A DNA stretch of 62,907 nt, the filler included, from Sphacelaria rigidula (taxonomy: Eukaryota), in assembly GCA_964200075.2 (NCBI GenBank). It is 10 parts of 10 records of this genome, joined end to end, with 100 filler letters (N's around TTAATTAATTAA, not from the genome) between each part and the next. Parts side by side here need not be neighbours in the genome. Positions count along the whole stretch, not along the records: positions 50,408 to 56,607 come from CAXNAA020021556.1; positions 56,708 to 62,907 come from CAXNAA020021557.1; 8 more parts are not named here. One strand, written 5' to 3'. A model generated the notes under the pieces. It worked only from the letters and a program-made list of their open reading frames with translations. It was not told the DNA's origin and did not search any database. Of the stretch, positions 1 through 62,907 are shown piece after piece. Position numbers and translations under genes: made by a program. Numbering within the stretch: position 1 is the first letter of the stretch; each line of letters opens with the position of its first letter.

Positions 1-228
1 GTACACAAAATTCGACTCAACGGTCGACGAGGGGAAGGGAGTGCTGAACCCCTCTCGCGAGAAAATGTAAAGGCAAGTACCGTAGAAGGAAGGTGGGGTA
101 CTTGAATAAAAAAGACGGTGCTGACCCTCTTCCTGTCTGACCCCGGCTGGTGCGCCCACATGTACCGAAAGGTGTACACCGGCGTACAGAATCGATGGTA
201 TGACAACACACACACACAAACACAAACA

Positions 229-300
<72 letters not shown>
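1..300 (+). mobile_element. SINE family 1, 5'-truncated by the contig edge, ending in a (CA)n tail
   Basis: Body matches 53732-54101 (+) and 45921-46282 (-), which carry a tRNA-like head; (CA)n at ~203-300. Confidence 0.75.
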
Positions 301-303
<3 letters not shown>

Positions 304-504
304 TTTCATTCAGCGGCCGCTCTCAAAACCTTGGTGCCAAGTGAATCTGAAAAGTGGGCTAGGCTCCTCGCTGTGGGGTGATGCAAAGTGTCCAAGACGT
401 GCGTTGGTAATTTTCCCTGTTTGAGGGGTCAAAAAGTGGATCAAACGTCCCAAACGTGAACAATCCGTAGACCAAAAATCTGTTTGCCATAACGTTCGGT
501 CTCA

Positions 505-680
505 ACCCATGAAAAACGACACGTCAATTTTCTTTTTGTCTGCTCGACGTTTTCTGTTATTTTGTTTTTCAGCGAATGCTTCAGTTTTGTTTTGTCTTGG
601 GTCCGTCTATCATGTGACCACGGCTGGATCCCCGGGGGGTCAGTTATTTCTGTAGAGTGTGACAATCAAGCAATCGAATC
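505..680 (+). mobile_element. 3' end of dispersed retroposon-like family B ((CAAT)n tail)
   Basis: Motif gtcttgggtccgtctatcatgtgaccacggctggatccc...gacaatcaa recurs at 19212-20560(-), 47400-47541, 47810-47880, 54762-55030(-), ~25680-25760. Confidence 0.65.
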
Positions 681-691
681 TCTCACTCAAG

Positions 692-1770
692 CTTGAGTCA
701 CACCTGTAGTGTACGTACTACACTACAGTAGTACAGGAGTGAAGAGTGGTGCCGGGACGCATAGAGCAGCAGCAGAGAAAATAATCTGGAAGCAGACAAG
801 CAGACAGCGATAGTACATTGCCGCCACAGTAGGTCATTGCCATGCTCGTGTATTGATATATCCCTATCTTGGTATCGTTGGTTGTGTATTTCCGTGGCCG
901 CCAGCGCTGGCGCCGATGCCAGCGGCAGCGGCTGCCATGCTGGCGGGTGCAAGTAGTACCCTGGCGGTGCAGTATGGCCGCACTATGCTGTGGGATGTTC
1001 CTTCCATCCGAGCACGGCTCTGGCCCAGCCGGTCGAGCGGTGTTCACCGGCGCTGATTATGTGTCTTTACCCAACCATGTTCGTTTTCTCGCAAATGATG
1101 GGTGTGGGTATCGTGAACTTTTCAACAAACAGTAAAGTGTGGAGACAGCACTACGTCAGGACTATATTTTGCAGAGACGACGACACACGCGGCCATTTGG
1201 TTACCCCCGCAAAGAAATATCTCCAAAGGGATCAAAGACCTCCAGAGGCAAAACAAGATTCTGGAGGAAACCAAAAACTACCCCTCGGAGGCGCGCGCAC
1301 GCCTCCGGAGGAATTTGGGGGTAGCAAAATGCTTCCAGAGAGATGCGCGCCCCTCTAGAGGCAAAACACGCCCCCGAAGGCGTTTCACCCCTTTGGAGGA
1401 AACCAAAAATACTCCTCAGGAGAGCCGCGGACCCCTCCAGAGGCTTTCAATTTCTCTGCAGGCTCGAAGAATCGACCGCTCTGGAGAAATGTTGGGGGTA
1501 GCCAAATGGTCGCGTGTGGATCACAACAACACAGCAGCTCAGTCAGGCAATCTTAGCGGAGACCAAAATATGTTCGCCATGCAAACACACTACGAAACAG
1601 TGATAGCAGCTACTGCACATGAGAGTGGACGTGAGTGTATTTGTCCTGCAGTACAGTGAAGCAGGACATGTCTCATGTTGTAGTTCTTCGCCTGATTTTG
1701 AACGGGTCCTCAGTGCTTGCTTCGGGTGCCAATCTTGAGCGCTCGGCCTATAATCGTGCTTCGCGCAAAT
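692..1770. repeat. Dispersed repeat family A, interrupted by a MITE
   Basis: Colinear and highly similar to 27081-27830 in another contig; explains the similar spurious ORFs at both sites. Confidence 0.8.
1184..1518. mobile_element. MITE with CAC...GTG termini, 25-bp TIR, 2-bp TSD (GA); CMC/CACTA-like
   Basis: cacacgcggccatttggttaccccc (1184-1208) versus the reverse complement of 1494-1518 (cacacgcgaccatttggctaccccc); absent from the other family A copy. Confidence 0.8.
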
Positions 1771-3948
1771 AATTTATTTCATTCAGGGGGCTGCGCGGAA
1801 TATTTTCGAACACGGAGCCCCCACCCCCCTCCCGTCCCCCGCCCCTCCCGGAGAGCACTTTTCGGAAATTGTGATGATATATAAATATTCGTTAATTTCA
1901 TTGCAACAAATTGATCGATACCAAGCTGTGAAGCTGTAAAGGGGTACACACGGATCCGAGTTTCGCGAATCTGAGTCCCCCCGATTTGGCACAGATTGAG
2001 GTCTCGCCAGATTCGGCGTTGGTCCCCTTACAAGATGATTTAACCTCGTGAGTTCTATTAACAGTGCCGCAGTCGATCGTTCGGGCTCTTGGAGGCAGGG
2101 CTTAACACCTAACGGCCCACTCAACACGCGGAGTCATACAGATTTGGAGCCAAAGTTAAGAACCAAGATCACCAGCCATGTCGATAAGATTCGCAAGATT
2201 CAATATCCTTCTACTCTACTACAGGTCGGTAACGGATTTCTGCTTTGACTTCAAAAGCGGGCCAACATATCTTCCACCTATCATTCTGCAAACAAACCTC
2301 GACCGACCGCGGTTGACCTCAACAAGCACAACCACCGCTGGAGACAGAGAGACGTGCACCCTTTCAGAAGACTCTGCGAAGAGGAATCGGGGGCTCAACG
2401 TACAGTGGGTGACTTTATCCTTTGGTGTGGTGCCGATACGTGGCCCGCAGTGGACTCGGTGGTCGTGCATCTCCCCAAAGTGGAGAGGGCGTTATTCTAG
2501 CGCCCTCATCCCCACACAGGTACGTGATCAATTCAATCGCGCCGCAGCACCTTTGTATCATACTCTTAACCTCCCCGCGATCTGATTGGCTACCTTTTAC
2601 GCATGAATCAGTTTCATTTTTTTATTTAGGGTGCAGGCGGGTTCTCACACATGCCAGGTTACTCACTAGATGGCAAATCAAAATTAGGGTCACAAGTGCA
2701 TAACAGTTACAAGCTTAGGCAGGGCTCCGAGGCTCAGCGTTTGGTGGAGCTACTACAGTACATGGAAGGTGAGATCACATCGTGCGCCCGAACCCTATTT
2801 ATGTGTGATGCTGTTGCAAAACGCGAGATGCAAATGCCTCAGAAGTGCATTGTAGTAAAGACGGAGTTGTGCCGTGCTCTACAATCTACTGCCTGGAGTC
2901 TGTCCGCACGCGTCTTGGCTGCGTGCAAATGTTCGTTTTCAACGTCTATGCGAGCGCAGCAGGCAGGTAGCGTAGCAAGAAGTGCCTCACAGGGCTCGTG
3001 TACCGTGAAATCTAAATGGCAGGCGAAGAATCCGTTTGTAGGAGCCAGCACCTGCACTCACTTTTCCGGCGCATCGGGTGAAGTACTGCACAGCCCAAAC
3101 GGCACATTGCAGCACATCATGGTCTGCTGTAGATGATTCTCACAACCCCGTACTGCACATCTCGTACATGGCGCACGCTGTCACTCTTGATCAAGTCCCC
3201 CCATCACACTCTATGGGCTATGCTGTGGATACCACCCCTGCGCAATCTTTGAGATGGGCTGAGAGCTACTCGTCTAGAGCCACGGGAAACGCGTAAACAA
3301 TGTCTCTGTACAAAACTATTCTGAAAATGCCATCGCCAGCTCTTGGCCCCGGGGTCGGGGTCGCGTAGTTTAGTGTCACGTTTTTTATCACCCCTGTCAA
3401 AAACAACACACGGTGGGATCAGCAGACTCAATGAAGCATGAAGACGCACGTCATGTCGGCCTCCAACAAGAGAAAATGTCGGTTGCTCCCTCCTCCAAAA
3501 GCTCCAGCTCAAGTGCACTTATCGCAGCGCACAAACTGATGATCACTATTCCCCAACATCGGGCAGAACGGATGCTGATGGAGTATTGTTAGGGCTGTGA
3601 ACTGGCTGCTCCGGCCAGTTAAGTTTAAACCGACCGCGCCAGCGACCAGTGCATCGATTGTTTTCCAGTTAACCCTTTCGGGACCGATCCCCCTCTAACA
3701 CAGGGTCAGCCCCGTGTTGGTTGAAAAATATAAAATATCTCCTCGAGCGACCTCCCCATTCACGGCCAAGCGAAATTTATCGACCAGGCCCCAACGACCA
3801 GCGCGGGGACTTTTGTGGAGTGTGATGCCACTGCAAAGATCGTGTGGGAACCCTATCCCTGGCCCAGATAAGCCTTCCCAGGTTTCCAAGTGCAGGGTGC
3901 TCGCAGCTTGTTTTTATGGTATTACCTGCACAGTATACTGATTGCCGC

Positions 3949-4330
3949 GCCCCGGTGGTGTAATGGTCCGATTGTCGCCATTAGGGTGGAGCGAACGGGG
4001 GGGCGTACTCATTTGTTGCTTGCCTTAGTCATTTGACCATTGACCACGCATCCCTTTCGAGACGGAGCACAGTGGAGCGAACGGGGGTTCGATTCCCGAT
4101 GCGTTGGGCATTTTCTTCGTTATGTGTGATTTCCACGGTAAAAAGCTTGAGAACGTGAGTAAACAAAATAGTCGACTGCGTTTGTGTACGGTGAGTTGAC
4201 GTGGTGCGGAAGTGCTGGCCCAATCCGCGAGATCAAAAGGCACGTATCGGGGGAGAGAAGTATTGATCCCTTGAGACCACGGACTCATCCCGAGGAAGAG
4301 AAGGGGTTCGAAGTGTGAGGAGAAGAAAAA
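3949..4330 (+). mobile_element. tRNA-derived SINE-like element interrupted by a LINE 3' fragment
   Basis: A box-like TGGTGTAATGG and B box GGTTCGATTCC; 4245-4320 recurs at ~49808-49880; 3' limit approximate. Confidence 0.55.
4002..4071 (-). mobile_element. Minimal 3'-end copy of the C-tailed LINE, 16-bp TSD
   Basis: TSD gtggagcgaacggggg at 3986-4001 and 4072-4087. Confidence 0.85.
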
Positions 4331-5402
4331 AAGTATACCGTTCCCGAGTTTTTCCGGAGTGTTTCTTGGGTCCCAATTCTATACTGAAACGTAGTAATTT
4401 ACATTAACACAGGGTGGACCGGAAAAAACCGGGAAGGAGTGCACATGCCACGATGTGGTCATTTTCACGAGGCACAAAATCCAGATGGGGTGTGGAAAGA
4501 CAAAAGGAGCTACCGTAATGATTTCTGCTCATCCCTCTGCCAATGACTTGCAGTGTGCAGTCCACATGTATGTAGTGGACCGGGATGACAAAGCTGTATG
4601 TATATAGGCAGCTGATTTCGGTAGCTGAGAATTGCCCAGAACGCGCAAGGGAGTATGCAGCGGTAGCTGCTGCTTCAGTCGGAGACGCGCACCGCACTGT
4701 ACTGTACTGTAGTATACTGTTGTATACATGCGCGCCGCAACGCTGATACCCTTCGCAGAGAATTTGCCCCATTCAACAAGGGGGGAACTGGCGGCCAACC
4801 CCTCCCACAAAGGGTTGTATGGCAAGGTGATGGGGACAGAAGTATCATCCAAAGCCACAAGTGGCGGGCGGCCTGCCGGTCGCCGCATCCTGTTGGAGGC
4901 TCTCTACCACGACTCATACTGCTTGCTACATGAGATGTACACCAGCTAATGCGCACCCTGCACCTGAAAATAGATTGGATGAAAGTTTCGGTCTTCGTCA
5001 TGACCCTGCGGTCGAATACGCGAATTTTCAGCAACACGCGACTGTTTCGTGCGGACGCCAGACACGTCATTCCTGACCAGCCTCATTGGTCGTTCTGGAG
5101 GCCCGGTCCCAAAAGGGTTAATCGGGCTTTGCCGACTATCTGGAAAACAATCGGCGGCGAGCGGTGAATCCGCGAGGCGGCCTTCCCGGCTCGTTAGGGG
5201 ACCCCGCGGGAGCGCCGCCGGAAGCGAGAAAAATTGCGTTATTTGGCTTGTTTTTCCTTGAAAAAATGTGGAAATTTGAAAAAATGGGAGCCCTCACATT
5301 GAGTAGCTCAAAGTCTTGGAGCTCAAAGTCTTGGATGACACAGGAGTGCCCAGAGAACAACCTCCGAGCCCCTATGTACCCCACCCCCCCCCTCCGACGG
5401 TC

Positions 5403-5463
5403 CGTCTCGAAAGGCATGCGCGGTCAACGGTCGAACGACTGAGGCAAGCAACAAATGAGTACG
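5403..5463 (+). mobile_element. Minimal 3'-end copy of the C-tailed LINE, 17-bp TSD
   Basis: TSD ccccccctccgacggtc at 5386-5402 and 5464-5480. Confidence 0.85.
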
Positions 5464-5549
5464 CCCCCCCTCCGACGGTCGTAGTTTGTTTTTTTTTACG
5501 TTGAGAAACACTCAACCAATAGCCATTTTGGGGCGACGTGGGTGAGGTA

Positions 5550-6133
5550 CGAGCTGGGCCAGCCAAGAGTGGGTGTTGATCTCGCTCAGGCGACGCACGG
5601 CGCGATATTGGGAATTGGACGCTGAATTTTTGACAGTAGCTTTTTATGATCGAAATGCAGAAGATCACGGGATCAGCAAAGAAAAACAAAAAAACCCGTC
5701 ATGGACGTTTAAAATTTCAGCGAAAACAAGACACTGTCATAAGTACAGGATAAAAAGAGAGAATCTGCAGCTGGACACGTGAAGAACCAGTTCGTTGGGT
5801 GCAGAAGGTCTTCCTGCAATTTCAGCTCAAGAGTCGTCGGATTGGGCCGTGCGTTCAACATTTTCCTTGAGGCTGCTGCACCCGTATTAATCAAGTGATG
5901 GGACTCCAGTTATGGAGGTCATGAGTTCGAATCCCGAGATATTCTCTTCGTCCGTCGTTAAGGTCATACATGCAGTACATTTTTTTTCATTTTTTTTTCA
6001 TTCAGCGGCAGTGCCGTGTGTCACCAGGTTAGTCTAAACTTCACAGTGATATGCTTACATCGGGTTCATTCGGGAAAACTGGGGGAGCTGTGGTGTGAGC
6101 AACTTTTAGCAGCTTTTATGCTGGCCCAGCTCG
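5550..6133. mobile_element. Tc1/mariner-type MITE (CGAGCTGGGCC TIR, TA TSD)
   Basis: TA|cgagctgggccagc ... gctggcccagctcg|TA; internal homology to 19288-20211. Confidence 0.8.
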
Positions 6134-6201
6134 TAGCGCCCATGATTGTTGGCCCTATCTGCCACTATAAGATGCGACGCACATTGGACGCAAATTGACG
6201 G

Positions 6202-6301
6202 NNNNNNNNNNNNNNNNNNNNNNNNNNNNNNNNNNNNNNNNNNNNTTAATTAATTAANNNNNNNNNNNNNNNNNNNNNNNNNNNNNNNNNNNNNNNNNNN
6301 N
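6202..6301. other. Artificial contig-joining linker (N44-TTAATTAATTAA-N44)
   Basis: Identical linkers start at 12503, 18804, 25105, 31406, 37707, 44008, 50308 and 56608; the palindrome gives stops in all six frames. Confidence 0.98.
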
Positions 6302-6766
6302 TGGATTCTGGAGGAGTCCCTCACTGAATAGCCCTCTTGTTCAGATCGTCTGGCAGAGGCTATAATATCTAGATATTATTCTTCGGCACTCTGTTAGAGG
6401 AGTTTTGGCTGAGGAGGGATAGGGCTGCAGTATAGATAGATCTAGTTCAGCCCGCAAACGAAAGACAGCTTACATCGCACAGCGTTCGTTTGTCTTGAAC
6501 TCGCTTTGTGGGTGCTGTAGCCAGAATACATCAAGGCGTAGTAGAGGTAGCATGTGTAGGATCCTGGATGATGACCAGGGGACAAGGGCATCCTGTGGAT
6601 GATGACCCTTGCTGTGTAGCCTAAGCCTGATGGTACAGGTCGCGGCTGCTTATTTCGTGAATGGAGCTCTAAGAGAAGTTCTTATCGAGGGTGAGGCCAG
6701 TGGATTCTGGAGAAGTCCCTCACTGAATAGCCCTCTTGTCCAGATCGTCTGGCAGAGGCTATAACG
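6302..6766 (+). mobile_element. LTR-like sequence (6392-6766) preceded by the 3' end of a second copy
   Basis: 64-bp direct repeat, 6302-6365 and 6701-6764; TGTTAG...ATAACG ends; motif ggccagtgga...gagtccctca also at ~13318-13345 upstream of the Gypsy gag. Confidence 0.45.
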
Positions 6767-6882
6767 CTCAAACTACGGAGACCCCCTCCACCCGGCGAAG
6801 CAGCTCGTTGGAGTTCAACATACAATACGCAGATATGTTGGTACCAATTGGAGCTCGCAGTCCTCGTCTTCTACATGCTCAC

Positions 6883-7020
6883 CTGCACGCGGCCGAGAAT
6901 ATCAACTAGGGTGGCATTTCTTAGCCACAGCTGAGCTTCCCTCAACGCAATGGCAACGGGACGTTTCTCCCCCGCCAGCGTGGCCTCTCGCAGCTCTTCG
7001 TAAAAGCACAAAATTAATAT
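6883..7020 (-). CDS. CHAT-domain protein, internal exon (third of three seen)
   Basis: cag|ILILCFYEELREATLAGEKRPVAIALREAQLWLRNATLVDILGRVQ|gtgag; FY..L...G...A.ALR.AQLWLR is the CHAT C-terminal signature; phase 0/0. Confidence 0.85.
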
Positions 7021-9070
7021 CTGATGTTTCACGCGGGTAAAATACAGGTGGAATACATATTTCAGTTTGCGGATACCTGGTAAAAACGTAGACATCACTA
7101 CTAGGGCTTACAGCTGAAGGCCCGTGCTTGTGAATGCTAGAAGCGTAGGTCCTCCTCATCGGTATCTGCCTCGCATCCTCGAGCGGCGAGTAACAGTCGA
7201 TCATCACTCGTGTGAACTGACGGAAATATGCCTTCTTCAGAGTACTCTCATCTCGTCCACGACAAACGCTACCTACAGGTCAGAAGTGAAGCTATATCCT
7301 GGTAGCACACACAGCTCTCGTATAATGACGAATGAAACGTGATAATTCTACTCGGAGTGGGGAATCACCTTTCGGGGGCAGAGACTGCAATTCCGAGACT
7401 AGAATATTACGCAAACACCACTGCTCAAGCCTCCGATGACCTAAGTAATACGCCAATGTGGTGAATTTATAATGCGATACACCCCCTCCGATTTGGAGCG
7501 CACAAAGGGTGCAATCTGCGTGCGCCTGTTCAACCCTTCGGCTCCCTCGGCATACGTTGTAACTCTAACTCTCCCTCCGTTTGAAACGCACCGGAGGGTG
7601 ATCTGCACAGCCGGTTTGTTTCACATCCTTCACACCGAGTGCCATCCAGGAAAAAGCGGTGGGCGAGACATACCTACTGCGTCACGAGACATTCCTCTGA
7701 GTTTGCCGTAGCCTCTTATTATCACGAGCATGGACGCCCCCAAAACGAACAAACACATGCACCGCAGGTGCTGGAGCATAAACTTTTCCAAGTCCTAAGC
7801 ACAACAAGATCTTCCTGCGACTGTACTTGTTTTTACATTTCAATCATATGATATACCCCTTGCCCTCTACGAGTGCGCTCTATTTACAATATGATCGTGT
7901 GTTTAACCAATTGCCCTTCCCGCCCCATGCCCCCCCTCAGGACGAGCTGAGTTATCGTCTGCAGCAAACCCATCCCTCCGTCGATACCTCGCCTCGCGCG
8001 TTATTGTCAAGCAGCGAATCGGCACGTCCACAGCACATTGCTTCTCATTGTTCTATGTACTTGCTTCGCTCACTCCCGCTTTCAAGTTTTAGGACAACGA
8101 AAACCAACATAGAAAGGACTCTACTGTAAGGAGTCGAAATCACGGGAACCACTGCTACGGCTGATGCACCTATGTGAGACAGCCAGGATGCGGAGATAGG
8201 GACTTGTACACAACCGTCACTCATTTCTAGCTGACTCGTTTTTGGACCCTGTCATATCAAATACGCAGTACGTGCGGATGGCGCGAAAATTTATGTGTAT
8301 ACTATATTCTCTCTATCCTGCGCTGTTTTGTTAATCGTTCAGCACCCTTTGGTGTCGTAATAGTCCGAAAACCGACGCAAGGCGTGCCATCCACCGGCAC
8401 AAAGGATACTATTCACCACGCAAGATGAGCGCATGAGAGCTGATGACGATACTAACAACCCTGCTCCGATGTATTTTGCGCTTTAGCTCGTTTTATTTTC
8501 CACCCCGCTGCATGACGCCTTTGCTTAATGGTATGGCCACTACAAACGCTCGAGTGCAACCTACTTCCGCCGTCTTGCTTCTCGTACGGCCTCTTATCTC
8601 AAGCCCTGGCAGGGGCTTGTCGAGAATTTATATCGCCTTCGCCACTGGGGTTTACCCTGACGTCTATGTTAGCCTATTGTGTTTGCTTCACCGCGTTTCT
8701 GTTTTTGATCCGTTTTCTCGACGTTATGTCAGCCGTTTAAAAAAAATCTATCTTCACCTTGGCTAGCACTACTCCGTGACCATGGTTGAAATCGCTGCGG
8801 ATCGAATAGTATGCGATGACCAACCAAGCAACCCTTAAACAAATCATGTTGGTAACCTTACAGAAGAACATCTAGCTCGCAACAGATGACTCCGTCTGCG
8901 TGGAGGACAACACTTACTTCCTTTGCTGCACGTCATCTCATTTTCTTACACGTTGGCCTAGGCCAGTTGGGCAAGTCAACACAACGGCACCAGCCTACGA
9001 TGGAAGTATCACACGAATGAGCGTAGTATATAAAATTCGGTTTCATTATTATTTTTCAGCAAATACTCAC

Positions 9071-9261
9071 CGTGTCAACCAACGCAGACTCCTCATCATA
9101 CCACATTTTCTGCATGACTGTCCGCGCTCCCGCAGCAATAAATGCCTCCGCAAGAGCAAGGGGGGGGGTCTTGGGTGGCTCCTCACCCACGCCATTCCCC
9201 CCCCTGCCCTTCTCTCGATCCTCCTCACCACTCTCGCTATCGTCACTGTCACCTCCTACAC
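9071..9261 (-). CDS. CHAT-domain protein, internal exon (second of three seen)
   Basis: ...PLALAEAFIAAGARTVMQKMWYDEESALVDT|gtgag matches CHAT (GLARAFLAAGAxxVxxSLW); phases fit both neighbours; the acceptor could be 6 nt downstream. Confidence 0.85.
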
Positions 9262-9812
9262 CTTTTTTCATTCAGCGATGAGGGAAGCGACAGGTTTTAC
9301 TGTCCTCATGTTGTTGCTGCTGCAGCTGCTGCAACTGCTGTTTTAGTCGTTTCGTTTTGACCTATGTGTAAGATTGTGCTTTTGTTATCAATCACCTCCC
9401 AGTTCTGATACACACAAATCAGCCTGATTTCGCGGACAAGCGGTCGGAAATTACATGGAAATTCGAAGATCGCACTACTTCAGGAGTATACCGTGAAACC
9501 ACGCGCACACGATACTAAATGCTAGGTTCAAAGTATCCCTGGATTATGAGCAGAAGTTTGATTACTCCCCCGGATAAACGGCATTGATTTTTGTCCCCTT
9601 TGCCTTAGTAGTATCTCGTGATGTCGTCTCCGCCGGATGATCGAGTTTGAAGTGATGCTAGGGATGACGGAGCATCGTACCCGGATGCCGAGTAGTCCTC
9701 GGGGGTCTGAGATACGCAATGTACTTCCTTTCCCTCCTTCCCTCATTCCCCCCTTCCCCCAACCCCCCACACTTTTGGCCCCCCACGCTTCCTCTACCGT
9801 TGAAGGACTTAC

Positions 9813-9960
9813 CGGGAGCAATAATGGCGCCGATGGACATTGCAGTCCTACTTTCTGCGTCTTCAACGCTAGACATGTGATCTATGACACCCCCGCGTGA
9901 CAACACCACCAGTGCACAAGAGCGCAAGTGCAATGTTTTGAGGAGAGAGGCGGCGCCCAC
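9813..9960 (-). CDS. CHAT-domain protein, internal exon (first of three seen)
   Basis: cag|VGAASLLKTLHLRSCALVVLSRGG...GAIIAP G|gtaag; LVVLS motif; ends in phase 1, matching the next exon. Confidence 0.75.
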
Positions 9961-12602
9961 CTGTTGGCGTTTTGGAGGCAGGAGAATGGGCACAAGAGAA
10001 ATACTACACTTGTTATTGTCCACTTTCGCCTACTCTTTCTTTGCTGCTCATCGTGACGAAAACCTGTGAGTTTTGTTCCACAAGCTAGATATTTGACTCA
10101 TTTTAGCCTCTTATAAGCCGGTTTATCTTTCCCACGAGTATCAGGGGGTGACTACAAGGTGGGGGGGGGGGTGTACGGGACGGTGTGGAGCGGCTGCACC
10201 GCAGGGATGGCGCGGGAAACCCTAACGCTCCCGTTGAATCTCCGCAATGGTGGTCGACAGCTTGCTCACGATTGGTTCGTGTCCCGATGCCCGCTGACAT
10301 TTGTAGCCGAGGGTGACAAAACGAGGACCAAGGTCACGCCAAATTGTGCGCAACGATGGAGCGACAGGGGCGTATACTGGCCAACAAAAAAAACACGCTG
10401 CTCATGACTCACTGCTTTTTATCCCGTCGTTTGTTCGGTCCCTTGCTGCTTCTGTATTCGCCGAGAGACTTAACTGCGCTACCCATTTTCATATCATATG
10501 TGCGTCCTCGAACTACTGTATGTGTCTCGCTTTGACCTGCTCAGAGCGACTCCCGATTTTGAGGCCACTAGTTGGAGTATGATGAGCCCGTGTTCTCGTT
10601 CAGCAAAACGGGGGAAGTCGCAGTAAAACAACAGGAAATACCGGCTTGTATAATTGGGAAGATGCGATAGGGGGGAGCGGCAAACCTTCAGCGTTTTCTT
10701 GTTCGAATTCCGGAATCTAAATTGTACAGGACAGGAATAATGGAAGCACCAAGAAACGAGGAGATAAACATATGATTATTTCGAAACGAGCCTTACGTGC
10801 TCGGGCTCGTGTCGCAAAACAACGCCCCTGCCCCCGCCGCGCTTCCCGTTGCCGTCTGGACGGCTCCATTTCCCCTCGCGCACGGATGTTTTGCACAAGA
10901 CAAGCCCCGGTTCGGGAAAATGTACCGCTCGGCAGCACAGATGAAGACATCGCGCCTGATGGTTTGTTTTTCAAACATCATAACAAGAAGACAACCACAT
11001 GGCGAGCGATGTTGATCATAACGACTTGGTTGTTCTTCCTTCGGAATACTATTTTTCAGTGCAGAAGCCGTGTTCACAACAAGAGTGGTGATGTTTGCAC
11101 ACGTCGGACAAATAAAACCATGATTCTTCCATATTCAACTATTGCACCAATTCATCAAGTGATTCGTACAAGAACCGTGATGAGTACACATTTAGACTCA
11201 TGGTTTGTGCGGCACTACATGGAACGGACACGATCCCCCTCGACTTTCTTCCAGTACACCACTCGAAGCTACATACTTTTCACCTGTGATTCATGCAGCA
11301 TGAGTCAGGCGTACATGTTTCGCCCTTCTGATTTTATAGCGCAAGTACTATACGTACATGTTTAGCACTATTTTAGTCATGCGACATGAACCTGACGTAA
11401 ATGCTTCCCGTGTTGCACTCGTACGGCATGGATGAACTGCATAAAGGGAGGGGGATATTCATTATTTCCCCGTGCTCCAAGGAATGTTCAAACCTCAAAC
11501 CAAGAATTATCATCCGCTGTACATGTCATTCGGCGCTTGGTATACACTGTGGTATGCACCCCATTTCCGTGGGTCATAAGATTTACTCGAGTCGGCGTTT
11601 AATCAACGAGACAAGCATGACCCAAGCTGTAGAGTAGATGCACAGCTTCCCCTTCATTGGACGATTGTCAAGATATCCGGGTCATGGCCCAATTCATCTC
11701 CGTTGATGACATATGGCTGTGAGAGCTTGAATCCGTTTTAGGGCGTCCCGACTCGTAAAATAAATATAATACGATTCGTACACGTTTCGTACTCTTTTCC
11801 GTGTGAAACTATTTAGAGCTCGTGCGATACTTCCTCGAGTGTGCTTGTTTCTCATTGTCTGTGATTTGTACAAGACGACTCTTTGAGACATGAAGCGCCC
11901 TCGACAGTCGTAACACGTCAACTCGTACGGATCTCAACTCGTCCCACGTGTGGATGGTTATGTCCTTCAGTGCCGTCTCCGGGCAAAGGTAACGATGTCG
12001 AGCGTAAAGGCGTATATTGACTCGTTGGGAAAACTGCGATGACATAGATAACGGATTTTCACGACCACAAGGAGATTGTTCCGCCGAGCTGTTGTTTTTA
12101 GTGCAGACGTTGTGTCCGAAGGAGAGCGTTGGTGTTGTGTTTTGCTCCCTCCGGTAACGAACGTATCACGCGGAATAAACGAAGAAGCACCTCAGCTGAC
12201 GAAACAATGACAGTAACAGCTCGTGAGAGATCCAGGATGGAAATGGTCGAGAGCGTGGTGGACATTCTACCCTACCAGGGGAGGGTGTAGGGGTGGGGGT
12301 AGCAAGACGGTGATATATCTCCGTCTCATCTTGTCGGTCATTGGCTTCCGTTCTTGGGTTGCGGCTTTAGCAAGATTCCTAGTTGTGTTCGTGCTCATGT
12401 TTTGCTTGGCACTTTGTGTTCCAATTCTTCATTTAACAGCCGATTTTATATTTTGGGGTTCATACAAAATATGGGGCTGAAGTGGCATATCTGTCTTGCA
12501 CGNNNNNNNNNNNNNNNNNNNNNNNNNNNNNNNNNNNNNNNNNNNNTTAATTAATTAANNNNNNNNNNNNNNNNNNNNNNNNNNNNNNNNNNNNNNNNNN
12601 NN

Positions 12603-12722
12603 CAAGCGTGGGAATTCCCAGCTTCTCGTTGTGCTCGGCTTTCCCCATTTCGATGTACGTGAAGATTTCGCCACCCAAAACCATGCACTTTTGGGGGGGG
12701 GGGGGGCTATCGTAGAAAGTGC
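12603..12722. mobile_element. Right part of a MITE (…gggggggctatcgtagaaagtg TIR)
   Basis: Near-identical to ~16280-16381. Confidence 0.75.
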
Positions 12723-13065
12723 CCGTATCCACACCAAATCTTCGAACAATGCTTCCATTTCCTTACTTGCTGGTAGCTATTGACAAATCCTATACGCCGT
12801 ACAAATTTGGATTTCGATAATCGAAATGTCGGGGTCCTTGGTGAAAAACCAATCTTGGGGTCCGATCGGATCATCTTCATCCCCCAAAATTGGTTTTTCA
12901 CCTAGGACCCCGACATTTCGATTATCGACATCCAAATTTGCATGGCGTGTAGTAGGTTTCAATAGCTACCAGCAAGTAAAGAAGTGGAACCGTGTTCCGA
13001 AGATTTGGTGTGGATACGAAGATTTTAATTCTCCGGGTTTTAGTGCCCAATTCCAATTTTAAGCA
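12723..13065. mobile_element. Foldback/palindromic MITE, partial
   Basis: Long inverted arms centred near 12870; same family as 21641-22070. Confidence 0.75.
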
Positions 13066-13649
13066 TGAAAAATGGTGTTGTCTTGGGCCTTTTCTCGTGT
13101 CACATTGATTTCTTATGACATGAAGTCTGTGACGTGTGACGAAATCACGCCGTCACGTTGAGTATAGTGATAATATGGATGATGGCTTGGGATCTGTACT
13201 GATGATATAGATGATGGCATGGCCACAGGGGTGATACCCTAATGTTTTTTATGGCGCCACCTGGGTGGCACTCCAGGATAATCAAAGGTGTTGTGAAGGC
13301 TAACAACTGAAACCTGAGGCCAGTGGAATTGGGGAGTCCCTCAACAGCATTAGGCGCTGCAGTACTAGCAACCTGCTGGCGTGACAATATCGATGTTAGT
13401 GCTAGCCGTGCTAGTTGTGCTATCGTTAGTGACTGCTGGAAATTTTCAGTAAAGGAGTTTGGACAGCTTTGGACATATTGCTTCACGGACGCGTGAGGAG
13501 GATTCAAGCTGAGGTAGCTGTAAAGGCGGCTGGCCCGTCATTGATCCAGACTGGAGACTTGCTGGAGCTGCGTTCAGCGGGAGTTTATAGGGCCCCACGG
13601 CTGTGTGGTGCGGCGACGAAGGCAGGTGTGAATTGTGGAGTTCGAGAAG

Positions 13650-13898
13650 GACTGATGCCGAGATAGCCCCCCCACAAAAAGTGCACCGAAGACCGTCCGA
13701 CAAACCGGCTGCGATCCCACTATTGGGCCCGTTTGCAGCAATTCCGTCCACATGAGAGGCGTGTAGCGGTCCGAAATCAGCTATGACGCCCAAATGAGTC
13801 GCGTTGTGCAGCACGAAACCAGCTCCAACGGCATTTATGATCATCGCCTTCGTGCACGTTTTTGGCCGGTTTGGGGGGGGGCTATCTCGGCAGCAGTC
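13650..13898. mobile_element. MITE with GAC...GTC termini, 24-bp TIR, 4-bp TSD (GAAG)
   Basis: gactgatgccgagatagccccccc / gggggggctatctcggcagcagtc; second copy at 46528-46779. Confidence 0.85.
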
Positions 13899-13934
13899 GA
13901 AGGCTCAGAAGCCTTTGATTACGTCCGCTCGGAA

Positions 13935-16149
13935 ATGTCGACTACAGAGGTAGCGAACGAAGAGCCAGCGGAGACGACTGTAACCCCAGTTGTTCCGAGA
14001 GAAGAATTGCGGCCTCCCAGTTACGGGAATTTGTATTCTGAGCGTGCTTCTCGTTCGTTTTATACGAAATACGTGGAATACAAGAAGCGGGTGGAGCATG
14101 CGAATGCGGGGGGTGCGGTAAGGCATCAGGTGGTTTTCATGGCGCAACTCGTGCCTAACCCCCTCCAACGCGTTTTTGCGAGAAGATTTCATGAGAAGAA
14201 CACAATAACGCCGCTGCAACTGGCTGCAGCGATCACGAAGTATGCAGGGTATGCGGCGGGCGCTGCGGTAGAGCTAACACAGGCGTCCGCGGCCGTGGCA
14301 AAGGCTGTCGCCATGAACCACAAGGGGAAGACCATGCGTGAGAGGGTAGAGCCAATCATGGGAAAGTTGGAGACAAATGTTTCGGAAAATCCCAACGTCG
14401 AGATGGTTCATCGTTCCTCCGATGGGAAATTCCGTTCAGGGCCCGCTGCGGGGATCACGAAAGCGATGGTGGAAGGTCTGACACCGGCGGAATTCAAACA
14501 GGCCGTGCTTGTGCAATTACAGCACGAAACCAATTGGAAGTCAGACCCGTACTTAGTTATGGATACCGTGGTGGCTAAGGCTCAGGCATGGCGGAAGATT
14601 GAGGTATTCGGGAAATCATATACTTCGTCGCCGCAGTGTTCGAGCTCGCGTGACCGCGGATTAAAATCCGCAGGCAGTGCCGCCGCCAATATCACTTGCT
14701 TTCAGCGTGGCCAGGTAGACCACTACGCACGCAAATGCCCAACGCCTTCCGAGGGGGAGTCTGGGCAGACGAGTGCCGCGCGCCCTCGCAGTCACAAAGG
14801 AGGAAAAGGTAGTCGGGGTGGTGGCGGAGGCGGATCCTCCAGCGGTGGAGGTGTGCAGTCGAGTTTCCACCACCACCAGCAGCAGCAGCAGCAGCAGCAA
14901 GGGCAGCGGCGTCAGCAGGAGTCTGACAGGGGTCTAGGTCTGGGTCCGGCTCAGCCGCAGGGGCTGCTGCTCCGCAACGGGCGGTGCAAGTGGGAGCGAC
15001 CACTCTAGTGTCGGGCTCGGTGCCGGCGCCGCCGGCAGCAGAGCAAGGCGAGACGCCTGCTCCTGAGCCGGCCGGATTCCAGCTGAAATTTGGATCCGCT
15101 GCTGCGTCGGCCGGAGTACCGCTGCGACTTGGTCCTGCGGGCGGGGCTTTGTACCCGACGGCGGTGCCGGTGACCCCAGCCGGGGCGTCTCTGCCTGTGC
15201 CGCACGCGCAGCCGTGGCGCCAAGTGGGGATCACGACAAATCCGTCGTCGGAGCAGGTGCCGGTCGAGGATCAAGAACAATACTTTCCTGCCGAGTTATA
15301 TCTCCCAATTAAATTAATGGGCGCGGGGAGCCATATCCGTCAACGCTGTGTTGGATTCAGGCGCCCATTTCACGAGCGTGTCGGTTTTGATTGAGGAGAT
15401 GCTGGAGCGTCTACTCCCTGGTGAGAAAATCCGCATTCCATTCTCGCTCGGGGCGCGGCAGGCCATCACCGCATCGGGGCAACGTATATATGTCACGGAG
15501 GGTACGATTCCACAACAGTTGGCGTTCAGGACTACCTGGTGGCCAGCGAAATTACCCCCGATATCGTTTGCGATCATGCCGGGGACGGATGGTGTCCTTC
15601 TGTTGGGCTTACCGACGCTTCGGGGACTCGGAGCCGACCCGTATGATCGGCTGTTAGAGTCCCTAAAAACGCAAATGCCGTCGCCCGGTTCGAGTGTCGA
15701 GACGCCTGCCTTTTTAGCCAGTCGCAGAGTGAGCTCGTCGGTTGATGCTTTCCAGGTGGCGGGGGGACAGGTGTCCGAGAAGCGTGATGAGGCGGTGGAA
15801 CGCTTAGTAGAGCGCGGCCCGGATATGTTCATGAACCCGGCGGAAGAGGAGTCCGCTCGGAAGGTCGCGCTGGAGGAGAGCGTCACGGATGCTGTGGCGA
15901 AAGGCCTCAGCGTCTAAAACACGGAGCGCCTGCACGGCATATTGTATTGCCGCGTCAACGAGTTTCGTCGTGCGCTGCGGGGTGATCCCCCTGCGCGCGT
16001 GGAGCCCATGCGTGTTCAGTTAAAATGCGGCGGTACGATCCAGTGAAGTCGAGCTGGTTGGCGTTGTACATGGCGGCTCTTTTGGCGCTCGGGTTGGTAG
16101 TACGGAATTTGCAGGCGGGGTGGTCCAGTCCAGATATGGCGTTTCCGAA
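13935..16149 (+). mobile_element. Decayed Ty3/Gypsy LTR retrotransposon: gag, protease and start of RT
   Basis: Gag-like ORF to 15008 with a degenerate zinc knuckle CFQRGQVDHYARKC; protease motif LDSGA (~15350); RT N-terminus ..AGWSSPDMAFPK; frameshifts and stops. Confidence 0.8.
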
Positions 16150-16381
16150 GACACTTTCTACGATAGACCCCCCACAAGGCCAGCTCAATAGTGTCACGAA
16201 AAAAATGGACATAGAGCGCCTGATGTTTGGGTTCAGGCTGCATGAAGCGCCTTATATTGGCGACATTGGCTAAAACGAACCCAGCTTCTCGTTGTGCTCG
16301 GTTTTTCCCATTTCGATTTACGTGAAGATTTTGCCTCCCAAAACCATGCACCTTTTTGGGGGGGCTATCGTAGAAAGTGTC
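16150..16381. mobile_element. MITE with gacactttctacgatag TIRs, truncating the Gypsy RT
   Basis: Inverted termini starting at 16150 and ending at 16381; no clean TSD. Confidence 0.75.
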
Positions 16382-16430
16382 AAAGCAGCCGATGCATACT
16401 GTATACAGTCCGTGTTCAGGTTCTGAAAAA

Positions 16431-16527
16431 CACTGCAGAGTTGTGTTGTGTTCAATGTAGTACCCTGTACTCCATATACCACTGCAGAATTGTGTTGTCT
16501 TCAGTGTAGTACCCTGTACTCCATATA
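16431..16527. repeat. Tandem duplication of a ~49-bp unit
   Basis: cactgcaga.ttgtgttgt.ttca.tgtagtaccctgtactccatata, twice. Confidence 0.8.
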
Positions 16528-16629
16528 ATGGGGTCACGTTTTGAGCAGTATTCTGAAAAAAACGAGACAGTTTTCTGTCACAGAAATCCAACACCGAATC
16601 TGGAATAGCCTGAGGCAACAACCAACTTG

Positions 16630-17930
16630 GAAATTGGAACTTTCTCAGTGCCACCATCACCATTTGAGTGGTAAGCGCTTGTGGCAACTTTGCGAATGCC
16701 CAGGAGCTTGAACACTTCGCCGGAGAGGTCTGAGCAACAGCTGCTGATCGTTGGCGGAGAGGAGCCGTTTCTCACAACCATAATGCTTAATGTAGTCGTG
16801 AAGTAGTCTGTCGGCTGTGCCTGCGGCTGTGCAGTCTCCAGCGGGTACTGCGTAAATAAACGCGTGGCAGCTGAAGCGGTCGGTGAAGGGTAAAGTGTAG
16901 ATGCTGCGCTACGACATGTGGTCGTTAAGGGATCAAAACGGTGAAATGACAAGAGGTGGCCAGAGGCGCTGGGAGGTTCCAAAGAAATGCCGAGCCAGCT
17001 TTAAATCTGTCGTGGAGATTTTCGGACTTGGAACTTGAAGCATCGCCGAATGCAAAAGCGGGTAGAGGTTTTCGTGCCGGTTCACCAGTAAAAGCCTTCG
17101 CCTAGCGCTATATGAGGTGCGCGTGACATCAACGTGACATGACAAGTCAGAGTGCCAGCCTTTCATGACCCAGAGGCGCATCAAAAATGGAACATATATG
17201 CGGGTGGGCTCGTCATCGAGTAGGCGTACATGACGCCCAATGGTTGCGGTCGAAGTTGCACCCTGCTGGGGCGTGGGGCGACGGCGAAGCAAATGGAAAC
17301 CGTCATCAGTGGTGAAAATCGTAACATTATGCGCGAGTTCGTACACCTCGGGGATGGTTGGTGGTGGCAGTGCGCCAACCGGAGCCAGAAGGTCGGCCGG
17401 GATAGGGACGGGGTAACCAAGCCATAAGTATTGAATGGCGGTGCGACATGACGGTTCCGCTTGTTGTTCACGAGCCCAATCGCGACGGGAGTAGCTGGCG
17501 AGCAACTCGCGCAGTTGGGCTTCCACCGGGAAGCCGACCAAACATGGTGGCGCAGGCAGCGATGAAACAGGCGTCGGGGCAGGGGTCCCAACGTCAATAT
17601 CCACATCGGGATCAGGGCCTGAGGCGTCCACGCCGTGATCATGAGGGATGGGTGCTGATGATGCCGCAGAGGTGGCGTTGTTTTAGAAGTGTGCGCCGGG
17701 AGCGTGATCAGCGCTTATTGCGCGTATTGCGCGTAACGTGCTTTGTGGTTGTTGACGGGGGGCGCTGCGTACATTTTGTGGGGCCGGTGCTGTGCGGCTC
17801 GTGGGATTTGAAGGTGTTGTCGGTGACAGCGGGGCGGGCACGGAATAGGCACGGGCGCCAGACCGAGAGCGTGTATTGTCGGAATTTAGATAAATGCCTG
17901 AGGGTGGCGGGGTGGGAATATTCACGCGAG
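16630..17930 (-). mobile_element. Second decayed Gypsy-type pol fragment (integrase region)
   Basis: RIYVPFLMRLWVMKGWHSDLSCH (start of integrase H2C2) and VFKLLGIRKVATSAYHSNGDGGTEK (integrase core); frameshifted. Confidence 0.75.
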
Positions 17931-18059
17931 GATCAGAAGTGAGGAAATCGATGAGACGGCGGTTGAGGTCTTTCGTCCACCCAAGACGCGTTTTTTGTGT
18001 TTTTTCTGCATGAGCCTCCTCTCCTCAGAACGATTCCGTGTTCTCGAAGGGTCGACCTA

Positions 18060-18280
18060 TCGCTCACTTCATATTTCCTTGTTATAAGGGATTGGATCGG
18101 CACTCCCGAAATGCAACTCTCGCTGAACAAAACGCTCCTCCCTACAAACATCTTCACGTTTCCAACTACGGAATCTAACACTTCCCGGAGAAACAAGACA
18201 AAGCACATGCGTCTGGCGGAATTCGAACTCGCACTCCGTCGATCTAGCTGGCTTCGCTTGACCCACCGAGGCATTACGGC
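18060..18280 (-). mobile_element. Possible tRNA-derived SINE remnant
   Basis: Minus strand has cggtgggtcaagcg...gagttcgaattcc (A/B box spacing). Confidence 0.35.
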
Positions 18281-19211
18281 GAGCACTACAGGCCCACAAG
18301 GGGACTTGGATCAAATCGCCAAGAAATGTCGACAGCCAGCACACACGCACATTTGTATACATATCAGAGTAACTAATTCGAACACTTTCGCGCATTACCC
18401 CCCGACGTTGGGGAGTAGTGTTCGTGTGTGTGATGCACATCGTGACTCTTCCCGCTTCACCACTCCGAGATAGCCTCCCTCTGAAAGAATTTTCCGGTGA
18501 CCCCTCCTTCCTTCAGAGACTTCATCTGGGTGAGCATGTACGGTGTGCGCGCTCCTTGCTCTGGTGACAGAGTCCCCTTGTGCGAAGTCATGTCCGTCGC
18601 AGTATACCCTGGCGGTAATTAGGCAAGTCAAGGGCAACACACGCTCATTCGGATGACGGGCATGCATGATAAATACACGCCCCCGTGAGAAGGGTGGAGA
18701 ATGCGACGGAGGTTGGGGGGGGAGGGGGGGGGGGGGGGGTCATCTGATCATGGCCGGGAGGAGGGGAGGGAAGGGCAGGAGAGCAGTTCGCGGGGGAGGC
18801 GGGNNNNNNNNNNNNNNNNNNNNNNNNNNNNNNNNNNNNNNNNNNNNTTAATTAATTAANNNNNNNNNNNNNNNNNNNNNNNNNNNNNNNNNNNNNNNNN
18901 NNNGTGGGCTATGGCGCGGTGCTGCGTGTTCTTGATGTCGGCGGAGGTGGAAGGGAGGTGCGGGGGGTGGGTTCTGCGGTCCTCATTTGTTGCTTGCCTT
19001 GGTCGCTTGACCATTGACCACGCATCCTTTTCGAGACGGAGCACCGGTTCTACTCCCAAAAGAGACCTCCGAACATTTCGGTGCTCATCACGCTCCTTCC
19101 GTCTTTTCTCCACCGTCTACTGCATCAAACGATTTCATACCACCTTCGTTCTCGTCCCGCATTTCACCATCGAGTACGTCCCGTTCCTCCTTGTATATTC
19201 ATTGCTTCGCA

Positions 19212-20560
19212 TTGATTGATTGGTTGATTGATTGTCGCACGTCAACTGACCCCACAGGGATCCACCCGTGGTCACATGATAGACGTACGAGCTGGGCCGG
19301 GAGTAAACCCAGCATTCTCTGTCGTCACCACAGCTCTTCAAGTTTCCCAAATCAACACGACCTGAGCATATCGCTGTGAACTTTAGACTAACCTGGTAAC
19401 ATAAGGCACCGCCACTGCTCGATTGGTGCACTTTTGGCGATGATGTTATTGTACTGCATTGAGTATCGAGTACGTCCCAATTCTTTGTGCGACAGCGTGC
19501 CTGGAGACGTTTCGTTTCACAAAATGCGGTGGAATTACGATAGACCGTTGCGCCGCATAGGCACACGCACACCTGACATGCCCAGGCAAGAGCATATTGG
19601 TCGTGCTGCAAGATGGCATCGAGCTCGTCATAAGCTCCATAATGGGAGAGACCTTCCGAGCCAACTGTCGTATATCACCGCACGAGGGAAAAGTACTACT
19701 TGAAGCTGCGCTATGCCCTCCCCAAAAGCAAGACCATCGCCATATTGTCAAGACCTTTTGCAACCCAGAGGTACGAGAGAGTATGCACGATTTGTGTGCA
19801 CGCAAAAACGTTTTTGTCGTGTCGGGATTCGAACTCGTGACCTGTGTCATTTGAGGCTGTTGTATCAGTTTGACCACCGGGCCCAGACAAAAAAGTGCCA
19901 CCCGAAGCCCAATTTTACGTACTTTTGGCTGAAAATTTACAAGGATGTGGTTGACGCGAGTGCCCGTACGTGTCGCCGCGTTGTCATCGTTTGTATCAAT
20001 TTTTGAGTAAATTATAGCATTTTTCCTGTTTTTGCTGAAACTTCGACTCGCTCTAGCTTCCGTTTTTTCTCCTTCTTTCCTCTTCACCCTTTACAGGGTG
20101 GCGCAGATTGATGATCAAAATGTCGTGTCAAAATGTCAGCGCCTAACTCTTCGAATTGCCAAAAGCATCTCTACTCTTCGTTTGCACATCACTGATGGCC
20201 GGCCCAACTCGTACCCAAGACAAGACAAAACAAAACTGAAACACTTACTGAAGAAAAAAGACGGAACAGAAAGAATCGAACAGAACGACATAGTAGACTA
20301 AGAGGTTGATAAAAATTAGACAATAAAATGTCAACAAAAGTAGAGCACAGAAATAAATGGCCGATCTAAAACAAAACAAAGGAAAAGAAAAGAAAAGGAA
20401 AGAAAACAGCAAGAAATAGAGAGAGAGAGAAAAGCCCAGGGGATTTAGGGCAGCAAAGTAGATACAGACACACACGAGAGGGCACCGCTGAGCCACCGAC
20501 TTAGAACATAATCGAAGACCGATATGACCAGACCGGATTCTTCGCTTGGCGGCCGTCGAC
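19212..20560 (-). mobile_element. Family B (CAAT-tailed) retroposon inserted in the LINE and split by a MITE
   Basis: Tail gattgattggttgattg at ~19212; halves rejoin as gatagacgTAcccaagac. Confidence 0.7.
19288..20211. mobile_element. Tc1/mariner-type MITE (CGAGCTGGGCC TIR, TA TSD)
   Basis: TA|cgagctgggccgg ... ccggcccaactcg|TA; empty site visible in other family B copies (e.g. ~54840-54855). Confidence 0.85.
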
Positions 20561-21640
20561 ATTCTGTCACAATATGAGTTCTACTCTCTATTGCTTTGCC
20601 ACAGGGGCAATTCTGTGCATCTACTTCCTCCTCTGGACTACTAGTGTATCTCTTCCTTCTTTGTGGCAGGTCCCGGTCCCCCACCCGACATCGCAGCTTC
20701 AACTTTTCGCCGCATCCATTGGGCCATGCAGGTATACTTTCATCCCTATCCCCTCTCTCAACCCCCCGTGTATCTTCAGAAGTTTTTCATCGTCTGCTTT
20801 GCGTTCGAGCGATTATTTTCCCATTATTTCTACCATGTCTCTCACTCTTGTTTCGTACCCCGCACCTTCCCTTCACCTATGGACAGTATATCGTCTTTGT
20901 TTTCTCCTATCCCCTTCCATATTTTCTCGACTACGCCATCCCACCTTGTTCTAGCCTGCCCTTTCATTATTTTCTTCCATGCAGCCCTATCAACTATGGT
21001 TGGCAATATCTTTATCTGCATGTTCTTTACGATATATTACCATCTCAATTTTCTCATGCCTCTGTTTCAAGTGGGTACATTTCCAATTCTGCTCTCAATG
21101 CTGTATTAGCCGTCGTTGTCCAGCATCCAAGTGTTTTCTTAGCTGCTACCATCTCTGTACTGTTTCCAACTTCTTCACCAACTTCGCGTTCCCCTCCTAT
21201 ACTTCTCCTTCATATTCTAGCTTTGGTACAATCAAGTTCATCAGGATACAACTCTTTATCCTAGTGTCTAGGTCCGAGTGCCTGAAGATCACGTCCATCC
21301 TGCCTCTCTGTGACTCACCCTTTTCTAGTACTTCATGCGCACATCTCAACACTTTTCTTGAGATTTCTACTGTACGCCACGGTATGCGTACTAGCCTATG
21401 ATCTGCAGCTCCTCTTTTCCCCACTTCTCCACCGGGTTCTTCTCATCTTAGTCAAATACAAGTACCGCGCATTTGTTTACGTTCACTGTTACTCTCCACT
21501 TCCTAGTATATTCTACCGCCTTCTCTATTTGCTTCTGCAACCCTTCTGGTTTTTACACCAACCCCACGAAATCATCCGCGAACATCAATCCTGATACCAT
21601 ATCTTCCTCCACCTTGACTACTTGCTTCGCTGCTTCTACT

Positions 21641-22070
21641 AACACGGGATTTTACGAATTGACGATGGATTTTTTATTGGGGATGAAAACCCGGGGAATT
21701 AAAGTCTTCGTATACACACCAAATCTTCGAAGTATGCTTCCATTTCTTCACTTGCTGGTGGATATTGACGAACACTGTACGCCATACAAATTTAAATTTC
21801 GATAGCCGATTTGTCGGGGTCCTTGGTGAAAAAACAATGCAGGTGTCCGATCGGATCACCTAAATCCCCCATATTGGTTTTTCACCTAGGACCCCGACAT
21901 TTCGATTATCGAAAGTCAAACTTGTATGGCGTGTAGTAGTTGTGAAGAGCTACCAGCAAGTGAAGAAATGGAACCATGTTTTGAAGATTTGGTGTGGATA
22001 CGAATATTTGAATTCTCCGGGTTCTCATCCCCAATGAATAATCCATCCCCAATTTGTAAAATCCCGTGTT
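21641..22070. mobile_element. Foldback MITE (~430 bp, nearly fully palindromic) inserted in the LINE RT
   Basis: aacacgggattttac ... gtaaaatcccgtgtt; arms ~200 bp; flanks tact/tatt. Confidence 0.85.
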
Positions 22071-23049
22071 TATTGCTATTATCAGGTTATTATGAAATAC
22101 CTTGAATAGAGTAGGTGATAACGTACATCCTTCTGCAACTCCTTGTAAACTATATACTTTTTCGATATTTCCCCGTCTAGCATTATAGCACTTCTGGCAT
22201 ATTCGTCACCTTCACAATTTTCCACATCTTTCCTCTGATCCCAGTTTCCCACAAATTTTTCCAAGCCCATTTCTCCACACTGTGGAATAGGTCTTTTGTA
22301 CGTCCAGAAAGAAACAGTACGTTACTAGCCCGGTACTAGCCCGGCGTCTTTCCTACCTTGAATAGTGTTACCTAATGTGTACACATGGTCTACGCAACTA
22401 CGGTTTGGCCCAAAACCTGCTTGCCTCTCGCTGATTTCCCCTTCCTTCTCTAGCATCGTTCCCACTCTCATCATTCAGAATCTTGCAGAAAGGTTTTCCC
22501 TACGGTGCTCATTAGTGCTATCCCTCTATGATTCCCTGAGTCACCCTTGTCTACTTTCTTGAGAACGTTGAATACCACGTCGCTCCACCTCTTGGGTGTG
22601 TACTCGTTTTACGATACCGGTTATACAGCACATCCATCATGGTAATCATTCCCTCTCCTCCGCACTTTAGGAATTCATTCACCATGCTGTCTGCCCCTGC
22701 TGCTTTTCTGTTCTTGAGTTCAGCTGCTCACTCCTTTACTTCATCTGCGGTAAACTCCCTGCAATTCTTCGGAGCCACTATCCTCCCTTTTTGATGCCTC
22801 TACATTGGCCTCTGCCAGGTGTTGATATCTGTTTGGAAATCCGTGTTAAACTTCCCGTCAGTTTCCGGTGTCCCTAGTTTACGACAGCGCTCTACGAGTA
22901 GTTCTCTCTCCCCCTTCGAACTACTAAACCTTTCTACCGTTCTGTGCCCGTAGGGTGGTTATCCCCGTCTCCATGTTTCCTGCCTTGTTTCCCACTATTT
23001 TATTTCTAGCTATATTTGTTTCATCCCGGGAGGGAGGGGGAGAGGGGGG

Positions 23050-23125
23050 TGGGTGGGGGGGCGTACAATACTCATGATCTTGCATGCCGTAGTCATACAT
23101 GAGAATATTGACCTGGTATCCCTAC
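23050..23125 (-). mobile_element. 3' end of a sister C-tailed retroelement family
   Basis: Consensus gggatgcgaggtcaatgatct..tgactatggcatgcatgatcatgagtacaccccc; copies at 25205-25263, 33530-33570, 35706-35766, 43946-44007, 56708-56740. Confidence 0.7.
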
Positions 23126-23137
23126 AAAGCTGGGACT

Positions 23138-23390
23138 GAGCACGCCGGGTTTTCGCCGGACCAGGCTCGCAATTAATCACCAAGAGCGAAGCGCCACGAC
23201 GTGTTCGGCGAGTCGCATGATGGGCGATCTGTATCCTAATGAGATTTTTTGGCCCGAAGCGTACCGACTAGCTTGCACATGGATGACAGCCTCCAATGAG
23301 TTGCTCCATTTCCCGGTGTTGCCACTTGCAGAGACAGTCACGGCTAACACACTACCTCGTAGGTGTCTCACTGTATACAAACGCCACGTG
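23138..23390. repeat. Dispersed repeat shared with 53095-53305 and 44108-44190
   Basis: Direct sequence similarity across three contigs; class unknown. Confidence 0.65.
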
Positions 23391-24201
23391 CTACGATCGT
23401 GCCCATTGTACGGAGTCGAGGCTCTCCACCCCGCAGAATATGATCTCGCTCGGCCCACCATCATGGTTACCGCTGAAAATACGCAAGCGAGAAGAAGAAA
23501 CGGTATCCCGGTTGCCTACCTTGCGCAGTGAGTGGCGTGTTTTACAGCATCGTTGCCAACCGACGCAAACACTTAGAAGGTGTTGTCGACACGTCTGCCA
23601 AATGCCATTTTTACTCGGACCACGATTACAGTTATTTGCTACATTAATTACATGATTGAATGATCATCTATCCCCAACTGCTTTTCCGTGAAGATCCAGC
23701 CGTGATTGCAACGGTAGACGTACCCGAGGTGAATGAATATCACACGGGAATACTCGATGGAGGAAATTGAAAGAACAAAAGGGAAGAGACGAAGACTACA
23801 AAAAAAAAGGCGGGAACAAGAAAAAAAGAAAAATGATGCGCCACGAGCGTCGGCTTTTACGTGTTATGCCAGCACAGTTTTTGAAAAAATCGTTCATCTT
23901 GGAAATAATGATGGGTCACATGCACACACAACTCGTGCTAGCATCATAAGTAAAAGCCTACACGAGTGGGTGCTTTTCTCAAGGTCACGCGTTTCCCCCC
24001 CCCAAAGCACGCATTCTCTATTCGGCCGATCCCGACATCTGCTCAAGCCAAGCTCGAGTGAGAGTTTACGAAAGAAAAAAAATGCTGCGATAATGAAAAT
24101 TCTTAGACTGACAATGAGAACCGCACAAAAAAACATCAATATTCAGCAAAAAAAAAAACGTTCACACAAAAAAAAACGGGAAAGAAAAAAGGCAAACGCA
24201 C

Positions 24202-24398
24202 CGCAGCATATCCCGATAGCTCATTGAACCCCCCATCTTGTATCTGGCCTCATTGACGAGCAGCTCCCAAGCGTCCGTATCCCATTGGTTGGCCTCGATG
24301 CGCCGCACGGCGTGCTTGAACCTGAACCCCCATGTTGACGAAAAAAAATCAGCATTGATTTTTCCACCTCGAACATTCCGGATACCGCACAGTGACAT
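24202..24398 (-). CDS. CSTF3: N-terminal exon of a CstF-77/RNA14/Suf-like HAT-repeat protein
   Basis: AVRRIEANQWDTDAWELLVNEAR resembles the CstF-77 N-terminus as I recall it (E.NPYDLDAWSILIREA); donor gtgcgt after MLR; 5' limit is either ATG 24398 or an acceptor at 24321. Confidence 0.65.
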
Positions 24399-25304
24399 GA
24401 TCATTGTCCACAAAGATGTTGCTGCAGCGCGCAGCGCACTTAGGAGCACCGCGGTCAAAGCGACCAAGCGTCGTATCGGGTGCTCAAGATGAGGAATGTA
24501 CCAACAACCGTAAACAGACAAGAAACTTCCAAACACTGGATAATGACGACAGATTACATTGCCAAGATGCCAAAATGCGTACTGCGTACAAACTGCGTAC
24601 AGTATCGACTATTGCGTCAGTTGCAATAGACAATGGATTCTAAACTGTACGCAGTACACCTTTTGACAATGTTATCTGTTCTCCAGAGTGTGGAAACTTT
24701 GAAAATATAAAAAATGTACCTGTCGGATGCGCGATGGCCGTAGCTTCGAAAGTGGAACTCTCCCGCCGCGGAGACCTGCCTCTTAAGCCGAAAACCAGGC
24801 TTGGTAGTCGTTACATCGTCCTCGCCTAGCGCAGGCGCCTTAGTCCCCTGAAGATTGAAGCACGCAAAGAGGCGACGGACGAGTTCGGGATGGGCTATCA
24901 AGATTCGCTTCTCATCATGTCGCATCCGTAACCACCCACGGTGTAGCGCTCCTCGTCTGAGTATGAAGGGAAGCGCATGGCTGCCCGGTAGAGCTTTGCG
25001 CCGGTTATTGCAGCTGGACCAACAGCTGCAAGGGACCTTGAAATAACTTCAAAATAAAGGTTTTCACCCGAAGTTGGCGGGGGTTGGGGGGGGGGGGGGG
25101 GGGGNNNNNNNNNNNNNNNNNNNNNNNNNNNNNNNNNNNNNNNNNNNNTTAATTAATTAANNNNNNNNNNNNNNNNNNNNNNNNNNNNNNNNNNNNNNNN
25201 NNNNGGGGATGCGAGGTCAATGATCTCATGACTATGGCATGCATGATCATGAGTACACCCCCCATCAAGCTGTGCCGCAGGGGCCGGGCACTTCCAGTTT
25301 TACT

Positions 25305-25395
25305 TCGTTGTCGTCGTTGCTGTTGCTGTTGTTGTTATTGCTGCTGTTGCTGCTGTTGTTGTTGTTGCTGCTGCTGATGCTCCTGCTCTTGTTAT
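25305..25395. repeat. (TTG/CTG)n microsatellite
   Basis: Direct; produces the poly-Leu ORF. Confidence 0.9.
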
Positions 25396-27080
25396 TTTCT
25401 ACTTCTCCTTCCCGCTTGGTTTCGGGTTTATTTATGTCTTGCTTTTTCGTTTACATCGGTTTTCATTTGTTGTGGTTTTTATTTCTGAGTTTATCCCCCT
25501 TTTGTTACTTCTACATTCTTGTTTTTCTCCGCCTTGTTTATTTTTCTTCTAGCGAGCGGTTCGGTTTTGTTCAGCTTGGGTCCCTCGGGGATCACTTCAT
25601 GTGCGACAGTCATTCAGTTAATCAATTAATCAATGAACCTATTGATTGTATCCGTTTCCATGAACCTTGGGTACTGTACGTTCTTCTGCCGACAACGGCT
25701 GGATCCCTCATAAATGTGTTATCGTGTGACAATCAACCACTCAAGCAATCAAATCAATTGGGTAATGACCACTCCCGCAGCTCGCCGAACTTCACTGTTT
25801 TTATTTTTTTATTTTTTTATTTTGTCAGTTCAGATTCTCACGCTGTCCACAACAGACAAGAGTTAGTTGGGGTATCACTCTCGGGACTCAAACCCCACCA
25901 CTCGAACTGGAGCATGACCTACAGTTTCACCTCCGGGACGAAGCGGTTAGTTAACCTGTAAGCTTTGTTTGAATCCTTTTTACACCGCTGCACAAGTGTA
26001 GTGACAGATCTCTCGCCCAAGCGAATCGACCGGAGCGAAGAAATGTGCTAGACCGGGAGCGAATGAGAGCGGTAGCAGCAAAGCAGGAAGAAGCGCTGGC
26101 GGCGGCACAGGCTCAAGAAAAGCCGCAGGTGAAAACTACAAATACTGCGACGTTAAACACTGAGACTTTCGCCGAACACCTGAGGTTCGTGAATGGTGAC
26201 TGAGCACGTGCATGTAAGCGCTGCTTACCCTGGATAATGACAGTAGATTATAGCACATCGTCAAAAGGTGTATTGCGTACAGTATCGGCTATTACGTCTA
26301 TTGAAATGGACAACAGATGCCATACTGCATACATTCTATTTTTTTACTGTAGTTTATTGCCCAGGGTGTGAGGTGCTGTTTCAGGCGGCAACCAGCCATG
26401 ATGCCAAAATGCCTGGTGTCTCTGTCGTCACCCCTTCGGAGTTCTCGCCGCTGCGAATTTACATGATGAAGCTTTTCATTGGACTTTTCCAGTCAATACC
26501 CCGGCTACCTGGGAGGCCCCTATTTCGACCCCAGTTGGACAGAGGTTCGGGAGGTGTAGCGGAATAGTTGTTTTAGGTGGAATCACAACGCCTACAGATA
26601 CAACGGGTGTTTGCGCCCGGAAGGACAGTGCCACGCACATGCCTTGCGTGATCATTTTTCGTCTGAGCGGCGGCGTCGGAACACATGGGCCATGAGGCGT
26701 GGATATGACATGAACGCTGCGCCAGCAGTACATACGGTCGTGTTATCCTCGGAAATTTGAAAGGCCGTTGTAAGACTTGATTGTTTGAAGCACGGTGTCC
26801 AATCCGTCTCCCTCGACTGTGGCAGATAGCTGTGTCACACCTATTGGCCGAACGTTCGAGTTTTTAACTGCTCTCACGAATCCGGTGAGACCTCTCTTCA
26901 AACCCGGCTCCCTGAATCCATTTTTGACAACACTCGACTAGAGTGTGAATAACCCTATTGAGATGTTTAGAGGACCCGCAATCGCAAGGGCAAGCCCAGG
27001 GTGCTCAGCACGCCTTTGAACAAGAACGGGGACCTTACGTCGTGAATTATGTAGTGAACATGCTTGTGATTGGCTCGCAG

Positions 27081-27830
27081 ACTCGAGTCACACCTGTAGT
27101 GTACATATTACACTACAGGAGTGAACAGCAACTCCGGGACGGATAGAACAGCAGCAGAGAATTGAAGCTGCAAGCAGACAAGCAGATAGCGAGGGGTACA
27201 TTGCTGTCGCAGGAGGTCATTGCGATGCTCGTGTATCGGTATATTCCGATCTTGGTACGTATAGCTGAGTGCGTCTTTCCGTGACCGCCGGCGCCGATGC
27301 CAGTGGCAGCGGCCGCCATGCTGACGGGTGCAAGCAGTACCCTGGCGGTGCAGTATATCCGCACTATGCTCTGGGCTGCTCCTTTCATCGGAGCACGGGG
27401 TCTGGCCCAGCCGGTCGAGCGGTGTATACCGGCGCTGATTGTGTGTCTTTATCCAGCCATGGTCGGTACCGCGCAGGTGATGGGTCCGGGTAACATGAAA
27501 TTTTCAACAGTCAAGTGTGGAGACCGCACAGCATCCCGACTGATACTATTTATACTTTACAGAGACGAACAGAACAATACAGTACATGAAGCAATATCAG
27601 CGCAGACCAAACCGTCTTCGAAAGGTCTAAACACACCACAGAACATTGACAGCTACAGCACACGGGAGCGGACGTGGGTGTGTTTTCACTGCAGTACAGT
27701 GAAACAGAACATGTCCCATGTTTCAGTTCTTCGGCTGATTTCAAACGGGTCCTCATTGTTTGCCAGGTACCGATCTTGAACGCTCGGCTATAATCGTGCT
27801 TCGCGCAAATAGTTGAAATCACTACTTCGT
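27081..27830. repeat. Dispersed repeat family A, uninterrupted copy
   Basis: Matches 692-1183 plus 1519-1770. Confidence 0.8.
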
Positions 27831-30199
27831 ACAAAGTAATTCCCATGCATGGATTCTGCGCCGACGTGCTTCAGTTTTCGCTGAATTTCAACTCGCTGTA
27901 TCTTCCTGGGTTCTTTTGTTGGCGTCCCCGGAGATGTTACGGGTGTTGACGATGAAAGTTTTGTGTCATATTCCAGCGCCGAACTCCTCAAATCGAGAAC
28001 CGCGTCACCCGATTACCGACGAAAAACATTATCAGCTGGCCCAGATCGCATCTACTGATCTTCGCTTAAATTGACAAGTCGGCTCATCTCCCACGAGTAT
28101 TATAGTTCAAGTTTATTGTGATGCTCACTTGCATCACCTGCCTGGTCCCGTGTCGTCCAGATTGTCATGCTATGTCATGTTGTATAAGTATGTGAACATA
28201 AGTCGGGGCAGTGTTTATACTGTACCATACTGTATCCTACGTATTGTACAGTCGGTCATTCAATCAATCCACTCAGCATTGGGCATGTTGTCATGGGAGA
28301 CCGGAGCTAGTGCTCGAAAATAGAGGGAGGCCGGTCCAATAGCGTAGCGAGAACGTTCCGGCGCCGACGAGTTTGTTCCAATTCTGTAACAAGCCACGAA
28401 CAAGCATAACGTTTTTTTAGGTTATGTTCTCTTTGTTGCGTACACGCCCAAATACCTGCGCAGGGGGCCCGCTTCAACCCGACGTTCAAGAAAGATGCGT
28501 GAGAGGAGCGCATTAGGAGCGATCGCCTTGCTTTGTGCCCCGCAGGATTGACATGCTGACTCTGGTTCTTGAAATTCTTGACGAAAAAAAAAGCGGTGTT
28601 CGGGAGGCGAGGTGTGCATGACACTACACAAGGGACCGTATGTGTATCTCCGAATGTTGACGCAAATGAGGCTTGTTTGTACGGCACATTCAGAGACGAG
28701 TCGATGTGGTACTGCGGGTGACGGAAGGGTGGCCTGCATTCTTCATTTTGGCGTGAACCCTTCTGGGAACCGGGGCTGTGACCTGTCTGAACGGTATATT
28801 TTAGCTCCTCTGTCGTTGTTGATGCTTACTGTTGCGGCTTGGATGATAGTGGGCAGCACCGGTGTACCTGGAGCTACAGGCCGCGTTGTCCATTTGGATC
28901 AGCAGAGCAGTGCATGAGGGTCACGCCGACAATTGACGACTGTGTTGCCCTGATATGAACACTATGAAAAGAGGTGCCGGCTGTTTTCCAGGGCTACTTA
29001 AGGGATGCGTGTACTGAATATTTTTGCTGCTGTAGGGAAGTAACGCTGTTGCGATAGGGTTGTAGTGATTTTTTTTTTCGATCTTGTGATTGAAAAAAAA
29101 ATCGGGCCCGGCGTACGCTTTTTGTTCTCGGGGTAGTGCGGCCTGATGTTGCCCTCTGTATGAAGATGAAACGGTCTTCCCGGAAGCCTGTCTGTCCTTC
29201 CGAGGGGTGAATCGGGGTTGAGGTTTCTAGAGTTGTAGGCGTTATTAATAGTTGTTCGCAATAGGTGGAACTAGTCTTGACCCTTGCTGCAGTGCCTGCA
29301 GCACTTCTGAAGGTCTTGCTTGCAGTTGGCCATCTGTAAATCATGGTGTGTGCTGTCATGAAATTGTTTGGTGTCGGGGTATGTGTGACTTGGGCCCCGC
29401 GTTTTTGCTGTGGAGCACAAGGCATGTTGCCGCACATGAAGCTGCCAGCTTCAGCATTGCGATTGTCTAGACATGCATGACTAAACAAGGGAGCTCTCCG
29501 GCCGGTCCCGGTAGTTGAGACCAGATGGTGTCGAGGCGCCAGGTATATAGCATACCACGTATATAGCATAAATACGAGTTGAGAGTAGCGAACGACTAGG
29601 AACCCTGCAATAGTGCGAATACCTCGGAGTGCACCGCACACTATGCTTACTCACTCGCGCAACTCAAGGTTTTCACGCGTTTATGTTATAATTTTTCAAC
29701 ATGGACGTGGCGTCGCCGCCCAAATAAAAAAAAACGTGATCGCGCCGCATTTATCGAAGCTGCCATCACGGAGCGTGCACTCAGTGTGTGCCACGAACTG
29801 CGGAGCATGTGCGGCACGTGAAACGTCTCGTCATACCGTACGACTATGGTTGCGCGTATACTCTTCCAGCCCATCAATGAGAACACCATCAATCGGTTAG
29901 TTTCGTACAACTGAAGATGAAAAGCAAGAGCGGTGTGCAACTGACTCCCTGTCGGGGGGAAATGGAGGATGACCCTTGAACGTTACGCACGCCGAGGGTA
30001 GCGTGGCGTGAGGACAACAAGACCATACCGTTCCGGTTCGACACCCGAAAGAAGTGTAGCGAGGTACTACAGTGGCGAGACTTATGTGAGCAGCGTATCG
30101 GATGTGCGAAGGCGACCATGATATGGTATGCCTACCAGGAAAAAAAAAAAAGAAAGGAAAATCAGACGATCGTTGCCAATATGTCAGCGAATGGGGGGT

Positions 30200-30905
30200 C
30201 AGTCTTACGCCAAAAAAAAAAAACAGAAAGAAAAACGGAACATAATCTTTGCGCCCCAACACGCACGCACACATCGCGCAATCCCAGATCCAGCAAGATA
30301 AGGTTGTTTTCTGTTGTTTAGATGACCCGTGGTCGAAGTTTCAGTGCGTAAAATCACTGACAGCGCTTGCACGGCCGTGTCTCCCAAAGTGAGCACCTCT
30401 TCAGGCGATACCAAGATATGCACCACGTAAAATGACATCATCCAGAGTGTGCCCGATACAGATCGATGTGTTCGTTTGCCGGGGCAGGGGCCACCCAGCA
30501 GGAACTGAGCGGATCTGCGTGTCAACACACACGGGTGGCCACTGGGTTGCCTGCAACTTCAAATTTGGACGTTACAGACCTTGTGCAAGATCTGTAACTG
30601 CGTTCTGAGGGCGTATCGATGACATTGCCGAAAATCCGTATTTTGCTTCGTGCGTCTGGCGCACCACGTAAAAAGTGCCGCCGATCCAGGAATATGCTGT
30701 CTGTGTTGCGGTCCACCTATGTGCCAAGTTTCAGGCTGGTTCGAATAGACAGCGGAGAAATCCACAAGCAAAGTGACGCTTGATTTGTACTGAAAATACA
30801 GTACTGAACCCTGCTGAACTGTCGAAAGATACAAGAGGTGCGTATGATTCTTGTATGCGAGCATCTTGGCAGTTGACTTGCTTTATTTTTTTTGGCGTAA
30901 GATTG
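30200..30905. mobile_element. MITE with cagtcttacgccaaaaaa TIR, 4-bp TSD (GGGT)
   Basis: gggt|cagtcttacgcc ... ggcgtaagattg|gggt; inverted homologue at 38011-38680. Confidence 0.8.
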
Positions 30906-31583
30906 GGGTACAATAAAATTGCCCCAAATCACCCAAGCCACTGAGACTTTCTCGCTGGAGATCAGAGAGCATGGACTTGTTATTTTGAGTAGCACTTCGA
31001 CTCCACAATCGAAGACGATCCCTGGGTTTTTGCTTCCTTCTCTCAGATATTTCGATCCGGAAATAACAGTAGTTTCGTGAGATTGAGAGTGGTTGGTGCG
31101 ATTGAGAGTAGGCTTTTCGAGGCTCTCTGCGGCGGGTTGTGCCTGCATTAATGGACACAACGCTTATCTCGTACAATGGTGCAATATTCTGTCGGCACAG
31201 CCAACAATATTACCGGGAAATCGAGCGTCGAAAGTACGATCAGGAAATGAGTAAGTTTTATTCACAACAGGTCTCGCTGCGCCTGTTCCGATGATGAGAC
31301 GAGAAGTTTACATGTGTAGCATGTCGGAACATTCATGACCGTTGCCTGAATGGAATGGCAGAACAATGTTGGGACAATATTGCGCGGTGGCCCACAGGCG
31401 CGCATNNNNNNNNNNNNNNNNNNNNNNNNNNNNNNNNNNNNNNNNNNNNTTAATTAATTAANNNNNNNNNNNNNNNNNNNNNNNNNNNNNNNNNNNNNNN
31501 NNNNNCCCCCCCCCCCCCCCCCTTATTTTTTTAAACGCCTAACCTACATACTCCTTCACCCGGACCCGAATCCCGAAATCCAG

Positions 31584-32462
31584 CTGCGAGTGTACAGGCC
31601 GCTCATAGAGCGCGCGGACGCCATAGACAGAGAGCGCGCAGAAGCGCAGGATGGGCTGAGGGCTGCGGAGGCGGAGCTCGGACGCGAGAGGGCCTCTCTG
31701 GCCGCGGCCACGCGGGGCGTCGCGGAGATGCAAGACGCCCTTGACAGAAAGGGGGACAGGCTGGCGGCGGCAGAGGCGGAGGCGAGCAAGGCCCTGTCAC
31801 TCCAGCGGGAGCTTCTGTCTGCTACGAACCGCCTTGATGTCGCCCAGGCAGACCGAGCAGAAGCCGCAGCAGCGGCTCGAAAAGCGGAGGAGTCTTGCCG
31901 GGCGCTTGCTACTGCCGTGGACGAGCTCGCCGAGCTAACCGCCGAGGTGTTGTCGCCGCCGCCGCCGCCGCCGCCCGCAGCAGTGGCGACGGCGACGTCG
32001 GCCGCCGCGGCGGCCATGGCCAATTCTACTACCAGCCGCGTTGCCGCCGACCGCGGCGGGTCTAAGCGGGCTCCCGTAGTGCGTCAGCGTGACTGTGGCG
32101 GCGATACCTCGGCGCCAGCAAGCAGCGAGAACCTCGGCAGCGGCTTTGGCGGTGGTGGCGTGCCAGCGGTGGCGAGGCTGGTCAATTTCGAGGCGGCTCT
32201 ACGCAGGAGTGTTGGGGTTGGGAATGTGCACGCCGTTGGGGCTGCGGTGGGTGAAGGGAAGGAGGAGGAGAAGGTGACGGTGATTATGGACGGGGACGGG
32301 AGGGAGGAACGAGGGATCGCGGGGGGTCGCGGGGGGGGGAGACACCGTGGACTGTTGTCTTTTTTGGGGCAAGGCGAGCTGAGGAGGGCCGTGCGAGCTG
32401 TGCGGGGACTAGCCGAGATGAGGGAAGCGATGGCGAAAGAGCGTGAGCGATTGATGATAGAG
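31584..32462 (+). CDS. Ala/Glu-rich coiled-coil protein, internal exon 1 of 4 seen
   Basis: cag|CTG...GAG|gtaagg; 293 open codons, GC-rich, heptad-like. Confidence 0.8.
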
Positions 32463-32507
32463 GTAAGGTCAAGAAGGGGTAAAATGTACATACGCGCGCG
32501 TGCATAC

Positions 32508-32508
<1 letters not shown>

Positions 32509-32557
<49 letters not shown>
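32509..32557. repeat. (CAG)n microsatellite, intronic
   Basis: Direct. Confidence 0.95.
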
Positions 32558-32559
<2 letters not shown>

Positions 32560-33277
32560 AAACGTGCCGATGATGTTTTCTCGCCCACACACGAACGGTA
32601 GTCTCTTCTTTTTTTTTCGTTTCGAGCTGTTTTCCGCGATTGTTTTTTTTCTTTCATGTCTGAGTATCATGTTTATTCTCGTTTCCTCGACCATTAGCCT
32701 TTGTTCTCTCATTGATCATACGTCCTGCTCCCATTGTTCTCTCTTTGTTCTTGGGGGGGGGGGGGGGTAATGCTTTCCCCACCCATGACGTATCTTTTCC
32801 CGCTGTTGTGACTACAGCTGTCTCGTGCACGGGAAGAGCTTCGACTGCTCGGTAGTAAGGCAGAGACGTTACGGGCCGACAATCGGCGTATGGCGGGGAC
32901 TGTGGAAGAGGCGTCGGCCGCGAGAGCCGCCCTTCTCCCCAGGCTGAGGGACATGCAGGTGATGGTGATACATGAGAAGAGATAATAGAAGAAGAAAAAA
33001 CGTCCCACGACAACTTGACGCCTTCTTCGTTCAATCAGCATCTTGTGTGGTTGCACTATACCACTATGGTGGGAGATCCCAGCATAGTGGGGTGATGCCG
33101 GGCCGGCGACCTACCGCACGGCTATGTCGGCGTCCCCACTGACTGTACTGCAATCACGTGGACCCCGCCCTTTGAGGTACCCCCTACCCGCGACAATTTG
33201 CTTGCTCTGTTTTACGTTGTGACGAAAATGATGTCGTGTACACATGTACTGCTGTGGTGTGTGCTGTGTACGTCTAG

Positions 33278-33378
33278 GTATCCAAGGACGCAGCGGAGGC
33301 GGCGGCTGGCGCGGCGCAGTCGGAGCTGAGAGACGTCCTAAGCTTCCTCGCTGTCCTGGCGGACGCTTTCACGCAGAG
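33278..33378 (+). CDS. Coiled-coil protein, exon 2
   Basis: tag|VSKDAAEAAAGAAQSELRDVLSFLAVLADAFTQ AG|gtgatg; phase 0/2. Confidence 0.75.
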
Positions 33379-34601
33379 GTGATGAAACAACGGACGAAAC
33401 ACTTGTTAGTGAGAAAGCAGTTTTTGTCTCATGCTGTAAATGGGGGACGGGGGGAAACTCTGCTTCGTTTAACTACTCTCGTTATTAACCCTTACCTTGC
33501 AAAGTGGGGAGGAGGGTGGGGTGGGGGGGAGGGGTACTTATTATTTACATGCCATAGTCATAAGACCATCGGGGGGAGTGGAGCCGCTGGGCGCGGGCGA
33601 TGAACGCATGCAAACCGGTGAAAAAAAACGTCATTGGCCCGCCCTGTATGTATTTTTTTTCAAAGCACAGCAGTCCCCCCCCCCCTCCCCGCCGCCTCCT
33701 TTTTATTTTTGTGCCGCGAGTGATGTATCATGTCAGGATACTGCAGGAATCCTGCCGTACATAGAAGTGTGTGCCTACAGTAGAACGTTCCTTCCCCTTT
33801 ACATGCCGCGAGGAACGTTCGCCGTTTATTGGCTCGTTTGTTGCACCGTGCAGTATGCATTGCACACAAGAACGGAACAAAATAAATTAATAGAAAACAT
33901 ATAAAAACAAGAACGTGAAAATGGAACCGTTGGCGAAAACTGAAGATTTTGACCACACACATACATGTACGTCCGCACAAGACACACAGCTTCACCGCAA
34001 TTTTTGTTCTCAGCGGCAAAACCGAAACCGCTACGGGTACAACACCACCGCTGTAAAAATATGAGTACACGTCGTTTCACCCGAAACAACCAGCGAGTTT
34101 TTTTTTCTCTTTTGGTTGTCACCCTTGACGCCCCCTTCCCTTTCTGGAGACGAGTCTGCGGTCCCAAGGGATCAAGTCATGTCTCCCCCGCTACGGTACA
34201 TGCCTTACGTGTTGGATCGCGTCGCAGATTTACAGTCAGTAACACCCCCGCATCGCGTCCACTGTCGTCTAACAAACTCAGTGAAAACAACACCATCTCT
34301 CCTGTTCATTTCCTCACGCTTTTAACGACAGAAATGAGATATTTCGCAAACGACCACAACAACAATAACAATAACAAACTAAGCGCATCGTGCGGGAAAA
34401 GAACCCCCCTCCCCCCCCCGCCCCGCCCCTGATATACCGGTGTAGTCATTTCAATCGTACCTTTACACAGCCGGGGGGACGGCAGCAGTGAGTTTACAAC
34501 AACATTTTGTGACGGAAACAGCTCCACAGAGCGCACACCTGCAAAATCATGAAACAGACCCCGCTTGCGTGTTCCGACCCATGCACCCAAAACGGGTATA
34601 G

Positions 34602-34824
34602 ACCGCAAGAGAGCGAGGGTAGCCCGGGTCAGGACGACGCTTGGCCGGTCAACGGCAAGGTAGAGAGAGAAGGCGCCTCGGTAACGGGCGATGCAGCGCC
34701 GGTGGCGGCCGGGGCGGCGGAAGGAGGAGGAGGGGAAGGGAAAAGGCTGGCTGCGGCTGTGTCTGCCGGCGTTAAACGTCTCGTAGAGGGGAGGACGGCG
34801 GCGGCGAATGCGTGCCGGGAGCTG
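34602..34824 (+). CDS. Coiled-coil protein, exon 3
   Basis: tag|A CCG CAA...GAG CTG|gtgagt; phase 2/0 fits both neighbours. Confidence 0.75.
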
Positions 34825-34889
34825 GTGAGTGAGTGCGGGTTGCTTTTTTTGCGTGAAACGATGCCGCCATGCCCCTTCCCCTCCCCCCC

Positions 34890-35257
34890 GATGACGATAG
34901 CAATAGAGGGTAGAACTAATATAATAATGGCAGAATGTGAACCATACAAGGAGGAACGGAACGTGTTAAGAGGGGGGGAATATGGAAAGTAAACGGAGTT
35001 GGCATGAAATCGTTTGATACATTGGACAGTAGCGAGGGAACGATTGGTATAGATCGGTATACTTTTTATTTGGGAGATGGATGGTGGCCACAGACGACGA
35101 AACAGGAAGGGAATGATATGTGGATATATATTTTTTTCTTCTTGTAGTTTTATGGAAGAAACGTTGTTGGCGTCACAAATGTTGGAAGTGTCGCTAATTG
35201 GAGTAGGGACGGTGCTCTGTCTCGAAAGGGATGCGTGGTCACTGGTCAATCGACTAA

Positions 35258-35292
<35 letters not shown>
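34890..35292 (+). mobile_element. 5'-truncated C-tailed LINE fragment, intronic
   Basis: Matches ~58985-59315; preceded by a C tract and followed by a long poly(C). Confidence 0.75.
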
Positions 35293-35936
35293 TACCAAAA
35301 AACAGAGGGGGGGCGAAGGCGGGGCAACGAACAAAAGNNNNNNNNNNGACGGCGGTTCTGTTCCTAAAGGGTGGCGTGGTCACTTGTCAAACTGATAAAT
35401 GCCCCCCCCCCCCCCCCCGCGCCCTCGTTTACAGGAAAAAGACTAGGGGTAGGAACGAGCGTTGTGAAACGAACTAGGGTTTGAACCACTGTCTCGTGAG
35501 GGAGAGAGGTTTGGTGAAGTCACCCCGGCGGTATTTGTGTGCGAGGAAGTGACGCGTGTCTGTAGAAAATGTCAATGCGCTGTGCACTTGAATGTTTCGC
35601 GGGTCCCCGCTTTCGTGTTTATATGATAATATAAATAAAATGGGTGGTAGCTTCTTTCTTGAGATGTTGTAATGAATTCCCCCTCACCCTCCCCGTGTTT
35701 CGGTAGGGATGCGAGGCCAATGGTCTTGTGACTACGGCATACAATATGAAGAGTACCCCCCCCCCCGGCCCCACCCACACCCCCCCCACCACCGCGCACC
35801 ACCGCCGACCCCCCCCACCGGGGGGCGGCACNNNNNNNNNNGAGCGGGGGAGAGGCCCTTGTTCCTGCGCCTAACAAAAACAATATGCCCCCCCCCCCCC
35901 CCCCCCCCCTCCTCTCCCCCTCACCCGGTATTTCAG

Positions 35937-36053
35937 GAGAGTCGGTGGTCGCAGTGTAGACGAGAGCTGGAGAACCTAAAAAGCTGGGCACGAGATCGTG
36001 ACGCTTCCCACAGAGAGCAGCTGGGCGAACTAAGGGGCTGGTGCGAGACGGAG
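35937..36053 (+). CDS. Coiled-coil protein, exon 4
   Basis: cag|ESRWSQCRRELENLKSWARDRDASHREQLGELRGWCETE|gtgcag; phase 0/0. Confidence 0.75.
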
Positions 36054-37108
36054 GTGCAGTTATACCGTGCGTACAAGTGGATGTCGGAGGATACACAACA
36101 GACCAGCGCGTGAAATGTTTTCGAGCCTACGGGTACGATTCTGTGTTTCGAACACCGCTGCTGCGCCTTTGTTTTCCCTGTTTAGCGTGTTCTATTTTTT
36201 TTCTTTCTTCTCCCTCTCTCTCGTGTTTTTTTTCGTCGTTTCCATTTTGTCCAGTTCCCTCCGGTGGGTGTTAATCCCTTTATTCCTCTACCTAAGTCCC
36301 TCGGGGATGAGTTGATGTGCGGCAACCAACCAATCAATCGAGCAATTCCCTGGGGGCGCCCATTTCGTAACCGCACACCGCTGTATTCTTGCCGGGTCAT
36401 CTTTTCTTGTGCTTCGATCAATCAACCAGTATATCAATCAAGCGATGCTCGCTCGGGTTTGAACTGCTGTACGTGGTCACTCAAGTAGTGATGGGGGTTA
36501 CCCTCTTTCTTGCTTTTTTTCACGCCTTTTTTTGTTCTTGTCAAATGCTCCCGTCGTGATTTTGTCTGGTGGATTTTTCGTTTGTTTGTTTTTTTGGGGA
36601 GGGGGGGGGAGGAGGAGAAGGAAGCTTGTTCTCGTTGCCTACTGTATTGTGTGGGTAGCGCAACCACTACTCCATTCGCAAGGCACGCTACAAGCTGTAT
36701 ACCAACCAGTTTGCGTCATGTGTTCGTATATCCTGGCCTCGGACAAAACTCACGGTACCAACTTGTGAGTCCAGAAGAATTTAAGCAAACTCACACAGCA
36801 CCAACTAACTATTGGGTCTAACGTCGCGGAGTAGTTATTCCATTCCATGACAGTAGTCCGGCGGTTCCAGCACAAGTAAGGCCGTAGGGAATAGAGGATA
36901 GAGCGAGGGCACGCCGGGTGTACAACCCCCATCCCAATGTCCCCGATTAGAGTTACCTCTCAATGAGCTTCGCAGGCCCATACACTGCACAGCCTAGGAC
37001 GCTTCCAAGATAAACGGGATCCGCTTCAGTTGCACATGTCAAGCACACAGCTTCATACCGTGCGTGCCCTGCATACGGGTGACAGTCACGCAATGGACAC
37101 GCTACACT

Positions 37109-37442
37109 TGGAGCTCGGAAATGGTTTGTCTAACCATTGACCAGTTAAATGGCACATAATGGTTTGGTCATCGAGAAGCGCGAGCCAAAAAGCCCCCCTG
37201 GCAGAAGGGGGCCCGCCGGAGGCGCCCCCGGAGGGCTCCGCTAAAGGCGCCGTCCGGGAGGCACGTTTTTACGCGATTTGGCTTCACTAGAGATAAAAAA
37301 TACATGTGCTGTACGTAGCATACGTAACCGGTAACGGTAAATAATGGTTTGAAACCGTTATCCATAATTTCCATATAACCATTACCATTATTACCATTAA
37401 ATGGTGATGTCCAGTAATAACTGATACCATTTCCGTGCTCTA
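37109..37442. mobile_element. hAT-like MITE
   Basis: TIR tggagctcggaaatggt / accatttccgtgctcta; imperfect 8-bp TSD gctacact/gctataat; accatt/aatggt subterminal motifs. Confidence 0.55.
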
Positions 37443-38010
37443 GCTATAATATACCTATCGCTTGCGACCGCCGCGATATAGGAGGGGAGCACGCTTGAAC
37501 TCGTAGTCCATAATGTCATGCAATCGAATATGTGGAAAATCAAGAAAAAAAAAAAGCGTACGATTTATGCTCTTTTGCAGCAAAAATATCCAAACGCTGT
37601 ATCAAACGTTTACTTTTTTTTTTGCTTAGCGGCGATACCCTTACCCAAGCCCCCCCCCCCCCCCCGCGCCCCCTCCCCACCCCCCCGCCCCCCCCTGCCT
37701 CTCGTCNNNNNNNNNNNNNNNNNNNNNNNNNNNNNNNNNNNNNNNNNNNNTTAATTAATTAANNNNNNNNNNNNNNNNNNNNNNNNNNNNNNNNNNNNNN
37801 NNNNNNGGATTGTTTACCGCCTGCCTGCTCTTAGGCTTCATCCACGAGAACGCAGTACCACACTCATAAAAAAATGATCGTCTGTGTACAGAACCGTTTC
37901 ACAAATCTGTGATACTGTACCGTCTGTGCCATAAAATGGTCACCCCGATTTTGAGTACACGAATTTGAGTCCCCCCGATTTTTTAGTCGGGATTCGTTTG
38001 CCATAAAAGT

Positions 38011-38680
38011 GGGTCTTACGCTAAAAAAAAAACAAGTCAACTGCCAAGATTCCCGCATACAAAAATCATACGCACCTCATGTATCTTTCGACGGTTTAAC
38101 AGGGTTTAGTACTGTATTTTCAGTACAAATCTAGGGTTATTTTGCTCGTGGATTTCTCCGCCGTGTCTGGTGTAACCAGCCTCAAACATGGCACAGAGGT
38201 AGATCACAACACATGCAGCATATTCCCGGAGCGGCGGCACGTTTTACGTGGTGCGCTCTTAGCGCGAAGCAAAATACGGATTTTGGGCAATGTCATCGAT
38301 ACGCCCTCAAAACGTAGTCCCTTCGGCCCAGACTGCGTGAGACGTCAGTGGATGCATATGTTGACACGCAGATACGCTCACTTCCTGCTGGGTGGCTCCT
38401 GCCCTGGCAAACGAACACATCGATTCATATTGCGCACACTCTGGATGATGTCATTCTACGCGGTACCTCTCTAGGCATCGTCTGTAGAGGTGCTCACTTC
38501 AGGAGGCACGGTCGTGCAAGCGCTGTTAGTGCTTTCACGTGCTGAAACTTCGACCACATGTCATGTAGACTACAGACAACAACCCCATCTTGCTGAATCT
38601 GGGGTTGCGCGGTGTGTGCGTGCGTACTGGGGCGAAAAGATGTCGGATTCTGTTCCGATTTTTTTTTTGGCGTAAGACTG
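38011..38680. mobile_element. MITE, same family as 30200-30905, opposite orientation
   Basis: gggtcttacgctaaaa ... ttttggcgtaagactg; flanks aagt/gagt. Confidence 0.8.
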
Positions 38681-38805
38681 GAGTGTTTCGAGGTTACCAA
38701 CTGAGCCACCGCGGCGACCGATGGTTAACATTTGATTTTACTTTATTTCACACTCAACACCGATATTGGGATATTTCAAGGGTCTAGCAGTCCCAAGTTC
38801 TCCAA

Positions 38806-40028
38806 CGAGCTGGGCCAGCCTAGAGACGGATTGCAAGTTTGCAGGCGAATGCGCCGGCCACTATTTAGAGTTGGAGCGTCAAATCTGGTATAGACAAGGC
38901 ATAGGGCATAAAAAAAAATGGAAGGAAGCACCCGAATTTTTTTTTTTCGTGAGATAATGGCGTTTTACTGATACCTGAAGAGTGATTATTGTCCTTAACT
39001 CGCGAATAAAAAAAAAACTTCTGGGGCTTTTTAACATTCTTTTTTTATGCCCTGTGCATTTGTCAATACCAAATTTCATGCTCCAACTCTAATGATTGGC
39101 CGGCGCATTCTCCTTTCGAAAATCGGGTGGGTAGAAATTCGGAACAGTACTTTGCAGGCCACTCACCGGCCCATGTTTGGTTTTTGTGTATTTAAATTTT
39201 GCGTGCGTCCTCGCCAGGTCATCATTAACAAAACTCAGTGGGTCAGTTGTTTTTATTCATTTTTTCGCTGGTTGAGGGCGTTCTAGTTCTAGCATGGAGA
39301 AGACCATTTCTTCACGAGAACCCCCTAACCTTTACGTAAAAAATAAAATAAATAAACCTAAAGGCCCATTTTTATCTTTTATTCGGCACACTTTTGTGGT
39401 TCTCCATGCTGACTTTCAAATTACAATTCTAAAAATTGAGCTAAAACATTGAGATAAGGCCTAAGAGCAATGTTCACTTCTCCTCATAACTCCAGTAAAA
39501 ACACGAAAAAAAATGAAAAAAAATGGAAAAGGTAACGAGCTGTTTTTATTTTTTTCTATTATGCACTAGCGGTTCATCACACGAAGTTTTACGGAACAAC
39601 TCTCAAAAACTGAGACGCGATATCCAGACGTAGGGCATCTAGTGCCTCTGCTCGTAATATTTTGATTTTAGTATAGAAATTATGTGTGCCATACCTCGGG
39701 ATAGATAACGGATTAGGTGAAGGTGAGGGTATTTATCGTCTCCCCTTGTCCCGGAGAATGTCCTCACCAAAACTCGTCATCCGCTGAATGCGTCGATCGG
39801 GGGTTTCATAGAGATTTTAGTGTGGACGCCATCTCCGTTAGGTATAAGAATTACTAGACATGGGGTTTAACCAACGAGAAAATATGAGCCTAATCTTGTA
39901 AGCAGATGGGCACCTTCCCCTTGGTTACACGATGAATACGATATGCGGATCACGGCCCAACTCGTCTGTGTCGACGAAATTTTGCTTTTAGAGCTTCAAT
40001 TTTAGAGCTTTTAGGCTGGCCCAGCTCG
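38806..40028. mobile_element. Longer non-autonomous element with CGAGCTGGGCCAGCCTA TIRs
   Basis: TIRs at 38806 and 40012-40028; internal parts recur at ~42825-42930 and ~51960-52245; another TIR at 42042. Confidence 0.65.
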
Positions 40029-40206
40029 TAGCTCGTCCCGAATGCTCCCTTCGCATGGTGTCGCGATGTCACTAGGCTTTGACTCCACCTGCTCTTTTTT
40101 TTCTCGTTCTCTGCGCTTGTTTTCTCCTGCGTTTTTTATCGCTTTTCTGCGCCTTTTCTGCGCCTTTTTTTGCGCCTTTTTTTGCGCTTCTGCCCCTATT
40201 TTTTGG

Positions 40207-40346
40207 ACGTCGAAAGTTAAGCTAGGCTAGTAATACGGTGGGGTACAGCGTGGGGAGCCCTGATTTGACTTGACTTTTAAACAGAGCTTCTCCCCACGCG
40301 GTACCTGTCCCTCACCGCAGTACTAGCCTGGCTCAACTTTTGACGT
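40207..40346. mobile_element. Small MITE with 26-bp TIR
   Basis: acgtcgaaagttaagctaggctagta versus reverse complement acgtcaaaagttgagccaggctagta. Confidence 0.65.
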
Positions 40347-40947
40347 GAAACATGAAACATGAACTTGTGATGTGTACAGGCCGGGCCGCCTAAGAAGCGG
40401 ACTTTCCTTCAGCCGTTTCTAACTGACGATCTATCGCGAGTTGTGCCTACTATGACACATCGTGGTAACCTACGAATCAACGCGCGGTTTTCACTACAGT
40501 ACACGTGCGTAGCACTGCGATCTGACAAGTTCCCATCAAACGAAATACCAAACTGCAGTCAGCTGCAAAGTGTAGAGAGTTGAGGGTGGCATGTGCGGCG
40601 GAATTAGGGGGAAGAAACGGCTGAAGCCGCACTTATTGTCACAAGTCAGTTGTGCAGCGGCCCGAAAGTGATGGTGATGCACTAGTTATGCTTGTACAAC
40701 AAGGCATGTACTGTAGGCGCGAATTCTTGACACGGTATACATGAGGTATATGTGAAGCCCCTACTGTTTACCCCCTCTTCTTCCCATTTTCCTCCGATGT
40801 TCTCGATCTAAATTCGTAACAGTTCAAAACATATCTCATTCGCATCGTGTGGAAATTTCGTCAAAAACTACTCGAAATTCAACGGCGTAACCGCGTTTCA
40901 TTTTTTCGTGACTGGTTCATCTCCACGTAGGAACCAGTCTTAGACAC

Positions 40948-41233
40948 GAACACGCGATTTAGCAGCTGAGTTTGAGGTCGTTTTCAGTGAAATTCCGACA
41001 CGATGTGTATGATAGTTGCTGTGCGAAGACGCCACCTTTCCCCCTCTCCATTTTCACTTTTCCGTGAGTATCGGCAACCAAATATTTCACGACAGTTTTT
41101 TCTTCAACGAAAGCGTGAATAAATTCAGTATATATATAGGGGGGAAAGGTGGCGTCTTCGCACATACATCCTGTACATCATGTCAAAATTTTATAGTACA
41201 CGACCTGAAATTTGGATGCTAAATCGCGTGTTC
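40948..41233. mobile_element. Foldback MITE with ~100-bp inverted arms
   Basis: gaacacgcgatttagca...gaagacgccacctttcccc and its inverse; related sequence at ~50090-50307. Confidence 0.7.
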
Positions 41234-41384
41234 ACATCCCTGTCCTCGTCTTGGGCGGCCCAGCCCGTACTAAGTTCCTCATGCATACAAGATGTAATCA
41301 ACCCTGCGACATCGCGTTACGCCTCATACCCAAATCACTTGCTCAAATAGGGATCGCTCTGTTTCGTTCACCCCCCGTCGTGCT

Positions 41385-41455
41385 GCTGCTGCCCCGTCTC
41401 GAAAGGGATGCGTGGTCAATAGTCAAACGACCAAGGCAAGCAACAAATGAGTACG
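41385..41455 (+). mobile_element. Minimal 3'-end copy of the C-tailed LINE, 12-bp TSD
   Basis: TSD ccccgtcgtgct at 41373-41384 and 41456-41467. Confidence 0.85.
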
Positions 41456-43337
41456 CCCCGTCGTGCTTGGTTTCACGAACAATGTGGAGGAAAACCAGTG
41501 TACGTCAGCAATCCGACACTACATTACACAACGAACCCAGGATCACCTTGCACGCGCGTGTTTTACACTCTCCTCGAAACGCTTGCTACACGGCAAATTT
41601 ATAGATGTAAAACGATGGATGCCTCATCGGGTGGGCGGTATGCGCTCATAACGTCTCCCTAGGACGGGGGATAATTTGGCGCCTTCAAAATGGCCAGGAA
41701 AAAGCCGCCAAAGCTCTAGGCTTGCAACACGGGTTTGGGGGGACTCGTGTCGCGCAAGCTGGCCGCCACATGCTTTCCGGTCGCCATGGACTTTAGCCAC
41801 TGCGGTATGCAACATTGTGATTTGATCGCAATTGGGCATATACGGAACGAACCCCGGCTTTGACTAGCTCCGTAGCAGAGACGGACTGTGCAGTGATGCA
41901 CGGCCTCCGAGTATTGAGTTTTGTCGTCCCTTCTTTCCGATACAAATCGGATAAAACTGTCGGACAGGCGTTACAGAAACAAGCGTAGGAGCAGCGTTCA
42001 CCCTGACCGACCGCGGAGTACCGAACTTTCTCCACTGTCCACGAGCTGGGCCGACCTAGACACGAATTCGCGGTTTTCAGACTTCGCCTCACCTCAATTC
42101 TGAGAGATGGACCTCCACGTTTGGTACAAACTAAGAACAGGGCGTACTGAAAAAAATTCATGGCGGGACGCCTGCGTTTTTTCTTCTTTTGTCGTGAGTG
42201 GGTGGGTAAAACTAGCATGCTCGATCAAGTTCCAGCATGCCTTCTTCCTCCGCACCAAATTCCAAGAGTTCACTTCTCGAAGTTGAGGTGAAACGGGGCG
42301 ATATCAAACCGGACCGGGCGAAATTCGGAAGAATATTTTTCAGGCCATTTACCAGCCGATATTTGATGCTTATCTTTTTATAAATGTGTGGGACCTTGCT
42401 CGGCCGCCATGAACCCAAAAAGCGGATTTTTTCTCCACTTGTTGAGGACATTCAACTGTAGTATTCGACACATCTTGATACAACGCCCACCTCTCTAAAA
42501 ATGAGCTGATTTCTTTCTTCTTCGTTTCACACTGGTAACTCTCCACACAAAATTCGTACGTCGGACAGCTCATAAGCCACCTGAATAATACTTCTTGCTA
42601 CAGGACTAATCCGGATCACGAGGTAGTTCATTTCGCCACAATTTCCGTCTCAGGTCCCGACAGCGATGGACGCCGCGAACGCCGTGTAGCAGAAGGCAAT
42701 TCTTTGGCTTCACGGACACTGCTGTCATGTGCTCCATGTTTTTGTACAACAGATCTCAGAGTTCTCTTCGATTACTTATTTCAGGGATCATAGCTCATGA
42801 GCTGTCCCCCATGCGCAAAAATTCGAAGCACAACTTTCGAAAACTGAGACGCGATGTCCAGATTTAGTGCGTTTGGTGCCCCTACCCGTTGTCTATTCGT
42901 CTTGGTTTGGAAATTCACGTGCGCCACATGTCGGTTTAGATGAGGGTTCGCAGATGAGAACAAAAATGCAACGGAAATTGCGACCAGAACACAGAAAAGA
43001 GTGCTAGGCGGTATCGTTCATTTTTTACGTGTGCTCTCATGTTCGAGTGGTTATTGCCACACTTGTCGAATCCACGTGAACCTGCAGGGGTGCAATATTG
43101 AGCGCCCAGTAGATGAATATCATGGATCGCTTCCGCAACTACATATCGTATTATCGTGACTTCGGCACCTCTAGGCCTCTCGCTTCACCTAGAAATTCCC
43201 TGGAATGACGCATGAGTGGTTTGGGAAATCTTCCCAGACGATTGGGGAACCCGCGCATGACCGATATACTGCTGAAGATCTAATGATTCACCTCGGCGAT
43301 TCAGTGATCAAAGTGCCGTAGTAAACGTGGTCCTCAC

Positions 43338-43451
43338 CTGGGCGAAGTTAGAGGCCTTCCCAGACTTGTACTGGGTTACCTTGTGCACCGTGTGCTTGCA
43401 GCACTTCTTCGCCTTGCAAAAGGTCCTCCTCTCCTTCGGAACGTTCACCAT
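43338..43451 (-). CDS. RPL36A: 60S ribosomal protein eL42 (L36a/L44), first coding exon
   Basis: [38 protein letters not shown]|gtgagg; not in the ORF track (too short). Confidence 0.95.
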
Positions 43452-44621
43452 CTGGATCGGTTGGAATTGGAGTGGGTTGTTGTTGATCTTGTTATCTGCA
43501 CATGAAGAACTTCTGTGATATGTGCGCGATACTCCGTACTGGGCATCTGATGCGGACGCCTTCTTCAGTCACAGTCCAAGTACCAGAAGTGAGGTGTAGT
43601 AAAACCCGTAAAACTAAAATTGGACTTGCGAAAATCCACACCATGTACACTGTATGGTCAATAGTTGCAGTAGACAAGAGACGTACTGCGTGAAGTATAG
43701 GTCTATTGCGACTGTTGTCCGCAGTAGTTGCAATACGCCTTTACGTTATGCAATACACTCCTCGTCCATGGCATCCGTTGACCATATATCGTCCAGGGTG
43801 TGGGAATTCACGCAGCCGTGATGAAGTATGAAAAAAATACTGCGAACCTCACAAGCGGGTACGTTCATAACTTACGGCCAGCCGACACAAGCAGCTGCAC
43901 GGTTGCCAACGGTGGAGCTCTCACTCTACTCGGTTCCAAGCCAGCAGGGGGGGGGTGTATTCATGATCATGCATGCCATAGTCACAAGATCATTGATCTC
44001 GCATCCCNNNNNNNNNNNNNNNNNNNNNNNNNNNNNNNNNNNNNNNNNNNNTTAATTAATTAANNNNNNNNNNNNNNNNNNNNNNNNNNNNNNNNNNNNN
44101 NNNNNNNAATGAGTTGCTATATTTTCTGGTATCGCAACTTCCAGAGACAGCCACGGCTTCAACACTGCCTCATGGGTGTCTCACCATTTCAACACTACGG
44201 GGAGGGGGGGAAGGGCAAGAAACAAACGCTGGGATTGAAAGCATGCCACGTAACTTCATGCTATATACTGTTCTGTGTATACCACCCAAATCACTCCACT
44301 GCTTCCCTCTCTGTTCATGAGACTACTTCCCAAACGTGACGTCTCCGCGTTCATTCAGATTAGCCGCCCTCACCTCAATAATCTTGCTCTACATCGTCAT
44401 CCCCCTGATGATCTACGTTAATACAAACATACTCCACATGAACGCCTTCCTTCGGCCCTTCCTCCAGACGTTTTTCCCATGCGTTCATAATTCCATAGTA
44501 ATCCCACAAGTCGACTCCCACGCCCCCACCCCACCAAGACGCGGACAGCTATTTTCCCGTCTCCCCTTCACAACAAAAGACATGGGCACACCCTAACTGT
44601 ACAATCGCAGTCGCGCTGTTG

Positions 44622-44725
44622 TCATGAGCTAGGAGCATGCGGCAATGTACCGTTAGCGTGGTCATTTGCGTGCCCTGGTGCATCTCCTTCTCCTCCTTGG
44701 TCACCGTCGGCATCTTCGAATTGAC
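44622..44725 (-). CDS. CLNS1A: pICln (methylosome subunit), terminal exon
   Basis: aag|GT CAA TTC GAA GAT GCC GAC = GQFEDAD...PSS*; GQFEDAD is the conserved pICln C-terminal motif; phase fits exon 49015-49097. Confidence 0.8.
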
Positions 44726-45920
44726 CTTTTCAGAAAGAAAGAAAAAAAAAAGAAAATAACGTGAAAAAAAAAGTACCAGAAACATACTTCTCGTATGTGT
44801 TTGTTGAAAGACGACACATTTGCGTACATGAAAATAAAAAGAGCAAGAGAGGAAAAAAAAAAGGAAATATAAACACGAGGAAAAAATCGATAGGAAAAAA
44901 AAAACAAGAACAAGAATGACAAAAAAGCAGAGACGAAAGCATACTTATATATATATATATATATATACACGAGTGGGAGACCTTGAAAAACAAACACCAA
45001 TGACATCGGGACTAACACATGAACACAAACACATGAAAAAATAACAACGCAACGGAGGCAATAAATGGCCTTCACCCCGAAAACGTTGTTCTCCGACTAA
45101 AACAAAAAAGTAACAACTCACACTGGCAAACACCTGAAGAATAAGGTGTAGGTAGGGCGACGAAGATACACCAAAACCCCCCCCTCCACCCCCCCCCCCA
45201 CCCCCAAAAAAAAATGTTCGAGTTTTGCTAGCAATCGCTGCTATGCCACTCACTCATCAATGAGTGATGCTACGGTAGGGGTGCACCAATATTTTCTGAA
45301 GTTAGAATCGTTGGGATCCCTTTACCTTATCCAAAACACGACTTGTGAAATATGTAAGAGTACGCGAGGATTACCATTCGAATGTGCTAGGGATACCCCG
45401 AATGAAAATTACAGACGGGGATGCCCTGACTCATATTCTTGTGCATCTAGGATCATTAGGAGCTTCTAAAGCAGACAAGGTTTTGCGTAAAAAGTGCACC
45501 CTTACCACCGTAGCATTGCTCCGATGGTTGGCGATTTAATCGGATTTCCAAATTAATCGAGTTCAGTCGGGTCATGGCAAATCGCGCCTGCCTTGCGCAC
45601 TTAAAAACTTTGGATGATGACGGACGCACGCTCCGATTTTTACTTGAGCTCATTCCTAGCAAATCTTGTGCTTTGGTTTTCAGGATTTAATTCGTCGAAT
45701 CGTTCTCCACCACCACAAAACACACAAAAAAAAGTAAATTGCCGTGCATGACACGGCCTGCCTGCATGTCCCACCAGTCCAATGTTTACACGTACTTTTT
45801 TTCTTCACGAGACTCATTCCGCCCAAACCTTTCCGCACTGTTTTGTCTGATTACTGGCCCACCATTTCAAGCTCTTTTCACCGTACCAATCATATCTCAA
45901 CATTTTTTTTTTATATCTCG

Positions 45921-46282
45921 AGTGAGTTGTCGTCCCATTTATTCTGGACGCCGGTCTACACATTTCGGTATATGTGGGCGCACCAGCTGGGGTTACACAG
46001 GAGGAAGGCCAACATATGATTTTTTTTCTTCTTTGTTTGTTTTTACTTCTCCACCTTCCTTCTGAGGTGCTTGCCCTTTTCTTTTTATCGTGAGAGGGGT
46101 TCAGCAGCCCCTTTACCTCGTCGACCATCAAGTCGAATTTTCGTTTACCCACGACATAGATAGTCGCTCTCCACTGTTGGGCATTGTGTGAGAAAAAATC
46201 CCAGATCGCTCCGAGATTCGGACCCTCGACCCAACCGTCAGAAGGTTACGAGGTAACCAACTGAGCCACCGGGGCGACCGGC
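45921..46282 (-). mobile_element. SINE family 1, full length (tRNA head)
   Basis: A box TGGCTCAGTTGG, B box-like GGTCCGAATC; body matches 1-200 and 53732-54101. Confidence 0.8.
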
Positions 46283-46527
46283 TTCGAGTATTCGGTCATC
46301 AACCAGTCAGTGAAGCAACTGCAATCACCCCTACAACACCCAGGGCCGGGGCTCCTAAGAGCAGGGAGGCTTGTGTACTGCGCCAACTTGATGGGGGATT
46401 TTAGTGGGAGCATCCCCCACAGATTGCCGCGAGGTGGTCTAGCCGAGTCTTCGGGTGATCGGCACACGAACACGCTTGCGAAATTCGCCTGCGGGGTAAG
46501 TGTTGGGTTGGATTTCTTCCTTCCGTC

Positions 46528-46779
46528 GACTAATGCCGAGATAGCCCCCCCACAAAACGTGCACGGTGGACCGTCCGACAAACCGGCTGCGATCCCACTG
46601 TTGGGCTCATTTGCAGCAATGCTGCCCACATGAAAGGCTTGTAGCAGTCCGAAATCAGCTATAACGCCCAAGTAAGTCGCGTCGTGGAACACGAAACAAG
46701 CTATAACGGCATTAATGATCATCGCCTCCGTGCACATTTTTGGCCGGTTTTTTTGGGGGGGGCTATCTCGGCAGCAGTC
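46528..46779. mobile_element. MITE with GAC...GTC termini, 4-bp TSD (CGTC)
   Basis: Homologue of 13650-13898; TSD at 46524-46527 and 46780-46783. Confidence 0.85.
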
Positions 46780-46996
46780 CGTCAAGAAAAAAAAACACAC
46801 GCACACACACAACACAACACAAACACAAACACACAAAGATTTTTTACGCATGATATATACCACGCTTTCCAACCATCTCATCTCATCATTGCAATTTAGT
46901 CGTGCGTCCAAGCCTCTCGCTGTACGTGCGTACCCGTAGGTGAAGAAAAACACAACCCCTCTCCCCCCCCCCTCCTCCCCTTCCCTTCCCCTTCCC

Positions 46997-47218
46997 CGCT
47001 ATCGCTATACTTGGGGAGACAGATGCTGGCCACAGAGGGCGAAACCGAAGGAGAATGAAATACGTGAAATATTTCCGTGAGATGTATGGAAGAAACGTCA
47101 TGAGCGCCAGAATGTTGAAGATGTCTCTATTAGGACTAGGAACGGTGCTCCGTCTCGAAAGCGATGCGTGGTCAATGGTCAAACGACCAAGGCAAGAAAC
47201 ACACGAGTACGCCCTCCC
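46997..47218 (+). mobile_element. 5'-truncated C-tailed LINE fragment
   Basis: Matches ~59125-59340; directly preceded by a 40-nt C/T tract. Confidence 0.8.
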
Positions 47219-47890
47219 GGTTCTCCACAGGAAACGGGTAACCTACCTACCCCCTCTAACGTCACAATTTTCAACCTGAGTTTTGACGTCAACTGCGGCA
47301 GAACGGCCACGGTGCCAAACGTTGATCTAACAGAAAAACCACATATTTTTTTTCACATTAATTTTCTTTTTTTTTTCACGTCTTAGTCTACCTTGTGGTT
47401 CTGTTCTACTTTTTTATGTTTCTTATTTTTCTTCAGCAAGTGTTTCAGTTTTTTTTTTTCTTGGGTCCGTTCATCATGTGACCACGGCTGGATCCCTGGG
47501 GGGGCCAATTAAAGAGCGACAATCAACCAATCATTCAACCAGCTTGACGTTGAGGGTCCTTTGCCTGTTGAATCGGCGACAATTTTAAATCAAACCAAGT
47601 AATGGCTGTATGTGAGATCCAGATCAACCACCCTGACCCAGAGCACCACCTCTTGACCCTTTGACCCCCACGGTAGGGGCAGGCGATCTGTTGAGTCGGC
47701 GTCGTCGTCTAGAATATTTTTTCCAAGCGTAAAGAGATCATGCTGATTCAACACCGATCATCCAGCCCAGTGGTGAAAGGGTTTATAACCCTTCACTTGT
47801 ACGTCTATAGTCATGGGACTACGGCTCGACCCCTGGAGAATCAGTTGAAGTGCCACAACCGATCAATCAACCAAATAAATCACGCCAAGG

Positions 47891-47949
47891 GTAGGTAGGT
47901 AGGTAGGTAGGCAGGTAGGCAGGTAGGTAGGTAGGTAGGTAGGTAGGTG
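47891..47949. repeat. (GGTA)n microsatellite
   Basis: Direct. Confidence 0.95.
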
Positions 47950-49014
47950 AGTCATCTGTTGAGATCGGCACAATCTACACTAGAAAAAATAACTCTGATA
48001 TACCCAGATCGTCCACCCTGGGGAACACAAAAGAATGCTCAAGGCAAAAAGGACCATGATGAGATAAGGTCATCATGGACTTTTCACCCGCTTTTTTTGC
48101 TGTCCTGTTTCTTGTAACGCACAAATACTGCGGACCCGTCGGGGTAATGCGGCACAACTCCACCTGGGCAACGCCTTCGAGATTACGCTCAAAAATTATG
48201 TTAGGATGGATTTTATACGGATCGAGATGCCGTTGGCATACATCAACGATTCATTATTTACTTCGTGGTTTTACTCAGCTCCTTCCCTCATGATTTTCAC
48301 GCTTGCCTGCATGCACATAAATGCTAGTGTTCCCTACTTGCGTGACTTTTCTTGGACACTGCTCAATCTTGGGGGATTTCTCTCTCTACAACAGAGCTCT
48401 CCATATCCCGCATATAATGTCATACACCAGAAGTAGCGTTTCATTTTCCATTTCTCTATTCCTTTTTTTCGTCATACTCTCAACCCGCTCTCCTTCCTCG
48501 GGACAAGCCCATGCGGTCTCAAGAGGGATGAACCCTAATCTCGCCCCCATCTTCCTGATACTGTGCACGCCGTACAGTTTGACATCGCGGATTGGATGAT
48601 GACTTTTCGCACCCACTTTCGGACTCCGTCAACTCTCGTCAAAACTTACTTTTTTCTTTGCTGCCCACGTAACATCCTCATGTTTCCAACGACGGAAGAT
48701 CGCGTACGATTTCTCACAACATGAAAAAAAAAAGCATCTACGAGGTCAATACGACCAGGATCGTAATCCGCATTCTTCAGTTGTACTAGTCAACCACGGG
48801 GGCTTTTTTCTTTTTTTCTTCACCCTTCAACTGCTACACACACATAAACGAACACACGCCTCGGAAGACAGTAACGAGGAGAAAGGGAAAACGAAGAAGA
48901 AAAATGAAGGAAGGCAAGAAAGAGACAGAACAGAAAAAAGAGAGATGAGAACAACAACAGAAAGCAAGATACTGGGCGACAAATATGGTTTTAGTACGCA
49001 GAACAGAAACCCAC

Positions 49015-49097
49015 CCTCTTGTGGCTCCATGCCCTCCGGCACAACAAGCACGGAGTCCAAGTGTGCCATAATCCTCGCTTGCTCGGCTGTTAACTCG
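49015..49097 (-). CDS. CLNS1A: pICln, penultimate exon
   Basis: cag|C ELTAEQARIMAHLDSVLVVPEGMEPQE G|gtgggt; resembles pICln LTAEGQATLERLEGML as recalled. Confidence 0.75.
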
Positions 49098-50963
49098 CTG
49101 ATGAAGAGAGGGGGGGGGGGGGGGGGGAAAAAAAAACAAAAAAAAAAAAAAAAACAAAAAAAAAAAAAAGAAAAAAAAAAAAGACAGAGTANTGTCCGTG
49201 CTAGAGCGCGCGGGGGGGGTGGGTGCGGGAGGGGGGGGGGGGGAGGGGGGGCGGGGGCCACCAACAACAACGACGACGACAACGACAACAACAATTAAGG
49301 TGTCAAGAAAAAAGAGGGAGAGGAAGGGCACAGACAGGGTAAGGAACAAAAAAAACATGGGCAAAACAAGAAGAAAAAAGGAAAATATAAATGAAACTCA
49401 ACACTTCAAAAAAATGATAAAATAGTCAAACAAGAGAGTTAGAAGATAACAGTACTCTACCCCACTACAAGCGGGTTGCCGTCGACATGACACACGACCA
49501 AACCCCAGAGAGCATCGTCCGCCAATACCTATGACCGCCCAAGCGTGTTCTTCTGCTAAAATCAGCACCATGCTCACTTGAAAAACAACAAGATGAACGA
49601 TCATACTCTTCTTAGGTGTGTACATGCGGACGCCGGAAGGGTTGACACCACTCGGCGCCCCAAAATAGCACAACAGATGCAACCTTTTGGGTGGAACAAG
49701 GACGACTGGAAATATATGAGAAACAAACAAACAAACAAACAAACGAAAAGCATCTCGGTTCAACAACAAAGTCAGCAGTTGGTGATCTAACAAAAATCAT
49801 ACAAAGTGCCGGGGGAGAGATGGGTTGAACCCTTGAGACCACGGACTCGTCCCGAGAAAGGGGAGGGGTTCAAAGTGCGACAAAATAAAACAAAGTCATG
49901 TTGCCATCGCAGAGTTGGTGCGCGCGAAGAGAAAGAGACGTTGCTCTGCTGATGCTGAAGCTGAAGCGTATAGAGGTGACCTGACGGACGATTTTGAAGT
50001 CGGCTGGCGGCATTATCAACTATTGTTCCGAAAATAGCTCTATCGCCTAATAGGAGGATACAGGCTGGTACGCCGAAGGTTCGAACAGGAATGTTGACAC
50101 GCGAGTCTTGAGCTCAATTTTAGATCGTTTTCGATGAAACTTCGAAACGATGTGCAGGACGTACATGCTAAGATCCCGAGAATCCCCCCCGTGTTTTTTT
50201 TCTCTTGTTCGTGAGTTACTGGCAATTTATTTCCGGAAAATGTTCCGAAATGTTCCGTCGCCGATGACTCACGAGGAAAAAAAAAAAAAAACGGGGGGGG
50301 GATTTACNNNNNNNNNNNNNNNNNNNNNNNNNNNNNNNNNNNNNNNNNNNNTTAATTAATTAANNNNNNNNNNNNNNNNNNNNNNNNNNNNNNNNNNNNN
50401 NNNNNNNAAATATGAAAAAGGAATAATACTTGTATATTTTCGACTTGCGTCACCCCCGCGATGCAAGTATCAACCTCCCGAAGGGGAACCTTGTATATAT
50501 ATATATATATACTAGGGTCGCATTGGTGAAAACATGTTGACCAGTAAATATATATATATATATATATATATGGGGTCCGTGTGGGTGCCAATGTATTGGC
50601 CGGTCAGTACATATTGGATATTATAAGTATGGCGAACGCTTTGAGAAAGATCCAGACGCGATGGATGCCGGAGCCCGTGCAGATTGGGAAAAGCTGCAAA
50701 GGGAGCCGCAGAAGTTCGCGTGCATTGCTACGGAGAGTTGTCGAAAGCGTTTGATATATATAGAGAGAAATTGGCCAGAAAATATGGTGACAGAAGAGGC
50801 GACCCGGTATATATGCCTTCTGATACCTATCTGGCCACCGGTGCGGGGCCGCCCATCCCCTTCACAGAATGTAATATATCTTCGGTAAACATCACGACGA
50901 CAGAAAACGCTTGTCGATATGCGCCTTTTGGTACCTCTGTGGTAACCGGTGCTGTGTCGCGTA

Positions 50964-51901
50964 TACCCTGGACACTGCAATATGTTCCAATATGATACCA
51001 ATACTTTGTATTGGAGACAGAGCAAATATTGTCTCTTCAATATGTATATCGTGTTGAGATGTCCTCAGGGACATTTAAGCAACAGCATATGCTTCTCGTG
51101 TCATGATCGTGAAGTAATGCATGACAATACATATGGGACATACATTTGCTCCGGGAACAAAACATTCAATATATATTGTGCATGCCAGCGGTATTGACGT
51201 GTCAATACATATTGAGTCGAAGCGATGCGTAACATTTTGTTATCATAAAACATGTTGAACGAAAACCGTGGAAAAGTATTGTTTATTCAATATGTGTTGC
51301 GCACGCTCATCGCATAGCTATTGTGCAGCCAGTATATATTGAACACGCTCGCGGAGGAATATATTGAGCGTTTTCGGCATGTGGTGATGAATCTTTTATT
51401 GTCGCCCTCGAACATAAAACTGCCCACTATACCAATTCCAATACACTTTCCAATCTACGTGTTGAAAATCATTACATATTGCTGCACCAGTATGTATTGT
51501 GACCGTCCGTTCCCTCGTGTATTGTCCGCCCAATATATATTGGAAGCATTGACGCACGACATATTGGGGCGGCATTATATATTAGCGCTTCGGGTGCTGA
51601 GTACATTGAATCGTCAATATATGTTGACCTCGTGTGGCAGCAAATATATTACTCGACAAACATATATTAGTGCCTTACCGCATCAACATATTACTCGGCC
51701 AATATATATTGAGGTGGCGCGTGTCGTGATGTATTGTTCGGTCGATATATATTGCATGTCGCGAGCCTCGACGTATTGATGGCACAACGTATTATGACCC
51801 TCTCTCATGCCATCATATTGCTCGCCCAATATGTACTGACCATCTGACGCGTCAAAAAATTGAGCGGGGGCAGTATATTACAAATTGTATTGTCCAGGGT
51901 G
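50964..51901. mobile_element. Non-autonomous TIR element rich in CAATAT/ATATTG motifs
   Basis: TA|taccctggacactgcaat ... attgtattgtccagggtg|TA (15/18 match). Confidence 0.55.
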
Positions 51902-53731
51902 TAGTGTATCTAGTGTCTTTGCTCGTCACATATTGATTTAGTATACAAACTTACGTGCTTCATATCTGGATATAGATAACGAACTAGGTAAAGGTAAGGG
52001 TACCTATCGTTTCCCCGCGCCCCAGGGGTTGTCCACAAAAAAACTCGCCATCCTCCGATGTATACATCACTCGGAACTTCATTTAGCTTTGGTACGGACG
52101 CTATCTCCGCCGTACGGTATAGGAATTACTGGGCATGGGGTTTTATCACCGAGGCAAAAATGGCCCCGACCCATGAGCAGATGGGCACCGTCTCCTTGAG
52201 TAGACGATTGGTACGATACGCGGATCACGGCCCAACTCGTTTGTGTTGGTGAGACATTGTTTTGAGAGCTTAGACCCGTTTCTAGGCTGGACCAGTCTGT
52301 ACCCGCACACATCATAACCCCACTACACCATCACGGGGTCTGCTGGCAACAAACCAGTGGGGGCACAGTGGCTCCGTCGACCCACGGCTTACTCCGTCCC
52401 GCTACGCATACAAGCGACGGGAACGCGCCTACGATCCTCTCGGTGTCCGTGCACACAGTGACAAACGGACAGACCATTGCAGGGAACGCCTGCTCCATCA
52501 CATAGCACATGATTGCTAGACCCTGCCATCGAACACTCTCTTCCGCGCCCACTTGCCCCGTCGAGAGCATCGAGCGGGTGGTCAGGAACGATGTTCGGAG
52601 AAAATAGTATCACATTGCCAACGCTGCCGCCGGAAACGTCAGCTCTTGGTAAAAAGTCTGTGAGAAAAAGTCCGATTCCCAGGGGGAAAACCCTTGACAG
52701 TGGCGCCATGTGCCCCAACTAAGCACAGTCGTCTAAAACGTCAAGGGAGGGGCGGGCGGGAAATCTCAGACAACAACGGCTCGAGATGCTGTCACCAGCT
52801 GATAGTCACACCACATCCGTCTCCCGGATCTCACAAGCCTTGAATTCAATCTGCACACCGTTATTATCAGGTAACCATAGTTGCAATCGCCCTTGTACCT
52901 TACCGCTTTTGCCATACTGAACATGCAGGCCAAGGTGTTCTGAAATGACTTCTAGAAACCTCAACCGCTATAAACATTTGGGATAATTCTACACGCTCCT
53001 GCACAAATCATTGATTCTTCTCGAACACAGAATCGAACCGTTTGTGTCGTTGTTTTCGAGTTCTGTCACATTATGCACTCCCGCTCACCGAATGGAGCAC
53101 GCCGGGCTTTCGCCGCACCAGGCTCACAAATCGATCACCAAGCGCGAAGAGCCGTGATGTGTTCGGCGAGTCGCATGAACATTGAGCTGCATCCTGCAAC
53201 GATTGTTCGGCCTATATCGTACGGGTTATCTTGCAGTTGGATGACAGCCTCCGATTAGCTGCTTCAGTTGCTGGTATCGCCACTTCCAGAGACAGCCACG
53301 GGTTCCGCATTGGTGTTCGTGGTGGGTGAAGGGGGGGGGGAGGGGGAGGTTAGGGAAAGCCTCATGAACCACCGGTTGAAAAACAGGGTGACTACCCGCG
53401 CATCGGACCGATGGCTCCCGTCTGGAGATTGCGCTGAGCGCAGTCGCACCAGCGCCCATGGTAATTGATCTAAGCTGATGTGCAGGTACAGCACACCTCC
53501 TTTACGCTGGCCCCCGCCACACCAATGCAATGTATCCCTCAGGGGCAAGAACCTTCCGTGCATATGTGACCGACCACTCCACCTATGCTCCTATTTCGGC
53601 ATCCAATCCTCGTCGCCATCGACAGAAAACTGTACGACAGGGGGAGACTATACTACGCTTCACTTGTTCATTCATCCACCACATACTACTTGTATCCGTT
53701 TCATCACCACTGTTTCGATGTAGCACGTACT

Positions 53732-54101
53732 GCCAGCCACCCCGGTGGCTCAGTCAGTAATCTCGAAACGATCTGCCGAGTGGGACGTGGGTTCGAATCT
53801 CGGCAAAGTCACACAACTTGGAATTTTTCATCACTTTGTGCTCAACAGTGGAGAGCGACTATGTCGTGGGTAAACGAAATTCGACCTCACGGTCGACGAG
53901 GGAAAGGGATCGCTGAACCCTTCTCGGGATATAAAGTAAGGTAAGGACTGCAGAAGTAAGGTACAGTACTAAGAACAAAACAAAAAAATCCTGTGTTGGC
54001 CCCCCTCCTGTGTGACCCTGGCTGATGCACCCACATGTCATATATACCGAATAGTGTAGGCTGACCTTCAGAATAGATGGGATGACAGCACACCACACAA
54101 C
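53732..54101 (+). mobile_element. SINE family 1, full length (tRNA head)
   Basis: TGGCTCAGTCAG / GGTTCGAATC boxes; CA-rich tail. Confidence 0.8.
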
Positions 54102-54179
54102 AGGTAGACAATTTCACAAGTTCAGTTACGCATTCCACCATGTATCTGGGCGTCATGAGCCGCCTCCCACGGGTGAGTT

Positions 54180-54740
54180 CACTACTCACCCCTCCACCCG
54201 GTGCCCTGACCAGTCTGCTCATCATAGCTTCTACGCCAATCGGTGATAGTTTTTGACTCTAAACCCCAATGCGCAAAGCGAGCCCGGACGTATGTCTTGT
54301 GCGTGTTCAATTTCAATGTACCCTTCTTCTGCAAGATCTCTAAGGGCACTCCTGCTGCGGACAAGTGTGTGACGCCATCAACCCATAGAGAGTGCGACGC
54401 GAACTCTGCAGGAAATAGCTCAGCCAACGCAACCACAAGACACGACGCAGCCACCGCATCGTACCGACTTCAGACCAATAATCCCCCGTTGTTCCACATA
54501 CCGTATTTCATCAGCGGGACATCGACAGGGAACGAATCATCAACTGGCATGAGCTCGGGCAATAACGCGATCGCTTCGCCCCCGTCTCGACATGTCAACG
54601 GAAATCCCAAGCGAATACGCGTCACGACCACTCCGACTCGTCACTGATCCCCTTTGGACGCCCGGAAACGTGTTTCTACCGATCTGCCGTAGACCAATCA
54701 TGTCGACGCAATGGTGTCCTTCCCCGATAGAATACCGAAT
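54180..54740 (-). mobile_element. Decayed tyrosine recombinase C-terminus of a DIRS/Ngaro-type retroelement
   Basis: SHSLWVDGVTHLSAAGVPLEILQKKGTLKLNTHKTYVR fits HSLR.GGAT....AG......GRW.S.....YVR with catalytic residues degraded. Confidence 0.7.
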
Positions 54741-54762
54741 CACTTGTACGCAAACAGTATAC

Positions 54763-54797
<35 letters not shown>

Positions 54798-55946
54798 CGC
54801 ACTTCAACGATCCCCCATAAATCCAGCCGTGGTTACATGATAGAGGTACCCAAGACAAAACAAGACTGAAACAATCGCTGAAGAAGAAAAATGAAGAGAA
54901 AAAGTCGAACAGAACGACATAGTAGACCAAGACGTAAAAACACAAAATGAATCAAAAGTCAAGAAAAGAAAAGCACAGGAAGAAATGGCCGGTCTGAAAC
55001 AAAAAATAAAGAAAAAAAAACACACACACACACACACAAAACTGAATGATAAAAATGTACAGAATAAGCGAAGATCTCGTATGATATTTTTAAATAGAAA
55101 AAGGGGGCACATAACCCCAGCCACAGCACGCGGCCACCCGGGCCCTACCCAAGCGACGATCATTCCCCATCCAAAACCACCGTCAATGCCACCGGCGGCC
55201 GAAGTCGTTGCTGTGTTCCCATCACAGTATGGCTACACTTCAATCCCATCAACACATGATTTTCAACGAATTCTGAATGTCCTGTTCGACGCCTCTCTCA
55301 GTTCAATGAAAATATGCAACTGCTGCCGAGTGACTTGCCACGGTGTTCGATCCCAGCCCTTTCTTTGCGCATGCACAGCCTATGTACTCAATCACGGACC
55401 AACTATTTCGTATCGCATCACCATTGCTGCTGGAAAACACTGGCTGGCTCACCTCCCGCCGAAACTGGACCACGACCCAAAATATCCCTCGCAACTTCTC
55501 ACAGACGACGGCGCAATGGTATTTCGGGCGGACCCGAGGCCAAAATGCATTAACACAGATGTCTCCCTTCTGTCCCGATGTTCTGCATGTGCCATCGAAT
55601 ATCGGGACGGCGGGACGAGAGGTTAGAAGAAGTTCAATCCGGGAACATTGTTTTGACATGACAATTTTTGTTATTGCATACTGTGAATGCCCTCGCACTC
55701 ACGAGTTGCTTCTTGCCAAAGCGAGGCTCCGCCGTTCTTGCTCTCACCACGAGCCTTGGATTTGGTAGGGAGAATGAGATTATTACTGTATGTTACCGTT
55801 TCAAGGGATATTTCCTCCATTGCCATCTGTGGCAGTAATTCTCACGAACCGAGAGCGAGATTGGTTCAGAACTGTGGAAGTGTTTCAAGGGCAGATCGAG
55901 TAGAGTATGTACTTTTGAGTACTCGAGTAAAATTCTCGAGTATTTA

Positions 55947-56340
55947 CTCTACTCAAAGTTCGAGCAGATCGAGTACGGCTTCAAATACTCTACTCTAATT
56001 TCGAGTTGATCGAGTACGACCTCCAATACTCTATTCAAATGTTGAGTGAGCATTCTCAATAATACTTGCGTATAGAGTACCACTTGGGTATGACCTCAAT
56101 ACTCTACTCAAAGTTCGAGTAGATTGAGCACGGCCTCAAATACTCTACTCAAAGTTTGAGTAGATCAAGTACGACCTCCATACTCTACTTGAATATTGAG
56201 TAAGCACTCTCGATAAAACTCGAGTATAGAAAATCACTTGAGTATGACCTCAATACTCTACTCAAAGTTTGAGTAGGTCGAGTACGGCCTCGCATACTCT
56301 ACTCAAATTTCGAGTAGATTGAGCACGGCCTCACATACAA
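55947..56340. repeat. Higher-order tandem repeat (~41/41/73-bp units)
   Basis: Units begin actctactcaaa; pattern short-short-long twice, then short-short. Confidence 0.85.
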
Positions 56341-56754
56341 TACTATATTCGTGAGATTCAGAACGTAGTTTCAGATTCAGAGTGGATGCTCTAGTGTTCC
56401 TAACAGGCAACTTTTTTTTTTTTTTTGCTTAAGCACACTCCTGTGCATGTACCGTACAGTACCCCATTCGAGGAATTCGGCGGTCTGGTTGGTGAGATAC
56501 CGCACAAATCATTTTTACGGCTGGGGGGCATTTCGGAACTGAAACTGTTTCAGGCACTGATCGGTTTTTCCTGAAAGAGGGGATATTTTGTTGCAATGGA
56601 CTGACTANNNNNNNNNNNNNNNNNNNNNNNNNNNNNNNNNNNNNNNNNNNNTTAATTAATTAANNNNNNNNNNNNNNNNNNNNNNNNNNNNNNNNNNNNN
56701 NNNNNNNAAGCATGAAAATGAGTACACCCCCCCCCCCCCGCCCCCTGTGCACAG

Positions 56755-59340
56755 CGAAAAGAGTCATCGGCAAGAAACTGATCGTATGCAACCGAACAGT
56801 AAACTGGTGGATGAGGAAGTAAAAGAGGCTATCCGAGTAAGGAGAGAGGCCCACGCGATATGGGTGTCGAGCAAAAGTACGGTAGGATGAGAGGAGTATA
56901 CTAAAGCTCGAAATAAATTGAAGAAGATGGCACAGAAGAAAAAGAAGGAAGTACGGAAAGAAGCAGTGATGAAAACAAATGAAGATTTCGATGGCGGGAT
57001 GGAACAAATGTGGGTAGGGATGAAAGGGATTGTGGGAAACCAGGCAGGAAAGAGGGACAGGGGGATAGCTACACTATGGAACGGTAAAATGGTCGGTAGT
57101 TCGAAGCGGAAGAGAGAAGTGCTAGTCGAGCACTACCGTAAACTAGAAACGCCAGAAGCTAACACCAAGTTCGACAAGGAATTCGAGATAGAGATCAAGG
57201 AGTGGGCAGAAGCAAATGTAGAGACTTCAAAACGAGATGAGAGTGGCTCGGAAGAATTGCAGAGATAATTTACTAGAGATGAAGTAAAGGAGTGCGTAGC
57301 TGAACTCAAGAACAGAAAGGCAGCAGGGGCAGACGAAATAGTGAATGAATTTCTGAAGTACGGGGGGAAGGAATGATTTCCATGATAGTTATTCTGTACA
57401 GCTGGCTACGGGAAAACGAGTACACAATCAAGAAGTGGAGAGAAGGAGTGGTGGTCAATCTTTTTTAAAAAGGAGATAAGGCTGGCACAGGGAACTATAA
57501 AGGGATAACGCTCCTCAGCACGGTAGGGAAAAAGTTCTGTAAGATTCTGAATAATAGAATAGGAACGATGCTAGATAGGACGAAAAACTCAGCGAGGGAC
57601 AAGCAGGTTCCCGACTAAACCGTAGTTGCGTAGACCATGTGTACACACTAGGTGAGATTATTCAGGGTAGGAAAGACGCCGGGCTGTCAACGTACTGGTT
57701 TTTTCTGGACGTGCAAGAGGCTTATGACACAGTATGGAGAAATGGGTTGTGGAAAAAAATGTGGAAAACTGGGGTCAGAGGAAAGATGTGGAGAATGGTG
57801 AAGATGACGGAATGTGCCAAAATTGCCATGATGCTAGACGGGGAAATATCGCAATATTTCGATATCTTACAAGGAGTTGCACAAGGATGTACGCTATCAT
57901 CCACCTTTTTCAACGTATTCATTAATGACCTGATATAACCGAGAGAAGTAGCAAATCAAGGAGTCAAGGTGGGTGAAGATGTGACATCAGGTTTGATGTT
58001 TGCAGATGATTTTGTGGGGATTTCAGGAACAGCAGAAGGACTGCAAAAACAAATAGACAAGGCTCTAAAATAGGAAATGGAGAGTGACAGAAAACGTCAA
58101 CAAATGCGCGGTACTCGTCTGCAACGAAGATAAGAAAAATCCGGCAGAGTTCAAATGGAAGTGGGGAGATGAGGAACTGCCGATCGTAGACCAGTGTACA
58201 TTCTTTGGTGTCGAAATCTCGAAACACTGTTCTTGGGATGCATCCATAAACAAAGTAATAGAAAAGGTGAGGCACAGATAAGCAGAATGGACGTGATCCT
58301 CAGAGACCCGCACCTAGACACTAGAATCAAGATATGCATCCTGATGAGAGTGATCGTACCACAGCTGGGATGTGCAGGAGAAGTATGGGAGGGGAACGTG
58401 AAGTTGGTGAAGAAGTTGGAAATAGTACAGATGGCGGCAGCTAAGAAGATACTGGGATGCTTGAAAACGACGAGTAATACAGTTTTGAGAGCAGAGTTGG
58501 GAACGTACTCACTTGAAACAAACAGAGACATGAGGAAATTGCGATGGCAATGTAGCGTAAAGAACATGCAGAGAAAGAGATTTGCCAGCCATGGGTGATA
58601 TGGCTGTGTGAAAGAAAAGTACGAAAGGGCATGCTGGAACCAGGTGGGACAAAGAAATCGAGAAAGTGTGGAAGGAGAAAGGAGGAAATCAAGACGAAAT
58701 GCTGGCCATAGGTGAAGGCGCGGAGCACAAGACAAAAGTAAGAGACATAATGGAAAAAAGGGGAAAGGAGCGCTCAGACGCGAAGTAGACGACGAGGAAC
58801 ACCTGGAGATACACGGGGGGTTGAGAGAGGGGGTAGGGATGAAAGCATATTTGCATAGCCCAATGGACGCTGCGAAACCAGTGAAACTGCGATTTCGGGT
58901 GAGAGACGTGGACCTGCCAGAAAGAAGAAGGAGATATACCAGTAGTCGTGTGGAGGAAGTAGATGCACAGAACTGCCTCAGTGGCTAAGCAATAGAGGGC
59001 AAAAGTCATATAGTTGCAGAATGTGAACTATACAATAAGAAACGGCATGTGCTAGAGGGGGAAATGCGGGACGTGAACGAAGATGGCATGAAATCGTTTG
59101 ATGCATGAGACAGTAGGGAGAAGACGACGTCTATACTAGGAGACAGATGGTGGCCAGAGACGGCGAAACAGGACGGGGATAAGACATGAAAAAGGTTTTT
59201 GTGTAATGTATGGAAGAGACGTAATGAGCGCCGGAATGTTGGAGGCGTCTCTATTGGGCGTAGGAACGGTGCTCCGTCTCGAAAGGGATGCGTGGTCACT
59301 GATCACACGACTAAGGCAAGCAGCAAATGAGTACCCCCCC
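56755..59340 (+). mobile_element. 5'-truncated decayed LINE (RT with FADD, C-terminal CCHC remnant; RTE/RTEX-like) ending in a C tail
   Basis: KAAGADEI, QAG.R, FLDVQEAYDTVWRNGLW, GVAQGCTLS, GLMFADDF; many stops and frameshifts; ends aaatgagtacccccccc. Confidence 0.92.
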
Positions 59341-59608
59341 CTCCTTGTGCTATACAGACTTCGGTTGGGCTATTTTCGTAGTTGGGTACATTTCTGAGTG
59401 TTGTCGTGTGATTCTTCCCCAGAAGTCGAAAGTCCTAGCGTGAATAGGCATTGGAAAAAGAAGCAGGTGATGCTCGGAACACAATCCTCAAGCTGGTGTT
59501 GTCGAGGTGATACGGAGTAAGGACCTCGTTTATCAGGTGGTTTTATTCACCGCCACTGGTCCAATAAACACAGATCTTTCAATCCTTAGCGCAATAATGA
59601 GGTAAAAA

Positions 59609-59641
<33 letters not shown>

Positions 59642-59868
59642 AGGGGTCCGATGACTTTTGCCGCCACGCTCAATGAGATCAACAGCCAAGATGCATGAGA
59701 ACCGGTCATCGTTGCTCGCGTTGCGTAACGGCACAGGTCACAGTTTGAAGTAGAGTATTTTCGCCGTGTGCGTATTGTGGCACTTATCCCAGGAGCAGGG
59801 TATGAAGAAAAGGTTGATTGATGTTTGATAGTTCCACCCACGGGAACGGGTAAAGGAAACAACCTTCA

Positions 59869-60100
59869 GCGTCGATGCACGCACACGGAGACACTCAGTA
59901 ACGCTTCCACCTGCAGTAACGGATAATACCCTCCAGCGTCGATGGAACACACCCGGAGACACCCTTTCACCTTTCCCACCTACAGCAACGGTTAACAACA
60001 CTGTCGACCGTCGAAGAACACACACGGAGACACTCATCCACGTTTTCCACCCATACGAAACACCGTCCACCGTCGACGAACACCCCCCGGGGGACACTCG
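59869..60100. repeat. Degenerate ~65-70-bp tandem repeat, 4 copies
   Basis: cgtcga...cac.cggagacac recurring. Confidence 0.6.
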
Positions 60101-60457
60101 TAGCATGAGCCCAGTGTTCGTTTCGTCAGGAACATCTGTCATAACAGTACTGTCGACTGCCATAGATGCACACCATCGTCTCCAACCATGAGCACAATCT
60201 TGATGCGCCGCCTAAACACCCAACAGCGCACGGAAGACTTGTGACGGACACACACCAGTGTTCTCAGCCATGATTTCAATATTATTGCACTGCGAAAATA
60301 CCCGTAACCACAGTGATTACCGACATACGCACAAGCTGCGGCAACAGCATACAGGCGACTCACTGTACGATGTATATGAGAAACGGAACATGTAATGTAC
60401 ACAATTCTGAAAGACCCGCTGAAAAGATTATACAATCCTGAAAGACGAACACTAGGG

Positions 60458-60533
60458 GGGGGGGGGCGTACTCATTTGTTGCTTGCCTTAGTCGTTTGAC
60501 CATTGACCACGCATCCCTTTCGAGACGGAGCAT
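60458..60533 (-). mobile_element. Minimal 3'-end copy of the C-tailed LINE, 15-bp TSD
   Basis: TSD agacgaacactaggg at 60443-60457 and 60534-60548. Confidence 0.85.
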
Positions 60534-60639
60534 AGACGAACACTAGGGACCGATCACCCGGTAGTGTACCTCACGTCATTACCCACCGTACGAAACAGGA
60601 TCCAGAAACAGAAACAAAAAAGGCGTACAGTATGCATCG

Positions 60640-61150
60640 TGACAACGAAGTACCACACAGTACCCGCAACGTGACGATAACTGTGGCATACACGGTCGAA
60701 GCACGAACTCGGAACTGTTTTCACCGTCACTTCTCATCAGGATCGACGGAGTCACAACTGTAGGCTGTGAGGAGGTCACCGAGGACAGCATCAAGGACAT
60801 GGGCGTTAATGGTGTCGATGGTAGCGTTCGTCGATGATAGGATGACGCTATAGTCGGCTGGGCGTTTCTTTGACCTCAGTCCAGGCATTGTCATCGCACT
60901 GACTAAGATGTCGTCGATCCTCATCCTTGGTGTCGGGAGTGTTCGCAACTGAAGGGATGCATCCGACGCAATCGTTGTTGATGCTACCGTGCATCTTGAG
61001 CGCATGTAAGGCAGCCAAGGACGCTGCAATAGCACGATTTGAATTTCAATGTCACAACGCCATCTATCTGCCCTCCTGTGTGTTCTTCCGAAAGTCAGCC
61101 GTACCCGGACAGATTGAAGTGATTGTCTCGAAGCGTTTGGAATGTTCCGC
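60640..61150 (-). mobile_element. Helitron Pif1-like helicase remnant
   Basis: SVILSSTNATIDTINAHVLDAVLGDLLTAYSCDSV fits the Helitron helicase pattern AIL.PTN..VD.IN..IL..L.G....Y.S.DS. Confidence 0.6.
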
Positions 61151-61248
61151 AATCTCTCTCACACCACCCGCTTGCCTACCCCACGACCTGCCCGCCGGAC
61201 GCTTCCATCCACAGGTTCCCAGTCATCATCTTGTTCCCATTCTTGCAG

Positions 61249-61473
61249 GAGTTCACGGCTCCAGAGGGGGGTTACAAGTTCATCAACGGGCGTGGGGAGG
61301 TTCAAGATGCCGACGAGTACATTCGAAATTCGGAAGAAAAGTTAGCGCAACAGGCGGCTGAAAAGTTACAGGGAGAAACGCTGGTGAATCCGATGCCAGG
61401 TCCTGTCCCGTTTCCCCCCCTGTCGGCGCCGGCCGATCGAGAAGGCGATGCAGATGTACCAGAAGAAGACTGA
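61249..61473 (+). CDS. Terminal exon of an unidentified host protein
   Basis: Pyrimidine tract then gcag|EFTAPEGGYKFINGRGEVQDADEYIRNSEEKLAQQAAEKLQGE...VPEED*; protein-like composition. Confidence 0.65.
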   Translation, partial: EFTAPEGGYKFINGRGEVQDADEYIRNSEEKLAQQAAEKLQGETLVNPMPGPVPFPPLSAPADREGDADVPEED

Positions 61474-62907
61474 CCCTTGGGGGGTACTGTGTGGAGAGGA
61501 ACCCCTCATGGATTTCGTCGCGTTTGGGTTTCGAGCTTTACATTTGCTAGTGGGCTTTCTTTGGTTTGCGGCAAATGAAATTGCAACAAAAGAATTGCGG
61601 CCACCCTCTATTTTTCACCTTGTCTGGCGCGTGTCAACGCCTATATATTTGGCGTCCAATGTTGAATGCTCTGTTGGTCTCCGGGTTGATGTCTCAAGTG
61701 CTTCAAAGATTGTAGATACATGTATGAGTTGAGCTTGCCATCATTCCGAATAAAAATTTTGATCGATTGTATGAAGAAAGTATTTGATTCAGAACCCGGT
61801 TGAATACTCCGGAGGTAAAAATAGACGTGAAGCATGTCCTGGGAGAGAGATGGGCTCTTTCCATGAGAGTGTGGACTCGTTCCGAGAAAGGGGTGGGGTT
61901 GAAAGGATTTAAAACAAAAAAGTTCTCGCCTTTTGGGGTCGAACATCCGCATTAGAGAGGGTGGCGGCCTTCAGGCCTTTCCCAATGCGAAGACTGCATG
62001 AAAAAATGTGCAGGAATACAGGTACTCGCTCGCTTCTCATCGTCAAGCCTGGCTTATTTATATCGCTGTGGCGAACATTTTTGTCGTGTGATCGTCTATA
62101 CTTGAATTGCTGAAGTCTGTCCCGCAGTGGGGATGTGTGCATGATATGTGCCACTCGACACCCCACGCTCTACTCGTGAGTGCAGCCACACTTTCTTGCA
62201 CAACATGTCGGGCGAGAGGCGCTGTTGTGTAAGGGCGCACACACCAGGGGCACAAGCCATCCAAACAAGTGGAAATGGGTTCACGTATTTCTTTAGCAAG
62301 TGATCTACGCGCCGACGGTTACTTCAAAGAAGGCAGACAATACTGCGCACCCAATAGCTGCGCAGACAATAATGTACTGCGTAGAGTATGGGCCTTGTGA
62401 TGCTAGCCAGAAAAATAATTTTACTGGGTCGCTGCTGCTTGAGGGACTCCCTAGTCGAACTAGCCTCAGTTTCAGTTGTCAGCCTTTGCAACATCTTGTT
62501 ATTCGGAGTACCCTTGCAGGCAGAGCCTCATGGACCCGTCAGGGTATCATCCCCGTGTCCCCGGTCATTATCCAGGTCATCACTACCAACTCAACGTAAC
62601 GGCGTAGTTTCGTCACAGCACCCCCGAAGCGCGTTGGACAGAAATCGAGCAACAAGCTTGACACATACAAAACGATGAGCAAGTCACAACTCAATATCAA
62701 ACTAACGCGTAATGCGAGTAGCAACGGCACGAGTCACGCGCAATTTACGCAACTCCTTCGTGAGAAATTCCGGAGCGGCCTCAAAAATATCCTTGAAGGG
62801 CTCCAAGGGCAGGTCGAGTAAAGTTTTTCTTTGATGGGCAATAGACAAAAAAGGGTACACCCTGGTGCTTTTGGAGGAAAAAAGGGTGGCGCATTTTTCG
62901 CTTTGGG

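Follow-up and report, generated by a model that had tools for sequence, protein, structure and literature searches.

Target-primed reverse transcription by L1 starts with a nick at TTTT/AA, where the poly(A) end of the RNA, which is made by the cell, pairs with the T-rich primer. Other LINEs carry simple-repeat tails, among them UnaL2 of eel, (TGTAA)n, and the Drosophila I factor, (TAA)n, and in LINEs of the "stringent type" the reverse transcriptase (RT) recognises its own conserved 3' stem-loop together with the repeat tail. Kibi and Koshi are microsatellite-specific elements of the Tx1 clade.

The closest described elements come from a brown alga. In the table of a curated Ectocarpus transposable-element library (Genome Biol 2025, PMC12477816, Supplementary Material 3), RTEX-1_Ec32 and RTEX-2_Ec32 are listed with "(C)n 3'" tails, "C-rich" target-site duplications (TSDs) and a high copy number, their rows also carrying the entry "(C)n termini/TSD", and in that table only these RTE-X families combine such a tail and TSD with an EN-RT ORF. 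The RTE-X name rests there on best blastp hits to RTEX-4_NV and RTEX-1_BF. The short non-autonomous RTEX-N1_Ec32 and RTEX-N2_Ec32 have the LINE 3' ~60-100 nt in common and "can be present in tandem"; RTE-1/2_Ec32 end in (CAA)n, and CRE-1_Ec32, which has the order RT-EN, ends in (CA)n. The available main-text passages of that paper contain no occurrence of "C-rich", "homopolymer" or "target-primed", give no mechanism or target logo, and mention neither self-targeting nor a role in the genesis of homopolymers. Other mentions of RTEX that we found in the literature come without tail data, and nothing else relevant was found on poly(C)-tailed LINEs; the bracketed spelling "poly(C)" is unsearchable, and absence in print is not implied.

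Here we describe LINE copies in Sphacelaria rigidula that end in C's and lie at C runs. The original prediction for this DNA knew of no such description and had named an existing library record of the tail and targeting as grounds for giving up its claim; the Ectocarpus table already lists both. The C tail and C-rich TSDs are real and interesting biology that, by the library's own rows, is already known for Ectocarpus, and the value left lies in the mechanism behind the tail rather than in the discovery of the element.

A truncated copy and its full-length relatives

The window, that is, the whole 62,907-nt stretch analysed, consists of ten pieces of ~6201 bp each, separated by spacers of the form N44-TTAATTAATTAA-N44, and is not one continuous segment of the genome. 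Piece 10 begins at position 56708, and the 3' remnant found there (copy J, 56708..56745, + strand), comprising a terminal 18 nt (...AAAATGAGTACA) and a C13-G-C5 tail, has its left edge at this piece boundary and not at a biological end. Nine nucleotides beyond it, directly behind its C tail, starts the copy on which we focused (copy H). Its body (56755..59333, +) is a degenerate, 5'-truncated LINE that corresponds to residues 495-1360 of a 1360-aa relative, P0004, with the match spread over several frames and broken by frameshifts and stops (56755-59341). The RT core lies at ~57579-58073 (RVT_1, E 5.8e-12) and a C-terminal Cys/His motif at ~58970-59040; a protein search gave 49-81% identity between the RT piece and proteins of Ectocarpus sp. 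and other relatives. The stop codon TGA (59328-59330) is followed by GTA, and the copy ends ...CAAATGAGTAC + C8, the tail occupying 59334..59341 (+) with its first C also closing the GTAC motif. The downstream flank CCTCCTTGTGCTATACAG loosely resembles the upstream flank CCCCCTGTGCACAG, a possible decayed TSD. Residues 1-494 of P0004 have no tblastn match anywhere in the 62,907 nt, and the endonuclease of this LINE is thus absent from the window, as had been predicted. A gag-like ORF lies elsewhere in the window, at 13767-15008.

Full-length relatives supply the missing part. P0004 and P0006 (1328 aa) are single ORFs with Exo_endo_phos followed by RVT_1; the endonuclease domain upstream of RVT_1 scores E 3.4e-12 in P0004 and E 1.2e-10 in P0026, which is likewise full-length, and RVT_1 in P0004 scores E 9.8e-31. 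The ORF of the full-length relatives ends ...TKASNK*, and the same reading places the TGA of the window copy inside CAAATGAGTAC, so that the EN-RT frame stops 4-5 nt ahead of the C run. P0005, from Ectocarpus sp., matches part of P0006 almost exactly; the end of P0006, ...TKASNK, resembles those of the copies in the window.

The element has what is expected of a LINE: a non-LTR-type RT, an APE endonuclease that is N-terminal in the relatives, 5' truncation and TSDs of variable length. When the RT was searched against PDB sequences, human L1 ORF2p was the best match (E 6.6e-21), and since R2 proteins scored almost as well (8.8e-20), membership of L1 does not follow. Neither the poly(A) tail nor the A/T-rich TTTT/AA nick site of the L1 clade is present, the TSDs beginning with C, and a separate ORF1 is likewise absent, at least within the ORFs P0004 and P0006, which start ~170 aa before the endonuclease. 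Protein searches returned no clade-informative names among their matches. The single EN-RT ORF, (C)n 3' end and C-rich TSDs agree with the library's descriptions of RTEX-1/2_Ec32, to which the brown-algal host, the high copy number and, with RTEX-N1/N2, the tandem 3' units can be added (PMC12477816). By these table descriptions and by elimination, RTE-X families RTEX-1/RTEX-2 are the best fit. Copy H is probably a dead 5'-truncated copy of a brown-algal APE-endonuclease LINE of this type, and the active element is likely to measure ~5.5-5.9 kb, with one EN-RT frame stopping 4-5 nt before a (C)n tail.

C tails and C-run targets

Using blastn and an nhmmer profile, we located 15 LINE 3' ends in the window, ten of them in the same family as copy H (A, B, C, E, F, G, H, I, J, N); the other five (K, L, M, O, P) form a second family, ending ...ATCATGAGTAC(A), whose final ~50-60 nt and C tail are shared with the LINE. 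Copies range from 70 to 2590 nt, sharing the 3' end and varying in 5' truncation.

Four short copies carry exact direct repeats. Copy I (60458..60532, -) is a 75-nt 3'-terminal copy, ...GAGTACG, between two 15-bp occurrences of CCCTAGTGTTCGTCT (60443-60457 and 60534-60548). Copy A (3998..4073, -), of ~70 nt, has a 16-bp TSD, CCCCCGTTCGCTCCAC (3986-4001 and 4072-4087), and two 3'-terminal copies on the other strand have TSDs of 17 bp (copy B, 5401..5473, +; CCCCCCCTCCGACGGTC, 5386-5402 and 5464-5480; C9 run in the target) and 12 bp (copy F, 41390..41459, +; CCCCGTCGTGCT, 41373-41384 and 41456-41467; C6 run in the target). Around random 75-nt intervals, flanking repeats of at least 12 nt occurred in 325 of 200000 cases. 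In the upstream copy, read on the element strand, all four TSDs begin with C3-C7; against a background of 0.0196 for a CCC start, four out of four gives p about 1.5e-7 (n = 4 clean TSDs). The TSDs of copies B and F begin partway into a longer C run, and the nick therefore maps inside the G run.

Longer copies also abut C-rich tracts at their 5' ends: copy D at ~23030, E at 34899, G at 47005 and H at 56755. Copy D (20559..23030, -) is long and degenerate, covers P0004 residues ~588-1265 and lacks its 3' end; the C-rich sequence at its 5' end is the tail behind copy O, just as that at the 5' end of H is the tail of J. Copy O itself (23069..23123, -) is a second-family 3' end, ...ATCATGAGTA ttgtacg C7-A-C3-A-C6, and part of a longer element that has sequence in common with 53095-53301 and 44108-44184; the body upstream of it has no tblastn match to the LINE proteins P0004 and P0026. 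Copy E (34899..35292, +) is a 360-nt copy with a shortened end, ...CGACTAAGTG, followed by C32 (35261-35292), and copy G (47005..47217, +; 213 nt), which has a long C-rich tract at its 5' end, terminates in ...CACGAGTACG + CCCTCCC. The earlier reading, that the four short-copy TSDs of 12-17 bp start with a C run and that long copies (34890, 46997, 56755, 23020) adjoin C-rich tracts, thus held for every copy named, all four TSD strings being exact repeats. An older 224-nt copy (C, 18978..19201, -), ...GAGGACC and then interrupted C-rich sequence, lacks both a C run on its 5' side (19201) and a clear TSD.

The remaining 3' ends are a diverged short copy (N, 35354..35418, +; ...GATAAATG + C17) and four members of the second family: a short copy with a C-rich 5' flank (K, 35697..35766, +; ...GAAGAGTA + C11), two 3' ends cut by piece boundaries, one of them on its left (L, 25206..25263, +; ...ATCATGAGTACA + C6) and the other being M (43947..44007, -; ...ATCATGAATACA + C9), and a weak match (P, 33512..33570, -; nhmmer E 0.35; ...AATAATAAGTAC + C3-T-C7-A-C4-A-C3).

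C-rich sequence directly follows all 15 ends. At least six C's stand within the next 10 nt in 12 of them, compared with 3.3% of window positions; C, F and O, the three exceptions, have five. A poly(A) or A run follows none of the 15, in keeping with the prediction that copies end in C's and never in poly(A), and none of 20 when five external copies are included. The first C run measures from 0 to more than 24, copy E reaching C32, and the base between GTAC and the run is G, A or missing. To find the external copies we scanned metagenome and genome contigs with a 17-mer, which returned 130 loci, with 83 stretches among the metagenome contigs; five loci were true copies and the other 125 chance matches. 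All five, on unrelated contigs, have C8-C13 or interrupted C tails, and one (L114) reads C9-T-C9, an interruption comparable to the C13-G-C5 of copy J.

We also aligned Logan contigs of four runs (X1, X3, X4, X5; four samples, two studies) to 56708-62907. Contigs extending past the 3' end of copy I into the C run numbered 911, 436, 836 and 147 in the four runs, and 14-16 bases past the reference 12 still had G as their position-wise plurality letter, equal to C on the element strand, with an agreement of 0.37-0.48; agreement in the contig consensus is low throughout (0.35-0.48). On the other side, beyond the 5' end of the short unit, 525, 392 and 452 contigs of X1, X3 and X4 have a C run on the element strand. 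At contig joints the C tail passes straight into another 3'-terminal unit or steps back 77-78 nt, the latter indicating tandem units. In the contigs of these runs over 56708-62907 there is no empty allele of copy I and no joint that cleanly skips it.

Copy I shows most clearly whose C's these are. Its C12 run (60455-66) compares with three C's in the target; the CCC belongs to the TSD, leaving nine extra. Together with copy A, where the junction has C7 and the target C5, and the C32 of copy E, this assigns the C's to the element. We show, then, that the element carries a real C tail and that new copies settle at C runs, among them the tails left by earlier insertions.

Proposed priming at C/G tracts

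The observed tail and targets lead us to a model in which the endonuclease would nick the strand bearing the G run, at or just after the run, and the G-ended 3'-OH would pair with a C tract at the 3' end of the template. This tract may be copied from the donor DNA tail in a read-through transcript, and not added as poly(A) is, which is the weakest step. Reverse transcription would begin inside the C tract; tail length would then vary and could grow by slippage. A second nick 12-17 bp away would yield the TSDs observed, with C's at their start on the element strand. Because each new copy brings a C tract with it, copies would pile up in one another's tails, in line with the head-to-tail arrays that we see. 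From the arrangement of tails and TSDs we infer where the nick falls, that primer and template pair, and where the RNA acquires its C tract; oligo(C)/G-primer pairing is a plausible model. The data are compatible with target choice through an endonuclease preference for G runs or through pairing, and with a tail that is templated or that arises from G's added to the primer without a template. The reading as a whole, an RTE-X-type LINE with a templated (C)n tail and G-primer pairing, has in our estimate a probability of roughly 0.6.

Two known arrangements can be compared with this one. L1 resembles the element in its APE-type endonuclease and RT, homopolymer tail and 5' truncation, in TSDs whose element-side start is the tail base, and in landings within the tails of older copies. 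It differs in having a tail of A rather than C (0 of 20 ends here are poly(A)) and a separate ORF1 instead of the single ORF of P0004; with the stop codon 4-5 nt from the tail, the LINE studied here also lacks a 3' UTR. We know of no cellular route to poly(C). The original prediction called the system a G/C mirror image of L1, and as an analogy this is fair, because a C tail and landing in C runs are what priming of oligo(C) from a G end would lead one to expect; as a description of the element it does not stand, given the single EN-RT ORF ending almost at the tail. Reading the tail as a simple repeat of period 1 is at least as good a fit as poly(C) in place of poly(A), since neighbouring families in the library table end in (CAA)n and (CA)n. 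By the library's descriptions (PMC12477816), RTE-1/2_Ec32 and CRE-1_Ec32 likewise have a short-repeat tail carried in donor DNA and microhomology between tail and target, and the Ectocarpus repeat-tailed families have a LINE 3' end in common with non-autonomous partners, as here. In repeat-tailed LINEs a start within the repeat would also explain variable tail length; the element studied here differs from the others in its single-base repeat unit, which gives the tail its poly(N)-like look.

As in stringent-type LINEs, a non-autonomous second family carries the LINE 3' end. For the last ~68 nt, which are also coding, the RNAalifold consensus contains a hairpin with a GAAA loop together with a closing stem, GUGCUC/GAGUAC; the statistics do not support a conserved RNA structure at this 3' end (z = -0.36 for the single sequence; weak covariation of 0.114 against 0.097 in shuffled alignments). 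The idea that a CCA-adding enzyme extends a tRNA-like 3' module was dropped along with the fold, and a tRNA as the target of copy A was set aside, ARAGORN finding none in the window or in the reconstructed empty site of that copy.

Several other explanations bear on the tail. The C runs might be target sequence only, or a homopolymer artefact of sequencing or assembly, and the genome is indeed rich in C/G homopolymers (93 runs of at least 6 in 62 kb, the longest 32), several of which adjoin assembly gaps (35338-35347, 35832-35841). Yet a perfect 15-bp TSD brackets the nine C's above target in copy I, all 15 of the LINE 3' ends have such runs, and the same tails recur in the four sequencing runs (four samples, two studies), in five unrelated contigs and in an independent curated library, which makes an element without a tail very improbable. 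Granting the tail, its C's could still arise without oligo(C) pairing if the enzyme simply prefers G runs, the RNA ends ...GAGUACG, and untemplated G's or slippage supply the rest. The R2 reverse transcriptase is known for untemplated addition before it engages a template, and such an origin would suit the wide variation in tail length, from 4 to 32, the C's above the target run in copies I and A, and the varying base (G, A or none) between GTAC and the run, as from a loosely defined start. The interruptions in L114 and J, however, look inherited or nested rather than freshly polymerised, and the library table (PMC12477816) gives sister families of a genome of this kind templated (CAA)n and (CA)n tails; we regard an endonuclease acting without pairing as unlikely.

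A true counterpart of L1, with an oligo(C) or poly(C) tail added after transcription and recognised by the LINE protein, would make any C-tailed RNA mobilisable. To our knowledge there is no general cellular poly(C) polymerase. A long homopolymer tail, reaching 32 C's in the window and more in the contig consensus, is what such a system would produce, and the non-autonomous families have only the 3' ~60-100 nt and the tail in common with the LINE. That these partners retain the LINE's own 3' sequence at all, however, is consistent with that sequence, rather than a bare tail, being recognised, and we consider post-transcriptional tailing distinctly improbable. We keep to the RTE-X-type LINE with a templated C tail as the preferred reading.

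The C tract in the genome

The C tract may be a working part of this element. Pairing would then be required, slippage would extend tails to 30 C or more, each insertion would become a better target for the next, and the family would seed both the long C/G homopolymers, which are unusually common in this genome, and its head-to-tail arrays of ~75-nt 3'-terminal units; we offer this extension tentatively, at somewhat less than even odds. The longest C/G homopolymer in the 62 kb, at 32, exceeds any A/T run, and if the proposal is true, the family would explain the long C/G homopolymers of this genome. Such tracts can hamper assembly and are able to fold into G-quadruplex or i-motif structures. 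By replacing the A/T logic of L1 with C/G, such a LINE would also provide a natural test of the parts played by primer-template pairing and by the endonuclease in the choice of target.

C tails at the 3' ends of LINE copies

Searches with blastn, using the main copy under study (copy H), and with an nhmmer profile built from seven 3' ends located 15 LINE 3' ends in the window, ten of which (A, B, C, E, F, G, H, I, J and N) belong to the family of copy H and five (K, L, M, O and P) to a second family ending ...ATCATGAGTAC(A). At 12 of these 15 ends at least six of the next 10 nt are C, against 3.3% of background positions, and the remaining three (C, F and O) have five. Tail runs are as long as C17 (copy N) and C32 (copy E, 35261-35292), and poly(A) was found at none of the 15 ends, in line with the original prediction that most copies of this LINE end in C's and none in poly(A). 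The ten pieces of about 6201 bp that make up the 62907 bases meet at N44-TTAATTAATTAA-N44 spacers (6202-6301, 12503-12602, 18804-18903, 25105-25204, 31406-31505, 37707-37806, 44008-44107, 50308-50407 and 56608-56707); adjacent pieces are not necessarily adjacent in the genome, and copies J, L and M, at piece ends, were cut by the construction of the window.

A 17-nt 3'-end pattern matched metagenome and bacterial-genome contigs at 130 loci. By profile, 125 are chance matches and five (L007, L026, L059, L114 and L115) are real long copies; in every one, the terminal ...GAGTAC(G) leads into C8-C13 or into interrupted C tracts. The C-tail observation is confirmed and reaches beyond the window. 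The contigs that contain L114 and L115 are labelled bacterial MAGs (Sulfitobacter sp. MAG; uncultured bacterium), and a reverse transcriptase (RT) protein 72% identical, P0033, carries the name Hyphomicrobiales bacterium; such copies under bacterial names are likely to be algal DNA binned into bacterial genomes.

The second family (23069-23370 (-), 53095-53301 (-), 44108-44184 (-), 25206-25256 (+) and 43956-44007 (-)) resembles the LINE solely over its final ~50-60 nt and in its C tail. Upstream of copy O lies a body for which tblastn gave no match among the LINE proteins; it is found again at 53095-53301 and 44108-44184. Judged by this arrangement, the family is probably non-autonomous and a partner of the LINE, comparable to the RTEX-N families in the Ectocarpus library.

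Other repeats were also seen. A 232-nt repeat (13650-13881 and 46528-46759, 87% identical) has a C8-C9 run which, on the minus strand, lies between ...GCCGAGATAG and AAACCGGCCAAAAA, and is thus internal, not terminal. A ~154-nt tandem repeat of three units with 75-83% identity (55945-56355) lies shortly before piece 9 ends. At 13767-15008 (+) there is an ORF of 413 aa that carries a Cys/His knuckle-like motif and a poly-Q/G tail, with more long ORFs after it (15318-15917 (+)); the 413-aa ORF gave only two relatives, one of which has a zf-CCHC domain, and together these ORFs resemble a segment of an LTR retrotransposon (gag and beyond).

Target sites, short copies and arrays

The four target-site duplications (TSDs) of 12-17 bp reported earlier, each said to start with a C run, are exact repeats of 16, 17, 12 and 15 bp; among random 75-nt intervals, 325 of 200000 had a flanking exact repeat of at least 12 nt. 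The upstream copy of each TSD, where confusion with the tail is impossible, begins with C3 to C7 in all four cases, for which the background frequency of a CCC start (0.0196) gives a probability of ~1.5e-7. At the 3' junctions, copy I has 12 C's at a target with a run of three and copy A has seven at a run of five, so that in both the element itself contributed C's. Copies B and F have seven and four C's at target runs of nine and six; here the TSD starts within a longer target C run, which puts the first nick inside the G run that lies opposite. The claim that longer copies also abut C-rich tracts stands for D, E, G and H, whose 5' ends adjoin such tracts (the tail of copy O in the case of D and that of copy J in the case of H). 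The 5' end of copy C adjoins none.

Short copies A, B, F and I (3998-4073, 5401-5473, 41390-41459 and 60458-60532) share a start point to within a few bases, ~70-76 nt from the 3' end. This unit may reflect a preferred reverse-transcription stop, or may be a unit spreading by itself. Copy A lies in a stretch (3986-4160) with a tRNA T-arm-like motif (GGGGGTTCGATTCCC, + strand); ARAGORN found no tRNA there with the insertion kept or removed, and a tRNA was rejected as its target.

Logan contigs from four of twelve sequencing runs (four samples, two studies), none of the twelve being recorded as RNA, were aligned to piece 10 at 90% likeness. Summed word depth in run X1 was ~68 for unique flank, 0.35-2.9 million for the LINE body and 7.1 million for the bin of the 75-nt copy I; copies of the family are thus very numerous, above all those of its 3' end. 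Contigs extending past the 3' end of copy I numbered 911, 436, 836 and 147 in the four runs, which are counts of contigs and not of copies. Past the 12 reference C's, the consensus, a plurality call, continues as G on the + strand, hence as C along the element, over a further 14-16 positions with agreement of 0.37-0.48. On the other side, 525 (X1), 392 (X3) and 452 (X4) contigs pass the 5' end of the short unit and reach CCG and a long G run, that is, a C run immediately upstream on the element strand; in X5 the consensus there is mostly LINE body. The short unit is the most abundant part of the LINE in the runs, often with C runs on both flanks, and contig joints lead from the tail of copy J straight into the start of the 3'-terminal unit or 77-78 nt backward. 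These units form head-to-tail arrays. No contig in the four runs cleanly skips copy I as an empty allele would.

Coding capacity and affiliation

Piece 10 begins at 56708, where the final 18 nt of copy J lead into C13-G-C5, and copy H starts nine bases further on, at 56755, with its 3' limit at 59341. In tblastn, copy H aligns with P0004, a full-length relative, over residues 495-1360, using several frames and interrupted by stops; an RVT_1 domain was detected, and the RT piece matches proteins named Ectocarpus sp. CCAP 1310/34 as well as other relatives, with identity reaching 81%. The DNA therefore comes from a brown alga. P0004 (1360 aa) and P0006 (1328 aa) are each a single ORF with Exo_endo_phos ahead of RVT_1 (residues 170-392 and 740-989 in P0004). 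The ~165 residues preceding the endonuclease in these proteins (1-165 in P0004) have no Pfam match, and their N-terminal start (…VLVFGVPSDMTRIEFKRKCDEVGLYCFA…) is conserved between the two. No endonuclease part of this LINE lies anywhere in the window, as had been noted. Both proteins end in ...TKASNK*, which places the stop codon inside the conserved CAAATGAGTAC; copy H itself ends ...AAG GCA AGC AGC AAA TGA GTAC + C8. With a stop 4-5 nt before the C run, the LINE is practically without a 3' UTR.

The landscape of Ectocarpus transposable elements has been catalogued ('Characterization of the transposable element landscape shaping the Ectocarpus genome', Genome Biol 2025, PMC12477816). Among the LINEs of that genome, RTE-X forms the largest group (16,418 copies, 3.41% of the genome), and Supplementary Material 3 lists RTEX-1a_Ec32 (5867 bp; single EN-RT ORF; (C)n 3'), RTEX-2_Ec32 (5582 bp; (C)n termini/TSD) and the non-autonomous RTEX-N1 (607 bp; 'can be present in tandem') and RTEX-N2 (188 bp; shared 3' end), all with C-rich TSDs. 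RTE-1 and RTE-2 (4584 and 4037 bp; single EN-RT ORF; (CAA)n 3') and CRE-1 (4363 bp; single RT-EN ORF; (CA)n 3') have no TSD entry. The window LINE agrees with the RTE-X rows on every feature given in that table and matches none of the other LINE rows, and Ectocarpus-named P0005 is near-identical to part of P0006, whose C-terminus is that of the window copies. By the features in this table, the LINE best fits the RTE-X type. It is not an L1: it lacks poly(A) and a separate ORF1, and its target is not A/T. Among PDB sequences human L1 ORF2p matches best (6.6e-21), with an R2 protein nearly equal (8.8e-20).

The possible novelty raised in the original prediction does not survive this comparison by the criterion set there, as (C)n 3' ends and C-rich TSDs are already listed for Ectocarpus RTEX (PMC12477816). 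The terms 'C-rich', 'homopolymer', 'insertion preference' and 'target-primed' are absent from the main text of that paper, so that tail and TSD are recorded and left uninterpreted in the passages searched. The parts searched of other papers mentioning RTEX held no tail data. A literature search for poly(C)-tailed retrotransposons returned nothing relevant, which is weak evidence of absence because bracketed terms are unsearchable.

Proposed mechanism and C/G homopolymers

The simplest and most likely account is target-primed reverse transcription with a G-ended nicked primer and a C-tract template, and the oligo(C)-primed mirror image of L1 targeting proposed earlier is a reasonable inference. 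The G-ended nicked strand would prime on a C tract forming the 3' end of the template. The tail, the excess C's, the C-starting TSDs and the nesting are observed; nick site, pairing and RNA end are inferred. The C-run targeting may instead be set by a preference of the endonuclease, in place of pairing. Under the primer-template account the C tract would be copied from the donor's DNA tail inside a read-through transcript, in parallel with LINEs that have simple-repeat tails, and not added as poly(A) is; alternatively, the tail C's may be added rather than templated. With a templated tract, a start anywhere within it, plus slippage, would give a wide spread of tail lengths. RNAalifold returned a GAAA hairpin with a closing stem GUGCUC/GAGUAC in the last 68 nt, and a conserved RNA fold there was set aside, given a z of -0.36 (no energetic support), covariation that is barely present and overlap with coding sequence.

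If every added tail offers a further target, as we propose, nesting in tails and tandem units would follow. C/G homopolymers in the window are unusually long: there are 93 runs of at least 6 nt, the longest, copy E's tail, being 32 against 17 for the longest A/T run, with C22 at 35888-35909, G19 at 25086-25104 and G18 at 49110-49127. Eight of the 37 C/G runs of at least 8 nt are at recognisable LINE junctions, and the others may be orphan tails or unrelated. The interest that remains is modest, and lies in the mechanism and in the role of the element in making C/G homopolymers.
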